Positions 1 through 64,000 of a DNA stretch of 64,000 bases are shown piece after piece. This stretch comes from Dehalococcoidia bacterium. GTDB taxonomy: Bacteria > Chloroflexota > Dehalococcoidia > Plut-88900. The position numbers and the translations under genes are program-made. Below the pieces are notes generated by a model. That model did no database searches. It saw nothing but the letters and a program-made list of their open reading frames with translations, and was not told the origin of the DNA. Within the stretch, counting starts at the first letter, position 1. Every line of letters starts with the position of its first letter. The DNA lies in assembly GCA_965197585.1 (NCBI GenBank), contig OZ240215.1:320001-384000 (forward strand), read 5' to 3'.

Positions 1-225
1 AACGGTCTGCACGAAATGGAAGGCTGATCCCCAGCCAGTGGTTGCGGCCATGGTGAGCACTCTCATCAGCTCCTCGACGGTCATGGTTACAGTGTAGGAG
101 TCGAGTGGTGAGTCTGGGTCGATCACATCAGATGGCCCTATCGATATGTCTACCTCGACGTTGTTGTCTAGTCCTGGTTCTGGGATACCCATTGTGAGAC
201 GTATAGTTGTGTTGGGCTCTAGCAT
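1..225 (-). CDS. hypothetical protein, 3' end runs off the window (MLEPNTTIRLTMGIPEPG...)
   Basis: Open frame from ATG at 225 to the window edge, with G-rich RBS (AAAGGGGGGG) just upstream; absent from the ORF track because it is truncated. Confidence 0.6.
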   Translation of the reverse strand, partial: MLEPNTTIRLTMGIPEPGLDNNVEVDISIGPSDVIDPDSPLDSYTVTMTVEELMRVLTMAATTGWGSAFHFVQTV

Positions 226-402
226 GGCCCCCCCTTTGTGGCAAGGTTTCGTCACGTTACCATTGGAGTAGTGGGTTGACAAGTGTTCGCTATTCTGTGA
301 GGTGGACCCGGAATTTCGGACAGATAGGCAAGTGAGAGGACAGCTCCTATAGGAGCGATGTCCGGCAAGCCCAAAAGAGTACTCATACCAAACTAGAGGC
401 GT

Positions 403-600
403 TCACAAAACTCTTCTCGCCCTTCCTCGCCTTCCGTCGTAGGTGTTGGCAAACACTTGGAGCCGGTCAATCTCCATGACCCATTTGTTTCCGAACTTCG
501 TGGCAGTTAGCTTGCCCTCTCGTATCAGGCGTTTCACCGTCTCTGGGTGAACATCCAGAATCTTGGAAGCCTCAATGACGTCGATGTAGTTCTCAAGCAT
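403..600 (-). CDS. excisionase-like helix-turn-helix DNA-binding protein (HTH_17/MerR-like)
   Basis: 65 aa with pattern IDVIEASKILDVHPETVKRLIREGKLTATKFGNKW. Confidence 0.85.
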   Translation of the reverse strand: MLENYIDVIEASKILDVHPETVKRLIREGKLTATKFGNKWVMEIDRLQVFANTYDGRRGRARRVL

Positions 601-734
601 CGGCCCAGCCTAGTATAATTGTTGTACTACGACATTATCATACCATGACGTGGCGACTACACATACTGGGAGCGCGACGGCGGCTCTGGCGATGGGAAGA
701 CCGTGAATAGGGCGAACGAGAGCTAGAGGCACTC

Positions 735-1316
735 ATGCCAATGTCCAAACGGCGGTTGCGACGGGAGCACCGTGCAATGCAGCGTCATCTGGCCCTGCTG
801 CGCGGGCTGATATTACTGACCGAACTTCGGCTCAGCGAGCATGATGCGGTGAAGAAGGAACTCGGCATTACGACGGTTGAGGGTAGAGAGCCGCTCCATG
901 CCCTCCGAACCTTGCTACAGACCAAGTACATGCCAGGAGACGCGAAGGCTCGAATGCTCTTCGATGAGTTTCAGGAAATTGACCTGTACGTCACCGGTCC
1001 TCTCGAACTGTACTATTGCCTGGCGCAAGCGATGGTCGAGAGGTACCGATATCTGACGGCGGATGATCCGACTCTGTGTCATCCTGACCTCGACAGCTAT
1101 CTCATCGCAAATGCACCGGCGTTCGACGCCGTGGTGAACTTGCGCGACTGGGTACTGCATCCTGGTTACTCACGCCAGTCGGATAAGGCCGTATCGATGC
1201 TCTGGGGTGAAAACGGTGAGCCCGTGGGGGATCACCCGTATACGATGGTCGCTCGCCTATTCCAGATGTTCAGCGAGTTTATGGAGAATCTCGATGAGTT
1301 CGCTCGACGAGCTTAA
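735..1316 (+). CDS. putative HEPN-like RNase domain protein
   Basis: Helical-looking protein with Rx4H motif LRDWVLHP; RBS GAGG. Confidence 0.5.
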   Translation: MPMSKRRLRREHRAMQRHLALLRGLILLTELRLSEHDAVKKELGITTVEGREPLHALRTLLQTKYMPGDAKARMLFDEFQEIDLYVTGPLELYYCLAQAMVERYRYLTADDPTLCHPDLDSYLIANAPAFDAVVNLRDWVLHPGYSRQSDKAVSMLWGENGEPVGDHPYTMVARLFQMFSEFMENLDEFARRA

Positions 1317-1902
1317 GGCCGTAAACCGGTCTTTGGACTCATTCAAGGCGTTGCGCGACGGAATAGGGTACTTGCGCTCCATTAGCGTCTGTTTTGAGCC
1401 GGATGAGGAATCTCAGTCTAGACTTTCCAGTCTAATGGCTGCACATGCCATGGCTGCTGACGGCACGTTCGACGCTGGTGAGGCTGATAAGTTGTCGCGC
1501 TCCTATTTTCGGATGATCGTGGCGTTACTTTACGGTCTCTTGTACGCCGCGCTTGAACACTATGAAGACTTAATTCAAACCAATTCCCAACTTAAGCACG
1601 AAGAGTTGGAGGCAACTCTGCATGATATGCATGAATGCGGTCTATTTGAAGCCCTGAGACGGGTGCGGAACGCTGTCTTCCACGTCAAGCCTAACGAGAG
1701 CATTGACAATCTCGTCGAAGAAGTGCGGAGGCTCTCTACTGAGCACCAGATCGTGATACGTAAGGTCGAGGACTTGCTCTACGAGAGCACGGAGCAAGTT
1801 TTCCGCGGAACAGAAATCTACCGCCAACCGCGCGAGACCTTGGAGCAGGCGTATGAAGAAGCACTTGCTTACTATCGAGAACATCTGGCCGATGAGGACT
1901 GA
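1294..1902 (+). CDS. putative HEPN-domain RNase
   Basis: Canonical RNx3H motif RRVRNAVFH; start moved to ATG 1294 (GGAG RBS), overlapping the upstream gene. Confidence 0.6.
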   Translation: MSSLDELKAVNRSLDSFKALRDGIGYLRSISVCFEPDEESQSRLSSLMAAHAMAADGTFDAGEADKLSRSYFRMIVALLYGLLYAALEHYEDLIQTNSQLKHEELEATLHDMHECGLFEALRRVRNAVFHVKPNESIDNLVEEVRRLSTEHQIVIRKVEDLLYESTEQVFRGTEIYRQPRETLEQAYEEALAYYREHLADED

Positions 1903-2078
1903 CTCGGTCAGTCATGCGACTGCAAGTGTCTGGTTCAACCCCGGCTACGGAATCTCAGAACTCTGGAAAGCCACTCAGCGAATGGCGAGTAGGCCAGACT
2001 TCGAAGAACTGATCGACTGCCCATTGACGACATCGCACGCATCCGCGAGCATGATCTATCACGAGGTCGAGGAAACCG

Positions 2079-2245
2079 ATGGCAACTCACCTGGCGACCG
2101 AGAAACACGTTACCATCCAGATCGACGGCGTGCGTGCTGGCAATCCGGGCTCTGGGCGGCTTGAAGGGGGCTGATACTCGGGGAGCATCGCCGCAGGCTC
2201 TGCGTTAGCTACCGTCGCACGACCAACAACCCCATGGTGAAGGCT
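2079..2245 (+). pseudogene. rnhA: degraded RNase HI N-terminal fragment
   Basis: KHVTIQIDGVRAGNPGSG, then after a frameshift LILGEHRRRLCVSYRRTTNNPM; these match the RNase HI motifs TDG..GNPGPGG and GY.RTTNNRMEL. Confidence 0.65.
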
Positions 2246-2444
2246 TGGTCTACGACAGCCTCTCCCCCCCAGATCGGGCAGTAACAGACCTTGGTGGTCT
2301 CATAGGGTGCTTCTGCGGGTAGGTGAACGGCAGGTATACTGATGGTTGACTCTGCGGTACAACATTGCGTCGAGAGGAGGGACGGCATTGGCATGAGACA
2401 GCACCCTTCTGTCCGCATACGGCGTTTCTGGGGGCTACGTTTAC

Positions 2445-3260
2445 ATGGCAGCGGCTAGCAGAGTGGGGCGCTATCGCACCGGCATAGCGAACCTACTTTC
2501 AAAGTTGGTAGCGGTGGTGGGTGAGTCTGAACGGCGCCTGGATGTCACTATTGAAGGAGACGAGGCTTCTGCACGAGCAGTTCTTGAAGACGATCCGACC
2601 AATGCTATTCGCATCATGTGCGGCCTGTTGCTCCGCAAATCAAGACTGCACATGATGGCAATGCTCCGTGCCAACGAAACCGGCAACGTGCATTCGCTGG
2701 CTGTTCAGATGCGTCCCGTTCTCGAGTGCGCTGGACAGGTTGTACTCATCTTCCATAATCTGATAATCGATCCGGAACGAGGTGCGAGTGTAGTCAGTGG
2801 CTACATAAACGCAGACTACTACAGAACGGTCAAGAGGCTCACGAGGGGTGACCTCAGCCACAAAGAGCTACTCACTAGGATCTCGGAGGCAAGCGGGATG
2901 TCGGAAGAGGAGTTAGTCAAGGGCAGAGGTCTTAAGCAAGCGGATAAAGTAGCACCGCTGGAGGGGGGCGAGGGCTGGTATGGATACCTGAGCGAGCGCT
3001 TCTGTCACGGGAGGGCGAACTGGAAAGGACATTCGTGGCAGGGAGGCGTCAGTACGATGAACAGGGTTCAGGACGAGTATACCTTTGCTGGTTTGATGGA
3101 CTACTTGGTGAACCAAGTAGCAGTCATGAATGCGCACGCGGCGCTGTGCCCTGTGACAGGAGAGGTGGCACAAGAGCGCGTAGAATCCGCCCTGGCTGAA
3201 TTGAGGGAGGTGCGTGCCGCGACTAAGGCGTTGCGGGACGGTGCGGGCGGGGCTGAATGA
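2445..3260 (+). CDS. DUF5677-like (HEPN-related) protein
   Basis: Motifs MRPVLE and WYGYLSERFCHG fit the R..lE and Y..LS...H pattern. Confidence 0.55.
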   Translation: MAAASRVGRYRTGIANLLSKLVAVVGESERRLDVTIEGDEASARAVLEDDPTNAIRIMCGLLLRKSRLHMMAMLRANETGNVHSLAVQMRPVLECAGQVVLIFHNLIIDPERGASVVSGYINADYYRTVKRLTRGDLSHKELLTRISEASGMSEEELVKGRGLKQADKVAPLEGGEGWYGYLSERFCHGRANWKGHSWQGGVSTMNRVQDEYTFAGLMDYLVNQVAVMNAHAALCPVTGEVAQERVESALAELREVRAATKALRDGAGGAE

Positions 3261-3290
3261 TCTCGGGAGGGAGGAAAAGGCAAGGAAGAT

Positions 3291-3845
3291 ATGACGACTA
3301 GGGAGAGCGATCAGCGCACGCGGTGCGAACGGTATCGCGACCTACTCGGTGAGCTCGCTCGTATCCACCTGGAGATTGACGAGCCGACCCGCAAGATGCA
3401 GGAAAATGAACCTGATTGGATCGGCCGCCTACGAAAGATTTGCCTTCATGTGAGGGCGATCAATGGCTGGGAAATCGGGCCCGACGTTGAGCACGTGATG
3501 GCCACAGAGATTCGGGCAGCGTACGAACAAATGGATGTCGTATGGAAGCGCTTGCCCACCACGGTCCGGCTAGACGAGATAGACGACGACTGGTGGGCCA
3601 GGGAGGCTAGCAGCGGGATGCTCGCTACGTACGATCATCCAACGCCGCAGAGCTTGATGCTTACGGCTGGGCGTGGCGGTTTCCGCAATGACGACAGCAA
3701 CATTAAACATATACAGCTTGCCTTGTGGCTAGGCCAACTCGGTCTGGGGTATGGGCTTGCTCTCGTTCACCTATCGCAGGTGCTGGGCGGCGAAGGGGAC
3801 ATCATGGCTCGCGTGACCGCCGTGGCGAGCAAGTTTGCGGGGTAA
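3291..3845 (+). CDS. hypothetical protein, possibly a degenerate DUF5677/HEPN-like protein
   Basis: 184 aa, 30 bp downstream of the previous gene; motif MLATYDHPT. Confidence 0.5.
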   Translation: MTTRESDQRTRCERYRDLLGELARIHLEIDEPTRKMQENEPDWIGRLRKICLHVRAINGWEIGPDVEHVMATEIRAAYEQMDVVWKRLPTTVRLDEIDDDWWAREASSGMLATYDHPTPQSLMLTAGRGGFRNDDSNIKHIQLALWLGQLGLGYGLALVHLSQVLGGEGDIMARVTAVASKFAG

Positions 3846-4072
3846 CCGTATTGGCGGTACGTACGGCGATTAGTGACAAGACTCCTTGCCTACTAATTCG
3901 ATCTCTAAGGGGAGCCAAGCTGAAACTACACCGAATCTGGCGCCACTATCGCTAAGGAGGCCAGAGCGGAGTCGGTTTCATGGGCATGAGTAGCGGCGAT
4001 GGTAGTTCTCGTTATGCTCGCGGAAGCCCAGCCCTTGGTCAGACTGTCAAGCTGAACCACATCTCGAAGATG

Positions 4073-4147
4073 GTTCTGTCTATCGTCAAGTTTGGTGGGC
4101 CGGGTAAGACTGAATTGCGAACTTTTCGGTGCGAGGTTTCTATCTGA
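4073..4147 (+). repeat. complete 50-bp attP-like site (4073-4122) plus integrase C-terminal tail; att copy 1
   Basis: GTTCTGTCTATCGTCAAGTTTGGT-GG-GCCGGGTAAGACTGAATTGCGAAC; left arm 18/24 identical to 63558-63581; reads VLSIVKFGGPGKTELRTFRCEVSI*. Confidence 0.8.
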
Positions 4148-4280
4148 GGACCGCCAATCCCAGCCCAACTGAGGGAGCTCCGCGTAGGTGTGGCCCCGGA
4201 GCGTGTACAGCAGGGTCCAGTCAGTCGGATCTGCAAATGACTTTCCGAACGTCGACTGCGCTTTCCGGCAGTGTGCAGAG

Positions 4281-5366
4281 CTACCGAAATTCCTCCCTGA
4301 GCATCTCAGCCGCCAGGGACTCATTCCTGAGCTTCAAGTACGCCTCGTCGAGCGGGATATCGGCAGCGCTTCCCGGCGCGAAACCGCAGTCGGGGTGCAG
4401 CAGTACCCGCTCAGGCGCGACGTATTGGACGGCCCGCCTGACGCGGGCGGCAATCTCGTCTGGCGTGTCTATGTGGCTGCTGCGGCAGTCGACGCATCCC
4501 AGACCGATATCGAAGCGTTCTGGTATGTCGCGCAATACGGCGAAGTCGCCCGCCGCCGGTATCGCAAACTCCAACATGAGAATATTGACCTTGAGACCGG
4601 CCAAGGCTTGGAGAATCGGCTCGTATCCGCCTTCGCCGACCCATCCTGCGCGACCCTTATTGCGCCGGCACAGGTGGACCGCCAACCGGACTCCGTCTAC
4701 TCCCTTGACGACGCGGTTCAGTAAGTCGACGCAGTACGCCATCTCGGCCTGCGGGTCGTCGTAGTCCGCCCGCACCTTCGGGTCCACGAACAGGCACAGG
4801 TGAGGGTCGTCAATTTGCGCCACCGCTACCCCTTCGTCGCCTAGGGCTTTGAGCTCTTGCCGAAGCACGGGCACGAGCGCCTCTGTGAAGTCACGTCGAG
4901 TGGGATACGCGGCTATTGACAGTTCGGGGTCCCACATCCGCTCACCTATCAGGTATGGCGATGGTATGGCGACCTTGACATCGCGTCCTGTATGCAGTTT
5001 GAGGAACCCTGCCTCCCTCGCTAGCAGGCCGGGGTTTGCGACTTCGATTTTCGAAGTGACGACGTGCCACGTCTGGCGCTGTCCGAGGACTTCCTTGATG
5101 GATAGATCGAACCCGCTGCAGATATCGGCTATCACCCCAACATATGACTTTCTGCGCCATTCCCCGTCGGATATGATGTCGATGCCGGCAAGCTCCTGCA
5201 TCTGCGCGACGTATGGTATGGCGGAGTCCATCATCCGCCGAAAGTCGCCCGAAGAGCCGCCCCCTTCGACCTGTGATTCAATCAGGTCTCGCACGTATCG
5301 AGGGCGCGGCATGGAGCCGATGACGGTGGTTGGGAACAGGTCTCTTTCCATTTGGCTTTCAGGCAA
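4281..5366 (-). CDS. cobalamin-independent methionine synthase II family protein (Meth_synt_2)
   Basis: TTVIGSMPRP, ISDGEWRR, QIDDP, Zn-ligand motifs HLCRRN and PDCGF. Confidence 0.9.
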   Translation of the reverse strand: MPESQMERDLFPTTVIGSMPRPRYVRDLIESQVEGGGSSGDFRRMMDSAIPYVAQMQELAGIDIISDGEWRRKSYVGVIADICSGFDLSIKEVLGQRQTWHVVTSKIEVANPGLLAREAGFLKLHTGRDVKVAIPSPYLIGERMWDPELSIAAYPTRRDFTEALVPVLRQELKALGDEGVAVAQIDDPHLCLFVDPKVRADYDDPQAEMAYCVDLLNRVVKGVDGVRLAVHLCRRNKGRAGWVGEGGYEPILQALAGLKVNILMLEFAIPAAGDFAVLRDIPERFDIGLGCVDCRSSHIDTPDEIAARVRRAVQYVAPERVLLHPDCGFAPGSAADIPLDEAYLKLRNESLAAEMLREEFR

Positions 5367-5415
5367 GATGTCGTGCGGTTTCTCTGCTCTTGGTCGGACG
5401 TGGCTCAGGAACAGG

Positions 5416-6180
5416 TTAGATCGCGAACCGCATCCAGTCGGCGGTGGCTAGATGGTAGTCCTGGATGGTGTCGACCTCATGGTAGTCACCGGGTACTGCG
5501 ACGCAGTGTACCGGAATCCCATCTCGGATCATCCGGTCGAGTAGATGAATCACATACGCCATGCGGAAGGGTCTGCCATCTGCGATGACTTGCTCATCGC
5601 CGAGTTCGGCGTGGAGTTCGTCGTAGAATTGCAGGAACTGAGAAGCGCCCTCGGCCGTCATCTTGATCACGCCCGAATACTCTCCGGATGCCTCGTGCGG
5701 CTTGATCGTCCGTGAGACCTCCACCACGCGGACGCCGTCCACGAGAATCTTCTCGGCGTCCGACTCCGGGTGCATACTCCGAAACACATACCTTTCACGC
5801 CAACGAGTGTCCATGACGAGCGTGATGTCGTGTGGCGAATCCTGAAGCGCCTTCACTGCGTCGCCGAGGTACAGCGTGTCGGTGTATGTCGCATAGAAGC
5901 CGCGAGCCATGTGTTCACGGGCACAGACCAGGGAAGCGAGGATGTTGGTCGTGGGCCAAGTGGGATTTTCCACATAGGAGAGATTTGGGTAGGCGTCCTG
6001 AACCACGTCCATGAGATACCCGCCTACGAAGACAAACCGATCCAGACCATTCTGTCGAAACGCACTTAGCGTCCAATCGAGAATTCTGGCGCCCGCTACT
6101 TCAGTAAAGCACTTTGGTTGCGACGCGGTGAAGGGCATAAGGCGTTTGCCCCGTCCGGCCCCGAGGAGGATGACGTTCAT
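5416..6180 (-). CDS. NTP transferase (LicC/phosphocholine cytidylyltransferase-like)
   Basis: ILLGAGRGKRL...PKC N-terminal motif, GEYSG, EVDTIQD. Confidence 0.85.
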   Translation of the reverse strand: MNVILLGAGRGKRLMPFTASQPKCFTEVAGARILDWTLSAFRQNGLDRFVFVGGYLMDVVQDAYPNLSYVENPTWPTTNILASLVCAREHMARGFYATYTDTLYLGDAVKALQDSPHDITLVMDTRWRERYVFRSMHPESDAEKILVDGVRVVEVSRTIKPHEASGEYSGVIKMTAEGASQFLQFYDELHAELGDEQVIADGRPFRMAYVIHLLDRMIRDGIPVHCVAVPGDYHEVDTIQDYHLATADWMRFAI

Positions 6181-6705
6181 GCCTTTGTGTCGCTCCGTAC
6201 CGCTAGTTCCCGCTCAGACTACCGAGAAATCGAGGCGGGCGCAAATCGGACCGTCACGGGGTCGAGCGTCCGCTTCTCAGACGGGCTGATGCCGAAGGAC
6301 GGCGCAGCCTGCACCGTCCGCTCAGGACGGGGTAGCGATGCCCGCTTTCGACTCGTCGACTCCGTGCGTGGCGCTCCGTCGGGGCTGCCTTGAGAGCTCA
6401 CGGTCTCCAGCGAGCGGTACGAGAGTTCGAACACCCACGTCGGTTCACACCAGAGGCGAAGGTCCCTGCTTGCGAGCGGGCCCTGGACTCCACGGCGACA
6501 GAGCGGTCGCTGAGATTCCGTTCAACGCAGAACCTCCCCGTCCGAACAGCTCCCAGACGCTGGAGGTGAGGATCAGAACGGTGTCAGGACGACGCCTGTA
6601 GTCATACTCCGCTATGGGCTCTCAGCCGGTTCGTAGAGTGACCGGCGCCGTCGGGCCAGACCTTGGCGGACCACGCCGAACCTGCGACCGTCGTGGAGGG
6701 GTGAT

Positions 6706-6759
6706 GGTGGGCCTAAGAAGACTGAATTGCGAATTTTTCGGTGGGAGGTCCTCATATAA
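6706..6759 (+). repeat. attP right-arm / integrase tail; att copy 2
   Basis: 42/54 identical to 4094-4147; reads GGPKKTELRIFRWEVLI*. Confidence 0.8.
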
Positions 6760-6854
6760 GAGTCGGTCAGCCGACTCCAGATAAGTCCCCACGAGCCTCT
6801 GCTGGCGCAGGGCTGGACCGCGACTGCAGTGGGTGAGGCCCTGAGCAAGCATGC

Positions 6855-9323
6855 TCATCCCGTTGGCTGGTGGGCCACTGATTCGTTGAGGTCAGCGTTC
6901 CGGTCAACGCGCCACTTAATGTTTTCTATTTCGTAAGACAACATCGAACTCATAGGTAACCAATTGAAACCGTCTGAGGCGCTCTCCAAGTTGACCCATT
7001 GTGAATCTAAGTACTGGCGGAATGCTTCCGCCCTCGCCAATCGGTCATTTATATAGGCCACATCCGAAATTTTATCCCGCCATTCCCTTGCAACGATAGG
7101 TGTGTCTACCACTACCGCGTCAACATAAGTAAATTTGCCAATAAGTTTTTGGTAGTAATAGGAGCCTATTGTAGTGATCCTGTAGCGGCGCGGTTGAAAG
7201 TCGAACCGTTCCCCGACAACGTCCTTGGTTTCTGTTTCTACCAATTTCTGAGCGAGCAATTTTTCTAGTACGCCTGCTATTTGGATAGGTTGAAAACCGA
7301 GGGATTGGGCATACGCGTAGATCTCCTCAGCGTCGACGTATCCGCTGTTAGCCGGTGGCCTTGCTTCCGATCCGATGAACGCCAAAGCGATCGGTCCCAA
7401 GAAATGTTCCCTACCGTCCGGAGACCGTATGTCGAACAAATTCGCGATTTCGGATGCCCTTGGATCGTAATCTCGTTGATCACCATAGATCACTGCCCGC
7501 AAAAATTCATGCAAGGGTACTGTGTACGAGCCAGAATCGCGGTAAATTTCCAATATCTTACCCGTGTCGACGTTTCCACTGCCCACAAACACCCGGATGA
7601 AATCTAACGCCAGCCGGATGTTGCCTCCGCAAACGTTATCTACGAATTCGATCAATTCGACATTCTTGTCAAATGACAATTTAGTAACGCTCAGAAAATC
7701 CGATAAATCGTCGAGATTGACCGACATGCCCACGCCTTCAATCGATTGTCCGATCTGTCCAAGTGCCAAGAGATTGATTGCATATTGCAATCTTTTCTGT
7801 ATCACTCTATCGACCCTAGGTGGACTAATCGTAAACGCTTTGACATGGTACGCACTCAACGCCCCTCCAGCTTTTGATTTGTGAAAGGTTTCGGGGCGCA
7901 AAGAAACAAACACCATGGCTGGCCAAAGTTCGGCCATACTTTGACCGATCAAAAACGCTTTCTGCTGAAAATCGTCAGTGCGTTGGTCGACGTTGTCCAG
8001 AAATATCACGATCTGCTGTTTTCGCCCTTTGTGGATGTGTTCCAGGCACCGCTTAAGGTGTTCCTGCGTGTTGCTTATCTTGGATTCTAGAAGCGCAATT
8101 CTTTTCAGCTCGTATTCTGGTCGATTCAACTCGCGAAGGGACCCGTAGATGCCTTTATCAAACGATTGTAGATCGACGTTGTAGACGCCATGGACAAAAT
8201 TGCGGTCAGTAATGTCGATGGAGTACAACTCGTCTAACTGCCGCGAAATTTCTTCTTGGAGATAATGGTCTAACTCCGCTTCTAACGTTGGTTTGACACC
8301 CAAGTCTAGATACAGAATGATTGCGTCTTTGAGTATGTCCGCGGCCTCCACGTTGATGAAGTAGCGAACGAACATGGTCTTACCGACACCAACGTCACCG
8401 ATCAGTAATACAGGCCGACGAGTGGCACTCTGGGCCAACATCTCTGCAGTAATGACGGACTTCCCGCCTTTCTCTGTCGCCGGAGACAGCGATGGACCAG
8501 ATAAAGACTCTTGGAATGCTACAGAATATCTGGTTTGGAGAATGGATTTGCTGATCAGTGCGTATTGCGAAAGGGCACCGCTGTCGGCATAACAAGCGGT
8601 CAAAAACTCTTTCTCGTTCGGTGGAAGTTTACCCACGTCTTCGATGATCAGATCGCCAAAAATCTGTAGGTTTGATTGAAGTTCGTTGCGGACCTGATGT
8701 CTGGGGTAGTTATGTACTCGAACTGATAGCTTGTCCGGCGGAGGTCGATCGCCAGTGTTCTGGAGACGTGAGGCTAAGCCTCTAGCGGATACACCGTGAT
8801 GAGACAAGCAATCCCACAAGTCTCGGAATCCGTCGCGCATGTGGACCAGAGACGGTAACACCAAAGCTTGGCCTTTCATTGGTGCGATGCTGTCGGTGCG
8901 GCTCGCCAAGAACCCAACTATTTGATGACCATTGCAAACTGCACCGAAAGGAACTCCCCTTGTTTGACAATATGCCATCGCTTGCTCGACAGCTTTGAAT
9001 ACGTCGGGCGCTTCTCTCCGGAATCTTTCGAGCGGGTAGAAAAGGCCGTCAAACCCGGCAGGGATCGAAAAGTATACGTCCTCTTTCTTGGCTTCAACGA
9101 TAAGGGTTACGGAAGGTTTTCCGAGAGAGTAATCGGTATATGTGCCTTCGTGATTGTCCTCATTGGCGCAGTCCCATTTGTCCCACCCGAGGCACTCAAA
9201 CAGTAAGCGATCAATAAACTGAAGCCTCGTCGTCGCCTCATTCCTGTACGCTTCGTCAACCTCGGCAACTTCTGTAATGAGGTTGTCGAGGTTTTTTAGT
9301 GATTCCAAGTAATCAACTGCCAT
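6855..9323 (-). CDS. HsdR_N-like PD-(D/E)xK nuclease fused to a P-loop ATPase; candidate defence protein
   Basis: NEATTR..IDRLL..LGW, TDY..IVEAKK at the N-terminus; Walker A GDVGVGKT, Walker B IFLDNVD; visibly more AT-rich than the flanks. Confidence 0.75.
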   Translation of the reverse strand: MAVDYLESLKNLDNLITEVAEVDEAYRNEATTRLQFIDRLLFECLGWDKWDCANEDNHEGTYTDYSLGKPSVTLIVEAKKEDVYFSIPAGFDGLFYPLERFRREAPDVFKAVEQAMAYCQTRGVPFGAVCNGHQIVGFLASRTDSIAPMKGQALVLPSLVHMRDGFRDLWDCLSHHGVSARGLASRLQNTGDRPPPDKLSVRVHNYPRHQVRNELQSNLQIFGDLIIEDVGKLPPNEKEFLTACYADSGALSQYALISKSILQTRYSVAFQESLSGPSLSPATEKGGKSVITAEMLAQSATRRPVLLIGDVGVGKTMFVRYFINVEAADILKDAIILYLDLGVKPTLEAELDHYLQEEISRQLDELYSIDITDRNFVHGVYNVDLQSFDKGIYGSLRELNRPEYELKRIALLESKISNTQEHLKRCLEHIHKGRKQQIVIFLDNVDQRTDDFQQKAFLIGQSMAELWPAMVFVSLRPETFHKSKAGGALSAYHVKAFTISPPRVDRVIQKRLQYAINLLALGQIGQSIEGVGMSVNLDDLSDFLSVTKLSFDKNVELIEFVDNVCGGNIRLALDFIRVFVGSGNVDTGKILEIYRDSGSYTVPLHEFLRAVIYGDQRDYDPRASEIANLFDIRSPDGREHFLGPIALAFIGSEARPPANSGYVDAEEIYAYAQSLGFQPIQIAGVLEKLLAQKLVETETKDVVGERFDFQPRRYRITTIGSYYYQKLIGKFTYVDAVVVDTPIVAREWRDKISDVAYINDRLARAEAFRQYLDSQWVNLESASDGFNWLPMSSMLSYEIENIKWRVDRNADLNESVAHQPTG

Positions 9324-9608
9324 TGTTGGCCCCTCGATTTGTAGGTTCTACGCCGCTCCCGCGAGCCAAACCCTTAGAATATGCTGCCCAGAGGTAAGGC
9401 ACAATCCACGATACATCGCACGCGCATCTAGGTCAACGAAACTGATTGTACCGGCCTCTTCCCGGCTTTGATCGCTATTCCAATTCCAAGCTGAACGGCG
9501 AATCGAACGGTGACGCGGTAGCGGCTGCTGCCCAAGGCAGACCATTGGCTTCATTGGAACATCGGATATCAACTCTGCCCAATAGAACAGAGACTTCGCG
9601 GTCGGCGG

Positions 9609-9693
9609 GTTATGAATTCAGTCTTGTTAGGTCGAAGAAAGTGGGCTAGAGGGGACTGTACTGCGAACTTTTTGTTGGGAAGTGTCGCTGTAG
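9609..9693 (+). repeat. attP left arm (9609-9632), ~10 extra nt, right arm/integrase tail (9640-9693); att copy 3, likely left boundary of the ICE
   Basis: Left arm 16/24 identical to 63558-63581 (reads VMNSVLLG); tail 35/54 identical to 4094-4147 (reads SGLEGTVLRTFCWEVSL*). Confidence 0.7.
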
Positions 9694-9954
9694 GGAAGCG
9701 GAGTTGGTCAAGCGAGACTCTTCCAGGAGAAGGGCCGGTAGGCCTGCGGGGCCTGCGATGCCCACCTTGAGACGGGCTCCCGGGCATTCACCCTCCAGGA
9801 CTTTGCCGGCCAGTATGTCGGCTATGTCTGTCCGCCGTGCCATCCCAACCGCAAGTGGATGAACACCCTGTGGCGCAGCGTCCTCGGAGATGACTGGGCC
9901 ATCCAGCAGAGTCAGCAGACCCTGTCCGTCAACATTTTGACGCGCACAGTCCAT
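9646..9954 (-). CDS. hypothetical protein; 3' end overlaps att copy 3
   Basis: TAATG coupling to the upstream gene; may be truncated by recombination at the att site. Confidence 0.45.
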   Translation of the reverse strand: MDCARQNVDGQGLLTLLDGPVISEDAAPQGVHPLAVGMARRTDIADILAGKVLEGECPGARLKVGIAGPAGLPALLLEESRLTNSASLQRHFPTKSSQYSPL

Positions 9955-10925
9955 TAGATGATCTGGTCGACCTGCTCGTCAGAGAGGAAGTCCAGCGCAG
10001 CTTGCAGGTCTGATTTCTCCTGTCCGGGCGGCTGGGAGGGCAGCATCTCAAACCATGGCTCAGCAAGGTCATCGCGCACCCGCAAGAGGGGGGACCTCAG
10101 GAGGCTCAGAGTCGAAGAGGGCTGGAGCAGGCGGCCACCAGGGGTCATCTCGTAGGCGAAATGCAGCATAGGAGTGCCTCTCCAGCCGGGATAGGTCACG
10201 GTCGGCTTGGGTGTCACTCTGACACCGGAACTAGAAGCAGCTCGACCAATAATGTAGCTTAGAGTTCCATGAACAAGTCGTGCTGCTTCCTCATTGGCGT
10301 TCGTGCTATCGCCTAATAGACAGTCAATGACCTCTCTGGTCTCTCCGCTCACCTCTTTCCTCTCTTCAGACAGGAACTGTCGCATCTCATGCTTGTCTCT
10401 TCGGCCGTAACGCGACTCGACCGTAAGGATGAGAAGCCACGGCTGGTGCGCATCCAAGCGGTCATCGTTAAATAGGCGGTACAGAGCGTTGGCCCTATTC
10501 CGCACTACTCGGCCGCCCCTCTCGTAGGGTAGAAACTTCCCAAAGTAGTCCAAATAGACGACATCAAAATCCCAGATGTACCCCACACCGCGTTGATAGC
10601 TGTTCGAAACATGCCTCGGTGAGGGCCCCTTGCCCTTGTTCGTTAGTATGACGCGGTCGACGTCCCCTAGATGGGCTCTGGGCCGTAGGTGCCCATACTC
10701 AGTGCTAAGGACATGTTGCAGTCTCCTAAAGTTCCCGTGGCAAAACTCGACGGCGGCTACATACTCGCAAAGGTCACCCCAACTCTTTAGGTCTAGTGCC
10801 TGTACTCCGGGCAGCCCGAAGTACCGGATCGGGCCTCTCTTTCGGCGATGGGCGGCTTGGACTAATGGAAGGTCGTACTTTTCTCGAACTAGGTCCTTGG
10901 CTCTGCTGGACTGATAGCGCCCCAT
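9954..10925 (-). CDS. putative SAM-dependent methyltransferase-fold protein
   Basis: Rossmann-like motifs RYFGLPG..LD, VAAVE, HLGDVD, FDVVYLDYFG. Confidence 0.55.
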   Translation of the reverse strand: MGRYQSSRAKDLVREKYDLPLVQAAHRRKRGPIRYFGLPGVQALDLKSWGDLCEYVAAVEFCHGNFRRLQHVLSTEYGHLRPRAHLGDVDRVILTNKGKGPSPRHVSNSYQRGVGYIWDFDVVYLDYFGKFLPYERGGRVVRNRANALYRLFNDDRLDAHQPWLLILTVESRYGRRDKHEMRQFLSEERKEVSGETREVIDCLLGDSTNANEEAARLVHGTLSYIIGRAASSSGVRVTPKPTVTYPGWRGTPMLHFAYEMTPGGRLLQPSSTLSLLRSPLLRVRDDLAEPWFEMLPSQPPGQEKSDLQAALDFLSDEQVDQII

Positions 10926-10935
10926 CGGCCGTACT

Positions 10936-12798
10936 TTAGATCTCTCTTTCTTCAGCTACAGAGTCGGCAATGGCACGCAGGACCGCCTCATACGCTTCGC
11001 CTCTTCCTCCAAGTCCTGCAACCAGCCCCCGATCAATTGCCCTGACAAGGCTCTCCTCATCAGCCTCCAAGTTGACTCCCTGCTGCACAAGGGCCTCCTC
11101 CAGCGAAACCGGTGCCTCCGCGGACCATCCCACAGCAACCCTCAGCTCCTTCCGGCAGGTTTCCACATCAGAATCCAGTTCGATACCGTCCGCCTTCAGC
11201 TCATCGAGAACGCCGACAGCCCGAGCCATCGCAACTGACTTCACGTGTGGCTGCAGCTCTGCCACCGCTCCCTTGAGTCGAGGCTCGCCAGAGTCCTCTG
11301 ATAGCGCCTCAACCGCCTCTAGAGTCCTGCGGAGTAGATCAGATTGGGGCGGGGGCTGCTTTGTCTGCTGCTTCTGCTTCTCGGTTCTCTGGTGCGCAGA
11401 CCTCTTCACCTGATTCAGCTGCGCCATCCAACCTTCTAGCCCCTTGAGAGCGTCCTCCAGTGCCTCCTGTTGGGCTACATCGAACCTCGGCTTCGGGCGA
11501 CCCCTGGTCGCCCTCATATGCCTCTCAATCTCTGCGTGTACATTTTCTAGTCCGCCGTGATGGGTTACAGCTTTCCTGTACACTTCAAAGGGGTCTGCGT
11601 CTGGAGCATCCTTCTCGATTCTCAGCTGCGCAACTATCCCTTCCATGTTGTCCAGGAGGCGCTCAGCACGTGCGCTTGCCTGCATGGCTCGTGCCTTACG
11701 GCTCATGGGATAGAAGAAGTCAGAGAGCTGTTTCTCGAAGAGTTGTTTACCGGGGTTGCTTTCCAAGTCGTCTCGAGCCGCGTTGGGATAGAGCCTTCCT
11801 GAGTCCAGAAGATGGACCTCGCCTGTATAGTGATGGTATAGGCTTCGTCCTCCAGTGGCAGGCCAGAGCGGCTTGAGCAGGTCTCGTCTACCCAAGGTGA
11901 ACCCTTTCATCTTCAGAAGGAATCCGCTTACCATAGCCCCTTCGTCCTGAGAAGGGATCTGTCGCCCGTTTGTGGATAGGGCATACCAGACAAACGCCAT
12001 CGGAGTACCATCTGGATGGTTGATCCAACCAATCTCGGGGCGGTAGACAGCTGCAGCCACGGGCGGCAAGACGTTTATCTCAACCTCTTCTGCGATTCTC
12101 AGGGTGACCCGGACCGGATTCAACTCCACATGGTCGACGAGCCATCCGTTGACCGTGCCTCCATAGCCCTCTGTACCAAACGCAACAGGGACCGTATTCA
12201 GCAGGTAATTGTTTACCTCTGAAGCATCATTCAGCTGAGCACGATACTCTTCATCGATCCCTTCAAGCTCCACAACAGTGAAATGGTCGTCAGGGCTACC
12301 TCTGTAGGGCTCCTCAAATAGTTCTGTGTATTCAAGCATGAGACCCGGCAGTCCAATCCCCTGCCTGATATCAAAGCTCTTGTCGGATTCAAGCAGGCGG
12401 CGCATCTCACCAAACCGAAATCTCCAGCCGACCAGGCCGGACATGCCCTCCTGGCGGCTTGAAATGGTCATCTCATCGCAGATACCGAATGCCGAGTAGA
12501 TTCCTATACCGCGAAACCCTACCGCCTGCATAGGGCTCTTGGCAGATAACCCAAATCTTCGCGCGTCTCGCATCTCATTGAGGTCCATCCCCGTCCCATC
12601 ATCTCTGATGACCGCCCGAGAGCCATCCACAGTGATAATGATGTTCCGAGCCTTGGCATCCACGCCATTCTGAACATACTCTCTCAGCGCGTCCTTCGCG
12701 TCGGAGTACAGGCCGCGAGACAGAATGTCGAGCAGCTCACCTCCAACCTCCCAGCTTTGAAACTGGACAGTCTGAGTCTTACGCTCACTTTGGGTCAT
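10936..12798 (-). CDS. GHKL (HSP90/MORC-like) ATPase, copy 2
   Basis: GLYSD...REYVQNGVDA, IRDDGTGM, GFRGIG, PNAARD; C-terminal coiled coil; start moved to ATG 12798 (GGAGG RBS). Confidence 0.85.
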   Translation of the reverse strand: MTQSERKTQTVQFQSWEVGGELLDILSRGLYSDAKDALREYVQNGVDAKARNIIITVDGSRAVIRDDGTGMDLNEMRDARRFGLSAKSPMQAVGFRGIGIYSAFGICDEMTISSRQEGMSGLVGWRFRFGEMRRLLESDKSFDIRQGIGLPGLMLEYTELFEEPYRGSPDDHFTVVELEGIDEEYRAQLNDASEVNNYLLNTVPVAFGTEGYGGTVNGWLVDHVELNPVRVTLRIAEEVEINVLPPVAAAVYRPEIGWINHPDGTPMAFVWYALSTNGRQIPSQDEGAMVSGFLLKMKGFTLGRRDLLKPLWPATGGRSLYHHYTGEVHLLDSGRLYPNAARDDLESNPGKQLFEKQLSDFFYPMSRKARAMQASARAERLLDNMEGIVAQLRIEKDAPDADPFEVYRKAVTHHGGLENVHAEIERHMRATRGRPKPRFDVAQQEALEDALKGLEGWMAQLNQVKRSAHQRTEKQKQQTKQPPPQSDLLRRTLEAVEALSEDSGEPRLKGAVAELQPHVKSVAMARAVGVLDELKADGIELDSDVETCRKELRVAVGWSAEAPVSLEEALVQQGVNLEADEESLVRAIDRGLVAGLGGRGEAYEAVLRAIADSVAEEREI

Positions 12799-13133
12799 GG
12801 ATTGTACCTCCGTGTCCACATCACACCTACGGTGCGCCGATCGTCTGCTCGCGTTCGACCCTGGCCACCGCACTCCTCAACCGATAGTTGTCTTACGCCG
12901 CCCACAGAAATCAGATAGTTCGCCTCTCGATGACTGTCTTCACACATGCCATGGGCTATTGCGGTGGAGGGCGACGTCAGCAACACGCTTCGTGATCCTG
13001 GGAGGATAGTCCGCTGGGGCACGCTCGTCAAGGTTGACGAATGCAAGCGACGGTTTGTACAGATAAGTGCATTGTCAACACGGAGAATGAGGCTCAAAGC
13101 CCCGGTTCATGGCAGCCCCTCAATTAACCGCAT

Positions 13134-14141
13134 CTACCGTCCACGCTGCCTGTTAATGCGTTCAATGGACTGCTGGATCTTTCCAACCTCGTATAGGCAC
13201 TTGTCCTGCTGCTCAGGGGACATTCGCTCCAGGTCGGCCATGAACTCAGAGACCTGCAGTTCGCCTCTGAATCGCTTGAACCGGCGCAGCCAAATGTTTT
13301 TGACGCCACGGTCTTGAGCACTCTCGAATGCCCTATCAAATGTCTTGTCGCCGGACAGGAGGATCTTGGTAGGCTCTGACCCCACTTTTGCCACGTCGAG
13401 GAGTTTGACCAGCTTGTTTCTGACATCCACAGCGGCTGGAATTTCCCTGTGCTTAATCTTTACAACAACAATGTCATCAAGCGCCGGGTTTTCCCGACGA
13501 GCCTTTCTCACTATGTTGGACTTCAAGTACTCATCGTAGTAACTCCACCGTGTAACGCTGGTCTCATCGTGTTCAACCATGAACTTGTATGTGCTGATTA
13601 GGTGGTTCACCGTTCTCACCGGTATTCCCATCTCGCTTGCCATACTCTCGGCACTGACCCCATGGGTGACATTCCTGCGGTATAGGTACCCCGCCTGTTC
13701 GTAGGGAGCCCAGTCCTTTCTGCCGATGATATGGTATTCACCGAGCAGCGCAAACACGAGCTTCTCGCTGATGTCAGAAGGCAGCAATCGAACTTTGGCC
13801 TTGCCCCAGTTTATGGCGTCGTTTCTAGCAAGCTCGCGGTACGCGGCAAGCCGGCTGTTTCCTTCAAGCACTACGAGGTCGCCATCCTTCACAAGCATGG
13901 GGTCGGTCAGTCCTCCGTTTGCCCTGATCGACTGAATTAGTTGCTTGACGTGGTCCAACCCCTTCAGACGATTGAATATCTCATCCTGGGACGGTTCAAC
14001 ACCCGGCCTTTGGATTAGCGAATAAATCCTTGGGTTCTCTGAATAAAAGCTGAGGTCGTGGACTGGAAGATACCCGCTCCGAACCGGTATCTCCTGACCA
14101 CCAAGTGTAAGGGTGTCGTTTACCCACGTAGAATCAGCCAT
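13134..14141 (-). CDS. ParB/Srx-like N-terminal domain protein, copy 2
   Basis: NPRI, SIRANGGLTDPMLV, VVLEGNSRLAA, WAPYEQAGYL. Confidence 0.8.
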   Translation of the reverse strand: MADSTWVNDTLTLGGQEIPVRSGYLPVHDLSFYSENPRIYSLIQRPGVEPSQDEIFNRLKGLDHVKQLIQSIRANGGLTDPMLVKDGDLVVLEGNSRLAAYRELARNDAINWGKAKVRLLPSDISEKLVFALLGEYHIIGRKDWAPYEQAGYLYRRNVTHGVSAESMASEMGIPVRTVNHLISTYKFMVEHDETSVTRWSYYDEYLKSNIVRKARRENPALDDIVVVKIKHREIPAAVDVRNKLVKLLDVAKVGSEPTKILLSGDKTFDRAFESAQDRGVKNIWLRRFKRFRGELQVSEFMADLERMSPEQQDKCLYEVGKIQQSIERINRQRGR

Positions 14142-14162
14142 TATCCGTGTCTCCCGATTGGT

Positions 14163-15632
14163 CTATGCATCCAATATGGCTCGCAGGATGCCCCCAAATT
14201 CGTAGGACATCTCCTTTTGATAAGTCTCCCTGTCGATGTCTCCCTGTGCGAGCTGTGCTGCGACCCGTTTGGAGTGAAGCAGCGCCTCAACCCATTCGTC
14301 TATCGAATCGCGCATAATCAGGTTGTGAACGTGGCAGACCCTGTCCTGGGATATCCGATGTATCCTGTCCTGCGCCTGCAGATAGTCGTCCAGACTGAAC
14401 AGCCGGTCGTAGAAGATAACGTGGTTCGCTACGGTAAGTGTCAGACCTTCCTTGGCGGAGCCTGGAGTCGCAATGAACACCTTGGCACTCGGATCATCGA
14501 GAAATGTGCGAATCGCAACGGTCTGGTCCCTTGTGCTCAACATGCCGTGGACCAGCTGAGGATTGTGCCTGCGCAGAATTCTTGCCAGCCACTCAACGTT
14601 GTCAACGAACGACGTCCAGACTATGCACTTTTCCCCATTTCCGACTATCGATGAGACGAGCTCAAGCAGGGTCTCCAGCTTCCCGGGCTCGACCTGGTAG
14701 CTTGAGTCAATGAGGTTGGGATTCGACGTAATCTGTACCAGCCTGAGCAGGCGTTTCAACACCACGTCCGACTCATCGGCCATGAGCTGCCCGTCTTGGA
14801 AGATGATAGCCCGCAGAGATTCCCTGACCTGCCTGTACAGGTCCTGCTGACGAGGTTCCCATTCGGTCACCACGGAGTGAACAACCTTGTCAGGAAGGCT
14901 TATCTCGGCGCTTGCCTTGGTCTCCCTTACGGCAAACCCCGATATGGATTGGAAGATGCGCCGTAGCTGAATCTCCAGGGCCTTCTGCCGGCTTTCAACA
15001 CCCGCCATGTCATTCGACAGGTCCACTGATCGTTTAAATGCCCCAAAATCATTTCCAAGCGACGACCCGCCGTCGAGGAACTTGATCTGCGACCAGATGT
15101 CATGTGGTCGATTGGAAACTGGAGTCCCGGACATAATCACTCGCCTAGTGAATAGAGGAGCGAGATCAAAGAATGTCTTGGTGAGAGCCGTGTCGGGGTT
15201 CTTGATCTTAGTTGACTCGTCGAGAATCACCCCGACATTTCTAGTCCTTAGAAATAGATGCATTCGCTCCTTCTCGGCCCTCACGGCCTCGTAGTGAGCG
15301 AGCATAATCCGGGCGGGGCTGTTGAAGACGTAGAAGTTTCCCCCACGGTTATTGGTCAGGACACGAGGAGTGAGTCGAGAGTGGGAAGAAAGTTCCCTCT
15401 GCCAGTTGTCAAGGAGTCCCTTCTTGACAACGATCAAAGCGGTGTCCAATAGCCGATTAGACAACCAGTAGACAATGAGGTCTATAGCAACCTTCGTCTT
15501 TCCCAACCCCTGTTCATGGAATATGGCGGCATACCTGAGGTCCTTGACCGCATTGACAGCTTCCAGTTGGTATGCGAAAGCCTCGTGCTTCAGGGTGAGG
15601 TCTGGCTCTCTCTTTAGTGTCAGCTTTTGCAA
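14163..15632 (-). CDS. SNF2-family helicase/translocase (minimal two-domain)
   Basis: EQGLGKT, ILDESTKIKN, SGTP, EGLTLT, QAQDRIHRI. Confidence 0.9.
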   Translation of the reverse strand: MQKLTLKREPDLTLKHEAFAYQLEAVNAVKDLRYAAIFHEQGLGKTKVAIDLIVYWLSNRLLDTALIVVKKGLLDNWQRELSSHSRLTPRVLTNNRGGNFYVFNSPARIMLAHYEAVRAEKERMHLFLRTRNVGVILDESTKIKNPDTALTKTFFDLAPLFTRRVIMSGTPVSNRPHDIWSQIKFLDGGSSLGNDFGAFKRSVDLSNDMAGVESRQKALEIQLRRIFQSISGFAVRETKASAEISLPDKVVHSVVTEWEPRQQDLYRQVRESLRAIIFQDGQLMADESDVVLKRLLRLVQITSNPNLIDSSYQVEPGKLETLLELVSSIVGNGEKCIVWTSFVDNVEWLARILRRHNPQLVHGMLSTRDQTVAIRTFLDDPSAKVFIATPGSAKEGLTLTVANHVIFYDRLFSLDDYLQAQDRIHRISQDRVCHVHNLIMRDSIDEWVEALLHSKRVAAQLAQGDIDRETYQKEMSYEFGGILRAILDA

Positions 15633-16096
15633 TGGGTCGACCTTCCTGACGTGGTCACCGTACCGGTCCGATTTGCCTCCGAAAGAACTACGGTTTCAGC
15701 GTGAGGCAATCCCTCTCTGACCTGGAGATTCGTTAGTAATGCCCTGGCCAGTCTCTCAATAGGCCATGGAACCGCCAGTATGAGGGCCGAGCCTTCCACC
15801 ATCCCGCATCTTCTCAGGAATGCCGTGACCTGAGATTCTGTATGCGAGTTCTCCAGATCCCTCATGCTCTTGGCTTCGCCTATGACTACTCTTCCCTGTT
15901 GGTTGAGCATGACATAGGCGTCCGGCACGTACCCTTCAATAGATGGTGGGCGAGTACGCGATTCACTGCTGACGGAGTCGGTAAAGACGCGTTCCCGTTG
16001 ACCCTCGCAGAATCTATCCGCGATGTAGCTGTGGAGTATGGCAACCAAATTTGAGTGTTCCTCTGACTCAGGCACCAGTAGGAGAGGGTGAGGCAA
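15620..16096 (-). CDS. small PD-(D/E)xK-type nuclease-like protein
   Basis: GYVPDAYV...IGEAKS motif; overlaps both neighbours. Confidence 0.65.
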   Translation of the reverse strand: MPHPLLLVPESEEHSNLVAILHSYIADRFCEGQRERVFTDSVSSESRTRPPSIEGYVPDAYVMLNQQGRVVIGEAKSMRDLENSHTESQVTAFLRRCGMVEGSALILAVPWPIERLARALLTNLQVREGLPHAETVVLSEANRTGTVTTSGRSTHCKS

Positions 16097-17135
16097 TGTC
16101 CCTGCAGAGTTCAGCCAACTGATCCCTGGCCTCTGTTAGGGTATGATTTTCCGGAGTGTCTAGGTCTTCACGAAGACGACGCAGGTCGGTGTAGCTCATT
16201 TTGTCTATGCGGTCCAGGAGCGCATTGGCGAGCTGGGCAAGTGTGGCGTCCTCCAGTGCCTCTACCGTAGAGGGACTGTCAAGAACCTTTTCCGCCTCGC
16301 GAGCTCCATGTGACAGAAATACTTTTCTGGACTCCGGATTTGCGAGGATAGGCGGGAGCCTTCTGACTCGGTCGGATGGATACATAAGCTGGTTGTTGAC
16401 CCAACTGGCGAAATCTGTCTTAGTGTAACCCGAGGTTACGAGAGCTTCCTGCACCCGCGGTGCTTGCATTTCGAGGAAAGCGCTGAACCGCGTTTGGTCA
16501 AACTGGTCATCACTAGTAAGGAGTGGGCGGTAATGATCCTCCATGTCGTTGTAAGCGTCGATGAATCGGTGCACCTCCGTCCTCTGCCCGCCGCAGAAAT
16601 CGATGATCTGATCAGTTGTCAGGTGCTCCGAGTTGCTTAGATAGTCCAGGTACTTGGCCTTCGAGTAAGGGTCCCATTGTCTTGGGCCGACCAGGTGAGC
16701 CTGTAGCCGAATGGCATCGATTTCCTTTTCGTCGAGTTGGTCGTACACGATTGCGGGAATTTCGTCCCATCTGCCACTATCATCGTCACTCCTGAACTGG
16801 CGGTAGATAAGGGCACGGGTATTTCCCTCAATGACGACAAGCCTGTTTTGATTCTCCCTGTTGACCAAGATGGGATGGATAAGACCTCCATGAGTCCTTA
16901 TCGATGCCCTCAGACTCTGGAAAGTGGTTGTGTTCTCACCTTGCTGGTAGTTGGCGGCGCCGAGAGCCAGGCTCATCTGGTCATCGGTTACATCGCCGCC
17001 GTACATCTCAATATAACGCGCCACCCGGGGATTGGACGTATCGAGCACTAGCGTCTCGACCGGAAGCATCGCGAATTGACCGTTTTTTGCAACCATACTG
17101 TTTCTCTCCAGCGGCACATCAACCGAGCGTGTCAC
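16068..17135 (-). CDS. ParB/Srx-like N-terminal domain protein, copy 1
   Basis: NPRV, SIRTHGGLIHPILV, VVIEGNTRAL, WDPYSKAKYL. Confidence 0.8.
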   Translation of the reverse strand: MTRSVDVPLERNSMVAKNGQFAMLPVETLVLDTSNPRVARYIEMYGGDVTDDQMSLALGAANYQQGENTTTFQSLRASIRTHGGLIHPILVNRENQNRLVVIEGNTRALIYRQFRSDDDSGRWDEIPAIVYDQLDEKEIDAIRLQAHLVGPRQWDPYSKAKYLDYLSNSEHLTTDQIIDFCGGQRTEVHRFIDAYNDMEDHYRPLLTSDDQFDQTRFSAFLEMQAPRVQEALVTSGYTKTDFASWVNNQLMYPSDRVRRLPPILANPESRKVFLSHGAREAEKVLDSPSTVEALEDATLAQLANALLDRIDKMSYTDLRRLREDLDTPENHTLTEARDQLAELCRDIASPSPTGA

Positions 17136-18736
17136 TACCTCGTCATTAGTGTCCCTGTATCATCCAGAGCCAGCCGGGCCTGGGAGTAATTTCCGATCCT
17201 TCTGTCTGGGTTTATGTCGGAGCTGTTTTGCCCGACCCTGGACGCTTCTGCGAACACCATTTCAATCAACTCTCTAGCGGTGCCCGGTGAGTGCGCGAGA
17301 GTCGCCAAAGCACCAAACACCCTCTGGTAGACGACAACCTCCGAGGAAGGTATGTCGCCGAGCCACTGCAGCTCCGTCTCAACTGAAAAGTTGTTCAATT
17401 TGCCTTCCGCATTATCGAGCCTCTCAAGAGTGTGCTTATCGATATTGTCATTACCGATGCTCTCGCGAACCTCCTCGACCTCCCGCAGCGCCTCCTGAAC
17501 CAGGTCGGCCGAGTCCTCTGCAGTTAGGTAACCGGACGTTGCCAGGGCATAGAGGTCCTCGATATTGCACAGTACCGTGAGAGCCTTCCTTGCATGGTTT
17601 CGAGCCGCGGACTCTCGCCTACACCGCGTGCTTAAGTTGCGTATCACGGGGGTCAGCTGGTTTTCGAGGTTTCGCAGGTGGGGTCCAGGTTCAAAGTAAT
17701 CACGCCTGGCGTTGGGAATGATTCGTGAGTCCAGGATATTCAGCTCCCCCACACACCATCGGTTGAAGCGTTCTTCTGTAAAGAGGTCGTCGAATACCGC
17801 CTCGCCACCAATCTGTATATTACCCATCCTGGCCCTGATGCCACGCACCCGCTGCTCTTTTGGGATCGCGCCCAGGTAGGACGAGTGCGCGATCCAACCA
17901 AGGACCGCCTCGCCGTTTCCGTCGACGCTCGGCATGCGGACCACCTCGAACTCCGTGAATTCGGCCTCCTTGTTTGCCGAGACTCGGATTGATGCCCCGT
18001 AAGGTCTTTCTACCGGTTTTGGATCTCCTTCCAGCAGAACTTCCAATGTTAGCGGCGCCTCAATGCCATAGAACAGTCCCTCGACTTTCTCGGCAAAGGG
18101 AAACTCTGAACTCATAGGCACTGGGCACACTTCGCCAACATAGTCGCGGACCGCGTCACGATTCAGTAGCAGTCCTGCGGAGTGACGCGCCACGTCTCCG
18201 ACTTCGACTTCGAAGAAATGATCAGGATGATCAGAATCTGGCAGGGCCTCCACATCGACGCGGTCAAGAATGGCCTCCTCAAGCTCCGACTCCGTGGAGG
18301 CCAGCTCGGTAAGCCGGTCGCTATGCCATGTGATTCGGGTTACCGCCTGATCCTCGTCGGCACGTGTGGTGAATGAGACTGTCTTTGCAAAGGCAAGTCC
18401 GGCGAGCCGTCCGACGCCACGGAAGCCCCTATCGATTCCCAGTGCCTTGTCACTGCGGCCAATGGGCAGTAGCCGTTCAAGTGCTTCCTTGCGGGACAGT
18501 CCAGGGCCGTAGTCTCGAATCCTGACTCGGCGTTCACTAACATCAATCGCGATATCTACCCTTGCTTTTCCAGGAAACCCGCTTCTCGTAACCGCGTCAG
18601 CTGCATTCTGTATGTACTCCCGGTATATGGACAGCGGGTTGCCGTACATCCCTGTTGTTACTAGCCCGAGAAGTCCCGCACCCGAGAGCCCCGGTGTCTC
18701 GTGACGGTCTAGCATACTATTCATATCGGCACTCAA
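17135..18736 (-). CDS. GHKL (HSP90/MORC-like) ATPase, copy 1
   Basis: GMYGN...REYIQNAADA, IRDYGPGL, GFRGVGRL, PNARRDYFE. Confidence 0.85.
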   Translation of the reverse strand: MSADMNSMLDRHETPGLSGAGLLGLVTTGMYGNPLSIYREYIQNAADAVTRSGFPGKARVDIAIDVSERRVRIRDYGPGLSRKEALERLLPIGRSDKALGIDRGFRGVGRLAGLAFAKTVSFTTRADEDQAVTRITWHSDRLTELASTESELEEAILDRVDVEALPDSDHPDHFFEVEVGDVARHSAGLLLNRDAVRDYVGEVCPVPMSSEFPFAEKVEGLFYGIEAPLTLEVLLEGDPKPVERPYGASIRVSANKEAEFTEFEVVRMPSVDGNGEAVLGWIAHSSYLGAIPKEQRVRGIRARMGNIQIGGEAVFDDLFTEERFNRWCVGELNILDSRIIPNARRDYFEPGPHLRNLENQLTPVIRNLSTRCRRESAARNHARKALTVLCNIEDLYALATSGYLTAEDSADLVQEALREVEEVRESIGNDNIDKHTLERLDNAEGKLNNFSVETELQWLGDIPSSEVVVYQRVFGALATLAHSPGTARELIEMVFAEASRVGQNSSDINPDRRIGNYSQARLALDDTGTLMTR

Positions 18737-20355
18737 ACGAGCTGCGTACCCTTGATTGCGAGTGCTTCATCATGGTCGAAGAGACCGGCATCTTCAACAA
18801 TTTCGTCCTCTTCTAGGTAAGGACCATTAGCAGTCATTTCCGACATGAGCCCAGAACCGTGCGCCTTAGCGTCTTCCCTGGTGTCCAGCCCGTGGAATAT
18901 CATCAGCTGTCGGATTTTCTGGTCGACCGTTTGGTCACCCGCCAACTCCCGGAAATGGTTCGGCCCCATTCCATTCCCGTTAGATGGAGTAGCCAGCAGA
19001 TACATTAGTTCATTCTCCTGGGACTCTGAAAGGCTTCTACGAAGGGATTCGTACTCCTCCCTGTGGGCTCGCCCCTCTCCATCCTCAAAATGCTCACGAT
19101 GGAATATGAAGGCATGCGGTAGCCTAAGCAGCCGCTCGAACTCCTCAGCATTTTCGCCATAGGCTCTAAGGAAGAATGACGGACTGCCGCTCACAACTCC
19201 CTTGGTTGCCTGGAGCATGAGTTGGAATGAACGGAGGTAGTAGCGATTCCAATTCTTCCCCACGTGCGACCGGTCCTTCAATGTCACGGGCTGGTAACGC
19301 ATTGGGAAGGACCAGATACGGATCCCCAGCTCTTCATTGAGGTCGATGTTGAGCCGCATTCGCTGGTAGAGGTCTTTTGGAGTGTCCTTAAAGTTGTACA
19401 GCATGTAATTTGACAGGGATGTGATCTGGTTGTCAGCCGCCATACGAATAGACTGCTCGTAGACTTTTCTAACGCCGATGTGATCGAAGGCAATTCGCAG
19501 CGGGCTGATGCAGATGGTGGACATTTCCCGTAGGAACATCTCTGACTTGGCGAGGATTCGTGCATCCACCCCCTGGTTGAAGTCCACCCGTCGCTTGACT
19601 GGCCTGTTACCATCCCGTGTCAGTTTCGCCCCAGGCGTGAAGCCCAGATCACGTATCTCGGCAATCACCTCCTTGTAGCGGGCTGATGCGGTTATATTAT
19701 TGTCCATAAGCACGAGGTCCTTCTTCTCCCCGTGCCTTTCTGTCACCCCTTCAACAAGATTGGTAAGAGGAGGCATTTCGCGTTGCGCACCCTCCAGCTT
19801 TGGTACGCCACAGAATGAGCACTTCCTCACGCATCCACGAGACGCGTAGCCGAAGTACGCATCATTGACCGGGTAGCTGTAGTCGATATGGTCGAGGATG
19901 TCATAGTTAGGGACTAATTCCTCAATAGGTATGCCGGTCAGGTCGTCAGAACCAAACTCATAGTTCTCCGCCGACAGTGCTAGAGCCGCTGCCGGGGGGC
20001 CATCCAACAACCCTTTGATAAAACGAACGCCTGCCCATCTGGGCTCGTTCAAAAAGGCTTCGTGCATGAGAGAGACTGCAATGCCGCCGGCAAACACGCG
20101 CTCCGGCTGATTGCCTGCCGCGCGTATAGCGAAATCGATAGCAGATGCCGTGCGCTTCCACTCGAAACTGAATAACGTGGTGACATACACCCTGTCCCAC
20201 GCTCGATTCAACACTTCCTTGTCTTCGCCTTTTATAAATGTGACACGGTCTCCTCGACCAAAGGAGCCGTGATAAGTGGCAAGTTTCATCAGGCCCAGCG
20301 GCGGATACTTGTTTGGGTAGCCGGGCTCAATAAGAAGAATATCCCTCGACGGCAT
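18733..20355 (-). CDS. radical SAM protein with B12-binding-like N-terminal domain
   Basis: CxxxCxxC in SRGCVRKCSFCGVP; N-terminal ILLIEP...YPPLGLMKL; MDNN, DFNQGVDAR. Confidence 0.9.
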   Translation of the reverse strand: MPSRDILLIEPGYPNKYPPLGLMKLATYHGSFGRGDRVTFIKGEDKEVLNRAWDRVYVTTLFSFEWKRTASAIDFAIRAAGNQPERVFAGGIAVSLMHEAFLNEPRWAGVRFIKGLLDGPPAAALALSAENYEFGSDDLTGIPIEELVPNYDILDHIDYSYPVNDAYFGYASRGCVRKCSFCGVPKLEGAQREMPPLTNLVEGVTERHGEKKDLVLMDNNITASARYKEVIAEIRDLGFTPGAKLTRDGNRPVKRRVDFNQGVDARILAKSEMFLREMSTICISPLRIAFDHIGVRKVYEQSIRMAADNQITSLSNYMLYNFKDTPKDLYQRMRLNIDLNEELGIRIWSFPMRYQPVTLKDRSHVGKNWNRYYLRSFQLMLQATKGVVSGSPSFFLRAYGENAEEFERLLRLPHAFIFHREHFEDGEGRAHREEYESLRRSLSESQENELMYLLATPSNGNGMGPNHFRELAGDQTVDQKIRQLMIFHGLDTREDAKAHGSGLMSEMTANGPYLEEDEIVEDAGLFDHDEALAIKGTQLV

Positions 20356-20599
20356 CAGGACCTCCTAGGAAGCGACCGTGCATTAGATTCGGAGGCTATT
20401 CTATGCCAATAACAGGTTGGTTGCATTCCTTTGTGTAAATTGGCTCGCACCGAATGTGCGATTGCACTTTTGAATGCTTTCAAGGGCAGAAAAATACTTT
20501 GGCTCGATTTATTGATGTATCGATACTTCCATGATTTACGGTCTTCAAGATCGAAAGTCGCGTCTGAATTCTGCTCAGTCTTGATGAAGCTCTGAATCT

Positions 20600-20727
20600 T
20601 CCTCGCCTTTCACCATGCGGTATCCGACGCGGCGCTCGGTGAAAATGTAGGCGGGATGGTCAGGGTCGTAGCTCAGCTTGCGCCGGAGCTGCTTCGCCGC
20701 AGTGCGGACCCGCTGCAAGTCGCCGAA
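20600..20727 (-). pseudogene. OmpR/KdpE-type winged-helix C-terminal fragment
   Basis: GDLQRVRTAAKQLRRKLSYDPDHPAYIFTERRVGYRM with no start and no receiver domain. Confidence 0.7.
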
Positions 20728-20842
20728 GCAGTCCGTTCCGCACCGCCCAGACCACCACCGCCGCCTCCCCGTCCCTGGCGTGCCCGGCCACCTCGAACTC
20801 CCCGTACCCCTCCAGTATGAGCCACAGACTGCCCCTCATGAC
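20728..20842 (-). pseudogene. internally deleted NarL-family response regulator remnant
   Basis: VMRGSL..LEGYGEFEVAGHARDGEAA fused directly to the C-terminal VVVWAVRNGLL; paralogous to 22302-22766. Confidence 0.7.
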
Positions 20843-20853
20843 AGGGCAAGGCA

Positions 20854-20867
20854 TAGACAAATGCCTA
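20854..20867. promoter_or_regulatory. 14-bp near-palindromic box TAGACAAATGCCTA (candidate NarL/LuxR-type operator)
   Basis: Identical copy at 23329-23342; variants at 23304-23317 and 25220-25233. Confidence 0.45.
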
Positions 20868-21082
20868 TAAGCAGTATGGTTCATACCCCCTTGATGCCTT
20901 CAGTTCCTTGGACTAAAGTTCAGGAAATAAATGAATGCTGGACGGGTATTTCCACCTGGCCGGTTTGCCTACTTAGACCCCCTCATTTCGAGGCTGAGCC
21001 CACCGCACCAGGTAGAGGGACATATCGCATTCCAGCCGGAATCTGACGGAATCCAGTCCGATGGAGACGAGTCCTGAATCCA

Positions 21083-22300
21083 GTGACCACAGTGGCCAGC
21101 GGGTTCCCCGCCTTCCTGCGGAGCTTCGACCTGCCGGAGCCGGGGGAACTGCGCCGCGTGGCCAGGGTCTATGTATGGGGACGCTGGTTCGTCCTGTCTA
21201 TTGCCGCGTTCGCCTGGCTGTATCCGCTCAACGTCGACGAGGTGGTGTATGGGCCGAACGTCGCCCTTGCCATAGTGCTGTTCGCCTCCAACGGATATCT
21301 GCACTACCGGCTCGTCACGGAAAGGAGCGTGTCCTGGAGATGGATGCTTACGCTGAGCGCACTGGACCTGGCGATGCTGAGCGGAGGGGTTGCGGCGCAC
21401 CGCGAGTTCGAGTCACCCTTCTTCGTGGGGTACTACCCATCCCTCGCCCTGTTCGCGGTGGTCTTCGGATCGGTCAGGCTCACCCTCGTCTGGGTGACGA
21501 TGGCGGCGGCCGTCTACGCGGCGCTCTGTCTCGCAGTCGAGCCCGGGGTGGACTTCTCGGCGAATGATGAGGAGATACTGCTTATAAGGATAGCCGGGAT
21601 GTACACGGTGGTGGTTGTGGTCAACCTGATCTCCAGGGTGGAGCGGATCAGGCGGATGGAGGCGGTGGAGAGGGAGCGGGCGCTTCAGCGGGAGCGCATC
21701 GAGCTCTCCCACGCCATCCACAACACGATGGCCCAGTCCGCCTACATGATCGGGATGGGCATCGAGCGGGCGAAGGGGCTTGCCGACCGGTCGAACGAGG
21801 ACCTGATGTCCACGCTCGACGAGACCTCGGCCATGTCGCGGTCGGCGATGTGGGAGATGAGGCACCCGATGGAGATCGGGGAGATCTTCGAGGGGATGGA
21901 GCTTGGCGGGGTGCTGGAGTCGCTGGCGGCGACCTTCTCGACCATCTCCTCCATACCCGCCGACCTGGTGCAGACAGGCGTGGAGCCGCCCCTGCCAATC
22001 GCAACGAGGGGAGCGCTGTTCTCCATCGCCTTCAACGCCCTGACCAATGCTCTCCGACACTCCAATGCGAGTCACGTCCGCGTCGGCCTCGACTTCGAGG
22101 GGGACGGGCTGCGGATGTCGATTGCCGACGACGGGACCGGTCTCCCCGACGACTACGCGACGCGGGGCCAGGGCTTCAGGAACATGAGGGAGGAGGCCGA
22201 ACGCATGGGCGGCAGGCTCGTCGTGGAGACGAGCGGGTCCCAATGGAGGACCGCGGTGACCTGCGTGCTTCCCTATAGGCATATGAGAGGAGGGAGCTGA
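21083..22300 (+). CDS. membrane sensor histidine kinase, HisKA_3 (NarX/LiaS-like)
   Basis: About 5-6 TM segments, ERIELSHAIHNTMAQ H-box, NALTNALRHS, DDGTGL, GQGFRNM. Confidence 0.9.
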   Translation: MTTVASGFPAFLRSFDLPEPGELRRVARVYVWGRWFVLSIAAFAWLYPLNVDEVVYGPNVALAIVLFASNGYLHYRLVTERSVSWRWMLTLSALDLAMLSGGVAAHREFESPFFVGYYPSLALFAVVFGSVRLTLVWVTMAAAVYAALCLAVEPGVDFSANDEEILLIRIAGMYTVVVVVNLISRVERIRRMEAVERERALQRERIELSHAIHNTMAQSAYMIGMGIERAKGLADRSNEDLMSTLDETSAMSRSAMWEMRHPMEIGEIFEGMELGGVLESLAATFSTISSIPADLVQTGVEPPLPIATRGALFSIAFNALTNALRHSNASHVRVGLDFEGDGLRMSIADDGTGLPDDYATRGQGFRNMREEAERMGGRLVVETSGSQWRTAVTCVLPYRHMRGGS

Positions 22301-22301
22301 A

Positions 22302-22766
22302 ATGGCTTCAACCCCGGTCAGAGTCTTGCTGGTGGATGATCACCCGGTGATGCGCGACGGTCTCCAGCAGCTGCTGGAGCGGACCGGCGAGTTCGAGGTG
22401 GTGGGACACGCGGGCGACGGCGAGGAGGCGGAGCGGGTGGCGAAGGAGATGGTCCCGGACCTGGTCATCATGGACGTCGCCGGAGGGGAATACCGGATGC
22501 CCCGGGACGTGATGAGACGGGTGTTCAGGCGGCTGCGCCACATGCCGGAGGAGATCGATTCGCCACGGCGGAAGGAGCTGACATCGAGGGAGAAGGAGAT
22601 ACTCACCCAGTTCGCGCAGGGGATGTCGTACGCCGCCATCGCCGAGACCAGGGGCAACCGCTCATCGACAGTCCGCAACACCATCTCCCACATACAGGAC
22701 AAGCTGGGCTTCGGCAGCAAGCAGGAGGTCGTCGTCTGGGCCGTGCGAAACGGACTGGTGGACTGA
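22302..22766 (+). CDS. NarL/LuxR-family response regulator with in-frame deletion in the receiver domain (possible pseudogene)
   Basis: LVDDH...DLVIMDV joined directly to AGGEYRMP; LuxR HTH LTSREKEIL intact; only 154 aa. Confidence 0.75.
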   Translation: MASTPVRVLLVDDHPVMRDGLQQLLERTGEFEVVGHAGDGEEAERVAKEMVPDLVIMDVAGGEYRMPRDVMRRVFRRLRHMPEEIDSPRRKELTSREKEILTQFAQGMSYAAIAETRGNRSSTVRNTISHIQDKLGFGSKQEVVVWAVRNGLVD

Positions 22767-23039
22767 AATCCGAGTCAGTCACCATCTCAGACTCGGCCCA
22801 AGATCATCATTCGTAGGGAAATTCTGGTCCCCCACGACCCTGTGCCTCTGCTCTCAATCAGGACTCGGTCAGGCGCTGAGGATGTCATTCAAGCTCAGCT
22901 GAATTTCTTCCACACTGATCCCCTAAAGACTCGATAATCCCCAGCGTCCCACGGTAAGGCAGACCTCCAACCTGCGCGTGCGAACGACGCCATCCGACTC
23001 GGTTAGGACGCAGTCTCGCAGCATTTGCTCCGCAAGCCT

Positions 23040-23142
23040 CCTGCCTTGCCTCGCTGGCGATCCGCCAGGAAACGACGAAGCAGGCCGACAGGTAACGGAG
23101 CGAGCAGCGACGAGGCCCCTGCTGTAACGGCGGGGGCCTTTG
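23040..23142 (+). ncRNA. candidate structured RNA ending in an intrinsic terminator
   Basis: Nested stems CCTGC/GCAGG and CTGGCG/CGCCAG with a GAAA bulge, then hairpin GGCCCCTGCTG-TAA-CGGCGGGGGCC followed by TTT. Confidence 0.25.
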
Positions 23143-23201
23143 GCTTGTTTTAGGCCGCTGCAGCGTTTCCGACTCTCACGGCTACGCTCCGCCCGCTCCC
23201 C

Positions 23202-23527
23202 GCCATTCCCCGACCGTTACCGATGGGAGTCCCGTTGAGCGTCCACGTCGCTTCCTGAGCACGCTGGGCTGAGACCTGCCGCGATATGGGCATAGGCCAC
23301 TAGTAGTCATTTGCCCACGCGACCTTTGTAGACAAATGCCTAATGCAAATTAGGCGTCTGATCCTTATATCCGGCTTGGAAGCTCACTACGATTTACGTC
23401 GGCGAGGGCTGCTTTACAGGCAGCCAGACGTGCTGTGGGCGGCGATAAGCCCAGGCAATCATACGACGTTCGGGAAGAGGAGCGATGACCCGCACTGGTG
23501 GACGAAGAATCCCAATCCTCGACGGAG
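23202..23527 (+). repeat. 326-bp duplicated upstream region, copy A
   Basis: Colinear with 25082-25407 at an offset of 1880 bp at start, internal ATG and end. Confidence 0.85.
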
Positions 23528-23652
23528 ACAACCGCCGCGGCGACTGTCTGCACCACCGCGACGACCGCCTTCGAGGCCGTCCTCCACACGACGGGCACAT
23601 CTGGCCTGTGACAGGTCGAGGGATGCCCTGCTGACAAGTTTAAGGAAAGGAC

Positions 23653-24711
23653 ATGAAAGCAATGTCGAAGTCCATCAGACTGCTGGTAAGCGCCGCAGTA
23701 CTCGCCGTACTGCTAACCGGGTGTTCTGATGAGCCAGATCCCATTCCTTCAAACGGGACCGATTCCAGTCCTACTACCTCATCAGAGCAGGGGGTCAATC
23801 CGGAACCAACACATGCTCCCACATCGGCTCTGACAAACACCGCGGTGCCGGAAGCTGCAACGCCCACGCCTACCGCTCTCCCGACCCCCACACCCACGGC
23901 GACCGCAGCGGCGACTCTCACGCCGACTCCTACCGCCACGCCTGATCTTACCCAAGGGATTGCGCCGCCTGAACATATTGCATTTATCTGGTGGGCGTGG
24001 AACCCAGGCGAACGTGAGAGAGGATTCAAGGAACTCGAAGTCGCGTTCACGATTCACATCGACCCAGTGGGTCTGCCAGACGGAAACGGGTTCTACTTCA
24101 TGGTCTGCTACGGCAAAATAGCCGAAATCGCGTTCTACTTCGGTTTGCAGACAGATGAACGCGGGAAGCGGGCGATATTCTCCCGGTGGGGTGAACGGGA
24201 TCTGAGTCGTGCGCGAGTTTCTACACAGGACGGGTGGACCCAATCATCGGGTCACGAAGGGGACTTCATCGGGGTGCGGCGCCATTTGGCTTGGGGGGCC
24301 GGGGACTACATCGCCCGGCTGGCCCCAGACGGCGCTGACGAAGAAGGTGAGTGGTACGGGGTGTGGATCACCGACGTTGGCACCAAGGTCACGACATGGA
24401 TAGGGTCTCTGTGGTTCCCCAACAAGGATGGTTCGGTCAGAATCGAAGGTTCGGTGTACTCGACCCTAGAGATCTACGGCTTCCCAGCGATTCGACCCAT
24501 AGACATCCCTGAGTGGCACGTGACTGTCGGACGCCCGGCTGGCGACGGGCAGCCAGCGCACTGGGGAAACGCTGGATACTCAGGGTTCGGCTACCAGTAC
24601 ATCCCCAACTCCAATATCCGCTACGACCGCGGACTGGACGCGGTGGATATCAGTGTGGGCGGGCTCACTGAAGGCACGACAGCGGCTTGGGACATGTGGT
24701 TCGACCGATGA
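23653..24711 (+). CDS. lipoprotein with Pro/Thr-rich linker and DUF3472-like beta domain
   Basis: Lipobox LLTGC, TPTPTA repeats, motifs FYFGLQT, IFSRW, GHEGDF. Confidence 0.75.
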   Translation: MKAMSKSIRLLVSAAVLAVLLTGCSDEPDPIPSNGTDSSPTTSSEQGVNPEPTHAPTSALTNTAVPEAATPTPTALPTPTPTATAAATLTPTPTATPDLTQGIAPPEHIAFIWWAWNPGERERGFKELEVAFTIHIDPVGLPDGNGFYFMVCYGKIAEIAFYFGLQTDERGKRAIFSRWGERDLSRARVSTQDGWTQSSGHEGDFIGVRRHLAWGAGDYIARLAPDGADEEGEWYGVWITDVGTKVTTWIGSLWFPNKDGSVRIEGSVYSTLEIYGFPAIRPIDIPEWHVTVGRPAGDGQPAHWGNAGYSGFGYQYIPNSNIRYDRGLDAVDISVGGLTEGTTAAWDMWFDR

Positions 24712-24716
24712 AGGAG

Positions 24717-24748
24717 AAAAAGGACGCCTTTGGGCGGGTGCCTTTTTT
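24717..24748 (+). terminator. intrinsic terminator
   Basis: Imperfect hairpin AAAAGGACGCC...GGTGCC followed by a T6 tract right after the stop codon. Confidence 0.55.
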
Positions 24749-24797
24749 GTGCAGCCGCCCAACTTATTGTGTAGAACCGAATTAGTGTGCAAAGCCG

Positions 24798-24962
24798 TTA
24801 CGACTCGTTGACCACCTTGAAGGTGCCCGATTCCGTGGTTATTCGGAACGCGCCCTTGAGCTGGATTTCCCTATCGAAGTAGGCATGCAGCTTAACGGCT
24901 TCCTCATCGGATAGGTGCGTATAGGACATCACATATTCAACCAGTGGCGCTACCTCGGTCAT
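24798..24962 (-). pseudogene. C-terminal fragment resembling a class I SAM-dependent methyltransferase
   Basis: MTEVAPLVEYVMSY...EIQLKGAFRITTESGTF resembles such C-termini; the frame is closed by a stop 8 codons upstream. Confidence 0.45.
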
Positions 24963-25081
24963 GAACACCTCGGCGCGGCCGAGCTACTTGCTCACCACGA
25001 CGATGTTCTGTCCGGGTTGGAGGGCAGCGCCGGCTTGGAAGTCCCGCAGGCTGGGCACCGGCATGCCCTGATGGCCCAGCA

Positions 25082-25407
25082 GCCATTCCCCGGCCGTCAG
25101 CCGATGGTGGTCCCGTTGAGCGTCCACGCCGCTTCCTGAACACGCTGGGCTGAGACCTGCCGCGATAAGAGCGTAGGCATTAAATAGGTACCCAGTACCT
25201 ATGCGTCTATACAACCCCATAGCTATATGCCTAGTACAAAACTCTATCATCCGGCCTGGAGGCTCACTACTATTTACGTTGGCGAGGGCTGCTATACGGG
25301 CGGCAAGTCTTGTCATGGGCAACGAAAAGTCCAGGCAATCATCCGGCGTTAGGCGATAGGAGCGATGACCAGTACCGGTAGACGAGGAATACCAATCCTC
25401 GACGGAG
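25082..25407 (+). repeat. 326-bp duplicated upstream region, copy B
   Basis: Colinear with 23202-23527. Confidence 0.85.
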
Positions 25408-25767
25408 CAGCGACAGAGGTCGCAGCGGCCCGTGTTAACGTGGTCTCCGCGACCCGGTCCGTCCTCCGTCGCGGTCTAGCACAGACGTTCACCCCCCCCC
25501 CCCGATTTTCCCTCCGCTCTGGCCCCCTCGCCGCCTCCGGCTCATACCGGCAGGCCCGATCCTCTCCCATCGCCGCTCTCTCTGAGCGCGCGCCCGAAGC
25601 AACCGGAGTCCCCGAAAGACGCCTTGCGGCGGGCTTCGCACGTCCCGCACTCACCCGAAACAGCCTTCGACCATGCAACGCCCGACGCCCGCGTCCTCCG
25701 CGTCCGCTGACGCCTGGGGACGGGACGGGCTGCGTCCCGTATCCCCGCACAAGCACAAGGAGGAGCC

Positions 25768-28700
25768 ATGATGACTCGCACCGATAGACGACGATTCCCC
25801 ATCCTGATTGCCGCCATAGCGGCGCTGGCCCTGGCGATGACCCTGCTGTTCTCTCCGGTCCAGGCCCAGGAGGGCTCGGCGCCCGACAAGCCCACGGGCC
25901 TCTCCGCCACGGCGACCCACGACCAGGTGGTCCTCACCTGGGACGACCCGGGCGACGCCAGCATCACCGGCTACGTCATCCTGCGGCGCGTGCGCGTGAA
26001 CAATACCGGGGGCGAGTTCAGTGAGCTCGTGGCGGACACGGGGACGGCGGCGACCACCTACACCGACGCTACCGTAAAGGCCAATACTACCTACACCTAC
26101 CGCATCAAGGCGACCAACGAGCACGGTGTGAGCGAGCGTTCCCGCTGGTTCCACATCAACGTCCCGGCAGCCCCTGAGCCGGAGGAGGAGCAGGCCCCCG
26201 AACCGCCCGACCAGCCCACGGGCCTCGATGCCACGGCGACCCACGACTCGGTGACCCTCACCTGGGACGACCCCAATGACGACTCAATAACCGGCTACGT
26301 GATCCTGCGCCGCATTCCCGGGGTCGACCCGGAGGGCCAGTTCAGTGAGCTGGTCTCGAACACGGGAACGGACGCGACCACCTACACCGACGACACTGTG
26401 GCGGCTGAGACTCGCTACACCTACCGCATCAAGGCGATCAACGAGCACGGTGTGAGCGAGCGTTCCCGCTGGTTCCACATCAACGTCCCGGCAGCCCCTG
26501 AGCCGGAGGAGGAGCAGGCCCCCGAACCGCCCGACCAGCCCACGGGCCTCGATGCCACGGCGACCCACGACTCGGTGACCCTCACCTGGGACGACCCGGG
26601 CGACGACACCATCACCGGATACGTCATCCTCAGGCGCGTCCGCGTGAACAATACCGGGGGCGAGTTCAGTGAGCTCGTGGCGGACACGGGCACAGCGGCG
26701 ACCACCTATACCGACGACAGCGTACAGGCCAATACTACCTACACCTACCGCATCAAGGCGACCAACGAGCACGGTGTGAGCGAGCGTTCCCGCTGGTTCC
26801 ACATCGACACGCCGGCCGCTCCCGAGGCCGTCGAAGGCGACGACCTGGACGGGGAGGACGACGACGGCGCGCCCGGCGGTCCCGGCAAGCGGGCCAACGT
26901 CTCCGAGCCCGATGGAGGCGACTGTCCCGGCCTCAACACCACCACTTGCGAGGTGGACGTGGGCGGCTCGGTCACGGGCGACATCGAAACCGGGACGGAC
27001 CGGGACTATTTCCGCGTCGTCCTGGAGGCGGGCACGAGATACCAGATCGATCTTGAAGGTGCGGATACCAGCCGCGGTACCCTACCGGACCCGAGGATGG
27101 GTCTCTACGATGGTAGCAACACACTTGTCGGTTCTTTGAGCAACGACGAGGGCGTGGGCAATAACAGCCGGCGGATTTACACGCCGACCGCGGCCGGCGC
27201 CTACTACGTGCGGGCACAGAATGCCAATGGGTCAGATACCGGCACCTACACGCTGTCGGTTATCCTGCTGGGCGCGAACGGCGCCTCGGAGGCCGACACG
27301 GACTTTTCCGGCACCAACATTAGCACTGTCGACGTCGGGGCCTCGGTCACGGGGACGATCAGCACCCCAAACGATACGGACTGGTTCGATGTCGCTCTGG
27401 AGGTGGGCAAGATCTACCAGTTCGACCTGGAAGGATCGCATAACGGCCGCGGCACCCTGGAGGATCCGTACCTCAAACTCTACCGATTCGCAACGGTCCT
27501 GGAGGTCAACGGCGACATCAACTCCACGAACAAAAACAGTCAGATAGTCTACACGCCGACCACGACCGGCACCCACTCCTTGGAAGCGACTACGATAGGT
27601 ACCGCTACAGGCACCTACACGCTGTCGGTGCGTGACATCTCGCCGTGCACGCTGAACACCGGCGACATCTGGTGCGGCGTGGTGACGGTGGCAGAGATCA
27701 AGACCAGCCCCGGCGACGCGCTTGTCGGACACGGTTTTGCTGATGGAGCCGGCCTCAGCGCGGGCAGCCTTGCCGGCAACCCGGACGACACGATGTTCTC
27801 GGTCGGGGACAACGACTACATGATCGGGGCCGCTTATATCCAAGTCCCAACTGGGTCCACCGTCACGGGCACCCTGTACGTCTTGCTCAGCGCCGATCTC
27901 ACCGAGGATGACAAGGCGGGCCTGGTGCTCACGGTCGACGACACCAACCTCACGTTCGCGTTCAGCGGCGCCACGAAAGGCACCACCGGCCTCTATTCTT
28001 GGGGTCTGTCGGGCCTGACCTGGTCTGCGGGGGACACGGTTACGGTTCGTCTGCCGGGGCCGCCGACGTCCGACGACTTTCCCGCCGACGCCACCACCAC
28101 CGGCAAGGTCGACGTCGGCGGCTCGGCCACGGGCAACATCGAGTCCGTCGGCGACGCGGACTGGTTCCTCGTCGAGCTGGAGGCGGACACGAGATACCAG
28201 TTCGACGTGGAGGGTGCGCCTACCGTCCGCGGCACAGTATCGGACCCGACTATCAACGCAGTGCGTGATGCGGGGGGCAATACGATCACGGGCACGCAGA
28301 ACGATGACAGCGGCGTGGGGAACAACGCCCGGACGATCTTCACGGCGACCGCGAGCGGCGCTCACTACGTAGTCGCCGCCGCGTACCAATCGACGGGCAC
28401 CTACACGCTGTCGGTGATCGTGCTGGGCGCGAACGGCGCCTCGGAGGCCCACGCGGACTTTCCCGACACGACCTCCACCTCTGGCCGGGTCGACGTCGGG
28501 GCCTCGGTCACGGGCAACATCGCCAGCGCAGGGGACATAGATTTGTTCGCCGTCAGATTGGTGGTGGGCAGGACCTACCAGTTCGACCTGGAAGGATCGC
28601 ATAACGGCCGCGGCACCCTGGAAGACCCGTACTTGACGCTCTCAGACGGATCCCTCGCCTTCATTGCGGAAAACGGCGACATCAACGCCACGAACCTCAA

Positions 28701-30009
28701 CAGCCAGTTCATCTACACGGCGACCGCGGCCGGCACCTACTATTTAGAGGCTGTAGAGCTTAGTGGTAACTCTACGGGCACCTACACGCTGTCGGTGCGC
28801 GACATCACGCCGCCGCCCGACGATTCCGCCGACCCGCCAGCCGATTCCACCAACGTCTCGGAGCCCGACGGCGAAGACCTGCCCGAAGGCATCACCACCA
28901 CCGGTAGAGTTGAGGTCGGCGGTTCGGTCACGGGCGAAATCGCCCCAGCTCTCGACGTCGACTGGTTCGCGGTCGAGCTGAAGAAGGGCAAGCGATACCA
29001 GTTCGACGTGGAGGGGGCGGATACCGGCCGAGGCAACTTGGCGGATCCGCATCTTTGGGGGTTGCAGGATGCGGGAGGACAGGCGGTCTCCGGTGCGAGG
29101 AGTAACGACGGCGGTGTGGGGAAGAACGGCCGGGTCATCAACACGCCCGACGCGGAAGGCACCTACTACATAGCTGTGGCCGGCGCAGACAGCACGACGG
29201 GCACCTACACGCTGTCGGTGATCGTGCTGGGCGCGAACGGCGTCTCGGAGGCCGACACGGACTTTCCCAGAGACACCACCACCACCGGCCGGGTCGAGGT
29301 CGGGGCCTCGGCCACGGGCAACATCGACCCTGGCGAGGATTTGGACGGGTTCCGTGTCGATCTGGAGGCGGGCAAGCGATACCGGTTCGACCTGGAGGGC
29401 GCGGACACCGGCCGCGGCTCCCAGGCGGACCCGATCCTGGCGCTCTACGGCGACTCCTTCAACGTCTCCCACTACATTGATGAGGACGACGACGGCGGCG
29501 AGGGACTTAACAGCCGACTGACCTACACGGCGACCGCGACCGGCATCTACCACCTGGAAGTAGCGGGCTTGGACCCAGGCACCTACACGCTGTCGGTGCG
29601 TGAAATTTTGCTGGCAGTTGCCGTTCCGCCCGGTGGTCTGGGCCCCTCGGAGATCCCGGGCGCGGTCCGCAATGTGGAGGTGTCCTACTCGGGCATCGGC
29701 AGCATTGGGCAAATCGTGTGGTGGGACGCGCCGGACGAGACCGGAACCGGCGCGCAATGGATCACGGAGTTCCGCATCTACGGCTCAGCCAGCGAGGGCT
29801 GCGGCGGCTACCTGCTGGACGAATACGAGGTGGAGCACCCTGGATCCACCACGCCACCAGAGCACCCCGACGGCGTCCCGACGGGTTTCAAATACTTCAA
29901 GATCGTCTATGTGGGACCCGTCACATTCGGTGTGGCGGCGGTCAACGAACTCGGTGAGGGGCCATGCGAGGAAGGGCCCGATCCTCCGCCGGATACGGAT
30001 AATTCCTGA
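25768..30009 (+). CDS. secreted 1413-aa protein with 3 fibronectin type III repeats, ~6 PPC (pre-peptidase C-terminal) repeats and a C-terminal FN3-like domain
   Basis: Signal peptide ending VQA; three PTGL.AT...LTWDDP...YTYRIKA.N units; repeated D.D.F.V.LE.G..YQFD.EG...TGTYTLSV units. Confidence 0.9.
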   Translation: MMTRTDRRRFPILIAAIAALALAMTLLFSPVQAQEGSAPDKPTGLSATATHDQVVLTWDDPGDASITGYVILRRVRVNNTGGEFSELVADTGTAATTYTDATVKANTTYTYRIKATNEHGVSERSRWFHINVPAAPEPEEEQAPEPPDQPTGLDATATHDSVTLTWDDPNDDSITGYVILRRIPGVDPEGQFSELVSNTGTDATTYTDDTVAAETRYTYRIKAINEHGVSERSRWFHINVPAAPEPEEEQAPEPPDQPTGLDATATHDSVTLTWDDPGDDTITGYVILRRVRVNNTGGEFSELVADTGTAATTYTDDSVQANTTYTYRIKATNEHGVSERSRWFHIDTPAAPEAVEGDDLDGEDDDGAPGGPGKRANVSEPDGGDCPGLNTTTCEVDVGGSVTGDIETGTDRDYFRVVLEAGTRYQIDLEGADTSRGTLPDPRMGLYDGSNTLVGSLSNDEGVGNNSRRIYTPTAAGAYYVRAQNANGSDTGTYTLSVILLGANGASEADTDFSGTNISTVDVGASVTGTISTPNDTDWFDVALEVGKIYQFDLEGSHNGRGTLEDPYLKLYRFATVLEVNGDINSTNKNSQIVYTPTTTGTHSLEATTIGTATGTYTLSVRDISPCTLNTGDIWCGVVTVAEIKTSPGDALVGHGFADGAGLSAGSLAGNPDDTMFSVGDNDYMIGAAYIQVPTGSTVTGTLYVLLSADLTEDDKAGLVLTVDDTNLTFAFSGATKGTTGLYSWGLSGLTWSAGDTVTVRLPGPPTSDDFPADATTTGKVDVGGSATGNIESVGDADWFLVELEADTRYQFDVEGAPTVRGTVSDPTINAVRDAGGNTITGTQNDDSGVGNNARTIFTATASGAHYVVAAAYQSTGTYTLSVIVLGANGASEAHADFPDTTSTSGRVDVGASVTGNIASAGDIDLFAVRLVVGRTYQFDLEGSHNGRGTLEDPYLTLSDGSLAFIAENGDINATNLNSQFIYTATAAGTYYLEAVELSGNSTGTYTLSVRDITPPPDDSADPPADSTNVSEPDGEDLPEGITTTGRVEVGGSVTGEIAPALDVDWFAVELKKGKRYQFDVEGADTGRGNLADPHLWGLQDAGGQAVSGARSNDGGVGKNGRVINTPDAEGTYYIAVAGADSTTGTYTLSVIVLGANGVSEADTDFPRDTTTTGRVEVGASATGNIDPGEDLDGFRVDLEAGKRYRFDLEGADTGRGSQADPILALYGDSFNVSHYIDEDDDGGEGLNSRLTYTATATGIYHLEVAGLDPGTYTLSVREILLAVAVPPGGLGPSEIPGAVRNVEVSYSGIGSIGQIVWWDAPDETGTGAQWITEFRIYGSASEGCGGYLLDEYEVEHPGSTTPPEHPDGVPTGFKYFKIVYVGPVTFGVAAVNELGEGPCEEGPDPPPDTDNS

Positions 30010-30036
30010 TGGCATGTGGCGTCGGGAGGAGAGGAA

Positions 30037-30070
30037 GGTCCGCGCGGGTGTACGCGTACCCGCGCGGACC
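30037..30070. terminator. 13-bp inverted repeat after the FN3 gene
   Basis: GGTCCGCGCGGGT-N8-ACCCGCGCGGACC. Confidence 0.45.
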
Positions 30071-30288
30071 CCGCCCGCAGGAAGGGCAACGAAAAAAGCC
30101 CGCACACATGGATGAAGCTGGGGGAGGCCGCCCCAGCCCTTCGGCAAGCAGAGCAGCGGCCTCCCCCAGGACTCCGGGACGGGCTGACCGCGTGAACTTG
30201 CGTTCCGCATACCGTCCTGGCTGGGGATATCGGACGGCCCCGGACATCCCCGTAGGAGGGAGCTTGCAGCCGTCTTCCGGAAGGACCG

Positions 30289-30534
30289 ATGCCGAGACAG
30301 CGCATTCATCACAGCAGAAGACCCCCTGGCTTCCCAGCCGACTTTCCTGAGCGGCTGGTGCGGTTCAAGGTGGAGTCGGGCCTGTCGTGGTCGGAGATCG
30401 CCCGACGGCTGGGGACGTATCGCCACACCGTATGGCGCTGGGCTGAAGGCAAGGTCCGGCCCAACTATCAGCACCGCAGGGCGCTCATGGCGTTGGCCGA
30501 CAGCATGGGACTCGGCCACCTGTTCACGGAATAA
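30289..30534 (+). CDS. XRE-family HTH regulator (paralog of the 58748-59608 array)
   Basis: FPADFPERLVRFKVESGLSWSEIARRLGT..TVWRW..G..P. Confidence 0.85.
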   Translation: MPRQRIHHSRRPPGFPADFPERLVRFKVESGLSWSEIARRLGTYRHTVWRWAEGKVRPNYQHRRALMALADSMGLGHLFTE

Positions 30535-30574
30535 GACGGCCGAAAACGCAAAAATAGCCACACACATGGCTGTG

Positions 30575-30609
30575 CGGGGGAAGCCGTCGCCTTGCGACGG
30601 CTTCCCCCG
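30575..30609. terminator. 16-bp perfect inverted repeat between convergent genes
   Basis: CGGGGGAAGCCGTCGC-CTT-GCGACGGCTTCCCCCG. Confidence 0.6.
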
Positions 30610-30661
30610 TAACTCTGCGCTCTCGCGTCCCTCAGCGACCTGCTCCCGTATCCGCCGGCCC

Positions 30662-31189
30662 TTAGAACAACCTCAGCGTCTCGGGTTGCTGCTGCTCCGT
30701 CTCACCCTCGGTGGCCTCAGCCTGCGCCGTCCCCTGCCCGCTGCGGTTCCGACGCCTGGCCGGGGGAGCGGGTCTGACGTGAGCCGGGTACTTGGGTTCG
30801 TCCTCCCACCTGGCCTTGGCCCTTTCGATCACAGCCGAGACCTCCTGCGTCAGCCCGGACTCGTCCAGGTCATCGAACGACTCGATGTGCGGGTCCGACG
30901 AGGTCCGCTGCACCCCGATGGTGGCCCGGCCGCCCTTGATGGTCAAGACGACCTTCAGGTCCTCTGCCGCAACGGTCTCCTCTCCGGCGGCCTGCTCCCC
31001 GGCGTCATCGGAGCCCTGGCCGTCCTGCGCGGCCTCCTTGCCGGTGTCCTGCGCATCCGGGACCGCATCGTTGGGGTCTTCCTCTTGGACAACCGGGGCA
31101 GCCTTGTCGCCCGCCGCGTCGCCGAAGAGACTCTCGTCTGCGCTCGGAGCGTCCGAGCGTGTTGCTTCCGTTCCAACTTCGTGAGGCAT
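30662..31189 (-). CDS. hypothetical acidic protein
   Basis: GGAG RBS; low-complexity ends around a small globular core; ends in LRLF. Confidence 0.7.
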   Translation of the reverse strand: MPHEVGTEATRSDAPSADESLFGDAAGDKAAPVVQEEDPNDAVPDAQDTGKEAAQDGQGSDDAGEQAAGEETVAAEDLKVVLTIKGGRATIGVQRTSSDPHIESFDDLDESGLTQEVSAVIERAKARWEDEPKYPAHVRPAPPARRRNRSGQGTAQAEATEGETEQQQPETLRLF

Positions 31190-31239
31190 GGTATCTCCTT
31201 CCTCTATTCCTTCTCTGGTTGCCTCGATGACCGCTATCG

Positions 31240-31626
31240 CTAGGCCGCGATCCCCGACGACTCTCTCCTGATCTCGCCGATGGTCATCGGCTCCCAGTAC
31301 AGGTCGCGCTCCACGGCGGGGACGCCGCCGAAAACGGTGACTTCCGAGAGTTCCGTGAGATCAAAGTATCCAAGCTCGGTCTCGAACCCCTCGACGAGGC
31401 CGAAGCACAATCCGGTCTCCGAGTCCCACTCCGTGATGTACCAGCGCCAGCCGTTGTAGGGGCTGAAAAGTTTCACCCTGGCGACGACGGCGTCGGAGTC
31501 CTCCGCGCCGTCATTCGCGTACAGGGGCGGGATGGTGTCGGCGAGCTCCTTCGTCATGAGCTTGTGCCTGCGGAGCCCGCTGTGGTTGTCCTGCCAGATC
31601 GTGGCGTTTGCCTTTTGGTCAAGCAT
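31240..31626 (-). CDS. DUF2958-family protein
   Basis: VKLFSP...WRWYITEWD...CFGLV.GFE.ELGYF.L.EL...VERDLYW. Confidence 0.85.
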   Translation of the reverse strand: MLDQKANATIWQDNHSGLRRHKLMTKELADTIPPLYANDGAEDSDAVVARVKLFSPYNGWRWYITEWDSETGLCFGLVEGFETELGYFDLTELSEVTVFGGVPAVERDLYWEPMTIGEIRRESSGIAA

Positions 31627-31678
31627 TGGTTTCTCCTCTCCTTGTTTCTTCTCTAGGTACGTTAATGAGCGCTGATCG

Positions 31679-32494
31679 CTAGGCGGCTATCTCCAGCTCG
31701 GAGTCGGGCCCCACCACCCGCTCCACCGCCTCCGGTGTGACGTAGCTCGGCGTTACGGTGCCCTGCTCCATGTCGAGGTAGAGGCCCATGAAGGGGCAGG
31801 TGCCCGCTACCATGCGGCGGACCACTTGTAGCACCAGCGACGCCATCATCTGGTTGATGGTGGGGTCCTGATCGGTGAGGTCGAGGGCAGCAGCGCAGTC
31901 CACGTCCGGCGGCCTTGTAGACACCGCCGTCAGCAGGTCGGGGCGCTGGAGCGTGGGCGCGGGCAGCAGGTGGCAGGTCTCGCCGACGAAGGCGGGTTCG
32001 TCCCACGTAACCTCTTCGGCGACATTGCCCACCAGGACCTGTCCCCAGTTGGTGTCGTTGCCCGCGTCGATGAGCCAGCGGCGCGGGTCGCCCGGCAGGG
32101 TCTCCGCCATCGCCCGCCTTGCGGCGGCGTTGTCGGCGCAACCGATGATCAGGCTGTCGCCGTAGGCGGGCAGGCCGGGGTAACAGTTTCCGTGGGGGCG
32201 TGTGTCACCCTCCCGGAACGGGTACACTGAGTAGCCGACGGGGCGCCGGAAGGCCCTGGCCAGCCGGTCGGCCAGGGCCTGGCTCTTGAATTTCCCGATG
32301 TCCTCCGCGTAGAAGTTCTGGCGGAGCAGGTTGTGGGGCTCCACCCGGTCGTGGTCGACCAGGACGATGGTGGCCTCCCGCCCCTGGAAGAGGCGGCAGA
32401 GGCCCTCGGCCACGAACCCGCCGGTGCCACCGCAGCCGACCACGGTGACCCACGGGTTGTCGAGCAGGAATGCGTTGTCCAGGTAGTAGGGCAT
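31679..32494 (-). CDS. ThiF/E1-like adenylyltransferase (PRTRC system ThiF)
   Basis: VVGCGGTGG, DHDRVEPHNLLRQNF, KSQALA, IGCADN, IDAGN...GQV, candidate catalytic Cys in VDCAAAL. Confidence 0.9.
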   Translation of the reverse strand: MPYYLDNAFLLDNPWVTVVGCGGTGGFVAEGLCRLFQGREATIVLVDHDRVEPHNLLRQNFYAEDIGKFKSQALADRLARAFRRPVGYSVYPFREGDTRPHGNCYPGLPAYGDSLIIGCADNAAARRAMAETLPGDPRRWLIDAGNDTNWGQVLVGNVAEEVTWDEPAFVGETCHLLPAPTLQRPDLLTAVSTRPPDVDCAAALDLTDQDPTINQMMASLVLQVVRRMVAGTCPFMGLYLDMEQGTVTPSYVTPEAVERVVGPDSELEIAA

Positions 32495-32550
32495 TGGCAG
32501 TTACCTCCTTATGGTTCAGTAAGTGTTTTGCATCGATTCAGGCTCCTCGA

Positions 32551-33150
32551 CTATCTGCCGGACACTCCGATCCGGCCGGCTATCACCTGCGACCAGTCCA
32601 CCGGGGCGAAGTGGCCGTAGACGCCCAGCCGGAGGCTCAGCTCGGGCCGGGGGGTATTGAGGCGTCCGACGACGCCGTAGATGCGGAAGCCCTGCTCGTC
32701 CCGGTCGTCGGTATCAGAGAAGAACGCGCGGGAGGTTCCGTGAGAGTGGAACTCGGCGACCACCCCGGTGGGCGGCCGGTAGGTGAGGGATGTAGCGGTC
32801 CCGGCCTGCGGGGGCACCACCAGCCGGTAAACCTGCCCGTCCCAGCGCACTGCGAAGAACCGCTCGGTGTCCGGGGCTATCCGGAACCAGCGTAGACCCA
32901 GCTCTAAGACCTCAGCCGGGATCGGGCCGTGACCCAACACCACCTTCTCGGCCACGGGAGCGAGCCCCCGCACCTCGCAGGGGGCGACCAGAACCCGTGC
33001 CGCCAGATGGGGGCTCTCGGACTGGACGTAGACGCCTCCGGCTCCGAGCACGTAGTCATAGCCGATTCCCTGGACGCCGGAGAGTCCGGCGGGGTGGTTG
33101 ACCAGGTAGCCTACCGGCTCCGGTCTTGCCCTAGCGGTAGCGGTAGCCAA
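32551..33150 (-). CDS. JAB/MPN metalloprotease (PRTRC system protein A-like)
   Basis: HSHG..AFFS.TDD.DE JAMM motif, IYGVVG.L; start set at TTG 33150 after GAGGGGAG. Confidence 0.85.
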   Translation of the reverse strand: MATATARARPEPVGYLVNHPAGLSGVQGIGYDYVLGAGGVYVQSESPHLAARVLVAPCEVRGLAPVAEKVVLGHGPIPAEVLELGLRWFRIAPDTERFFAVRWDGQVYRLVVPPQAGTATSLTYRPPTGVVAEFHSHGTSRAFFSDTDDRDEQGFRIYGVVGRLNTPRPELSLRLGVYGHFAPVDWSQVIAGRIGVSGR

Positions 33151-33841
33151 GTCTCCCCTCGGAGACTGCCATGGCGTGGGACACGGTACACTGGGGAACA
33201 AGGTCCTCGGTTGGGTACTCAGTCTTTCCATCGATTTCCTCCCATAGCGATAGCAGGTTAGCGGGGTGCTTCTTCGAGCGGTCCCGGGAGTCCCCGGTGA
33301 GCGAGAAGTAGGACTGGAAGAAGGACTCCGGTATCAGCCCCACCTCCTCGGGGAACCGGTGGCTTCCGGGGCAGACCCTCCCGTCCCCGAAGACGTTGAA
33401 GGCCGGGGCCCGGAAGAGCTGCTGCTCGGCGTCGCTGGGCCGGTCCTTTGCGGCGTAGACCAAGGGCGCCCGGCCCGGCGAGCAGATGAAGACCAGGCCG
33501 GGCATGGGGAGCCTGAGCCTTGCGGGAGGCTTGAACGCCTCCCGCTGCAGGGCCACCGGCCGCACCTGCGGCGGCCGCCAGAGGGCCACCACCTGCCCGG
33601 TCTCGCCCTGGTTCCACCAGAGGGTTGCCTCCGGCAGCAGCCCCGAGGAGAACCCCAGGTGCCGGGTGAACACGTTAGCGATCTCGTCCGCCGAGACGGT
33701 CCTGACCCAGGCGGAGTCGCCGTCGAAGCCCCTCAGCAGGATGGTCTCGCCGTACACCTCCAGCTGCAATTTGAGGTTGTCTTTAGGGGCGTCCGTGACG
33801 CCCGGCAGGGACCACCGGGTCGTGTCGGGTTCATTAGTCAT
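33131..33841 (-). CDS. prokaryotic E2-like protein (PRTRC protein B / Prok-E2_D-like)
   Basis: LPMPGLVF, LFRAPAFNV..DGRVCPG with catalytic Cys, FFQSYFS. Confidence 0.8.
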   Translation of the reverse strand: MTNEPDTTRWSLPGVTDAPKDNLKLQLEVYGETILLRGFDGDSAWVRTVSADEIANVFTRHLGFSSGLLPEATLWWNQGETGQVVALWRPPQVRPVALQREAFKPPARLRLPMPGLVFICSPGRAPLVYAAKDRPSDAEQQLFRAPAFNVFGDGRVCPGSHRFPEEVGLIPESFFQSYFSLTGDSRDRSKKHPANLLSLWEEIDGKTEYPTEDLVPQCTVSHAMAVSEGRLGYRYR

Positions 33842-34676
33842 GGTCGTTGTCCTCCCTGTCTTGTTGTTGTTCGGATAGCCGCGCCAGAAGGAAGTCCAGC
33901 ATCTCGGCGAAGCGGCCGGGCAGGTCATCCTCCAGCCAGTCGGTCAACCGGCTCACCGCCTCCATGAGGGCCGTGGCCTTGCGCCACTCCTCCGTGCCCT
34001 CGGCGATGATGTCGTCGTCCCAGGGGTCGGCGAACCCGTCGTACATGCCATCGTCGTAAGAGTGGTCTAGGAAGAAGTTGCCGGTCTCGGCCCAGACCCA
34101 GGAGGCGGCCTTGGCCGCTCCCTCGAACTTTGTTTCCTTGAGCGTCTCGGTGAGGGTTTCGAGAGGTATGCCGTCCTGGGGAATCCTCTCCAGGGTCTCC
34201 TGCGGTATGCGCTCGGCGGCCGACTCAAGCCAGGCCACCCGCAGCCCGTCGGGTTCCTCGTAGTAGACGTCCGGGGGCTTGACCAGGAGGGCCATGGCCG
34301 AGAGCCCGTCCCGGTAGCCGTCCCACATCTCGTGGAGGCCGTCGTAGCCGAAGCCCATAAGCTCGAAGGGGATGCCCCTTCTCAGCCAGGACCAGGGAGG
34401 TTCGTCCCCTTCTTCCATGTACCAGTCGAAGAACGGGGCGTAGAGGGGGAAGTGGCGCTCCCCGAAGAGCTGACCGAAGCGCTCCACCCTTTTGGCTGCG
34501 TCGGGGCCGGCCAGCACCGACTCCGCGTCCCGGGGAAAGAGGCGGCGCACCAGCCCCGCGAACCAGGCGTAGTCGCCTGAGTATCCGACCAGCGTCACCA
34601 GCTCCCGCAGCGACGGCGGACGCCGCAGGAGCAGTTTTGCCAGGCCGTTCAGTAGCGGCGGGGCCGGAGCATGCAT
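33834..34676 (-). CDS. hypothetical protein within the PRTRC cluster (position of protein F)
   Basis: 280-aa acidic ORF coupled to the E2 gene. Confidence 0.65.
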   Translation of the reverse strand: MHAPAPPLLNGLAKLLLRRPPSLRELVTLVGYSGDYAWFAGLVRRLFPRDAESVLAGPDAAKRVERFGQLFGERHFPLYAPFFDWYMEEGDEPPWSWLRRGIPFELMGFGYDGLHEMWDGYRDGLSAMALLVKPPDVYYEEPDGLRVAWLESAAERIPQETLERIPQDGIPLETLTETLKETKFEGAAKAASWVWAETGNFFLDHSYDDGMYDGFADPWDDDIIAEGTEEWRKATALMEAVSRLTDWLEDDLPGRFAEMLDFLLARLSEQQQDREDNDHD

Positions 34677-34879
34677 CTCAGGGCCTCCGCCATGCGGCCC
34701 GTGGCCGCGGCGTAGTCCTGCGCCTGGGCGCAGGCCATCTCCACGTCTGCCTGCCGTGCGGCCGCGGCGTCCAGGTCGAGGGAGCCGTCGGGCCGTGTGA
34801 GCTCCGCCGTGAGCTCAAGGATGCTGAGGTCTGCAGGTGGCGTTGCCGCCAGCAGGCCCGTAAGGGTGCGGGTGTCCAT
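34649..34879 (-). CDS. small hypothetical protein
   Basis: GAGGAGG RBS, between the Ubl gene and the 280-aa gene. Confidence 0.6.
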   Translation of the reverse strand: MDTRTLTGLLAATPPADLSILELTAELTRPDGSLDLDAAAARQADVEMACAQAQDYAAATGRMAEALRCMLRPRRY

Positions 34880-34892
34880 CGGAGTCCCTCCT

Positions 34893-35099
34893 CTAGCTCT
34901 GGGCGTGGGTGAAGGCGCCCTTGGTGCCCACCCGCCGCTGGAACTCGTAGATGGTGTCTTCTCCCCTCTTGGTCTCCTTCACCGAGGCGTTGGCTATCTC
35001 CCCGTAGAAGTCGCTCAGGGTTGCCTTCACCTGGTCGACGCTCATCTGGGGGTCTGGGTCCGGGAACTCTCTGTCGGCGTATACGAAGATTCTTGCCAT
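34893..35099 (-). CDS. ubiquitin-like protein (PRTRC system protein C)
   Basis: RIFVY...FPDPDPQMSVDQVK..L...Y.EIANA...YEF.RRVGTKG. Confidence 0.85.
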   Translation of the reverse strand: MARIFVYADREFPDPDPQMSVDQVKATLSDFYGEIANASVKETKRGEDTIYEFQRRVGTKGAFTHAQS

Positions 35100-35196
35100 C
35101 GTATTTCTCCTTTCGACTCGTTGCTGTCTCTCTGCGTTTCCATGTGCGGAGAGGCCGTTGCCTCATTGGCAACGGCCTCTGCCGTGCCTCTGCGGT

Positions 35197-37563
35197 CTAG
35201 CGTCCGGCGCCGACCGGCTCTTTCTCGCGCTGCTGTTCCTGCGTCATTGCCCACTCGAACATCGATAGGGTCTCGGACTGGGGTTTGCTCTTGCGGCCCC
35301 TGGACCCGACAGGTTCCTCGACCAGGAACTCCGCCCAGGAGAACAGCGATCCGCCACTGGCGGACGGCTCCGATGCCTTGTTGTCCTGATGGCCGTTGCC
35401 GTTGGCGCCATTTCCGTTTGCGGGTGCGTGCCGGTTGGCCGGGAACAAATCCACCGTCGGCCCGATGCCGATGGCGTCGTGGCGGCCGTTCCCGTTGACC
35501 AAGACCGTCTCCGGCTCGGCTTTGACGGCCTTCCACCCGTCGTCTACCAGGTACTCCTCCGAGTTGGTCTCGGCGTCCCTGGCTTTGGCAAAGACCTCCT
35601 CCACCGGCTCGGCCTCGTCCTCCCCGTCTCCGCTGACGATCCTGCGGGCCAGGGCCATCATCAGGTCGTCCCCGTCGTCGCCGTATGCGGCCAGGCCGTC
35701 CTCCGGCAGCTCGCCCTCCACCGCAAGCGATGATTGAAGCTTCTTGGCCACCAGCTTCAGGGCGTCGGCCTGCAGCGTGTTCCGGTAGGACATGAACACG
35801 ACTTTCACCGGGCGGGTCTGCCCGATGCGCCACGAACGGCGGGAAGCCTGCCGCATGACGTAGACGCTGTAATCCGTCTCGTACCAGCAGATGGTGGGGA
35901 AGTCGATGAGGTCGAGGCCGGTCTGCACCAGCCTGGGGTGGCAGATGAGGACGTCGATGCCCTGCTTCACCTTCTCCGCCACCCACGCTTCCCTGCGGTC
36001 CGGGGCCACGGCGTCTGCCTTCATCACCGCAACCCGGAACCCGTGCCGGGTGAGGATGGCGTCCATCCGCCCGGTGATGTCCCTGGTCCCCGTGTGGGTG
36101 GCGTAGACCAGCACCCTGCGGCCCTCCAGCCGTTCGGCGGCAACCAGGTCGACCAGCGCCTTCTCCTTCGGGTAGAGCCTCTCCTCGGACAGTGGCGGCA
36201 CCTGGACCAGGGGGTTGCCGGTCTGTGGGTCGAATACGGTCTCCCCCCTGGTGCAGCCGTCGGGGTAGGCCAGCAGGGTCTGCAGGTATGTGGACAGCAG
36301 CTTCTTGGAGCCCTTCTTGAGCGCATCGGCCAGGGCCTTGCGGAGCTTCTCGAACACCGCGACGTAGGCGCTGCGCTGGGAGTAGCCCGTGGAGTCCTCC
36401 TCGGAGTCCATGGAGGAGAGGAGGATCTGCTCGTCGTAGCCGGGCAGCCCCGATGCCACGTCGGAGAGACGGAGGAAAACCGAGTTGCCGATAAGGTGGA
36501 AGAGGGCGGCAGGGGCGAGGCCCGGCCTCTCCCTGGTCACCTTGCGGTAAGCCTTTCTCCTGCTGAACCTGCCGTCCTCCGTGGAGTCGTCGTCGGGCTT
36601 CCCCATGGAGTGTTCGAGGAACCCGTACCGCTGTATCCACCTTCCCTCCTCGGAGCGCCCGAACTCCGTCCTGATCTCCGGGCTGAACCGGTAGAGAAGG
36701 TGGAAGATGGTAGAGGAGTAGCCGCCGAGCAGCGTGCCCGTCAGGCTGAGGGACTTACCGCAGGCGTCGGCCAGGACCCCGGCGGCGATGCCCTGGGCCG
36801 AGCCCCGCCCCTTGTACTCGTGAATCTCGTCGCCGATGAGCAGGTCGAAGAAGCCCCTCATCCGGTGCTTCACGTAGTCGCTGAGGGGGTATCTCCTGGG
36901 CCCCGAGTTATCGGCCTGCCAGAGGGGAGAGCCGCAGCTCTCGCAGGTGAGCTTCCTGCGGCTCAGCCCTGCGTCGGTGAGGGGAACGCCGTCCTTGTCG
37001 ACGATCTGCGCCGTGCAGTCGGGGCAGCAGGGGACCCGGAAGGGCTCCCCCGTCTCCTCGTCCCGCACCAGCCTTCCCGCCGCCGAGGCCCACCTCTCTA
37101 CGACGGCGGCCTTCCACCGGTAGGAGAGCTTGGCCCGCTCCCTGGACATGATGGCGAAGAGGGGCCCGATGCCGGTTGAGAGGCGGAGCCGCCCCATGTC
37201 GGTGATGGAGGACACTATCGCCGCCCTTGCGAAGGGCACCGTCTCCTCCACCTCCCGCTTCCACTTCCGGGTCAGGTGGGGAGGGCAGAGGACCAGCACT
37301 CGCCTGAACCCCGCCATGTGGGCGGCCGCGGCCCCGATGAACGTCTTGCCGGTGCCCATCTCGCCGACCACGGTGGTGCCGCGGTGGGTCCTGAGGGAGA
37401 GGGCCGCGCCCCTGATGGCGTCCTCCTGGGCACCCAGGGGCGTGCGGAGCAACTGGGGAAGCCGTTGTCCGTTCTCCGAGGGCCTGTAGAGGGGAGGGTA
37501 TGACTCCACCACCCTTTGGGCGATGGCCTCCCTGTAGCTGTCGATGAACTCTCCTAGGTTCAT
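35197..37563 (-). CDS. ICE-type SNF2/DEAD-like helicase with Zn-finger insertion
   Basis: GEMGTGKT, CPDC..CESC, GDEIHE, LTGT, QTGLDL, QASRRSWRIGQ; start at ATG 37563. Confidence 0.9.
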   Translation of the reverse strand: MNLGEFIDSYREAIAQRVVESYPPLYRPSENGQRLPQLLRTPLGAQEDAIRGAALSLRTHRGTTVVGEMGTGKTFIGAAAAHMAGFRRVLVLCPPHLTRKWKREVEETVPFARAAIVSSITDMGRLRLSTGIGPLFAIMSRERAKLSYRWKAAVVERWASAAGRLVRDEETGEPFRVPCCPDCTAQIVDKDGVPLTDAGLSRRKLTCESCGSPLWQADNSGPRRYPLSDYVKHRMRGFFDLLIGDEIHEYKGRGSAQGIAAGVLADACGKSLSLTGTLLGGYSSTIFHLLYRFSPEIRTEFGRSEEGRWIQRYGFLEHSMGKPDDDSTEDGRFSRRKAYRKVTRERPGLAPAALFHLIGNSVFLRLSDVASGLPGYDEQILLSSMDSEEDSTGYSQRSAYVAVFEKLRKALADALKKGSKKLLSTYLQTLLAYPDGCTRGETVFDPQTGNPLVQVPPLSEERLYPKEKALVDLVAAERLEGRRVLVYATHTGTRDITGRMDAILTRHGFRVAVMKADAVAPDRREAWVAEKVKQGIDVLICHPRLVQTGLDLIDFPTICWYETDYSVYVMRQASRRSWRIGQTRPVKVVFMSYRNTLQADALKLVAKKLQSSLAVEGELPEDGLAAYGDDGDDLMMALARRIVSGDGEDEAEPVEEVFAKARDAETNSEEYLVDDGWKAVKAEPETVLVNGNGRHDAIGIGPTVDLFPANRHAPANGNGANGNGHQDNKASEPSASGGSLFSWAEFLVEEPVGSRGRKSKPQSETLSMFEWAMTQEQQREKEPVGAGR

Positions 37564-37835
37564 TCTGGCGTCTCCTTCCCTTTGATTGGCGGGGACGCCG
37601 GGACCCGGAACGCACCACGCCCCCCGGTGGGGACGTTTCCGAGCTTCGGGTTCCTGGAAGCGTCCCCAGGCGATTGCTTGAATGTGCGAGAACCGCGCGG
37701 TTGACGGGCCTCGTGAGTGTGGCTCGGTGCGAGCCGTCCATGCGGCCTGGCGGTCCGGTTCCGCGCCGTCCCTACGGGACAGGCGGGGCCGAGTACCGTT
37801 TTTGATGACCGGGCAGGGTCCCGTCTCGGTATTGG

Positions 37836-38081
37836 TCATGCCCCTTCCGCAGGGTAGAACTCCACCATGACGGGGTGGTTCAGGCAGTACCGGGTAACGC
37901 AGGCGCTGTGCGATCTCCCTTTGTATGCGTTGAGGTCGCAGTTCCCGGAGGACAGATCGACGTCGCAGAGTATCACTTCGCCGCCGTCCGTCTTGAACTC
38001 CGCTCTCCGAGCGAACGGGAGATACCCGAGGATCTCTCCCTTATGGATGCGTTCACCGTAGATTCTTCGTTGCGTAGTCAT
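37836..38081 (-). CDS. hypothetical protein
   Basis: GAGGAG RBS before MTTQRR. Confidence 0.5.
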   Translation of the reverse strand: MTTQRRIYGERIHKGEILGYLPFARRAEFKTDGGEVILCDVDLSSGNCDLNAYKGRSHSACVTRYCLNHPVMVEFYPAEGA

Positions 38082-38187
38082 TGACTCTTCTCCTCTCGCT
38101 TGACATTGCCCTCCAAACCGGGAGGTGAGACAGGCAAGACGACTTGCCGGCAAGCCCTGCAGGGGTCGCGGCGTTTGGTCGCGGCGT

Positions 38188-38406
38188 CTAAGCGGCTTTC
38201 AGGGAGGCCCTGAGAGCGTCGATCTCGGCGCGGGACCGCGCCCTGGCGTCTTCGTAGCAGCGCCCCGTCAGGTGGTATGCGTTCACCGGGGAGGAGACCG
38301 CCCTGCCGCCCACGATGTCCACCGAGGCTGTCTGCATGGCCGGTTCGCCGGGGAGTAAGTGTTGCCCGCACCGGCAGCAGGGTTCGAGGGTCATGGTCGT
38401 CTGCAT
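38188..38406 (-). CDS. small Cys/His-containing hypothetical protein
   Basis: GAGG RBS; CCRC...H...C. Confidence 0.55.
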   Translation of the reverse strand: MQTTMTLEPCCRCGQHLLPGEPAMQTASVDIVGGRAVSSPVNAYHLTGRCYEDARARSRAEIDALRASLKAA

Positions 38407-38551
38407 CTTCTTACCTCTCTTTCTTTATTGGACTGTTGCGTTGCGTCCGAAACAAAGCGAGGCCCCGCCGGTTCCCTGTAGAGGGACGACGGGGCTTCGT
38501 GGTTCTGCCTGTGCGTTGCACGCAGACTGGTGCGGCCCAGGGTGAGCCGGT

Positions 38552-39598
38552 CTAAGCTGCGATGTCGGCTATTTCGCCGTCATCCAGGTCGAGGGCCGTA
38601 ACGGTGGTGTTCAGCCGCTCGCGGTGGACTTCCTTTTGAGGCGTGTCCTCCACCAGGACCATCTCCTTGGAGGTGCGTCCCTTGACCAGGATGCGCCTGC
38701 CTTGGGCTTCAAGTACGAGGTTGTCCAGGAACCCCGCCGCCACCAGCATTGCCATGTGCCCCCTGCGGAGGGGCATGAGGGGCCGGGTGCGGTTATCCTT
38801 AGCAGGCCAGAGAGAGTCGGTGATTGCCTTGCTGACCCACAGCCCCGACGCCCGGGCCTCCCTGGCGGCCGCCACGGGATCCACAAGGCGTGTGGCGAAG
38901 AGAATGTCGCCCGCTGCTGTTATGGAGGGTGAGTAGACCGGGTAGTCATCGGCGTACAGCTCCTCGGGCTCACCCTGGGCCCACTCCCTGACCCTGGACT
39001 CGGCGTAGGTGTTGGGGGATGGGTCCGCCTTCCGGTACGCCATCAACACGACCTGGTCGAAGACCTCCCTCTCGGGACTGGGGAAGGCCCAGCAGCGGAG
39101 ATTGCCGTAGTGGGTGGCCAGGTAGCGGGCCGATACAGCCAGCCGCGACCTGGGCACTATGAAGACCAGGAGGCCGTCCTCGGCCAGGTAGCGGGTGCAG
39201 TGGGTGAGGAAGCGGTGCTCCACCCTCCTCTCGTCGCCGGAGTCCCAGTCGTAAGGAGGATTGAGGTAGAGGAGGCCGAAGGCCCCGTTGGCCATGGAGG
39301 TGTTGAAGAGGTCGCAGGCGAGGGCGTGGTCCAGGCGGGCCCCGGCTTCCTCGGCCCGGTCCTTGTGCAGTTCTACTCCGAAGGTCTCGATGGGCACGGG
39401 GACGGATGAGTTGCCCGCCATGGCCTCGGCCAGCCGGGACACGGCCTCCCCGGCTCCGCAGCAGGGGTCGAGGATGCGCAGGGCCTTCCCCCTGCTGTAG
39501 TAGGAAAGCCTAGGCGTCTCCACCAGGGTGGCCAGCATGTCCACCACCCGGTCGGGGGTGGGATAGAAGCCCCCCTTGGCCTGTGCTGCCAGTCTCAT
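38552..39598 (-). CDS. DNA amino-methyltransferase (DUF6094-type, ICE leading region)
   Basis: GGFYPTP, LDPCCGAG, GVEL, LYLNPPY; start at ATG 39598. Confidence 0.9.
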   Translation of the reverse strand: MRLAAQAKGGFYPTPDRVVDMLATLVETPRLSYYSRGKALRILDPCCGAGEAVSRLAEAMAGNSSVPVPIETFGVELHKDRAEEAGARLDHALACDLFNTSMANGAFGLLYLNPPYDWDSGDERRVEHRFLTHCTRYLAEDGLLVFIVPRSRLAVSARYLATHYGNLRCWAFPSPEREVFDQVVLMAYRKADPSPNTYAESRVREWAQGEPEELYADDYPVYSPSITAAGDILFATRLVDPVAAAREARASGLWVSKAITDSLWPAKDNRTRPLMPLRRGHMAMLVAAGFLDNLVLEAQGRRILVKGRTSKEMVLVEDTPQKEVHRERLNTTVTALDLDDGEIADIAA

Positions 39599-39984
39599 GT
39601 CGTATCTCCTTTCTCTTTCGTGTCGATGCCCCGCACCTCGCCCGTGGCAAGGGTGGCGTGGAAACAGAGTTCCTCGTCTATCCTCTTGCCTTCGGCGCAG
39701 TAGGTGCAGAGGGCCGTTGAGATCGCGGTTTCCGGTGCGGCGACGACCCGCCGGACCAACGTGAAGCCGCCCCGGGGGAGGTCGCACCTGTAGAGTGGAA
39801 CCGTCCGGTCCCTGACGTCCCCTTCCGTCGCTTTCTCGTAGAAATGGGGTTGGCCGAACTCGCAGGTGTGACTGTAGGGGCCGTGAAGGCAGAGGAGGCA
39901 GACCTCGCCGTCCAGGCAGTAACGCCGCCAGGCCCTGTTCTCCTCCTCGCTCCACTGCTCGGCGGTTTTGAGGGAGCTATCCAT
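39595..39984 (-). CDS. Cys-rich hypothetical protein
   Basis: Coupled to both neighbours; CLLC and CTYC motifs. Confidence 0.6.
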   Translation of the reverse strand: MDSSLKTAEQWSEEENRAWRRYCLDGEVCLLCLHGPYSHTCEFGQPHFYEKATEGDVRDRTVPLYRCDLPRGGFTLVRRVVAAPETAISTALCTYCAEGKRIDEELCFHATLATGEVRGIDTKEKGDTT

Positions 39985-40615
39985 CGTAGGGTTCCTCCTT
40001 TAGGGCGAGAGTTCCCATGGCCACGGCGTCCGACAGGTCGTACCGGAGCTTCTCCGAGTTGGGGCAGCAGACCCAGGCCGATATCCCGGAGGACTGGAGG
40101 GGTGCGATCTCGCCGTTGCGCAGCCCCCGGCGCCAGAGCCAGGGGGCCCAGGAGCGGTGCAGGGGCAGGGGGCTGCGCCGGTCCAGGAACCGGTGGTGCA
40201 GGGCTGGGGCATCCTCCGTGGAGCGGGCCAGCAGGAGAAAGTCGTCCCGCTCGAAGGAGTACTCCGCCAGTCTCGTGTAGACCATCGCGTGCCAACCGCC
40301 CGTGGTGGGAAGACGGGATATCTTGGTGGTCCAGGTGCCGATGGTCTGGTTGGGTATGGAGCAGCGGAGGTAGTCCCCGGTGAGCTCCCCTCCGTCCACA
40401 CCCCGAATGACGTGGGCCGCCTCGGGGGGCTGCTTGAGCAGGGAGGCCCAGATGGCCTTCAGGGCGGTCTGGGGACCGACCATGGAGAGGAACCAGAGCT
40501 CGCGGCTGTCGGGGTTGCGGGCGAAGGCGTCGGCGGTGGCGGAGAACCCGGCGGCGGATACGGTGTACAGCTCACCGGGGTTCACGGGCTCGGTCACGGT
40601 TTGTGTTGTGGCCAT
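39977..40615 (-). CDS. hypothetical ICE protein
   Basis: GGAGG RBS; LWFLSMVG and PLPLH..W..WLW pattern, next to the MTase. Confidence 0.7.
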   Translation of the reverse strand: MATTQTVTEPVNPGELYTVSAAGFSATADAFARNPDSRELWFLSMVGPQTALKAIWASLLKQPPEAAHVIRGVDGGELTGDYLRCSIPNQTIGTWTTKISRLPTTGGWHAMVYTRLAEYSFERDDFLLLARSTEDAPALHHRFLDRRSPLPLHRSWAPWLWRRGLRNGEIAPLQSSGISAWVCCPNSEKLRYDLSDAVAMGTLALKEEPYDG

Positions 40616-40657
40616 GTCGGCCTCCTTTCTTATTCTCAGTGGGCGATATGGAAGCCA

Positions 40658-41167
40658 TTACACGGGAAAGCAGCCCAGCTCCTTGAGGCTTACGGCCTTG
40701 TCGTGTCCGATGACCACGTGGTCCAGCAGGTCGATGTCCAGCATCTTCGCCGCCCGGTAGAGGTCGCCGGTGAGGGCCCTGTCCTGGGAGCTGGGGGTGG
40801 GATCGCCGCTGGGGTGGTTATGGACCAGGATGAAGTGGGGCGCGGACTCGGCCACGGCGGGGCGCAGCACCTCGGCGGGCCTTACCACTACCGAATTAAC
40901 GTTGCCCTGGTAGACCACCCGCTGGCCCATGACCCGGTTCTTCACGTCCAACAGCAGCACCCTGAGTTGCTCCTGGGCCAGGGGCGTCATCTCGGGGCCC
41001 AGGAGGCGGTACACGTCCTCGGGACAAGTGATGGTCGGGGCGTCATCGTTGTGCTGGGGCCGGGTGTCGACCTGGTAGCGTACGGCCAGCTCGGACAGCA
41101 GGCCCAGGTTGCTCCTCAGGGCCTCCAGCAGGGAGGCGTTGTTTGCGATGTTCTTCTTGTCGGCCAT
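40658..41167 (-). CDS. radC: RadC-family JAB domain protein
   Basis: QEQLRVLLLD.KN, RPAEV, HNHPSGDPTPS..D, LLDHVVIG. Confidence 0.9.
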   Translation of the reverse strand: MADKKNIANNASLLEALRSNLGLLSELAVRYQVDTRPQHNDDAPTITCPEDVYRLLGPEMTPLAQEQLRVLLLDVKNRVMGQRVVYQGNVNSVVVRPAEVLRPAVAESAPHFILVHNHPSGDPTPSSQDRALTGDLYRAAKMLDIDLLDHVVIGHDKAVSLKELGCFPV

Positions 41168-41280
41168 GTTGTTTCTCCTGTATGGGTCTGAATAGGCAGG
41201 GAAAGAAAACGAGGCCGCTCCCGTGTACCGGGAGCGGCCCCGCGGTGCGCCTCCGAGAGGCGTGCATCGGAGAGAGCGTT

Positions 41281-41652
41281 CTAGAAGGGCTGTTCGTCCC
41301 CGTTGGACTGCTCCTCCCTGCCATGCCCGTTGCCGGAGTCGAGGAATACGACCTCCCGGGCGTGGACCTCTGTGCGGCGGCGGCGCTGACCGTCCTGGGA
41401 CTCCCAGCAGTTCTGCACCAACCGGCCCGCCACGTAGATGCGGTTGCCTTTCTCCACGTATTCGTTTACCGCTTCGGCCTGCTTTGCCCAGCAGACCACG
41501 TCATGCCAATCTGTCTCGCTGTTCCCGTCCTGTTTGCGCCGGTCTGTGGCCAGGCTGAGACGGGTGACGGCGGTGCCGCCGGGGGTGTAGCGCATCTCGG
41601 GCTGGGCGCCAACGCGTCCCAGTAGCTCTACCTTGTTCACTGTCCTGGACAT
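41281..41652 (-). CDS. ssb: single-stranded DNA-binding protein
   Basis: VNKVELLGR.G..PE.RYT, TDWH.VV.W, KG..IYV.GRL, acidic tail ending PF. Confidence 0.95.
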   Translation of the reverse strand: MSRTVNKVELLGRVGAQPEMRYTPGGTAVTRLSLATDRRKQDGNSETDWHDVVCWAKQAEAVNEYVEKGNRIYVAGRLVQNCWESQDGQRRRRTEVHAREVVFLDSGNGHGREEQSNGDEQPF

Positions 41653-41775
41653 ATCGGTCCTCCTTGTTGGGTCTTGGGGTGCAGGCCAAACCCCGCACCC
41701 GGTGCTGCTAAGCGGCGGGGCCGCCCTCCCGTAGGAGAAGAGGCGGCCCCGTGGTGCGCTCCCCTGGGGGAGTGT

Positions 41776-42219
41776 CTATGCGACCCGCACGAACTCGGCG
41801 TCCCGCTCGGCCACCGACTGGCGGACTGTCACTGCAGGTTGTGTCCTATTGCTTGGGATCAGTTCGTCCTTTACAAAGCCCTTGAGGATGTGGGCGATGC
41901 CGTCTCCCAGGCCCTGGACGAACACCGAACTGCCGCCGGGCAGCCGGTTGAGCCGAGGGTCCATGCCTCCGACGCCCCGGCACTGGTCAATTACATCCTC
42001 CAATGAGGTGTCCCGCCGCAGGTGCAGGGATATGAGCCTGCAGGCAAGCTCGGTAACCCCCTGCTCGAAGCTCCCGCTCTTGCCCATCCTGCCGAAGACC
42101 TCGAAGGGGTCGCCGTCACCGTCCAGGGCCACGGTCAGGTAGAGGTCGCCGTGGGACGTGGCCAGCACGGTGGTACTGCTGGGCAGGACTTTCGGCCTGG
42201 GTCTTAACTTTTCAGCCAT
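41776..42219 (-). CDS. stand-alone TSCPD-like domain protein (resembles the class II RNR C-terminal region)
   Basis: RPKVL...T..GDLYLTV...PFEVF..GKSG...E..CRLISL.LR...VIDQ.RG. Confidence 0.75.
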   Translation of the reverse strand: MAEKLRPRPKVLPSSTTVLATSHGDLYLTVALDGDGDPFEVFGRMGKSGSFEQGVTELACRLISLHLRRDTSLEDVIDQCRGVGGMDPRLNRLPGGSSVFVQGLGDGIAHILKGFVKDELIPSNRTQPAVTVRQSVAERDAEFVRVA

Positions 42220-42502
42220 CCTTGTTGTCCTCCTCTCTCCAGCAGTGGGGGCACGGGACGAGCCCGATCCCCAGCCGGGCCTGTATCTCTTGGGTATATT
42301 TGGCGTGCACCTGCCGGAAGACCTCGTGGGCCCTCGCAATGTCCTTGACGCTGACAGGTGTGTCGCCGGGAAACATGAACCCGTCGGCTACCTCCTCGAT
42401 CTCCCTCCGCAGGGCGTGGTCGCCAACCCGGTCGACCTGGTACCAGAGCATGGCCAGGCGTTCGTCCATGACGTCGATCAAAGCGCTGCTCGTATCAGTC
42501 AT
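42212..42502 (-). CDS. hypothetical protein with C-terminal CxxC
   Basis: AAAGGAG RBS; ends in CPHC. Confidence 0.6.
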   Translation of the reverse strand: MTDTSSALIDVMDERLAMLWYQVDRVGDHALRREIEEVADGFMFPGDTPVSVKDIARAHEVFRQVHAKYTQEIQARLGIGLVPCPHCWREEDNKDG

Positions 42503-42580
42503 CACCACTCTCCTTTCACCCGGTAGGGAAAGAGCGGGCACGTCCCACGAAGGGACGTGCCCGCTCCGAACGCCGGGGCC

Positions 42581-43366
42581 CTAGGCCGCCTTCTGCTCCT
42601 GCTGTCTCTCCTTAAGCTTGCGGGCGGCACTCTTCACCAGGGGTTCCAGCTCGTCCACGGTGAGCTCCTCAAGCCCTTTGCCCGTCCGGCTCTTAGTGGC
42701 CTCCCTCACCTGCTCCTCCCCGAACCCCTGCTCGGCCCCCAGGTTGATGAGACCCGTCCTCAGGGCCTCAAGCTGGGACACGGGGGGATCTTCACCCTGG
42801 CTCTGACCAGGGCGGTTGTCCGCTACTTCTTTCACGGCAACCGCCTTTGCCGGGTCGCCGTAGAGAGCGTTCCCGAACTGGTCGCCGAAGCTCCTGAGCG
42901 CCCTCTTGAGAGCGTCAGTGACTGCTCCCTTGTATGCGGTCTCGTGGTCATCGATGGTCTCCCCGTTCACGGCGTGGAACCCCACGTCGGTGCGGGAGGG
43001 GGCGCCAGGGACGTCAACCCTGACCGTGGCGGCGTAGGCGTGGGAGGTCCTCACGTCTCCGGTCTCGGCGTTTATCATCTGGGCGTCCCGGAGGTTCACA
43101 CCACCCACCACCTCGTAGCCCCAACCCCCGTGTCCGAATATCCGGTTGGCCTGGGCGATGGCGGTGTGGCCTTCCAGGTAGGAGTAGGTGCGGTTCTTCC
43201 GGCCTGTGCGGCGTGACACAAGGGAGGGGTCGAGGGGCTGGGACAGCTCCTTGGTCACCCGTGGTGGCAGGCTGTCCCAGAGAAGGTCCAGTTCCCCGTC
43301 GCCCAATGGGGCGGCGTCGGGCCGGGCGCCGTTGTTCGTACCGTTCCTGTGCGTTCCGTTCGTCAT
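42581..43366 (-). CDS. Rad52/Rad22-family (Sak-like) ssDNA annealing protein
   Basis: YLEGH..I..AN.IFG..GW, RTDVG, K.AVTDALKRALRSFG..FGNALY. Confidence 0.9.
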   Translation of the reverse strand: MTNGTHRNGTNNGARPDAAPLGDGELDLLWDSLPPRVTKELSQPLDPSLVSRRTGRKNRTYSYLEGHTAIAQANRIFGHGGWGYEVVGGVNLRDAQMINAETGDVRTSHAYAATVRVDVPGAPSRTDVGFHAVNGETIDDHETAYKGAVTDALKRALRSFGDQFGNALYGDPAKAVAVKEVADNRPGQSQGEDPPVSQLEALRTGLINLGAEQGFGEEQVREATKSRTGKGLEELTVDELEPLVKSAARKLKERQQEQKAA

Positions 43367-43441
43367 GTTGTGTCTCCTTTGCAGTGCTCATCTAGGTTGT
43401 TCCAATGGACCGGGGCGGGCCAACGATTGGTCCGTAAGCGA

Positions 43442-43470
43442 CGCCTGTACCGGTGTAATCGGTACAGGCG
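43442..43470. repeat. 11-bp perfect inverted repeat followed by a G-rich purine tract
   Basis: CGCCTGTACCG-N7-CGGTACAGGCG; GGAAAGGGG-type units at ~43538-43600. Confidence 0.6.
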
Positions 43471-43646
43471 CCGGCGTGGAGCGGGCATAGGTCTTTCCGT
43501 GCAGGGCGCGCATGGGCGCGGACCGACAGGGAGGTGAGGGGAAAGAGCTATGGAAAGGGGCGGGGGGGGTTGGAAAAGGGGAATTTAGGAAAGGGGGAGT
43601 GGGAGAGGGCCGGGGCTTTAGCGCAGTGCGGGGCAGGGGTGGGCCC

Positions 43647-44711
43647 CTACCGGGCAGCTTGTGCCGCCTTCTCAAGCAAGCGCAGGAACAGGTCCCTTCC
43701 GGTGGCAAGGGAAGCAAGCTCGGCCACGTCGTCCATGCCCCTGGGCAAGACTACGGCGGCGGCCCTGGAGCCCAGCAAGTACGCAAGGCGGGCCGTTGCC
43801 TCCCTGCCCGCATCGTCGGCGTCGAAGGCGAGGAAGACCTGGGGGCAGCCCATGAGTGCCCCGGCGACCCGTTCCAGGCCCCGTGTGCCCAGGGCGGCAC
43901 AGGCGGGGATGCCCCAGTGGGCAAGGACAAGCCAGTCGACAAGACCCTCGGTGAGGACGACCCACCGGGGAGCCCGTCCCAGTCTTCCCAGGCCGAGCAC
44001 CGGCTTGGGGCCGGGCGGCGCCTGGAACCGGGGTACGGCGCCTGGTTCGAGAGCCCTTCCTCCAAGCCAGCGGACAAGTCCGTCGCCCGTATCGGGTACG
44101 ACGATCATGCCTGCGAACCGCTCGGTGTTCCTGCCCAGGAACAGGCCCGAGTCCCGCAGGCTCTCCTCTCCGAAACCTGCAAGCTCAAGGTGGCGGCGAA
44201 GCCCGCCGCCCGGGGCGTAGCCGACGCCAAGCCGCAGGGCTTCGTGCAGGCCGATGCCCCTGAACGCAAGGTATCCCCGCCCCTCGGGGTGACGCATAAG
44301 CTCCCGGGTGTAGAACCGGGCCGCCGCCGTCAGCAGGCCCGGGTCCCGGGGTGGGAGTTGGAGTTGCCGGGAGCTCCCGGCCCCAGGGCTCCGTGTGGGT
44401 CGCTTGGCGGCGGAAGGGTTGGCGGGGTGAGGGGCGCCGTCCAGCCGCCGTATCGCCTCGGGCAGGCTCAGGCCCTCGACCCTCTGCACGAAGTCCAGGA
44501 CGTCTCCCCCGGCGCCGCAGCCGAAGCAGTAGAACCTCTCCGAGTCGCCGTACACAGTGAAGCTGCCCTCGCCCTCCTCGTGGAAGGGACAGACGCCCTG
44601 TCGAACCCGGCCCCTGCCCCGGAGCCTCACTCCCGACTCCTCCACGACGACGACCAGCGAGTACCGGGCCTTGAGAGCCGGGATGTCCACGGGAGCAGTG
44701 GCTAGGACCAT
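43647..44711 (-). CDS. DnaG-like primase (CHC2 zinc finger + Toprim)
   Basis: CPFHEE..SF...FYCFGCGAGGD, LTEGLVD, AFDADDAG. Confidence 0.9.
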   Translation of the reverse strand: MVLATAPVDIPALKARYSLVVVVEESGVRLRGRGRVRQGVCPFHEEGEGSFTVYGDSERFYCFGCGAGGDVLDFVQRVEGLSLPEAIRRLDGAPHPANPSAAKRPTRSPGAGSSRQLQLPPRDPGLLTAAARFYTRELMRHPEGRGYLAFRGIGLHEALRLGVGYAPGGGLRRHLELAGFGEESLRDSGLFLGRNTERFAGMIVVPDTGDGLVRWLGGRALEPGAVPRFQAPPGPKPVLGLGRLGRAPRWVVLTEGLVDWLVLAHWGIPACAALGTRGLERVAGALMGCPQVFLAFDADDAGREATARLAYLLGSRAAAVVLPRGMDDVAELASLATGRDLFLRLLEKAAQAAR

Positions 44712-45175
44712 GACCCGCCTCCCTTCCCCAGATTTCTGAGGCCCCGGAGGCTGCCCCTGGAGACCACCTTGCCGGGGAGCCAGCGCATCCCAATGACAGC
44801 CACCACTTCTAGTATGGCGTTCTCCCGGGAGACCAGGGCCGCAGCCCGGCCTGCGCCGGGGCTGTAGACCAGGACCCCCTTCTTCCCGAACCGGCGCCGC
44901 ACCAGGTCCACCCACTCGGAGTAAGCCCAGCAGGCGTCCCTCACGGGAGCGTTGGGGGTATCCACCTCGGACATCACGGACAGGGCCCCGTCCAGGTCCG
45001 CGGCCTTCCTCAACCTCCGAGCATCGTGGACGCTCTTCGCCACCGTCGGCGCCGGCACAGCGCTCTCTTCTTCCCGCACCCCGAACAGGGCCTCGATCAC
45101 CCTGTCCACCAGCTCTTCCAGGCTGTGCCGGGTACCCACTGCCCCACCGTTCATCGTTATCGCCTGCGTTGTCAT
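44702..45175 (-). CDS. hypothetical protein
   Basis: AAAGGAG RBS; coupled to the primase gene. Confidence 0.7.
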   Translation of the reverse strand: MTTQAITMNGGAVGTRHSLEELVDRVIEALFGVREEESAVPAPTVAKSVHDARRLRKAADLDGALSVMSEVDTPNAPVRDACWAYSEWVDLVRRRFGKKGVLVYSPGAGRAAALVSRENAILEVVAVIGMRWLPGKVVSRGSLRGLRNLGKGGGSWS

Positions 45176-45215
45176 ATCGAACTCCTTTCCTTGTCTTGTT
45201 GGTCTTCCTTCTTCC

Positions 45216-45428
45216 TTACCTTCGGCCTATGAGCCGCAGCACCTGCCGCACCACCACGAAGCCCGAGAAGAGTCCCATCCCGTTGAGGGCGAAGACCTCC
45301 AGGCTCCAGGTGATGGCCAGCGGCGCCACGATGAGCAGTGCCAGGACCGGCCACTTGAACCTCACCAGGCACCGGCCAACCCCGAGGGCGGCGCTCATTA
45401 CCATGGAGAGCACTACGAGAACTTGCAT
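45216..45428 (-). CDS. small membrane protein
   Basis: AAGGAGG RBS; 2-3 hydrophobic segments. Confidence 0.6.
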   Translation of the reverse strand: MQVLVVLSMVMSAALGVGRCLVRFKWPVLALLIVAPLAITWSLEVFALNGMGLFSGFVVVRQVLRLIGRR

Positions 45429-46006
45429 GTGAACCTCCTTTGCTTTTGTTCGCACCGGCATCCTCGATGCGAGACTCGACCTGACTACCGAATGGAAATT
45501 GACGCGGCTTCTCCCCGGACCGGATGCAGGCATTGGGGGGGAGATGGGTAGTTACTGGTATCCCTGAGAAGGCAACTTCATCCAGGGATTTGGGGCAGTT
45601 GGGAACAGGACCGGTGCTTCAGAGACCTGCGTCCTGGCAACTTCCGATGGAGTTGGGCGTCACGAACCAGCCGGGGCATGGGGAGCACCTCGGCCAGGGG
45701 TTCCGGCTTACGAAACGGACCCGGAGGAGCAGCGCTCGACTCCTGGACCGTCTCCCGCAGCGGATGGCGGTTGTTCCCCATGGGTGGCCGTTCGGAGAGC
45801 AGGGCTCGATCCTATGCGGCCTGGCCCGGGTCGGGGAACTCACCCTCCAGGTTTCTAGGGCGGGAAACTCTGGGAAAAGCCTGACATCACCTTCAGTATC
45901 TTCGAGCAGGTGGGCGAATGGAATACCCTCAAAGACCCAATCGGGCCCCGGCGCCCGGATCACTGCCCCCTGTTGTCCTCCGGTTGACCCGGACCGGGGA
46001 CAGCTT

Positions 46007-46810
46007 CTAGCTCCGCCACAGCCCCAGGGTCAGCACCCGGCGCAGCCACCGCCTCAGCAGGGCCCTGTTCCGCTCCACCCGCACACGGTTCAGCCGCTCC
46101 ATTCTGTCCTCGACCTGTCGCCGCCTGTCGAACTCGTCCCAGGGATAGGTGCGGGGAGGAAGGGTGAGCTCGTGCCTGCCGATCAGCTCGAGCTCCAGCT
46201 CAAGCCGCCGTATCCGGGCCTCGGTCCCGGCCACCCCCTTCCTTCCGGCCCGCACCTCATCCATTGCCTTCCTCCACCCGGCAACCAGCGGCGCCGCATC
46301 GCCGTAGACATGCTCCTCTCCGGGCTCGGGCTCCGGGGTCACGAGGTCGGGGTAATCCTTCCTCCTGGGCCGGGGCGATGCCTCTCGGGACACGGTGTCG
46401 GCGCCCCCACCGGCCTCCAGCTTTGCCAGTCTCCGTTCCGTCTGCCTTACCTCCCCAGCCTGCTTCTTCCCCAGGGCCTCGATGGCCGCTTCCAACTCTT
46501 CCAAAGCGCCTCCCAGCCTCTCGCCCAACTCTCCTACGAGCCTCTCCAGGGACTCCAGCCGTTCACCTTGCCGGCCCACTTCCGACTGGTCCCTGTTCGA
46601 CAGGTGCTGCTCAAGGGCATTGGCCAGCCGCGGCGTAAGCTCACCTGTGGTCTTGCACCTCCAGACGGTCTTGCGGTCGATGCCCAGTTCCGCAGCTGTC
46701 TTCACCTGGCCCCACTCCTCGAGGAGGTCGTGGAGTAGGGCCGTCAACCGGAGGTCTTGGAGACTCTCCAGGCTGGGAGTCACTCCCATCAATTCATCTT
46801 GGCTGTTCAT
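46007..46810 (-). CDS. HTH + coiled-coil protein, first gene of the leading region
   Basis: GQVKTAAELGIDRKTVWR HTH followed by heptad repeats. Confidence 0.7.
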   Translation of the reverse strand: MNSQDELMGVTPSLESLQDLRLTALLHDLLEEWGQVKTAAELGIDRKTVWRCKTTGELTPRLANALEQHLSNRDQSEVGRQGERLESLERLVGELGERLGGALEELEAAIEALGKKQAGEVRQTERRLAKLEAGGGADTVSREASPRPRRKDYPDLVTPEPEPGEEHVYGDAAPLVAGWRKAMDEVRAGRKGVAGTEARIRRLELELELIGRHELTLPPRTYPWDEFDRRRQVEDRMERLNRVRVERNRALLRRWLRRVLTLGLWRS

Positions 46811-46829
46811 CGCTTGCACCTTTCCTCGC

Positions 46830-46924
46830 TGTTCCTTTTGCCCCATTTCGTGACTGGCCGTGGAACACTGCCCCGGGAACCGGAATGTTCCTTTTGCCCC
46901 ATCTCGTAGCTGGCCTTGCCCCAT
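46830..46924. repeat. iteron-like 30-bp direct repeats
   Basis: TGTTCCTTTTGCCCCATTTCGTGACTGGCC (46830) vs TGTTCCTTTTGCCCCATCTCGTAGCTGGCC (46886), 27/30; partial third copy TTGCCCCAT at 46916. Confidence 0.8.
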
Positions 46925-47090
46925 GGCGCCTGAACCTGCTGTGGAACCCAGATGCTGCCCCCCGTTGTCCTGTAGGGGGCTCTTGCCGTGATTCCAGCTA
47001 TAGATCCACGACCCGCTTCCACCTGTATACGAACAACTTTCCCTGTACACGCCCATAACACCACATCCGGCTTCCCAAAATGAACGCCCC

Positions 47091-47120
47091 ATAAGGGGGG
47101 GTGAGCACACCCCCCCTTAT
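47091..47120. promoter_or_regulatory. 13-bp perfect inverted repeat, candidate oriT/operator
   Basis: ATAAGGGGGGGTG-AGCA-CACCCCCCCTTAT at the divergence point between the leading and transfer regions. Confidence 0.45.
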
Positions 47121-47199
47121 ACGGCATTACGGATCGCCCTCCTCTTCTCCAGACTTTTTGCCAGGCAAGAAAACCGGTCCACAGCGAGGAGACCAAGAC

Positions 47200-47793
47200 G
47201 TGTTACCGCAATCGAGATTCCGTTTCGCCAGGCGCTTACTGCTGCCTGCCGTCACCATGCTCATGGCGACCCTCGTTGCGGTATCCGCCCTTGCCCCCGC
47301 CCTGGCCCAGGATTCGGGCCTAACCCTGGTCAACTCCGACCGGGACCTGGTCGAACGGAAGAAGGACGGGCGGTTCATAGCCCGCCCCGTGTTCAGCCGG
47401 GAGCTGGACTCCCTCTACTACGCCGTCCGCGATGCGGACAACGGCGACTGGTTGACCCTGATGTACCGGGTGCAGGGGGGCGAGAAGAAGCTCAAGGACG
47501 GCTGGGAGTATTCCTGGGAGTACCCGGCCCTGTCCGAGCAGCCCGACCTGGACCCCGGGAAGGCCTACCTGCTGGTTATCGGCGTCCCCGCCGACGCCCA
47601 GGGCGGCCCCTACGTCTTCCACGCCCTTGTACCCGTGCACCAGCCCAGCGGGATTTTCGACCGGATCCTGGCGGCCCTGAACCCCGCCAGGTGGGCAAAG
47701 GCCTTCGCCCGCTGGGTGATAGAGGGCGTTCACGGCGGCCTGTGCGGGGTCGTTGAGCGGGCCACGAGAACCGAGATCGACAACTGCGACTAA
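47200..47793 (+). CDS. secreted hypothetical protein heading the transfer operon
   Basis: GAGGAG RBS + GTG; signal peptide ending ALA. Confidence 0.7.
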   Translation: MLPQSRFRFARRLLLPAVTMLMATLVAVSALAPALAQDSGLTLVNSDRDLVERKKDGRFIARPVFSRELDSLYYAVRDADNGDWLTLMYRVQGGEKKLKDGWEYSWEYPALSEQPDLDPGKAYLLVIGVPADAQGGPYVFHALVPVHQPSGIFDRILAALNPARWAKAFARWVIEGVHGGLCGVVERATRTEIDNCD

Positions 47794-47805
47794 GGACTCT
47801 ATGCC

Positions 47806-48792
47806 ATGAACGACATCCTCACCGGAACTCCCCCCGAGCTGACCTACCTGCACCCCATGGTGCGGGAGGCCTGGATGGTTGTATGGGGCGTCGCATCGGG
47901 GGCTTTGATCGTCATCCTGGGCTGGATGGGCCTCAGCCTCATCATGCAGAACCTGCTGGGACATACCAGCACCGGGTGGCGGGAGGCGGTCCCCCGCCTG
48001 GCCCTGGGCCTCGTGGCCGCCGCCACCTCCTACTGGTGGTGCGCCCTGGTCATCGACGTGGCGCACGTAGTCTCCAAGTACATCGCCGCGGAACTGGACG
48101 TCACCCCCGGCGACCTGCTGAGGGCGCCCCTGGAGACGTTCCTCAGGACCGTGGAGGCGGGGAGCGTGGGTATGGCCCAGCTGGTGGCCCTCCTCTACGT
48201 GGTCTACGGGTTCTTCGTCCTCTACGTCCTGGTGCAGCTGGTATTGAGGCTGGCCCTGATCGACATCCTGCTGGCCCTGGCCCCCATAGCGTTGGGCCTC
48301 TGGATACTGCCCCATACGGCGGGCTGGGGGAGGCACTGGCTGAGGCTCTTCCTGACCACGGTGTTCCAGCAGTCGATACAGCTCATAGCCCTGGCATTGG
48401 GGTTCGGGTTCCTGAGAGAGTACGCCGCCATAGAGGCCTTCGAGCCGGCCCAGGACCTGGTGTGGAAGCTGCTGCTGTCGGTGGCCTTCGTCTACATGGC
48501 GACGAGAGTGCCCTCGATGCTGGGCAATGCTGGCACCTTCGACTCCTGGGTCAGCACCCTCTACTTCGGCCTCAACCTGCCGGGGACCCTGATGCGCTCT
48601 GCCAAGACCGTAGGGCTGCTCTCCGGGGGAATGGGTGGGGGGCCTGCAGGAGCAGCAGTGGGGGCGGTGGCTGCCACGGCGGCGGGGACCGGAGCGGGTG
48701 CGGCCTCGGGCCTGAGATCGGCGGCGGAAGGTGCAACCGCCGGTGGAGATGCGACCGGGGCCGGGCCTGCCCCGAGGAGCAGCGGCGAGTGA
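47806..48792 (+). CDS. VirB6/TrbL-like polytopic conjugation protein
   Basis: Multiple TMs, R...I..L.ALAP.AL....LP.T..W...W, Gly/Ala-rich tail. Confidence 0.8.
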   Translation: MNDILTGTPPELTYLHPMVREAWMVVWGVASGALIVILGWMGLSLIMQNLLGHTSTGWREAVPRLALGLVAAATSYWWCALVIDVAHVVSKYIAAELDVTPGDLLRAPLETFLRTVEAGSVGMAQLVALLYVVYGFFVLYVLVQLVLRLALIDILLALAPIALGLWILPHTAGWGRHWLRLFLTTVFQQSIQLIALALGFGFLREYAAIEAFEPAQDLVWKLLLSVAFVYMATRVPSMLGNAGTFDSWVSTLYFGLNLPGTLMRSAKTVGLLSGGMGGGPAGAAVGAVAATAAGTGAGAASGLRSAAEGATAGGDATGAGPAPRSSGE

Positions 48793-48957
48793 GCCCACTT
48801 ATTTCGATAGACGGGACTTCAACAGATAGACGAAACGAACAGATAGACGAGAAGGCACGAGGAGGTCAAGAGATGTGCAGCTAGGCAAGCGAGAACGACG
48901 TGACCCCTGGACCAGGGATAAAGACTCCCAAACAGCAACGGAAACAGGAGAAAGCGA

Positions 48958-49251
48958 ATGGAACAGCTGACCCAGACCATATCGAACATCGTGGGGATCA
49001 TGATGGGGGTGGTGGGCGCGGTGGGCGTTGCCTACTTCGTCTATGGGGCCTTCCTGTACATGACGGCAGGCGGCGGGCCCCAGCAGATGGACCGGGGGAA
49101 GAGCGCCATGCTCACCGCCCTGGCGGGCGTGGTGCTGGCGCTGCTGGCCTACGTGGTCGTTGAGGTGGTGACCGGTGCAATTGTAAACCCGGGCGTCGAG
49201 GTGGATATCCCCGAGCCCGGCACCCCCACGCCAACACCAGACGGGGGATAG
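48958..49251 (+). CDS. VirB2/TrbC-like pilin
   Basis: Two TMs linked by YMTAGG.PQQM.RGK. Confidence 0.8.
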   Translation: MEQLTQTISNIVGIMMGVVGAVGVAYFVYGAFLYMTAGGGPQQMDRGKSAMLTALAGVVLALLAYVVVEVVTGAIVNPGVEVDIPEPGTPTPTPDGG

Positions 49252-49276
49252 GCAAAGCAGAAGTGGAGGAAGAGTC

Positions 49277-50953
49277 ATGAGAGAACACGAGGTGCCGACC
49301 CACCTGCAGGCCGAGGACCGGGTGCTGCTGTGGTTCACCTTCCAACAGCTGGTGGCCATCACCGCCGTGGCCGCGCTGTCCTACGGAGCGTACCGCTACG
49401 CTCCCGTGGGCCCCTCCGAGGTGAGGATAGTCCTGGCCGTCCTCCTGGGGCTGGCGGGAATGGCCATGATCGTGGGAAGGGTGGGAGGCCGGCGGCTGCC
49501 CCTGGTGACCGCCGACCTCCTGCGGTTCCGGCTGGGTCCCCGGCGCTACGCCGGACCCCCTGCCCAGCTGGTGCGCGCCGAAGCGCCGACGCCGGTCAGG
49601 AGTGCGCCGAGCCCTCTAACCCTATTGGTCAGGAAGGCCAGACGGATCATCATGCGCCGCCGCAACGGTAGGATGCCCCTCCGTCCCCGCGGCCGTTCCG
49701 GCAAGGGCCGCCGCCGGCGCCGGGGGAAGCGCAAGTACCCAAAGCAGGACAGGAAGAAGACCGGGAGAAGCAGGGGCCGGAGGAACCTGCTGGCCGTCCT
49801 GGCCGTCGCCCTAACGGCGGCGGCCGGGGCGGTGTCCCCCGTTGCCCTGGCTGACGACCATCATCCCGAGGAGATCGGCTTCGAACTGAGGGAGCCCGTC
49901 CCCGGAAGAAGGATATACGTCGAGAGATTGCATGTGTCGGGCGACTCCGCCGGGGTAACCGTCAGGGCCGCCGCTGACATCGACCTGCAGGTGAGAGGCT
50001 ACGGCGGACCCGAGGGCCGGATATCCGTGTTCCGGGCGACGGCCAGGCTGCAGGGGGGAGAGGCCAGGAGCTACATATTCCCACTCTCCGGTGACTCGCC
50101 CTCCCTCACCCTCTCCTGGCGGGACGGGCTGGGGCAGGCGGGCGCTCTCAGCCTGAAGGGAGACCAGATCCCGCACCCTCTGCCCTCCGTCGAGGGAGAG
50201 CTGTGCGACATTGAGCTCGATTACCTGCTTTGGACGCCTGGACGGGTGGATGGAGCCATAGACTCCATCTGCGAGGACTCCGTCGAAGAACCGGTGTCCC
50301 TTACGACGGTGTCCGGGCATGAGAGCGTGACGGTGACGGCGTTGATGGATGCGGACGTCACCGCAGTTGCCGGGACTGTAATAGTCACCGTCGGCGGGGC
50401 CCAGGGACCGGTCCCCTTCGTTCCGAACGGGTTCACGGCCTTCCGGGTCAATGTGCCCGCTGGCGAGGGGGTCCACAAGGTCACCTTGCAAGCCGCCCTG
50501 GAAGGGGCCCTGCGGATCGACCTTCCTCCCCTGGTTGCCCTGACCCACCACCCCAAGAGGGACGAGGAGATAACCACGAGAGTCAAGCTGTACCGTCCCG
50601 GAACCAGCAGGACGGTCTCCGAGACGGTGACTCTCTTTCACCCCGACGGGACAACCACCCGGCACGTCATCTCGGCCACCCTGTCCGTACCCGGCACAAC
50701 GGTGGCAAAGGATGTGACCGTCACCGTGGAACATGAGGAGCACGTGAGGGCTGAGGTCATGGAACGGGGGCCCCTGGCCCGAACGAGGATAGAGGCTCTG
50801 GACATGGCGTCGAGCATCGGCGCCGACGACAACTTCGAGCTCCTCACCCTGCCCGAGCCGGAGCCCACCCCCGAGCCCGCCGAGCAGACCCCGGTGGACA
50901 CCGATGAGCTGAGGCGGCTGTTCGAGTTGCTGGGCTGGAGTTGGCCGTGGTGA
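49277..50953 (+). CDS. PrgI-like membrane protein fused to a large extracellular domain
   Basis: HEVPTHL..EDR....FTFQQL + 2 TMs; Arg-rich linker; third hydrophobic segment; beta-rich C-terminus. Confidence 0.7.
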   Translation: MREHEVPTHLQAEDRVLLWFTFQQLVAITAVAALSYGAYRYAPVGPSEVRIVLAVLLGLAGMAMIVGRVGGRRLPLVTADLLRFRLGPRRYAGPPAQLVRAEAPTPVRSAPSPLTLLVRKARRIIMRRRNGRMPLRPRGRSGKGRRRRRGKRKYPKQDRKKTGRSRGRRNLLAVLAVALTAAAGAVSPVALADDHHPEEIGFELREPVPGRRIYVERLHVSGDSAGVTVRAAADIDLQVRGYGGPEGRISVFRATARLQGGEARSYIFPLSGDSPSLTLSWRDGLGQAGALSLKGDQIPHPLPSVEGELCDIELDYLLWTPGRVDGAIDSICEDSVEEPVSLTTVSGHESVTVTALMDADVTAVAGTVIVTVGGAQGPVPFVPNGFTAFRVNVPAGEGVHKVTLQAALEGALRIDLPPLVALTHHPKRDEEITTRVKLYRPGTSRTVSETVTLFHPDGTTTRHVISATLSVPGTTVAKDVTVTVEHEEHVRAEVMERGPLARTRIEALDMASSIGADDNFELLTLPEPEPTPEPAEQTPVDTDELRRLFELLGWSWPW

Positions 50954-51264
50954 TACGGGTTCTGTGGGTGGTCTTAATGGCGGGTGCGGGGTTTGCCTCC
51001 TTGGGCGCGGGGACGGACATCGAGAAGGGGAACATGCTTCTCAAGTTCGTCGAGGTGGTGGACGCTATGGCCTATGCCGCTGCAGGACTCTGCCTATTTG
51101 CCGTCGTCTGGGCCGGGTTCCTGCTCATGGCCGAGGGGGCTGAGGAGCGGAGCTCGGGCAGGGCCAGGAGCGCGGTGGTCCTGGCTATCACGGGCCTGGT
51201 CCTCACCCTCTCGGCCAAAGGGATAGCCCTGGCCCTGCTGAAGGTCACCCCAACGCTCCCGTAG
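50941..51264 (+). CDS. second pilin-like membrane protein
   Basis: Hydrophobic hairpin with WAGFLLM....EE...RAR.AV. Confidence 0.65.
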   Translation: MAVVIRVLWVVLMAGAGFASLGAGTDIEKGNMLLKFVEVVDAMAYAAAGLCLFAVVWAGFLLMAEGAEERSSGRARSAVVLAITGLVLTLSAKGIALALLKVTPTLP

Positions 51265-51285
51265 CGGCAAGAAAAGGACAACGAT

Positions 51286-53541
51286 TTGAAAACCGTATTT
51301 GAAAAACTCAGCCGGATGATTCTCAGGCCCGGGAAAACGGGGGCCACTGCGGCCCCGAAGAAGAATGCCGCCCCGCCCAAGCCGCCCGTCCCCTTGCCAT
51401 CGTTCTACATGCTGTCCCACCTGGAGGAGGATGGTCCCGTGAGGCTCGACGGGGTCAAGCTGGGCATCTGCGAGGTGATGGGCCTGGAACTGGACGAGCC
51501 CCGGCTCGGCTCCTTCGCGGGGGCCCTGAACGCCCTGGACTTCCCGGTGCAGCTTCTAGTAAGGCAGCACCCGCCGGTGCTGGACCGGCTGAGGGATGCC
51601 CTAAAGGAAGCCCAGCCTGAAGACCTGCCGCCGAAGACCGAACAAGCCGCAAGTTCCCTCAGGGGCCTGCTCAGGGAACTCGAGACCCGGGAGGGGGTGC
51701 TGGACCGGCGGTTCTACGTTGTATGCAAACACGATAGGGCCGACGACTTGGCATCCCTACTCTCGCGGGTCGGCCTCTTCGTCCAGCCTCTCAGTGGCCG
51801 GACCCTCAGGATGTTCATCCTCGCATGCGCACTTGGCGGCTCTCCCAGGGACATGGACGAGACCGAGCAGGTGAGTGTGGAGATCAATCGCCGGGAGCTT
51901 CGAATCGGCCCCGGGCTCACCCGCTCCCTCCACCTGGGCCGCTGGCCCCGCACCCTTGTTCCCGGGTTCCTGCAGGCCCTCATGAACTCGGGCATCCCCA
52001 TGGACTTGTCCGTCCACCTTGCCCCAATCGCAGCCGACCAGGCGGCCCGCACACTGGAGTGGCAGAAGGTGCGGTTCGAGTCGGCCCGATCCATGTCCTT
52101 CCGCAAGGGCCGCAGCCTCTCCCCGGAGGCGGAGATAGCCCTGGAGGACGTCACCCGCCTCAGGGACGACGTTCAGCGGGGCCGGGAGCGTCTCTTCCAC
52201 TCTTCCCTTTCCCTGACTCTTCATGCAGACGATCACAAGAGCTTGAAGGAGATGACCCAGAGGACCAGGGCCCACTTTGCCGCCACGTTGGGCAAGCTGG
52301 ACGTCCTCCCCTTCCGCCAGAGGGAGGGGCTCCTGTCGACCCTGCCCCTAAACCTCAACTCCGTTGCGCTCTGGAGGACCCTGGACACCTCCTCCCTGGC
52401 CCGGCTGTTTCCCTTCTCTCCCCCCGACATGGACACCCGCAGCGGCACCCTCTATGGCCTGGACCTCAGGGCCCGGGCGCCCATCGTCTACGACCCCTGG
52501 GACGGCACCCACCTCAACGCCAACACCGCTGTCCTGGCCCGCTCGGGCAGCGGAAAGTCCTTCGCCACCAAGCTGGGCGTGTTGCGGGGTATATGCCGCG
52601 GAATAACGGCCTACGTCATCGACCCCGAGGGAGAGTATGCCGACATGGCCAGGGCCGCGGGGGGCAGGGTGCTGTCGCCGGGAGTACCGGGCCAGGGCAT
52701 GAACCCCTTCGTCATGGACCGGAGGGACTCGGAGGAGTTGCTCCAGCGCATCGGCAGCCTGAGGAGGCTGATAGAGGTGATGGTGGGGGAGAAGCTCGGT
52801 GCTGAGCGGCGCGCGGACCTGGACCACGCCCTGGCCGGCTACTACGCCGAACCCCGGGAGCGCACCGGGTTCCGGGACTTCTACGGCTACCTGCAGAGCG
52901 GGGAGAACGACGACTCGGAACTCGATTCGGGGCAGGCCCTGGCCAGGCTGCTGAGGCCCTTCGCCACGGGTAGCCTCCGCCACCTCCTGTCAGATGAGGG
53001 GGACGACCTGCTCCACAACGAGGCTCTCGTTACCGTGTTCGACCTGAGGCTCCTTGAGCCCGAGCTCCGGCCCGCCGCCGCCATGGTCTGCACCGAGACG
53101 GTGTGGGCCTCCGCCGCCCGGGACCCCAAGCCGAGGCTGCTGGTTGTGGACGAGGTGTGGTCGATCATGCAGCACCCCGAGGGGGCTGCGTTCATGGTCT
53201 CTATGGCCAAGAGGGCCCGGAAGCACCGGCTGGGACTCCAGTTCATAACCCAGGACGTCCAGGACCTGCTCAGCGAGGACACCTCCCGCACCATCACCGG
53301 CCACTCGGGAAGGGCCCTGCTGCAGAACGCCGCCTTCAAGCTGCTGCTCCAGCAGGACGCCGCGGCCATATCCACGGTGGGGGAGGCCTTCGACCTGCCC
53401 CAGGACCTTCAGAAGTGGCTTCTCTCCTGCCCCAGGGGCGACGGGCTGCTCCTGGCCAGGGGAAACCGGTTCCCGGTGCGCATCGAGGCCACGCCGGAGG
53501 AGGCGGAGATCATCGAGTGGAGGCCGGGAGCCCACGCCTAG
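51286..53541 (+). CDS. virB4: VirB4-like conjugative ATPase
   Basis: ARSGSGKS, VIDPEGEY, VVDEVW, KRARKH, ITQ. Confidence 0.9.
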   Translation: MKTVFEKLSRMILRPGKTGATAAPKKNAAPPKPPVPLPSFYMLSHLEEDGPVRLDGVKLGICEVMGLELDEPRLGSFAGALNALDFPVQLLVRQHPPVLDRLRDALKEAQPEDLPPKTEQAASSLRGLLRELETREGVLDRRFYVVCKHDRADDLASLLSRVGLFVQPLSGRTLRMFILACALGGSPRDMDETEQVSVEINRRELRIGPGLTRSLHLGRWPRTLVPGFLQALMNSGIPMDLSVHLAPIAADQAARTLEWQKVRFESARSMSFRKGRSLSPEAEIALEDVTRLRDDVQRGRERLFHSSLSLTLHADDHKSLKEMTQRTRAHFAATLGKLDVLPFRQREGLLSTLPLNLNSVALWRTLDTSSLARLFPFSPPDMDTRSGTLYGLDLRARAPIVYDPWDGTHLNANTAVLARSGSGKSFATKLGVLRGICRGITAYVIDPEGEYADMARAAGGRVLSPGVPGQGMNPFVMDRRDSEELLQRIGSLRRLIEVMVGEKLGAERRADLDHALAGYYAEPRERTGFRDFYGYLQSGENDDSELDSGQALARLLRPFATGSLRHLLSDEGDDLLHNEALVTVFDLRLLEPELRPAAAMVCTETVWASAARDPKPRLLVVDEVWSIMQHPEGAAFMVSMAKRARKHRLGLQFITQDVQDLLSEDTSRTITGHSGRALLQNAAFKLLLQQDAAAISTVGEAFDLPQDLQKWLLSCPRGDGLLLARGNRFPVRIEATPEEAEIIEWRPGAHA

Positions 53542-53619
53542 ATAGAGGTTGTTTAGACACGAACCAATAGATAGAGGCCGTTTATATACGAATCACTGTA
53601 GAAGAGAAGAAGGGAAACC

Positions 53620-56235
53620 GTGATGAGATTGAACCCGTTGAAAATACTGTCAGGCAGGTCCCATTCAAGGACCCCGGTGCTGCTGGCGGTGACGCCGCCC
53701 CGAACGGGGGAGCGAACCCTGCTGGGTGTGGAGAACCTGCTCTCCTCCATCGCCGTCCCCGAGCCGTTCTCACTGGAGCTGGCCGGAGACGCCTACGGCG
53801 TGACCCTGATGGCCCGCTGCCTGGACGGCCAGGTGGTCAGGGCTCAAGTAGCCGCCCACTACCCCCAGGCCACGATACGCGAGGTGCCTCCCGACGAGGA
53901 CCCCCTGCGACTGAGGGAGGGTGAGCAGGCCTGGGGCATGACACTGAGGTCATCGGGCCCCGAGTACGTGCCGCTCAGGGTGTTCCGGGACGACGACCTG
54001 CTCGACCCCGGCTCCGACCCCCTCATCGCCCTCCTGGGCGCCCTGTCCAACCTGGACGGCGACGACCGGATCGTGGCCAGGTTGATGCTGCGCTCCCTGG
54101 GCCCCGAGTGGTCCCGGCACCACATGGAGATGGCCCACGGCAGGCTGGCCCCTGAGCCCAGGGCTGCTTCCCATGCTCAGCAGGGCGGGCCTACGCAGAC
54201 CAACGGCAAGGCCATGGCCGCCCTGGGCATCGGCGCTCTTGCCGCCTTCCAGGGCTACACATGGGTGCAGGCCGGGGAGACGTGGAAGACCGTGCTCCTG
54301 GGCTTGGGAATCGTCCTAGCCCTGGCCGCGGGCGGCTGGGCCTGGCACCGTTGGAAGGCTTCCTGGTCCCGCGTCCACGACCCCCTGCTCATCAGGGAGA
54401 AAGTGTCCCGAATCGCATTCGACGCCGAGGTGCAGCTCGTCGCCGTCATGTCGGAGGCGGACCCGGAGGAGGCGAAGGGACGGGCGAGGAAGCTCCTGGA
54501 GCCCGTCGCCGCCGCCTACCGGCACTACGACAACCCCGCCGGAGCCCGCCTCAGGGCCGGCAAGGTCAGACCCGTACTTCCCGACCCGTCGACGATGCAC
54601 CCTTCCGGCCCCGGCCTGTTCGGCAGCCGCAGCGTCATCGGGGTCCGGGAGGCCGCAGCCCTGTGGCATCCCCCGGGGCCCCGAGACGACACCCCCCTGG
54701 TGGAGCGCTCCGGCGCCAGCGTCCTCATGCCCTCGGCCAGGGGAGTCACCGGAGGCGCCCTGGTGGGGGACACCACGGCGGGCAGGCCCAGGGAGATCCG
54801 CTTCCCGGGTGACCTGCTCCGCCGCCACCACCTCTACGTCGCCCGGACCAGAATGGGCAAGTCCACCCTCATGCAGCACATCGTCGCCCACAAGATGAGG
54901 GAGAAGGCCGGGGGAAGGGATGGCGACGCCATAGTCGTCGTAGACCCCCACGCCGACCTGGTGGCCGGCCTGCTCAACCACGTCCCCGGAGAGGTGGCGG
55001 ACAGGGTGCGGCTCATAGACCTGGCCGACCCCAGGGGAGCCCCCGGCATCAACCTGCTGGACACCCGTATCTTCGCCGACCGGGACCGCACCGCCGACTC
55101 GGTGGTCAGGGTTGCGCGGGGCCTCTGGGAGCAGTGGGGCCCCCGTATGCAGTCCATCTTGGAGCACACCGTCAAGACCCTCCACGAGGCCAACGGGCAC
55201 CCGGACACCGTGGAAGAGGAGCAGTTCACCATCCTGGACGGGCTGCGGCTCCTGTCCAACGAGCCGTTCCGCAACGCCGTCCTCGCCCGGGTCTCCGACC
55301 CCTACGTGCTGGAGTGGTGGGCCAGGGACTTCGGCAACTGGCACGCCCAGTACAAGGCCGAGGCCCTCGCCCCTGTCCAGACCCGGCTCTCCTACTACGC
55401 CTCCTCCAAGAGGGCACGGGCCATCCTCGGCCAGTCCCGATCTACCCTGGACATCCGGCGCACCATCCTCGACGGGGGCATCCTGCTGGTATCCACCGCC
55501 CAGGGGAGCGTCGGCAGGGACGTGGCCGCCCTGGTGGGCGCATCGATGCTGAACCTGGTGGACGCCGTAATCAGGGAGCAGGGAAGCCTTACTCCTGAGA
55601 GACGGCGTGGCGCCCTCGTGGTGGTGGACGAGATGCAGTCCATGCCCGGCGTGGACTACGAGTCGATGCTGTCGGAGCTGGGCAAGTTCGGGGCTTCCTT
55701 CATCCTGGCCACCCAGAGCCTGGCAAAGCTCGCAGACCTGTCCCCCACCATGCGGGACACCGTCCTGGCCAACGTCGGCTGCCTCGCCGTCTTCCAGGTG
55801 GCCGGCAACGACGCCCGCCAGCTGGTGTGGGAGCTTGGCCGGGACCGTGTGAGCGAGGAGGACATCGTCTCCCTGCCCGTCCACCACTGCTACGTCAGGG
55901 CCACCGTGGGCAAGGAGCGGATGCCCGCGTTCTCCATGATGGTGCGCAAGCCGGAGCCGGGAGACCCCGGTGGAGCCGCCCGCATCCGCTCCGATGCATC
56001 CTCCTACGTCATGACGGCGGAGGAGATCGCCTCGCTGCAGGCCGAGGGCCGGGCGCGGGTGGAGAAGTTCCAGGCCGCCGTCAAGAAGGGGGAGAAGGGG
56101 GCGGCCTCCCCGCCGGACCCTAAGGGGGACGCCCCGAAGGACGCCAACAGGGGCAATCGCCGCAGCAAGCACGACCAGGTGGACACCAAACCTGGGACCG
56201 CCGACAACGCTCCGGGTAAGGAGTCCGCGCAATGA
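53620..56235 (+). CDS. virD4: VirD4/TraD-like type IV coupling protein
   Basis: HLYVARTRMGKS, VDPHADL, VVDEMQ, SELGKFG..LATQS; internal TM pair. Confidence 0.85.
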   Translation: MMRLNPLKILSGRSHSRTPVLLAVTPPRTGERTLLGVENLLSSIAVPEPFSLELAGDAYGVTLMARCLDGQVVRAQVAAHYPQATIREVPPDEDPLRLREGEQAWGMTLRSSGPEYVPLRVFRDDDLLDPGSDPLIALLGALSNLDGDDRIVARLMLRSLGPEWSRHHMEMAHGRLAPEPRAASHAQQGGPTQTNGKAMAALGIGALAAFQGYTWVQAGETWKTVLLGLGIVLALAAGGWAWHRWKASWSRVHDPLLIREKVSRIAFDAEVQLVAVMSEADPEEAKGRARKLLEPVAAAYRHYDNPAGARLRAGKVRPVLPDPSTMHPSGPGLFGSRSVIGVREAAALWHPPGPRDDTPLVERSGASVLMPSARGVTGGALVGDTTAGRPREIRFPGDLLRRHHLYVARTRMGKSTLMQHIVAHKMREKAGGRDGDAIVVVDPHADLVAGLLNHVPGEVADRVRLIDLADPRGAPGINLLDTRIFADRDRTADSVVRVARGLWEQWGPRMQSILEHTVKTLHEANGHPDTVEEEQFTILDGLRLLSNEPFRNAVLARVSDPYVLEWWARDFGNWHAQYKAEALAPVQTRLSYYASSKRARAILGQSRSTLDIRRTILDGGILLVSTAQGSVGRDVAALVGASMLNLVDAVIREQGSLTPERRRGALVVVDEMQSMPGVDYESMLSELGKFGASFILATQSLAKLADLSPTMRDTVLANVGCLAVFQVAGNDARQLVWELGRDRVSEEDIVSLPVHHCYVRATVGKERMPAFSMMVRKPEPGDPGGAARIRSDASSYVMTAEEIASLQAEGRARVEKFQAAVKKGEKGAASPPDPKGDAPKDANRGNRRSKHDQVDTKPGTADNAPGKESAQ

Positions 56236-57893
56236 CGCCCGCAGGGTGCACCGGAGAGCTGCTGCGCCGCCTGGCCGCCATGCCCTTCCTGGACCGGCTG
56301 GAGATGGTGGCCGTCTCCGGCTGGTCCAGGGGGGCCGTATACCCCGCCGTCGAGTCCCTGGAGCGCAACAGGCTGGTGGCCTCCGTACCCCACGCATCGG
56401 ACCTCGTTCCGCCAGCCCGAAGGTTCCACCTCACGGTTCCCGGCCTGTACCGGCTTGCGAGGGAGGAAGGCATGACCGTGGACGGGCTCCTTGCCGCCTA
56501 TCCCCTCTCCGCGCAGTGGCAGCGGCTGCTGATGGAGCGCCTGGACGCCGTGGCCGTCATCTACCGGCTCGTCTGTATGGTCTCCGACGTCGCCCACCCC
56601 ATACGCTTCCGCTGGTTCAGGGCCCTGCCCATGGACGCGGCGGTGGGACTTCCCGACGGGCGGGTGGTCTCCATAGTCAGGCAGGGCCCCACCTCCGACA
56701 GGACGGCCTTCGCCAAGCGCCTCTGGCGGCTGGGGAAGGGTCCCCGGCCTAGCGCCGTCCTCATCCTGGCGCCGGACGGGGTCCGTCTCAGGCATGCCCG
56801 CAGGCTGATGATGGGATCTCCCTCCCTTGCGTTCCTAGCCCCGGAATCCACCGCGGTCTCCGGCACTGCCGTATCCCGGGTGTGGCGCACCCCCTCGGGG
56901 TCCTCCCTCCTGGACCTGCGCACCGCCCTCTCGCTCACGCAGCGGCGGGGAGAATGGCCCCTGGAAGGGTCTCCGGCGCGGGCCCACCTCCCGGAGAACA
57001 TCGTACTGGATGCCCCGGGGGAATCGCTGCCTGACTGGACGCTGCCCGCAGTGCTCAAGTCCGCCGAGAAGCGGGCCCTGGACCTGCTTTCCGACTGGCC
57101 CTGGGTCTCGCCCACTCACATGGGGATACTGCTGGGGGTGAGGCGGTCCATGCTCTCCCGGGTCCTGGTACGGCTCTGCGGACTGGGACTGGTCACGGGT
57201 TCCGACGTTGTCGGGAGCAGTCTCCTGGCGGTCACGGACCGGGGCCTGGCGCTGCTGGCCCGCCGGGACCGTTCCGCCGTGGGTGCTGCCAGGCGGCGGT
57301 GGAGCCCGGCTCTCCAAGACCCGGACGGCCCCATCCAGTGGCGCAACGTCACCGGCAGGAGAAGCCGCCAGCTGCTGAGGAACCTGGAGCACACCTCGGC
57401 GGTCCACTGGTTCATGGCGGTGCTGTCCAGGCAGGCCCGCTCCAGGTCGAGGGAGGTGGTCCAGCTCGACCCCCCCAGGAGGGCATCGAGATACTTCCGT
57501 CACGGAGACAAGCTGCGCTCCATACACCCCGACGCCTTCGGCGTCCTGCGCCGGGACGGCAAGACCTCGCCGTTCTTCCTGGAGTGGGAGCGGCGAGCTG
57601 TACGCCCGGCCACCATGGCCGACCGCATCGCACCCTACCTGCGCTACTACTCCTCCCGCCGGCCCACCGACGACCATGGGGCGCGGCCCGCCGTGCTGGT
57701 GGTCTTCGAATCGGACCTGGCGGCCACTCACTTCCTGCGCATTGCATCTCAGGAGATGAATCGGGTGGGGGTGGACATCCCACTGTATGTCTCCCACAAG
57801 AGCCTGTTGGAGAGGGTGGGTCCCCTGGGGAAGGCCTGGAGAGGGGTGGACGGGACTGGGCCGGGCTACGCTTTTCAGATGAGTTCTACCTAG
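56232..57893 (+). CDS. Replic_Relax-family relaxase, apparently with a tandem domain duplication
   Basis: C-terminal half LEHT..V..F, HPDAFG, FFLEWER, I.PY.RYY; N-terminal half has a similar layout; coupled to virD4. Confidence 0.75.
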   Translation: MTPAGCTGELLRRLAAMPFLDRLEMVAVSGWSRGAVYPAVESLERNRLVASVPHASDLVPPARRFHLTVPGLYRLAREEGMTVDGLLAAYPLSAQWQRLLMERLDAVAVIYRLVCMVSDVAHPIRFRWFRALPMDAAVGLPDGRVVSIVRQGPTSDRTAFAKRLWRLGKGPRPSAVLILAPDGVRLRHARRLMMGSPSLAFLAPESTAVSGTAVSRVWRTPSGSSLLDLRTALSLTQRRGEWPLEGSPARAHLPENIVLDAPGESLPDWTLPAVLKSAEKRALDLLSDWPWVSPTHMGILLGVRRSMLSRVLVRLCGLGLVTGSDVVGSSLLAVTDRGLALLARRDRSAVGAARRRWSPALQDPDGPIQWRNVTGRRSRQLLRNLEHTSAVHWFMAVLSRQARSRSREVVQLDPPRRASRYFRHGDKLRSIHPDAFGVLRRDGKTSPFFLEWERRAVRPATMADRIAPYLRYYSSRRPTDDHGARPAVLVVFESDLAATHFLRIASQEMNRVGVDIPLYVSHKSLLERVGPLGKAWRGVDGTGPGYAFQMSST

Positions 57894-58095
57894 ACTCGGC
57901 GGGTGAAGATCATCCGGGTTCAAATGAATAATGCATTAGGAAGGCATCTAGCCCTTGACGCAAGAATGCATCCGGCAGGAGCATGCGTTATGGTATGAGC
58001 CGCCCATTGGAGCAAGGGCGTGTGAGGCAACAAGACGCCCATCGTGTTAACCGCTCGTGAGACACTAACGTAGACCAGGGTAGGAGGAACACCCG

Positions 58096-58314
58096 TTGAA
58101 AACTCGAATTGACAGGCTTGGCGGAGGGAATACCTACATTGAGCTAAAGATCAGGCCCGACGGTACCGGCTTCCTTGAGATATATGCGACAATAGGCCCG
58201 GCGCGGCGCGATGGTGAGGACATCGCCTTTACACTTAATCGCCGGGAGGCGTACCAGATCGCCGACACCCTCCGGGCTATGGCCTTCTCGGTTGACCGCC
58301 GATTGAGCTACTGA
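58096..58314 (+). CDS. hypothetical protein
   Basis: AGGAGG RBS + TTG. Confidence 0.6.
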   Translation: MKTRIDRLGGGNTYIELKIRPDGTGFLEIYATIGPARRDGEDIAFTLNRREAYQIADTLRAMAFSVDRRLSY

Positions 58315-58398
58315 CGTTGTTGCGAGGTCGCTGTTACCGGAAATGATGGCGGAGGACTGTGGCTGTTTCGTGGCGACGTTAAAGCAAGGAGATAACCA

Positions 58399-58626
58399 AT
58401 GGCTGAAGGGGTCGACAGAATACTAGGTTCCACAAGTAGTAAGGCCGAGGAGATACTGCCAGGCTATGCGGTGTCTTGTAACTCCAGCCCTAGAGCTATC
58501 GGAGTGACGTTAAACCAGAATGACCCACTACACATTAACTTAGAGCACTCGGGAAGTATCCCGACCCGCCAACTCCGCTTAACAGCGGCGTGGAACTCCG
58601 ACCAGGTAACTATCGACAACGTGTAA
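58399..58626 (+). CDS. hypothetical protein
   Basis: AAGGAG RBS + ATG. Confidence 0.55.
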   Translation: MAEGVDRILGSTSSKAEEILPGYAVSCNSSPRAIGVTLNQNDPLHINLEHSGSIPTRQLRLTAAWNSDQVTIDNV

Positions 58627-58747
58627 TACATAGTGCGGGCTCTTTGGGTAGGGGCCGAGAGTAAAGGGTGGCCCGACCCTAACTGGAAACACTAATCGCC
58701 CTGGTACACACGTATATAATCCCCACAATAGAGCCCATTTGTCGGTA

Positions 58748-59029
58748 TTAGCTTGAAAGGCACGCTGGCGTCATCTCCCCGACCACCGGCAACAGGTGGC
58801 GAAGGAGGCCCATTTCGGCGGCCAGGTTGAAAAGGCGGATAAGGTGGCCCGGGTCCGGCCGCGTTCCCTTCCGCCACCGCTTCAGCATTCGTATATCGAC
58901 GCGAAGTCGGCGTGCCAGTTCCCGCCAGGATAACCCTGCGGCTTCCTTGAAACCCTCCAGGCGTTGCGGGAAATCCGGCGGGAACCGCGATGGCTCTATC
59001 TGGTAGACAAATTGATGTTGCCGACCCAT
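58748..59029 (-). CDS. XRE-family HTH regulator
   Basis: FPPDFPQRLEGFKEAAGLSWRELARRLRVD...RW..GT.P. Confidence 0.85.
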   Translation of the reverse strand: MGRQHQFVYQIEPSRFPPDFPQRLEGFKEAAGLSWRELARRLRVDIRMLKRWRKGTRPDPGHLIRLFNLAAEMGLLRHLLPVVGEMTPACLSS

Positions 59030-59031
59030 AG

Positions 59032-59280
59032 CTAACCAGCCCGGCGTAACTCCGGTGCGGCCTCGGGGAGCAGCGCCTCCAGGCCATCGGGAACTTCGGC
59101 TGCCAGCCCTATGAGCGCAAGCATGGCTCCGCCCGACGGCTCCGTCCCATTTCGCCAACGGCATACCCGCTTGTAGTCCACGCCGAGACGCCGGCACATG
59201 GCTTTCCATCCCAGGCCCGAGGCTTCCTTCAGGCGCACCAGCCTCTGCGTGAAGTCAACGGGTATGCGTTGATCGTTCAT
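59032..59280 (-). CDS. XRE-family HTH regulator
   Basis: IPVDFTQRLVRLKEASGLGWKAMCRRLGVD...RW..GT.P. Confidence 0.85.
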   Translation of the reverse strand: MNDQRIPVDFTQRLVRLKEASGLGWKAMCRRLGVDYKRVCRWRNGTEPSGGAMLALIGLAAEVPDGLEALLPEAAPELRRAG

Positions 59281-59311
59281 TCGTCTGATTCTCCTTTGAC
59301 TCTCCATAAAG

Positions 59312-59608
59312 CTAACTCCTCTTCCTAAGTAGGACGACAACGTCCTCGTCCAACAGCTCTCCAAGGCCTTCAGGCACGCGTATCGCCAGCCGCACCAGGG
59401 AGAGCATCGCTCCGCCGTTGGGGCCCCCGCCCCTGCGCCAGCGCAGCAGCTGTCGGTCATCGACGCCCATCGCCACCGCCATTCCCTGCCATGTGAGTCC
59501 GGTCATCTCCTTCAGCGCCTTCAGCCGGTCGTCGAAGTCCTCGGGTATCAGGGCCACACCCGGTGGGATGAACAGTTGAGAACGAGAGGTTGACCGTCTG
59601 TTAATCAT
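59312..59608 (-). CDS. XRE-family HTH regulator
   Basis: IPEDFDDRLKALKEMTGLTWQGMAVAMGVD...RW..G..P. Confidence 0.85.
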   Translation of the reverse strand: MINRRSTSRSQLFIPPGVALIPEDFDDRLKALKEMTGLTWQGMAVAMGVDDRQLLRWRRGGGPNGGAMLSLVRLAIRVPEGLGELLDEDVVVLLRKRS

Positions 59609-59834
59609 CACGCCTCACCACGACGAACAGGTCGTCGAACTCAGGGCTGCCCAGGGCTTCCTGCAGCAGGCCCCGCATCCGCGGAGACGGATTTCTCCTC
59701 CCGTTTATTAGCCTGGAGAGGTAGGCCGACGTGATGCCCAGTCTGCGGGCCATGTCGTTCTGGCTCATGTTCAGCCGGTCCAGCCGGTCCCAAACGGTCC
59801 TGGCGTTGACCTTCACCACGGGGCGCTTATCCAT
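59601..59834 (-). CDS. Cro-like XRE HTH protein
   Basis: NMSQNDMARRLGITSAYLSRLINGRRNPS. Confidence 0.9.
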   Translation of the reverse strand: MDKRPVVKVNARTVWDRLDRLNMSQNDMARRLGITSAYLSRLINGRRNPSPRMRGLLQEALGSPEFDDLFVVVRRDD

Positions 59835-60042
59835 CGCTGCGGTCTTCCTTCCCTTGCAGGGCCCGCCTCTCATCGGATGCGGGGTCCCCGCTATCCGTAG
59901 GATGGAACTCATGCCTGTTGTGGGCGATGGATGCCAGGTGGCGGCGCACGATCATGCGGGCTAGGATCCGCAGCCCTCGCAGCCGCTTCTCCTCCTGCTC
60001 CTTGGTAAGTCGGACCTTCGTATTCACCCTCTCACCTCTCAT
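59827..60042 (-). CDS. small hypothetical ICE protein
   Basis: GLRILARMIVRRHL motif; coupled to the Cro-like gene. Confidence 0.6.
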   Translation of the reverse strand: MRGERVNTKVRLTKEQEEKRLRGLRILARMIVRRHLASIAHNRHEFHPTDSGDPASDERRALQGKEDRSDG

Positions 60043-60127
60043 GGCAGCCCGGCGTCAAAAGGGGTTGGCGCACCGGCGCCGTCTCGGTGTATGATGCACT
60101 TACTAGAACGCTCTAGCTATGGTGTAG

Positions 60128-60216
60128 TAGTGTAACAGTGCTGTATGCTCGCATACAAGACTATTGCGGCCAAATTGCAAGCAGTTCTTGACAAGTGCTG
60201 CCTCTAGTGTAACAAT
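60128..60216 (+). promoter_or_regulatory. divergent control region: sigma70-like promoter of the repressor with repeated operator boxes
   Basis: TTGACA (60188)-17 bp-AACAAT; TAGTGTAACA at 60128 and 60205. Confidence 0.55.
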
Positions 60217-60284
60217 TAGTGACCTGTACATATCCAACACACGATGCGTACAGCTAAGCACTCCAGGTGCCAAGGGAGACTTCG

Positions 60285-60692
60285 ATGAACCACGAGACCG
60301 ACCGCCGGGACGAGGACATAGGACAGATGCTCAAAAGGCTGCGGGGCGAGACCAGCCTGCGGGGCGTACAGCGCCTCACCGGCATCTCCAACGCCTATCT
60401 CTCCCAGATAGAGAAGGGAGACCGCCACCCGGGGCCCAAGCTCCTGCGGAGACTTGCCGTCCTCTACGGTGTGAACATCCAGGAGCTGCTCAGGAAGGCC
60501 GGCTACCTGGACAAGGACGAAAAGGAGGCCGAGGTCGACGAGGCCACGGAGGTGGAGAGGGCCTACCAGTACGTCCTCTCCGACCCCGTATTCCGCGTGG
60601 GCACCCGGCCCAGGGGTCCCCTGTCCATGGAGTCCAAGCGCTTCATAGTCGAGCTCTACGAGCGATACACGGGAAAGAGGCTTCTTCAATGA
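60285..60692 (+). CDS. ImmR/CI-like XRE repressor
   Basis: IGQMLKRLRG..SLR.V...TGISNAYLSQIEKG...P. Confidence 0.9.
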   Translation: MNHETDRRDEDIGQMLKRLRGETSLRGVQRLTGISNAYLSQIEKGDRHPGPKLLRRLAVLYGVNIQELLRKAGYLDKDEKEAEVDEATEVERAYQYVLSDPVFRVGTRPRGPLSMESKRFIVELYERYTGKRLLQ

Positions 60693-61648
60693 ACAGTGCC
60701 ATGCTTGACGATTTCTGCCACGGCCTGACGGGTGGCTGGACTGCCCAGGACAGGCTGCAGCCGCCAGAGGTCGCCCGGAGGTTCGTGGGCTTCTTCGGCT
60801 TCTCCCCCTTTCCCCGCATGGGAGAGATGGTCCGGGTGCTGGAGACAGCGGGTATCGAGACGGTGGCGGACCCCAACTTGGAGAAGGGCCTGAGGGGCAT
60901 GCACCTGGGCACGAGCCACGGGACTTACATCATCCGCTATGACCCCTCCGAGCCGGAGGGGACCCGGGAACACACTGTGTTCCACGAGACATACGAGATC
61001 ATTCGGGAGAGGCTCGCCGACCTACATCCACGCTTGGAGCGGCCCTGGGGCAAGGCGATGTGCCGGCTGGCCGACCGGTTCGCCGCCGCTGCATTGATTC
61101 AGCCCAGGTTCTTCGCCCTCTTCGCCGAGACCACCGGCCTGGACGTGATGGAACTGCAGCGCACCTACGGCCGAGCCTACTCCTCCCTGACCATCCGGCT
61201 GGCCGAGGTGATGCGTCACCAGCCCCTGCTGGCGGTCCTGTACGAGCGCAGCGGGGCGAGAGACCCGCAGCGGTGGGCCGAGCGCCCTTCCCCGGAGGAG
61301 TTCACGGCGACCGTGGTGGCAAGGACGCCGGGGTTCAGGTTGAGGACCGTCAAAAGGCCCTTGTCGGCCCTGCGGGGCCTGCTGCCCCGCAGGGGCTATC
61401 CACCAGCCCAATACTCGGTGGCGGAGCGGGTCATTCTCACGGGAAGGCCCGTATACGTGGAGCGGGTCACGGGCTACGACCTATGGAAAACCGACGACAT
61501 CACCGTGGCCGCAAGGCTGGTCCACTGGCACGGGCGCCTGGCCAAGATAGCTATCGTGGCCGTGCCCTTCCGAGACAGGAAGGTCCTCGCTCCCCAGTTC
61601 ACCCGCGTCTCCTTTGAGCACATTTCCAATGCCCACCAAGTGATGTAG
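60689..61648 (+). CDS. ImmA/IrrE-family metallopeptidase-like anti-repressor (atypical motif)
   Basis: REHTVFHETYE and A.RFAAAALI.P; ATGA coupling to the repressor. Confidence 0.75.
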   Translation: MNSAMLDDFCHGLTGGWTAQDRLQPPEVARRFVGFFGFSPFPRMGEMVRVLETAGIETVADPNLEKGLRGMHLGTSHGTYIIRYDPSEPEGTREHTVFHETYEIIRERLADLHPRLERPWGKAMCRLADRFAAAALIQPRFFALFAETTGLDVMELQRTYGRAYSSLTIRLAEVMRHQPLLAVLYERSGARDPQRWAERPSPEEFTATVVARTPGFRLRTVKRPLSALRGLLPRRGYPPAQYSVAERVILTGRPVYVERVTGYDLWKTDDITVAARLVHWHGRLAKIAIVAVPFRDRKVLAPQFTRVSFEHISNAHQVM

Positions 61649-61771
61649 ATGGGAAGGGACTGGAGCTGGTGTTATCGGCATGGTGCCTACTCGGAAATAA
61701 CGTTGGCGGCTAGTTGTTCGATGATGTATAGTAAGACAACATAAGACTGTAAGGAGCAAAAAAGAGAGAGC

Positions 61772-61972
61772 ATGCCCACTTTGCCCAGGAACACCAAGAC
61801 CATCACCTTCTCCCTTCTCCCGGAGATGGCGGAGGAGGTCCAGCAGGTGATGAGGGAGGAGGGCCGCACCATGAGCGAACTCATCCGCCAGGCCCTCAGG
61901 AACTACATGGAGGAGCGGCAGTGGATCAGGGACATGCGCTACGAGAAGATGAAGGCGCAAGAAGAAGAATAG
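61772..61972 (+). CDS. CopG/RHH-family DNA-binding protein
   Basis: TITFSL.PEM..EV......EGRTMSELIRQALRNY. Confidence 0.9.
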   Translation: MPTLPRNTKTITFSLLPEMAEEVQQVMREEGRTMSELIRQALRNYMEERQWIRDMRYEKMKAQEEE

Positions 61973-61985
61973 ACGAAGATGCAGA

Positions 61986-63635
61986 GTGGAGATTGAACCG
62001 ATGAAAGTACACGATGAACTGATACCGGCAGCCCTGTACGCCAGGGTCTCCAGCGAGCGGCAGGATGTAGACCTATCTGTGTCTGCTCAGTTGCGAGCCC
62101 TTCGAGACTACGCCCAAAAGAACGGATACCTAGTAGCCAGGGAGTACGTCGACGAGGCTGAGAGTGGGCGATTTGCAAACAGACCTCATTTCCGCCTGAT
62201 GCTGGATGAAGCTAGCAAGTCTGACGCCCCGTTTCGAGAAATCCTAGTATGGAAATTCTCCCGCTTCACCAGAAAACGGGAGCACGCAGTGGCTTTTAAG
62301 TCCATGCTCAGGAGACGGGGCATAAGGGTAGTTTCCATTACCGAGCACGCCGACGACACCCCCACCGGCAAGCTCATGGAGGCAATTATCGAGAGCGTAG
62401 ACGAGTTCTACTCTGAGAACTTGGCCCAGGAGGTCACCCGGGGCATGCGGGAGGCCGCCTCCCGAGGTTTTTGGGTGGCTCCAAACATACCCTACGGCTA
62501 CCGCAGAGCATATATACAAGACGGAGGGAAAAAGCGACCAAGGCTTGAGCCCGTCCCACCCGCCGATGGCGTCATACGGCGTATATTCGAAATGGCACTT
62601 AAGGGTAACAGCACCCTGGACATCACAAGGACCTTGAACGAGGAAGGGATCTCCAGTCCAAATGGCAAAAAGTGGCTAAAAACGGGCGTCCATAGAATAC
62701 TCACGAACGAGACTTATACTGGCACTCTGATATGGGGTGTCAACTCCAAGGACAAAGCGCCGCCAGTCCGCGTTGAGGGTGCGTTCCCTGCCATAGTCTC
62801 CGAGGCGGGGTTCCGAAGTGTAGGAGAGATTCTCCGAGCTAGATCGCCTTCGAAGGTTCATCCCAGGCGTGCGGCAAGTCGCTATCTGCTAAGCGGACTT
62901 ACCAAGTGTGACGACTGTAATCGCGCTCTCATCGGCCAAGAGGCCAAGAGTGGAGAATATGCCTATTACGTATGCCACTCTCTGATTAAGCAAGGCAAGG
63001 GAACCTGTAGCACTCCCAGACTTAACGCCAAGAGTTTCGAGAAGCTCATCGTTGGGCAAATTCGTGACCACATTCTCACCGAGAGCAACATCCGGGATTT
63101 AGTGAGGCTAGTAGATGAGGAAATGGACGGTGTTGCCCGGGAACAGCGTCAGAAGCTGCAGACAATCGAGCAGGAGATTGTCGAAGTGCGCCGTAGGCTG
63201 GACAGAATATGGCACGCGCTTGAAACCACTGATTTGGACATCTCTGATGCGTCGTCGCGCATCAAAGGGCACCGGGAGCGAGAGGAACAATTGGAAGTTG
63301 CTGCAAAAGAGGCGAGGGCTGCTTTGTTGGAGCGAAGGACTTTTCTGGACAGGGTGGATACGATCACCGAGTTCGCCAAGGACATGAGCGACTTCCTGAA
63401 AACCAGTAGCCTAACCGAGTGCAAGGCGTTCGTAAGGACCTTCGTCAAGGAGATTAAGGTGAATGCAAGACAAGCGACTGTCGCCTATACGATACCTACT
63501 CCAGACGATAGTCGTCCTGACGAAGAAATCGTGACAGCAATAGGGCTTGGTGATCCAGTTCTGTCTACAGTCCTCTATGGTAGCGCATACGGGATTCGAA
63601 CCCGTGGTCTCCGCCTTGAGAGGGCGGTGTCCTAG
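61986..63635 (+). CDS. large serine recombinase (integrase)
   Basis: ALYARVSS catalytic motif, FSRFTR, PYGY, Zn-ribbon LLSGL.KC..C...YYVC...C, coiled coil; last 19 codons are antisense tRNA. Confidence 0.95.
   Translation: MEIEPMKVHDELIPAALYARVSSERQDVDLSVSAQLRALRDYAQKNGYLVAREYVDEAESGRFANRPHFRLMLDEASKSDAPFREILVWKFSRFTRKREHAVAFKSMLRRRGIRVVSITEHADDTPTGKLMEAIIESVDEFYSENLAQEVTRGMREAASRGFWVAPNIPYGYRRAYIQDGGKKRPRLEPVPPADGVIRRIFEMALKGNSTLDITRTLNEEGISSPNGKKWLKTGVHRILTNETYTGTLIWGVNSKDKAPPVRVEGAFPAIVSEAGFRSVGEILRARSPSKVHPRRAASRYLLSGLTKCDDCNRALIGQEAKSGEYAYYVCHSLIKQGKGTCSTPRLNAKSFEKLIVGQIRDHILTESNIRDLVRLVDEEMDGVAREQRQKLQTIEQEIVEVRRRLDRIWHALETTDLDISDASSRIKGHREREEQLEVAAKEARAALLERRTFLDRVDTITEFAKDMSDFLKTSSLTECKAFVRTFVKEIKVNARQATVAYTIPTPDDSRPDEEIVTAIGLGDPVLSTVLYGSAYGIRTRGLRLERAVS
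63558..63601 (+). other. hybrid attachment site (element arm + tRNA arm)
   Basis: GTTCTGTCTACAGTCCTCTATGGT-AG-CGCATACGGGATTCGAAC; left arm homologous to 4073 and 9609 and supplies the tRNA ACCA end. Confidence 0.8.
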
Positions 63636-63654
63636 GCCGCTAGACGAATGCGCC
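63578..63654 (-). tRNA. tRNA-Glu (anticodon CUC)
   Basis: GGCGCAT acceptor / ATGCGCT-A-CCA, anticodon arm CCGCC-CTCTCAA-GGCGG, T-arm ACGGG-TTCGAAT-CCCGT. Confidence 0.97.
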
Positions 63655-63912
63655 CCGAGATTCGTGACAACCAATACTAAAACGACTCTCTAATTGTAGT
63701 CAACCGGCCCGCGCCTTGGCTCAGCTTTGGATAAGGCTTTACCCGCCCCTAAAAACCTAGCTTGTAACGCCTTCTGGAAATCTCCCGCCCCCGAGAAGGA
63801 ACCAAATCGCCGATCCTTCGTTATAGAAAATGTAAGGACGTTAAATGTCTCGGGCCTTCACAGCGTCCGAGAGAATGTGTACCGCAGACCGGTGAGGAAG
63901 GAGATTGAAACA

Positions 63913-64000
63913 ATGTTCTGGTTAAAGGGTTGCCCCTGGTGCGGAGGCGATCTGTTCTCCGGCACCGATCTGTTCGGCCACTACATCACCTGTTTCCAGT
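63913..64000 (+). CDS. small CxxC zinc-ribbon protein (partial), chromosomal flank
   Basis: AAGGAG RBS; MFWLKGCPWCGGDLF...YITCFQ. Confidence 0.75.
   Translation, partial: MFWLKGCPWCGGDLFSGTDLFGHYITCFQ

What the first reader, a model, noticed from the sequence alone, without database searches (positions are those of the whole stretch)
4073..9693. Integron-like array of integrase-free cassettes separated by serine-recombinase att sites
Seen: three direct 54-bp repeats at 4094-4147, 6706-6759 and 9640-9693 (copies 2 and 3 are 42/54 and 35/54 identical to copy 1). Copies 1 and 3 are preceded by a 24-bp arm homologous to the arm at the integrase/tRNA junction 63558-63581 (18/24 and 16/24). Copy 1 is a symmetric 24+2+24 bp site with inverted GTTC..GTC / GAC..GAAC ends. 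No integrase remnant is readable next to these arms. The sites separate compact gene units: a HEPN-like cluster (left of 4073), Meth_synt_2 + NTP transferase (4097-6708), and an HsdR_N-ATPase (6709-9632, right arm on its left and left arm on its right, like a minimal element). Known: large serine recombinase attP sites are about 50-bp imperfect inverted repeats, and tandem integration at one target leaves attP-like junctions. Inferred: the tRNA-Glu locus accumulates small non-autonomous, mostly defence-type cassettes mobilised in trans by the ICE integrase. The alternative is that these are relics of serial ICE integration followed by deletion.
Basis: partly seen in the sequence, partly recalled or inferred. 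Interest (0 to 1): 0.92.

Follow-up and report, generated by a model that had tools for sequence, protein, structure and literature searches.

The report
Serine-integrase att sites bounding island modules
The three repeats are the element-side halves of attachment sites of a serine-integrase family that inserts mobile islands at tRNA genes in Dehalococcoidia; they mark seams of an 84-kb patchwork island, a pattern already described in related bacteria and not a new integron-like system.

Summary
The repeats are real (42/54 and 35/54 identities; best chance match in the window 29/54). They are 3 of 14 copies of a ~55-nt 'core' in this genome, and the core is multi-copy in 10 of 11 sister genomes.

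The core is the P' (element-side) half-site of large-serine-recombinase (LSR) attachment sites, plus about 30 nt that would close the integrase reading frame in the excised circle.
- Two further core copies sit exactly where the flanks of tRNA-Glu(CTC) and tRNA-Glu(TTC) are displaced, by 84 kb and 83 kb, relative to empty sites in relatives.
- Pairing each with the integrase-side arm gives 50-bp pseudo-palindromes and frames of 548-551 aa.
- In 50 of 80 related LSR loci the gene end abuts an antisense tRNA.

So 4073-9693 is the inside of a composite island whose true left junction lies 20.6 kb left of the window.
- The arm left of copy 1 is the far end of a complete, inverted 24.5-kb LSR element, not an integrase-free cassette.
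- Unit 4148-6705 holds a truncated ICE backbone gene.
- Unit 6706-9631 has both element ends but no integrase.

Metagenome contigs show other partners at these seams, which is compatible with mobilisation but does not prove it. Close precedents exist: Dehalococcoides ssrA islands, cis-mobilizable elements (CIMEs) and SCC arrays.

The parts
1..4096 (-). Distal 4.1 kb of element E2. E2 is a 24.5-kb LSR element inserted in inverted orientation. Its integrase int3 lies at genome 301231-299456, about 18.8-20.5 kb left of the window.
   Evidence: int3 is 65% identical to int1. The int3-proximal ~13 kb of E2 (genome 299.5-312.6 kb, left of the window) is collinear, inverted, with the int2 island backbone. 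Both E2 junctions share GGTGGGCC. Frame closure across the ends gives 551 aa. ORFs in 735-3955 have no Pfam family.
4057..4096 (-). P' half-site of E2 (4073-4096) plus its conserved extension (4057-4072), read on the minus strand.
   Evidence: 19/23 identical to the int3 P arm. Its reverse complement matches the P' arm and extension that follow the integrase in 6 of 80 related LSR loci. 100% copies of 4057-4103 occur in sister genome G003.
4094..4147 (+). Core copy c1: identity segment GGTGGGCC, P' half-site ending in TGCGAAC (to 4122), then a tail-coding extension ending in the stop TGA (4145-4147).
4148..6705 (-). Unit 1, with no integrase: Meth_synt_2 (4281-5366), NTP_transf_3 (5416-6180), and a truncated winged-helix ICE backbone gene (6252-6698, aa 141-289 of about 382).
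   Evidence: Pfam. tblastn of the full-length relative. Alignment with four relatives shows homology ending inside the shared TGATGGTGG at the c2 junction.
6706..6759 (+). Core copy c2 (P' half-site plus tail extension, stop TAA at 6757-6759). Its left neighbour is not a recognisable half-site.
6760..9608 (-). Cargo of unit 2: one 822-aa NACHT/AAA-type ATPase gene (6855-9323).
   Evidence: Pfam hits are all below the curated cut-offs. Homologues were found in 4 of 400 other Dehalococcoidia genomes, the best at 49-50% identity.
9590..9632 (+). Relic of an LSR gene 3' end, with the P arm at 9609-9631. This is the right end of unit 2.
   Evidence: 15/23 to the int2 P arm and a reading ..RVMNSV.. 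against ..RVMSTV.. in int2. 18/23 symmetric with the c2 P' arm (my count on the strings). 16/24 to 63558-63581.
9633..9639 (.). Part of about 11 nt of extra spacing between the P arm and the GTGGGC of c3. It has no counterpart in the three validated sites and is unexplained.
   Evidence: A similar spacer appears in the metagenome joint 9628->6707 (table 5c).
9640..9693 (+). Core copy c3 (P' half-site plus tail extension, stop TAG at 9691-9693). It is a candidate left end of the int1 ICE.
   Evidence: The reverse complement of its arm shares GTTC and TACAGTCC.CTCTA with the int1 P arm.
9694..63581 (+). The int1 ICE. Variable cargo lies at 9.7-30.3 kb (HATPase_c_3, SNF2, ParB_N, radical-SAM-like). 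The conserved backbone lies at 30.3-63.6 kb. LSR int1 is at 61986-63635 and its P arm at 63558-63581.
   Evidence: Pfam. Backbone collinear with the int2 island.
63578..63654 (-). tRNA-Glu(CTC), which is the B' side of attR. The int1 frame ends inside its antisense strand.
   Evidence: ARAGORN and Rfam. Homology with relatives starts exactly at 63578.

Best explanation
Identity of the repeat. The 54-bp repeat is the element-side right half (P') of the attachment site of a Dehalococcoidia family of large serine recombinases (LSRs) that integrate at the 3' ends of tRNA genes. It has three parts:
- a short identity segment, (T)GGTGGGCC, shared with the target;
- a half-site of about 24 nt that ends in ..CTGCGAAC and is the inverted partner of the arm inside the integrase gene's 3' end;
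- about 30 further nt that are read only after excision. In the circle the integrase frame runs across attP into this stretch and stops at a fixed codon.

The region. 4073-9693 lies inside an 84.2-kb composite island at tRNA-Glu(CTC), spanning genome 299,36x-383,578. Its order is:
1. attL (host flank joined to a core copy, 20.6 kb left of the window);
2. a nested, inverted 24.5-kb LSR element E2 that ends at 4096;
3. c1;
4. unit 1;
5. c2;
6. unit 2 with a relic P arm;
7. c3;
8. the int1 ICE;
9. attR at the tRNA.

The two units. Units 1 and 2 are deletion derivatives of LSR elements. They kept one end (unit 1) or both ends (unit 2) but no integrase.

Shown versus inferred.
- Shown: the half-site identity, the island limits, the nesting of E2, and the truncated backbone gene.
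- Inferred: units 1 and 2 can still be excised or carried along by a resident LSR of matching specificity, in cis with a neighbour or in trans, as cis-mobilizable elements are.
- Inferred: the change of integrase C-terminus between the integrated and circular states matters for function.

The confidence given applies to the shown parts. For the inferred mobility of the units I would give about 0.4.
For: 1. Family. nhmmer finds 14 copies in the genome. The 25-nt motif hits 10 of 11 other genomes of the family and 1 of 29 genomes from other families. That is 64 hits in all, against 0 hits for the reversed control.
2. Island limits. Relatives match the window only from 63578, the tRNA 3' end. The tRNA's other flank in G001-G005 is orthologous to genome 297.4-299.0 kb, which ends just left of core copy g299. 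The same holds for tRNA-Glu(TTC): the left flank of core g2584 ends 62 nt from that tRNA in G004.
3. Symmetry and frame. Joining each integrase-side arm to its core gives 50-nt sites with 19/24 (int1 with g299) and 18/24 (int2 with g2584) symmetric arms. The frames become 548 and 548 aa, against 549 and 607 aa when integrated. int3 joined to the c1 left arm gives 551 aa, against 571 aa. The three circular tails resemble each other.
4. The stop lies 9 codons after CGA in 19 of 21 core copies in the 20 loci fetched (3 of them from G000), using TAA, TAG and TGA. No long frame ever ends there; the upstream open stretch is 9-96 codons.
5. Among 80 related LSR loci, 50 end against an antisense tRNA, covering 15 isoacceptors. 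6 end against a P' arm of the c1-left type. The commonest integrase-side arm, GTTCGCAGTACAGTAC, is the exact reverse complement of the core's invariant 16-mer.
6. The distal ..CGAAC motif lies 6 nt further out in the core than in the tRNA T-loop. This fits the roughly 5-bp outward shift of the zinc-ribbon motif in attP relative to attB (PMC3783163, passages read).
7. int1 has Resolvase, Recombinase and Zn_ribbon_recom domains.
8. Unit 1 carries a truncated backbone gene. The two arms of unit 2 are 18/23 symmetric (strings).
9. Contigs of four runs, laid at 90% likeness, show other partners at the same seams. Examples are 9628->6707, 9634->4095, a palindromic E2-type site behind 4089, and a tRNA-like end behind 6700.
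Against: - No recombination, circle or excision has been shown for this genome. The joints come from short contigs laid at 90% likeness with short sides. The tool itself warns that such joints often stem from other organisms or repeats, so they may only reflect homologous seams in related genomes.
- The left neighbour of c2 is not a half-site.
- c3 is separated from its P arm by about 11 extra nt.
- c1-c3 carry a GGTGGGC(C)-type identity segment, while the only intact LSRs in the island use TGGTAG (int1) or sit at a GGTGGGCC site in the opposite orientation (int3). A cognate enzyme for mobilising the units is therefore not identified.
- Which core, g299 or c3, is the true partner of int1 is not settled. 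Both pair with its arm.
- The centre dinucleotides are inferred from symmetry only.
Confidence: 0.8

Rival explanations
1. An integron-like capture system exists at tRNA-Glu: small, mostly defence-type cassettes are collected one by one at the tRNA and moved in trans by the ICE integrase int1.
For: The sites are LSR half-sites in direct orientation. Two units lack integrases. Unit 2 has both ends. The joints 9628->6707 and 9634->4095 exist in metagenome contigs.
Against: The int1 junctions share TGGTAG, whereas c1-c3 start with GGTGGGC(C). The unit left of c1 is a full LSR element with its own integrase. Unit 1 carries a truncated ICE gene and metabolic-type domains (Meth_synt_2, NTP_transf_3), not defence domains. 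No cassette promoter, no attC and no tyrosine IntI are present. The second island, at tRNA-Glu(TTC), has only one core, its attL, in 83 kb.
Confidence: 0.12
2. Pure scars. The seams are dead relics of serial integrations, nested insertions and deletions. The units are fixed and no longer move.
For: A truncated backbone gene abuts c2 inside a 9-nt microhomology. The left side of c2 is not a half-site. About 11 nt of extra spacing lies at c3. No integrase remnant is detected. The NACHT-type gene was not found in 11 sister genomes.
Against: All three copies keep the invariant half-site and an in-frame stop. Contigs from other studies join the same seams to other partners. These include a tRNA-like end directly behind 6700, and unit 1 pieces with 6 differences in 924 nt in run X1.
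Confidence: 0.3
3. The repeat is a gene product in its own right, either a small structured RNA or terminator or a short peptide gene ending ..TVLRTFRWEVSI, unrelated to recombination.
For: Strong conservation extends about 30 nt beyond a normal 25-nt half-site, and the stop is at a fixed place.
Against: No Rfam match even at E<=5. A hairpin around the stop is no better than in shuffles, with mean stem 4.25 against 4.19. There is no conserved start and the upstream open stretch varies from 9 to 96 codons. The invariant 16-mer is the exact inverted partner of integrase-side arms.
Confidence: 0.03

Closest known systems
Dehalococcoides ssrA genomic islands with the DsiB serine recombinase (McMurdie et al. 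2011, PMC3146451; passages read)
   Same: Same bacterial class. A roughly 540-aa serine recombinase gene overlaps the 3' end of a tRNA-like target. Several islands lie in tandem within 100 kb. Some islands lack an integration module and were proposed to be cis-mobilizable by accretion. The authors noted that the integrase stop codon is unclear and that the gene may be complete only on the circle.
   Different: The targets here are ordinary tRNAs: Glu in this genome and 15 isoacceptors across 80 related loci, not ssrA. There is no 20-bp direct repeat, only a 6-8-nt shared segment flanked by pseudo-palindromic arms. Here the circular-form frame end is supported by a conserved stop and tail. One member is nested in inverted orientation. 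I did not compare the proteins with DsiB.
Cis-mobilizable elements (CIMEs) and accretion-mobilisation of streptococcal ICEs. The concept is recalled. Reviews PMC5704250 and PMC7563491 were seen only in the search listing.
   Same: Units flanked by att sites lack recombination and transfer genes and sit in tandem with an autonomous element.
   Different: Those systems use tyrosine integrases with direct-repeat att sites. Here the enzyme is a serine integrase, whose rules normally forbid site pairings other than attP x attB or attL x attR (PMC3783163).
SCC / SCCmec composite islands moved by Ccr large serine recombinases. This is recalled. It is also mentioned in PMC3146451, and PMC6222049 was seen in the listing.
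   Same: LSR-driven cassettes accumulate in arrays at one chromosomal site, and some members lack their own recombinase.
   Different: The target is the end of a protein gene (rlmH/orfX), the hosts are Firmicutes, and two recombinases (CcrAB) are needed. None of this was tested here.
Phage-type large serine integrase att sites (A118/LI integrase model, PMC3783163; passages read)
   Same: Pseudo-palindromic attP of about 50 bp with 25-bp half-sites. The distal motif lies nearer the centre in attB.
   Different: Here the integrase frame itself crosses the site, and the attB half is a tRNA T-arm and acceptor stem.
Integrons
   Same: Arrays of gene units separated by recombination sites.
   Different: No tyrosine IntI, no attC hairpin sites and no common promoter. 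Unit contents include relic backbone genes.

Membership tests
Large serine recombinase attachment site (P' half of attP/attL) | An LSR with Resolvase, Recombinase and zinc-ribbon domains encoded next to the partner arm | tested here: met
   int1 has PF00239, PF07508 and PF13408, all above cut-off. Paralogues int2 and int3 are 70% and 65% identical.
Large serine recombinase attachment site (P' half of attP/attL) | Junctions coincide with the limits of an insertion relative to empty sites | tested here: met
   tRNA-Glu(CTC). tRNA-Glu(TTC).
Large serine recombinase attachment site (P' half of attP/attL) | Reconstructed attP is a pseudo-palindrome of about 50 bp | tested here: met
   19/24 and 18/24 symmetric arms. 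For int3 with the c1 left arm, the two arms are 19/23 identical.
Large serine recombinase attachment site (P' half of attP/attL) | The distal recognition motif lies about 5 bp nearer the centre in attB than in attP | tested here: met
   ..CGAAC ends 6 nt further out in the core than in the tRNA T-loop. The rule comes from PMC3783163.
Large serine recombinase attachment site (P' half of attP/attL) | Recombination by the cognate enzyme | not testable with these tools
   Needs an assay.
Cis-mobilizable element / integrase-less island in an accretion array | Both element ends present, no recombinase gene | tested here: met
   Met for unit 2: c2 P' plus the P arm at 9609-9631, and no LSR by tblastn. 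Only partly met for unit 1, whose right end is a truncated gene.
Cis-mobilizable element / integrase-less island in an accretion array | A neighbouring autonomous element with the same site specificity | tested here: inconclusive
   int1 uses TGGTAG. int3 sits at a GGTGGGCC site but in inverted orientation.
Cis-mobilizable element / integrase-less island in an accretion array | Excision or co-transfer observed | tested here: inconclusive
   The joints 9628->6707 and 9634->4095 occur in contigs laid at 90% likeness. They may come from related genomes.
Dehalococcoides ssrA-GI (DsiB) family | Integration at ssrA with a 20-bp direct repeat | tested here: not met
   The target is tRNA-Glu. The tmRNA gene is elsewhere, at 1,082,944. 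Only 6-8 nt are shared at the junctions.
Dehalococcoides ssrA-GI (DsiB) family | Six-gene integration module including a second small serine recombinase | not tested
   Only scattered Pfam scans were run. A ParB_N protein exists at 16068-17135, but not next to the integrase.
Integron | Tyrosine integrase IntI with attI, attC sites and a cassette promoter | tested here: not met
   The only recombinases found in or beside the island are serine recombinases. The sites are LSR half-sites.

The most novel reading that the evidence does not exclude
The P' end of these elements may be a small functional module with two roles.

1. It supplies the last ~17 codons and the stop of the integrase only in the excised circle. 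The enzyme would then carry a tRNA-antisense-encoded tail when integrated and a P'-encoded tail when free. This would be a built-in sensor of integration state that could bias directionality.
2. In its long form it carries, 60-70 nt downstream, a decoy tRNA T-arm and acceptor end that serves as a landing pad for further LSR elements. E2 and a tiny older relic sit exactly at such decoys next to the attL of this island.

Together these roles would make a self-extending array in which integrase-less units are shuffled among sponge-, coral- and marine-associated Dehalococcoidia.
Probability: 0.25. Interest if true: 0.75.

Novelty: new variant of a known kind. Interest (0 to 1): 0.55.

Why it matters
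- The finding gives exact, testable attP/attB pairs for three natural serine integrases. It also points to a large related family: at least 582 relatives, with 15 tRNA isoacceptors as targets among 80 loci. That is of interest for island annotation in uncultured Dehalococcoidia and as a source of site-specific integrases.
- McMurdie et al. asked in 2011 whether such integrase genes are complete only on the circle. Conserved-sequence evidence here supports that idea.
- The result corrects the map of this locus. The island is 84 kb, contains a nested inverted element, and extends beyond the window.
- It does not reveal a new kind of gene-capture system.

Tried and rejected
- tRNA or tmRNA fragment reading of the core. 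ARAGORN and Rfam see only tRNA-Glu in the window. No core copy lies at one of the 50 tRNA/tmRNA genes of the genome. The resemblance to an antisense tRNA 3' end is explained by half-site mimicry.
- Known RNA family. cmscan at E<=1 on 8 loci and at E<=5 on 3800-9900 gave nothing relevant.
- Hairpin around the conserved stop. It is not better than in shuffles. The MFE folds of the long forms showed nothing consistent.
- C-terminus of a real gene family. No long frame ends at the stop.
- Decayed integrase genes next to the arms. tblastn at E<=50 shows only noise in window 1-13000.
- IS, MITE or omega-RNA ideas for the 290-bp units at 155, 428 and 499 kb were dropped. These units begin with an antisense tRNA-Ser 3' end and lie beside tyrosine integrase-like ORFs.
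- Cassette spread by homology. The NACHT-type protein was found in 4 of 400 other class genomes. No att-like arm or tRNA was seen in the short flanks held for those 4 loci. This is uninformative.
- DNA of 3300-9800 in 11 sister genomes matched only the sites, the backbone-gene fragment and distant Meth_synt_2 homologues.
- Read depth. Summed contig depth is much higher at the sites and over unit 1 than in the flanks, and run X1 has almost no cover left of 4004 or over unit 2. The tool states that contig depth cannot rank parts and that missing cover proves nothing, so I draw no conclusion from either.
- The skip joint 4102->9641 (one contig, side 20) is too weak to use.
Supplementary files of papers were not opened. 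The supplements of PMC3146451 and PMC3783163 may hold site alignments that bear on the comparison.

Full report
OBSERVATION

The three 54-bp direct repeats exist at the stated coordinates. c1-c2 is 42/54 and c1-c3 is 35/54, while the best unrelated match of c1 in the window is 29/54. The arm 4073-4096 matches the integrase/tRNA junction arm 63558-63581 at 18/24. The arm before copy 3 reaches 16/24 only at 9609-9632, not at 9616-9639.

Of the gene labels:
- Meth_synt_2 and an NTP transferase are confirmed.
- The 822-aa ORF gives only sub-threshold NACHT/AAA hits.
- Five ORFs left of 4073 give no Pfam family.

A DISPERSED, CONSERVED FAMILY

The window is G000:C1:320001-384000 of a 3.43-Mb single-contig genome. 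A profile of the repeat finds 14 copies genome-wide. The invariant 25-nt motif occurs in 10 of 11 other genomes of the same family and in 1 of 29 genomes of other families in the class. That is 64 hits, against 0 for the reversed control.

In the frame ..CTG CGA ACT TTT CGG TGG.. a stop follows 9 codons after CGA in 19 of 21 copies in the 20 loci fetched (3 of those copies are from G000). The stops are TAA, TAG or TGA. The upstream open stretch is only 9-96 codons, so no ordinary gene ends there.

No Rfam family matches. A hairpin around the stop is no better than in shuffles.

WHAT THE CORE IS

int1 (61986-63635) is a large serine recombinase with Resolvase, Recombinase and Zn_ribbon_recom domains. 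Its frame ends inside the antisense strand of tRNA-Glu(CTC). The genome holds two paralogues:
- int2 lies at tRNA-Glu(TTC).
- int3 lies on the minus strand, 18.8-20.5 kb left of the window.

Sister genomes match the window only from 63578, the tRNA 3' end. The other flank of that tRNA in G001-G005 is orthologous to genome 297.4-299.0 kb. About 84.2 kb is therefore inserted. Its left junction is the host flank joined, at a shared TGGTAG, to core copy g299.

The same pattern holds for int2. The left flank of core g2584 ends 62 nt from tRNA-Glu(TTC) in G004, which makes an 83-kb island in G000.

Joining each integrase-side arm to its core has three results:
- It gives 50-nt sites with 19/24 and 18/24 symmetric arms.
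- It closes the frames at 548 and 548 aa, against 549 and 607 aa when integrated.
- It yields tails that resemble each other.

Across 80 related LSR loci from Dehalococcoidia MAGs (one search confirmed 582 relatives):
- 50 end against an antisense tRNA, covering 15 isoacceptors.
- 6 end against a P' arm of a second type.
- 13 of the 24 'other' loci, by my reading of the rows, end against a third type.

The commonest integrase-side arm is the exact reverse complement of the core's invariant 16-mer. The distal ..CGAAC lies 6 nt further out in the core than in the tRNA T-loop. This fits the attP/attB rule of Rutherford et al. (PMC3783163, passages read).

I conclude that the core is a P' half-site plus the circular-form end of the integrase gene.

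ANATOMY OF 1-9.7 KB

E2. The int3 P arm and the c1 left arm are 19/23 identical and face outwards. Both junctions share GGTGGGCC. Joining them closes int3 at 551 aa, against 571 aa when integrated. The c1 left arm with its 16-nt extension is the reverse complement of the second-type P' seen behind integrases in 6 loci. The int3-proximal part (genome 299.5-312.6 kb) is collinear, inverted, with the int2 island backbone. So window 1-4096 is the far end of a complete, inverted 24.5-kb element, E2.

Where E2 sits. E2 lies at a tRNA-like T-arm/acceptor mimic. This mimic follows the attL core by about 190 nt, with a small older relic in between. Similar mimics lie 60-70 nt behind long-form cores at g2584, g499, g428 and in several relatives.

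Unit 1 (4148-6705). It carries two enzyme genes and aa 141-289 of a winged-helix gene. Full copies of that gene lie in the int1 ICE (56256-), in the int2 island and elsewhere, and it is multi-copy in relatives. Homology with it stops inside TGATGGTGG at c2.

Unit 2 (6706-9631). It has c2 on its left and a relic LSR end with a P arm on its right. The two arms are 18/23 symmetric, but about 11 extra nt precede c3.

The int1 ICE. Right of c3 lies the int1 ICE. Its backbone (30.3-63.6 kb) is collinear with the int2 island.

POPULATION HINTS

24 public runs from 16 studies hold part of 3800-9900. Their labels include sponge, coral and marine metagenomes. Contigs of four runs were laid at 90% likeness. 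They show:
- joints 9628->6707 (two runs);
- joints 9634->4095 (two runs);
- tandem cores;
- behind 4089, a second inverted arm, which is an E2-type palindromic site;
- behind 4098, a tRNA-like end;
- behind 6700, a tRNA-like end that is not a tRNA of G000.

Pieces of unit 1 in run X1 differ at 6 of 924 positions. These data show that the seams have other partners in nature. By the tool's own caveats they cannot show excision from this genome.

MECHANISM AND RIVALS

Best reading: the region shows serial and nested LSR integration, followed by deletions that left integrase-less units with one or both ends. Such units may still move with or through a matching LSR. That last step is inferred.

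The strict integron-like reading fails on site specificity, on the identity of the leftmost 'cassette', and on the content of unit 1. The 'dead scars' reading remains possible. The RNA or peptide reading is very unlikely.

COMPARISON AND NOVELTY

McMurdie et al. 2011 (PMC3146451, passages read) described, in the same class:
- tandem islands at ssrA with a 540-aa serine recombinase overlapping the target;
- islands without integration modules, proposed to be cis-mobilizable by accretion;
- the idea that the integrase may be complete only on the circle.

CIMEs and SCC arrays are further precedents, cited here from recall and from search listings.

What is different here:
- ordinary tRNAs serve as targets across a large family;
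- the att sites are defined by pseudo-palindromes, not by a long direct repeat;
- sequence evidence supports the circular-form frame end;
- there are possible decoy tRNA landing pads;
- one member is nested and inverted.

I rate this a new variant of a known kind, with moderate interest.

LIMITS
- There is no experiment.
- Centre dinucleotides are inferred.
- The partner of int1 could be g299 or c3.
- The extra spacer at c3 and the non-site left of c2 are unexplained.
- Paper supplements were not seen.

Noticed in passing
genome 154749-155096, 428506-428910, 499974-499689, 3384475-3384190, 762174-762333 (outside the window; loci L001-L004, L010): A roughly 290-bp conserved unit begins with the antisense 3' end of tRNA-Ser and ends in a core copy. 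Two copies lie beside tyrosine-integrase-like ORFs ending ..QQWADF/..KQWADYL. They look like junctions where tyrosine-integrase islands and LSR P' modules meet. The g428 copy is followed by a sub-threshold antisense tRNA (Rfam 25.8 bits).
   Followed up: partly
sister genomes G006, G011, G001, G003: The LSR family is strongly expanded in some relatives: 36 matches in G006, 13 in G011, 7 in G003, 6 in G001 and 1 in G005. Many copies form convergent pairs whose 3' ends meet or overlap, for example G006:C3:23297-24856(+) with 24841-26406(-). Two integrase genes would then share one palindromic site.
   Followed up: no
genome 299421-299580 (locus L009; just right of the island's attL): Two successive tRNA-like T-arm/acceptor mimics lie on the plus strand. 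Each is abutted by an inverted integrase-side arm: one is a ~75-nt relic and the other is int3. Repeated insertion into the decoy of the previous element is suggested.
   Followed up: partly
window 6252-6698 (-), 56232-57893 (+); genome 488346, 813973, 259459, 2655225: A winged-helix (MarR_2 / HTH_IclR N-terminus) protein of about 380 aa is a multi-copy backbone gene of these elements. More than 10 copies occur in G006. Its role is unknown.
   Followed up: partly
window 10936-20355 (-): The ICE cargo holds a run of minus-strand genes with two HATPase_c_3 proteins, an SNF2 helicase, a ParB_N protein and a weak radical-SAM hit. It looks like a defence-type cluster but was not typed against PADLOC.
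   Followed up: no
window 25768-30009 (+): A 1413-aa protein with three fn3 and three PPC domains lies at the border between ICE cargo and backbone.
   Followed up: no
genome 2665771-2667594 (int2): In the integrated state the int2 frame runs on through the whole antisense tRNA-Glu(TTC) to 607 aa. Across the reconstructed circle junction it stops at 548 aa.
   Followed up: yes
genome 460497-460622 (locus L005/L028): Two core copies lie in tandem 66 nt apart. The first is preceded by an inverted third-type P' arm. Similar tandem-core contigs occur in runs X19, X21 and X22 (table 5c).
   Followed up: partly

Follow-up and report, generated by a model that had tools for sequence, protein, structure and literature searches.

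The 64,000-nt stretch of DNA analysed here, the window, corresponds to positions 320,001-384,000 of the genome (G000) and closes on a recombinase gene, int1, whose 3' end runs antisense into a tRNA gene. The features at this end of the window, and the conjugation genes that precede them, are as follows.

42581-57893, no strand assigned: conjugative core, with Rad52, a primase, a PrgI-like protein, a T4SS pilin, a VirB4/TraG-type ATPase, a coupling protein and a Replic_Relax relaxase
61986-63635, plus strand: int1, a large serine recombinase of 549 aa in its integrated form, the last 17 codons being antisense tRNA
63555-63581, plus strand: P half-site, within the int1 ORF (codons PVLSTVLYG)
63582-63583, no strand assigned: AG, the dinucleotide of the attR crossover, at tRNA positions 72/71, about which the P and P' arms are symmetrical
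63578-63654, minus strand: tRNA-Glu(CUC), whose T-arm and acceptor 3' strand constitute the B' half-site, with GAAC 14 nt off the centre

Matches to the Pfam domains Resolvase (PF00239, 7e-32), Recombinase (PF07508, 3e-20) and Zn_ribbon_recom (PF13408, 6e-12) identify the int1 product as a large serine recombinase, and its upstream neighbours are a gene for a 66-aa ribbon-helix-helix protein and HTH/IrrE-like genes. Further Pfam matches, to P-loop_TraG/AAA_10, TrwB_AAD_bind, Replic_Relax, T4SS_pilin and, weakly, PrgI, provide a T4SS ATPase, a coupling protein and a relaxase alongside the integrase, and this predicted gene content identifies the whole window as an integrative conjugative element (ICE). 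Methyltransferase and helicase genes are also present in the window, and its first 20 kb contain lower-GC cargo and defence-like genes.

ARAGORN finds a single tRNA within the window, tRNA-Glu(CUC), which is overlapped antisense by the 3' end of int1 such that the int1 stop codon (63633-63635) falls inside the 3' end of the tRNA gene and the ORF finishes ...VLSTVLYGSAYGIRTRGLRLERAVS-stop. As the original prediction held, int1 crosses its own att site and ends in antisense tRNA. The position of the crossover was derived from arm symmetry, that is from sequence alone: P and P' mirror each other as inverted repeats around an AG or GG dinucleotide, and the boundary between ..VLSTVLYG and SAYGIRTRGLRLERAVS-stop sets the int1 crossover at the AG of 63582-63583. 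The P half-site carries GTTC at 63558-63561, 20 nt from this centre, and its last four bases, TGGT, are the A73-CCA of tRNA-Glu(CUC). The distance of the GAAC motif from the centre is 14 nt for the tRNA (B) arm versus 20 nt for the element (P) arms, which confirms the predicted 6-bp shift towards the centre in the tRNA; the sites combine a pseudo-palindromic attP, a 2-bp crossover common to attP and attB and a zinc-domain motif nearer the centre in attB. Because the ORF crosses its own att site, the protein must have one C-terminus when the element is integrated and another when it is excised.

Same-genus relatives offer a view of the site before integration. All eight with a syntenic locus carry the same TGGTAGCGC, with the site empty and reading ...TGGTAGCGCAT..., and the AG centre in all eight indicates that AG, and with it the G1:U72 pair, is native to tRNA-Glu. 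The integrase-tRNA junction itself is found in public assembled contigs of three runs, each from a different study, and shows 0, 4 and 11 differences there; every one of these contigs ends inside the tRNA at 63605. The circle junction was absent among the loose contig ends listed for the assembled contigs of three public runs, which has no bearing on excision.

Serine integrases require identical central dinucleotides. An AG-centred P' arm is present outside the window, at G000 299,364-299,430; it emerged when the P arm's mirror image was searched for with 8 mismatches allowed, a fuzzy search whose results were mostly noise. This arm reads tggt AG accaagcgGTACTGTAGACAGAACTTTT... and encodes the tail GRPSGTVDRTFQWVVPL-stop, with the stop at the same codon as in three further P' arms within the window (copies 1-3, below). 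The mirrored int1 P arm is identical to it at 20 of 27 positions, 15 of them consecutive; the equivalent figures for copies 1, 2 and 3 are 14, 15 and 17 of 27. The left-hand flank of the relatives' empty tRNA-Glu site aligns at G000 297,809-298,986, approximately 380 bp before the AG-centred arm and comparable to the flank-to-site spacing of 300-570 bp in the relatives themselves. Since the partner arm adjoins the native flank, the island measures 84,214 bp, with the AG centre of attL at G000 299,368, 84.2 kb upstream of attR and 20.6 kb beyond the window. The window up to the attR crossover (63581-63583) is all within the island; the tRNA body and the final 346 nt of the window belong to the native chromosome.

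Two other integrases in this genome can be paired with distal arms in the same manner. The int1 pair has centres AG/AG and arms identical at 20/27 positions, 84,214 bp apart; the int2 pair has AC/AC and 19/27 over 82,995 bp, and the int3 pair GG/GG and 19/27 over 24,523 bp. The int2 protein is 70% identical to int1, its ORF continuing through an antisense tRNA-Glu(UUC), and its putative AC/AC pair supports the rule that cognate arms have matching centres.

The three P' arms within the window make up repeat family D10 (4093-4137, 6705-6749 and 9639-9683), whose 19-nt motif occurs three times in the window versus none in 100 shuffles. They and the features associated with them are listed here.

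4070-4147, plus strand: copy 1, GG centre at 4097-4098, the right arm being a P' arm
4039-4101, minus strand: copy 1 left arm in its minus-strand reading, ending ...GPPNLTIDRTIFEMWFSLTV-stop; P' arm, or excised-form tail, of int3
6706-6759, plus strand: copy 2, GG centre at 6709-6710, an orphan P' arm
9640-9693, plus strand: copy 3, GG centre at 9643-9644, an orphan P' arm
4148-9639, no strand assigned: two integrase-less modules between copies 1-3, of 2.6 kb and 2.9 kb
G000 299,456-301,162, minus strand: int3, a paralogue 65% identical to int1

Read in the int1 frame, the right arm of copy 1 gives the tail GGPGKTELRTFRCEVSI-stop (also given as GPGKTELRTFRCEVSI-stop; TGA at 4145-4147), copy 2 gives GGPKKTELRIFRWEVLI-stop (also given as GPKKTELRIFRWEVLI-stop; TAA at 6757-6759) and copy 3 gives SGLEGTVLRTFCWEVSL-stop (also given as GLEGTVLRTFCWEVSL-stop; TAG at 9691-9693), the three different stops occupying the same codon. 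These in-frame tails, and the contrast between the GG centre of all three copies and the AG of attR and the tRNA, are as originally predicted. The interpretation placed upon them, that the three arms are alternative tails stored for int1, is not upheld, because the true partner, AG-centred and 84.2 kb away, lies outside the window; as judged from their centres, copies 1-3 are not partners of int1.

Copy 1 instead belongs to a nested element. The int3 ORF enters tRNA-like sequence; its centre, at G000 299,574, reads GG in plus-strand orientation. On the other side, the minus-strand ORF of the copy 1 left arm spans 4039-4305, its tail is of the short element type seen in 8 of 120 homologues, and the arm mirrors the int3 P arm at 19 of 27 positions. 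The left arm, carrying both the excised-form tail of int3 and the mirror of its P arm, is therefore the far end of a reverse-oriented, 24,523-bp nested element that contains int3, a pilin-like gene and the gene for a 2,824-aa fn3 protein. From the arrangement of the arms, this putative element is inserted beside a pre-existing P' arm, now the right arm of copy 1. Given that the int3 site and copy 1 both have GG on the plus strand, the two are direct repeats, consistent with deletion and not inversion, and an inversion between them was rejected on the same ground.

The two modules between the copies carry, in one case, a MetE-like gene and an NTP-transferase gene and, in the other, a gene for an 822-aa NACHT/AAA NTPase. 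Copies 2 and 3 have no recognisable partner arm, and by analogy with accreted island arrays they may be orphan attL-type sites bounding these integrase-less modules. A minus-strand ORF was also considered as the cause of P'-arm conservation and was rejected, as the minus-strand frames differ among the copies.

The arrangement at int1 recurs among its relatives. Among the best 120 of 4,913 homologues with E <= 1e-30 (8,000 were scored), 88 have tRNA-type tails, in which RT is shifted two codons towards the centre; 85 were assigned by rule, and the other 3 have an anchor displaced by one. These tails are 10-86 aa long and of 41 kinds, as measured on 85 of the 88. Short element-type tails of the form ..T..RT.FEMWLGAL-stop are present in 8 of the 120, a further 8 read through for 24-116 aa past the site, and 16 are unclassified or without an anchor, three of which are of tRNA type by eye. 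The C-termini are in this sense divided between tRNA-derived and element-type ends, as the original prediction anticipated, although the element type is of the FEMW kind and not TELRTF itself. The tRNA-type tails are very diverse and yet the elements are common, which argues that the enzyme tolerates very different ends.

Eighty related genomic loci extend this picture, every one in a MAG of Dehalococcoidia or Chloroflexota; the integrase 3' end lies in an antisense tRNA in 50 of them, and 15 tRNA/anticodon kinds are represented. The anchor failed or slipped in 32 of the 80 loci. In the others TGGT closes the P arm (at tRNA-Gln it is TGGC), and the central dinucleotide corresponds to tRNA positions 71/72 read antisense: GG at genes for Met, Ile, Val, Leu, Ala and Lys, AC at those for Arg and TG at those for Gln. 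As reconstructed from these sites, the predicted tail swap of int1 on excision is real and family-wide, a trait of Dehalococcoidia recombinases.

Whether the excised-form tail is itself coding can be approached through the conservation of the P' arms. Searching this genome with nhmmer gave 11 strong and 4 weak P' arms, and all 11 strong ones have a stop at codon 17; a further 12 arms were found in seven of the eight same-genus genomes, of which 8 stop at codon 17, one has CAG there and three have diverged. The codon-17 stops use TAA, TAG or TGA. Positional entropy was calculated over the 19 arms having the stop, which are related by descent and chosen for having it (4 of 23 were dropped for want of it, biasing the stop column only), and averages 0.62 bits from the centre to +25 and 0.66 bits from +26 to +47, compared with 1.67 bits in the 21 nt after the stop. 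Conservation in these arms thus ends exactly at the stop codon. Within codons 13-16 the second positions have entropies of 0.74, 0, 0.83 and 0 versus 1.17, 1.75, 1.76 and 1.68 for the third; the residues encoded are E/V, V/I, a variable one and I/L/V/M. In tail codons 5-12 all three positions are fixed, and there a constraint on the DNA and a constraint on the protein are inseparable. Two divergent tail classes, TELRTFRWEVSI and TVDRTVFEMWLGAL, nevertheless have T..RT.F..W and a hydrophobic end in common and differ by in-frame insertions and deletions.

The half-site of a serine integrase is 25 bp, and the zinc-domain motif is shifted by 5 bp in the bacterial half-site (Rutherford 2013, PMC3783163), values with which the inverted-repeat arms and the 6-bp GAAC shift seen here agree. 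As the half-site of this enzyme class is 25 bp, the outer portion of the tail resembles a selected peptide. The third-position variation, the conserved stop and the conservation that ends at it bear out the coding selection that had been proposed for the element arm, and from these patterns the excised-form tail looks protein-coding.

The likely position of this tail on the protein was taken from an AlphaFold2 model of a natural P'-tail homologue (P0111) that is 68% identical to int1; the model has a mean pLDDT of 69.2 and a pTM of 0.34. Three predicted helices (residues 361-409, 414-450 and 452-468) are placed between strands of the zinc ribbon, forming in this homologue a long coiled-coil insertion in the zinc-ribbon domain. 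The last confident hairpin is at 482-496, and the last 29 residues (517-545) have pLDDT <50, with no sign in this model of the tail docking on the fold.

Taken together, these observations can be accommodated in a single model, which we consider probable, though with considerable room for doubt: an ICE integrase whose gene overlaps its att site, with an AG-centred partner, GG-centred copies that are not its partners, and a selected P' tail that modulates the enzyme. The int1 product is the large serine recombinase of an ICE in a Dehalococcoidia chromosome, with the attP core in the 3' end of its own gene and the last nine element-encoded codons serving as the P half-site. Strand exchange would take place at tRNA positions 71/72 (AG), with the TGGT of the P arm restoring A73-CCA of tRNA-Glu(CUC), and because the attP core lies in the int1 3' end and exchange falls at AG, the chromosomal ORF ends in 17 antisense tRNA codons. 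Excision, by recombination of attR with the AG-centred attL at G000 299,368, would fuse the ORF to the P' arm encoding RPSGTVDRTFQWVVPL-stop. The resulting tail may be a translated and selected short peptide, with the consensus T-x-x-R-T-F-x-W-hydrophobic-x-x-hydrophobic-stop, carried on a flexible extension beyond the zinc-ribbon domain, where it could mark integrase made from the circle and modulate its activity or stability. Integration would replace it with an arbitrary tail dictated by the tRNA.

An account in which the tail has no function in the protein is possible, if on the unlikely side. The attP would then merely happen to lie at the 3' end of the gene, the P' arm would be kept as DNA (a footprint, a terminator or another signal) and selection would act only for an early stop. 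Such an account sits well with codons 5-12 being conserved at all three positions, with the pLDDT of <50 for the tail and the last P-arm-encoded residues, with the arbitrary nature of the tRNA-derived tails (10-86 aa, 41 kinds among 85) and with the 8 of 120 homologues that run on for 24-116 aa, so that a short tail is not universal; McMurdie et al., in their treatment of the Dehalococcoides islands, judged a functional antisense-ssrA tail unlikely (PMC3146451). It fits less well with conservation that extends to +47, past the 25-bp half-site of the enzyme class, and ends exactly at the stop, with the third-position variation of codons 13-16 that retains V/I and I/L/V/M, and with the motif and hydrophobic end that the TELRTFRWEVSI and TVDRTVFEMWLGAL classes keep despite in-frame indels.

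A degron, whereby the excised-form tail is a proteolysis tag and the circle-made integrase is short-lived and the integrated form stable, or the reverse, we regard as improbable. The tail is on a predicted flexible C-terminal extension and ends in conserved hydrophobic residues, and there is a precedent for an attP inside a gene at which integration removes a C-terminal degradation tag, in the mycobacteriophages of clusters G, N and P (Broussard and Hatfull 2013, PMC3694055). As described there, however, the tag belongs to the repressor and the integrase is a tyrosine recombinase, and the P' tails end in ..VSI, ..VPL and ..GAL (more fully ..EVSI, ..VVPL and ..LGAL), unlike the ALAA of the genome's own tmRNA tag and hence not in the manner of an ssrA-like tag. 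The reading from which the analysis started, that the three GG arms are a tail store and that attR recombines with any of them to give circles of 54-59 kb and isoforms of different directionality or stability, is very improbable, for while the arms are in direct orientation with attR and are well-formed P-type half-sites with open tails and stops, their GG centres do not match an AG that is native to the tRNA in 8/8 relatives, a better partner with an AG centre and 20/27 arm identity exists beside the native flank, copy 1 is explained as the distal site of int3, and the genome has 11 similar arms, most of them far from any such integrase.

The model of an att-overlapping integrase with a selected P' tail has a close counterpart in DsiB of the Dehalococcoides islands, the likeness being by the published description of DsiB and by gene layout. 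According to McMurdie et al. 2011 (PMC3146451), dsiB always overlaps att at its 3' end, with the stop in ssrA or the next island; DsiB C-termini diverge, the islands lie in tandem and 15 are without integration modules, and the authors propose that DsiB may be fully functional only when encoded by the circle. As in that description of a serine recombinase of ~540 aa, int1 is at an island edge in the same bacterial class, its ORF overlaps att with the stop in an RNA gene, as do 50 of the 80 related loci, and its island includes the nested element of int3 and, between P' arms, two modules that lack an integrase. In contrast to the DsiB system as published, the target is not ssrA (tmRNA) but tRNA-Glu(CUC), with 15 tRNA kinds across the family; the sites have only TGGTAG in common, where those of DsiB have a 20-bp direct repeat; no DsiA-like small recombinase is found beside int1, the only Resolvase match among the 56 window ORFs scanned; and genes for type IV secretion and a relaxase are present on the element. 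Since McMurdie et al. 2011 reported the same layout and the same speculation, the core idea is already published.

By comparison with the phage serine integrases as described by Rutherford et al. 2013 (PMC3783163), int1 resembles those of A118/LI, phiC31 and Bxb1 in its three-domain C-terminal architecture with a long helical insertion; in all of them attP is pseudo-palindromic, and the bacterial half-site has its zinc-domain motif at the shorter distance from the centre. The int1 system departs from the phage enzymes in that the motif shift is 6 bp instead of 5 bp, the integrase ORF contains attP, a single bacterial arm, that of the tRNA, looks specific, and the target is a tRNA 3' end that is repaired by the P arm. 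With the integration-dependent immunity of mycobacteriophages (PMC3694055) int1 shares an attP inside an ORF and a C-terminus that differs between the two forms, but unlike the type described for BPs it is the serine integrase's own tail that is swapped and not that of a repressor. The Islander paper of 2015 states that serine integrases were not known to use tRNA genes (PMC4383910). As in the tyrosine-integrase islands treated there, the int1 element sits at a tRNA 3' end and restores the gene, whereas those islands bring a long tDNA fragment and leave a direct repeat and the int1 element supplies only A73-CCA.

No published tRNA-targeting serine integrase with a swapped tail was found among the literature listings covered and the papers cited here. 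Within this scope, three aspects appear to be new: the use of tRNA genes as serine-integrase targets, the structure of the half-sites, in which the crossover falls at positions 71/72, and the coding signature of the P' tail.

The corrected map places the window within an 84.2-kb island with nested elements, in which the three nearby arms are not int1 partners, and the family shows serine integrases targeting tRNA genes and repairing them with four bases. Serine integrases are prized for genome engineering because they are directional. We suggest, tentatively and as a conjecture that is rather unlikely to hold in full, that the P' peptide (T..RT.F..W with a hydrophobic end) acts as an integration-state sensor, borne solely by integrase made from the circle and needed for integration or limiting the lifetime of the enzyme, and that directionality in this family, whose targets at positions 71/72 comprise at least 15 tRNA kinds, depends in part on the structure of the integrase gene itself and not only on a separate directionality factor. 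If this is true, a C-terminus that reports the integration state of its own element would be a new way to control the direction of a serine integrase.

The tRNA gene in which the 3' end of int1, the 549-residue large serine recombinase of the island, lies antisense carries a wobble pair where the acceptor stem begins.

Window 63582-63654: tRNA-Glu(CUC), whose acceptor stem opens with the wobble pair G1:U72

All eight of the same-genus relatives (8/8) share this pair, which is thus native and not a product of integration. A paralogue, int2, also runs into such a gene.

G000 (the source genome) 2,665,786-2,667,594: int2, 602 aa

The int2 reading frame spans the entire antisense tRNA-Glu(UUC) and then runs on to reach its total length, an illustration of the arbitrariness of integrated-form tails. 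P' arms, the element-side half-sites that encode the excised-form tail, also lie elsewhere in the source genome.

G000 154,981 (+), 428,738 (+) and 499,743 (-), outside the window: set of three almost identical modules with AC as the crossover dinucleotide
G000 460,489-460,617 (-), outside the window: tandem pair of P' arms

Each module consists of a tRNA-like sense arm, with GTTC 14 nt from the centre, the AC centre and a P' arm encoding the tail G/S-T-x-KR-x-VL-R/P-TFRW-x-V-x-I, followed by a stop. The two tandem arms are spaced by only 66 nt, with 15 nt from the stop of the first tail to the second centre.

Between attL, the partner arm of the island, and int3, the paralogue carried by a nested 24.5-kb element, are stretches that resemble tRNA.

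G000 299,430-299,575, outside the window: pair of tRNA-like fragments

The first reads GGTTCAAATCC..., and the second is a long-arm tRNA-like sequence for which ARAGORN made no call; this second fragment is the target of int3.

The island element itself is a compositional mosaic, with a GC content of 52-59% at the cargo end (window 1-20000), 62-70% in the conjugation core (22000-58000), above both ends, and 54-61% at the integrase end (58000-64000).

Window 10936-20355 (-): run of defence-like or DNA-modification-like genes
Window 25768-30009 (+): fn3- and PPC-domain protein of 1,413 aa

The gene run encodes two HATPase_c_3 proteins, an SNF2 helicase, a ParB_N-like protein and a weak radical-SAM match. 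The fn3/PPC protein is made up of internal DNA repeats (families D1-D9), and the nested int3 element encodes an fn3 protein of 2,824 aa.

Five genomes (G061-G065, holding loci L014, L024, L045, L053 and L055) have 3 to 34 copies of int1-family recombinases, frequently as convergent pairs with touching or overlapping 3' ends. Identity to int1 is roughly 65% for one member of such a pair and roughly 54% for its partner.

G064:C3:23297-24856 (+) and 24841-26406 (-): example of a convergent recombinase pair

Such pairs probably explain the long read-on tails (GGPDWTKSRTEADS...) of homologues, and they suggest a second class of recombinase, one that would join its P' arm, starting GCCA, to the tRNA end.
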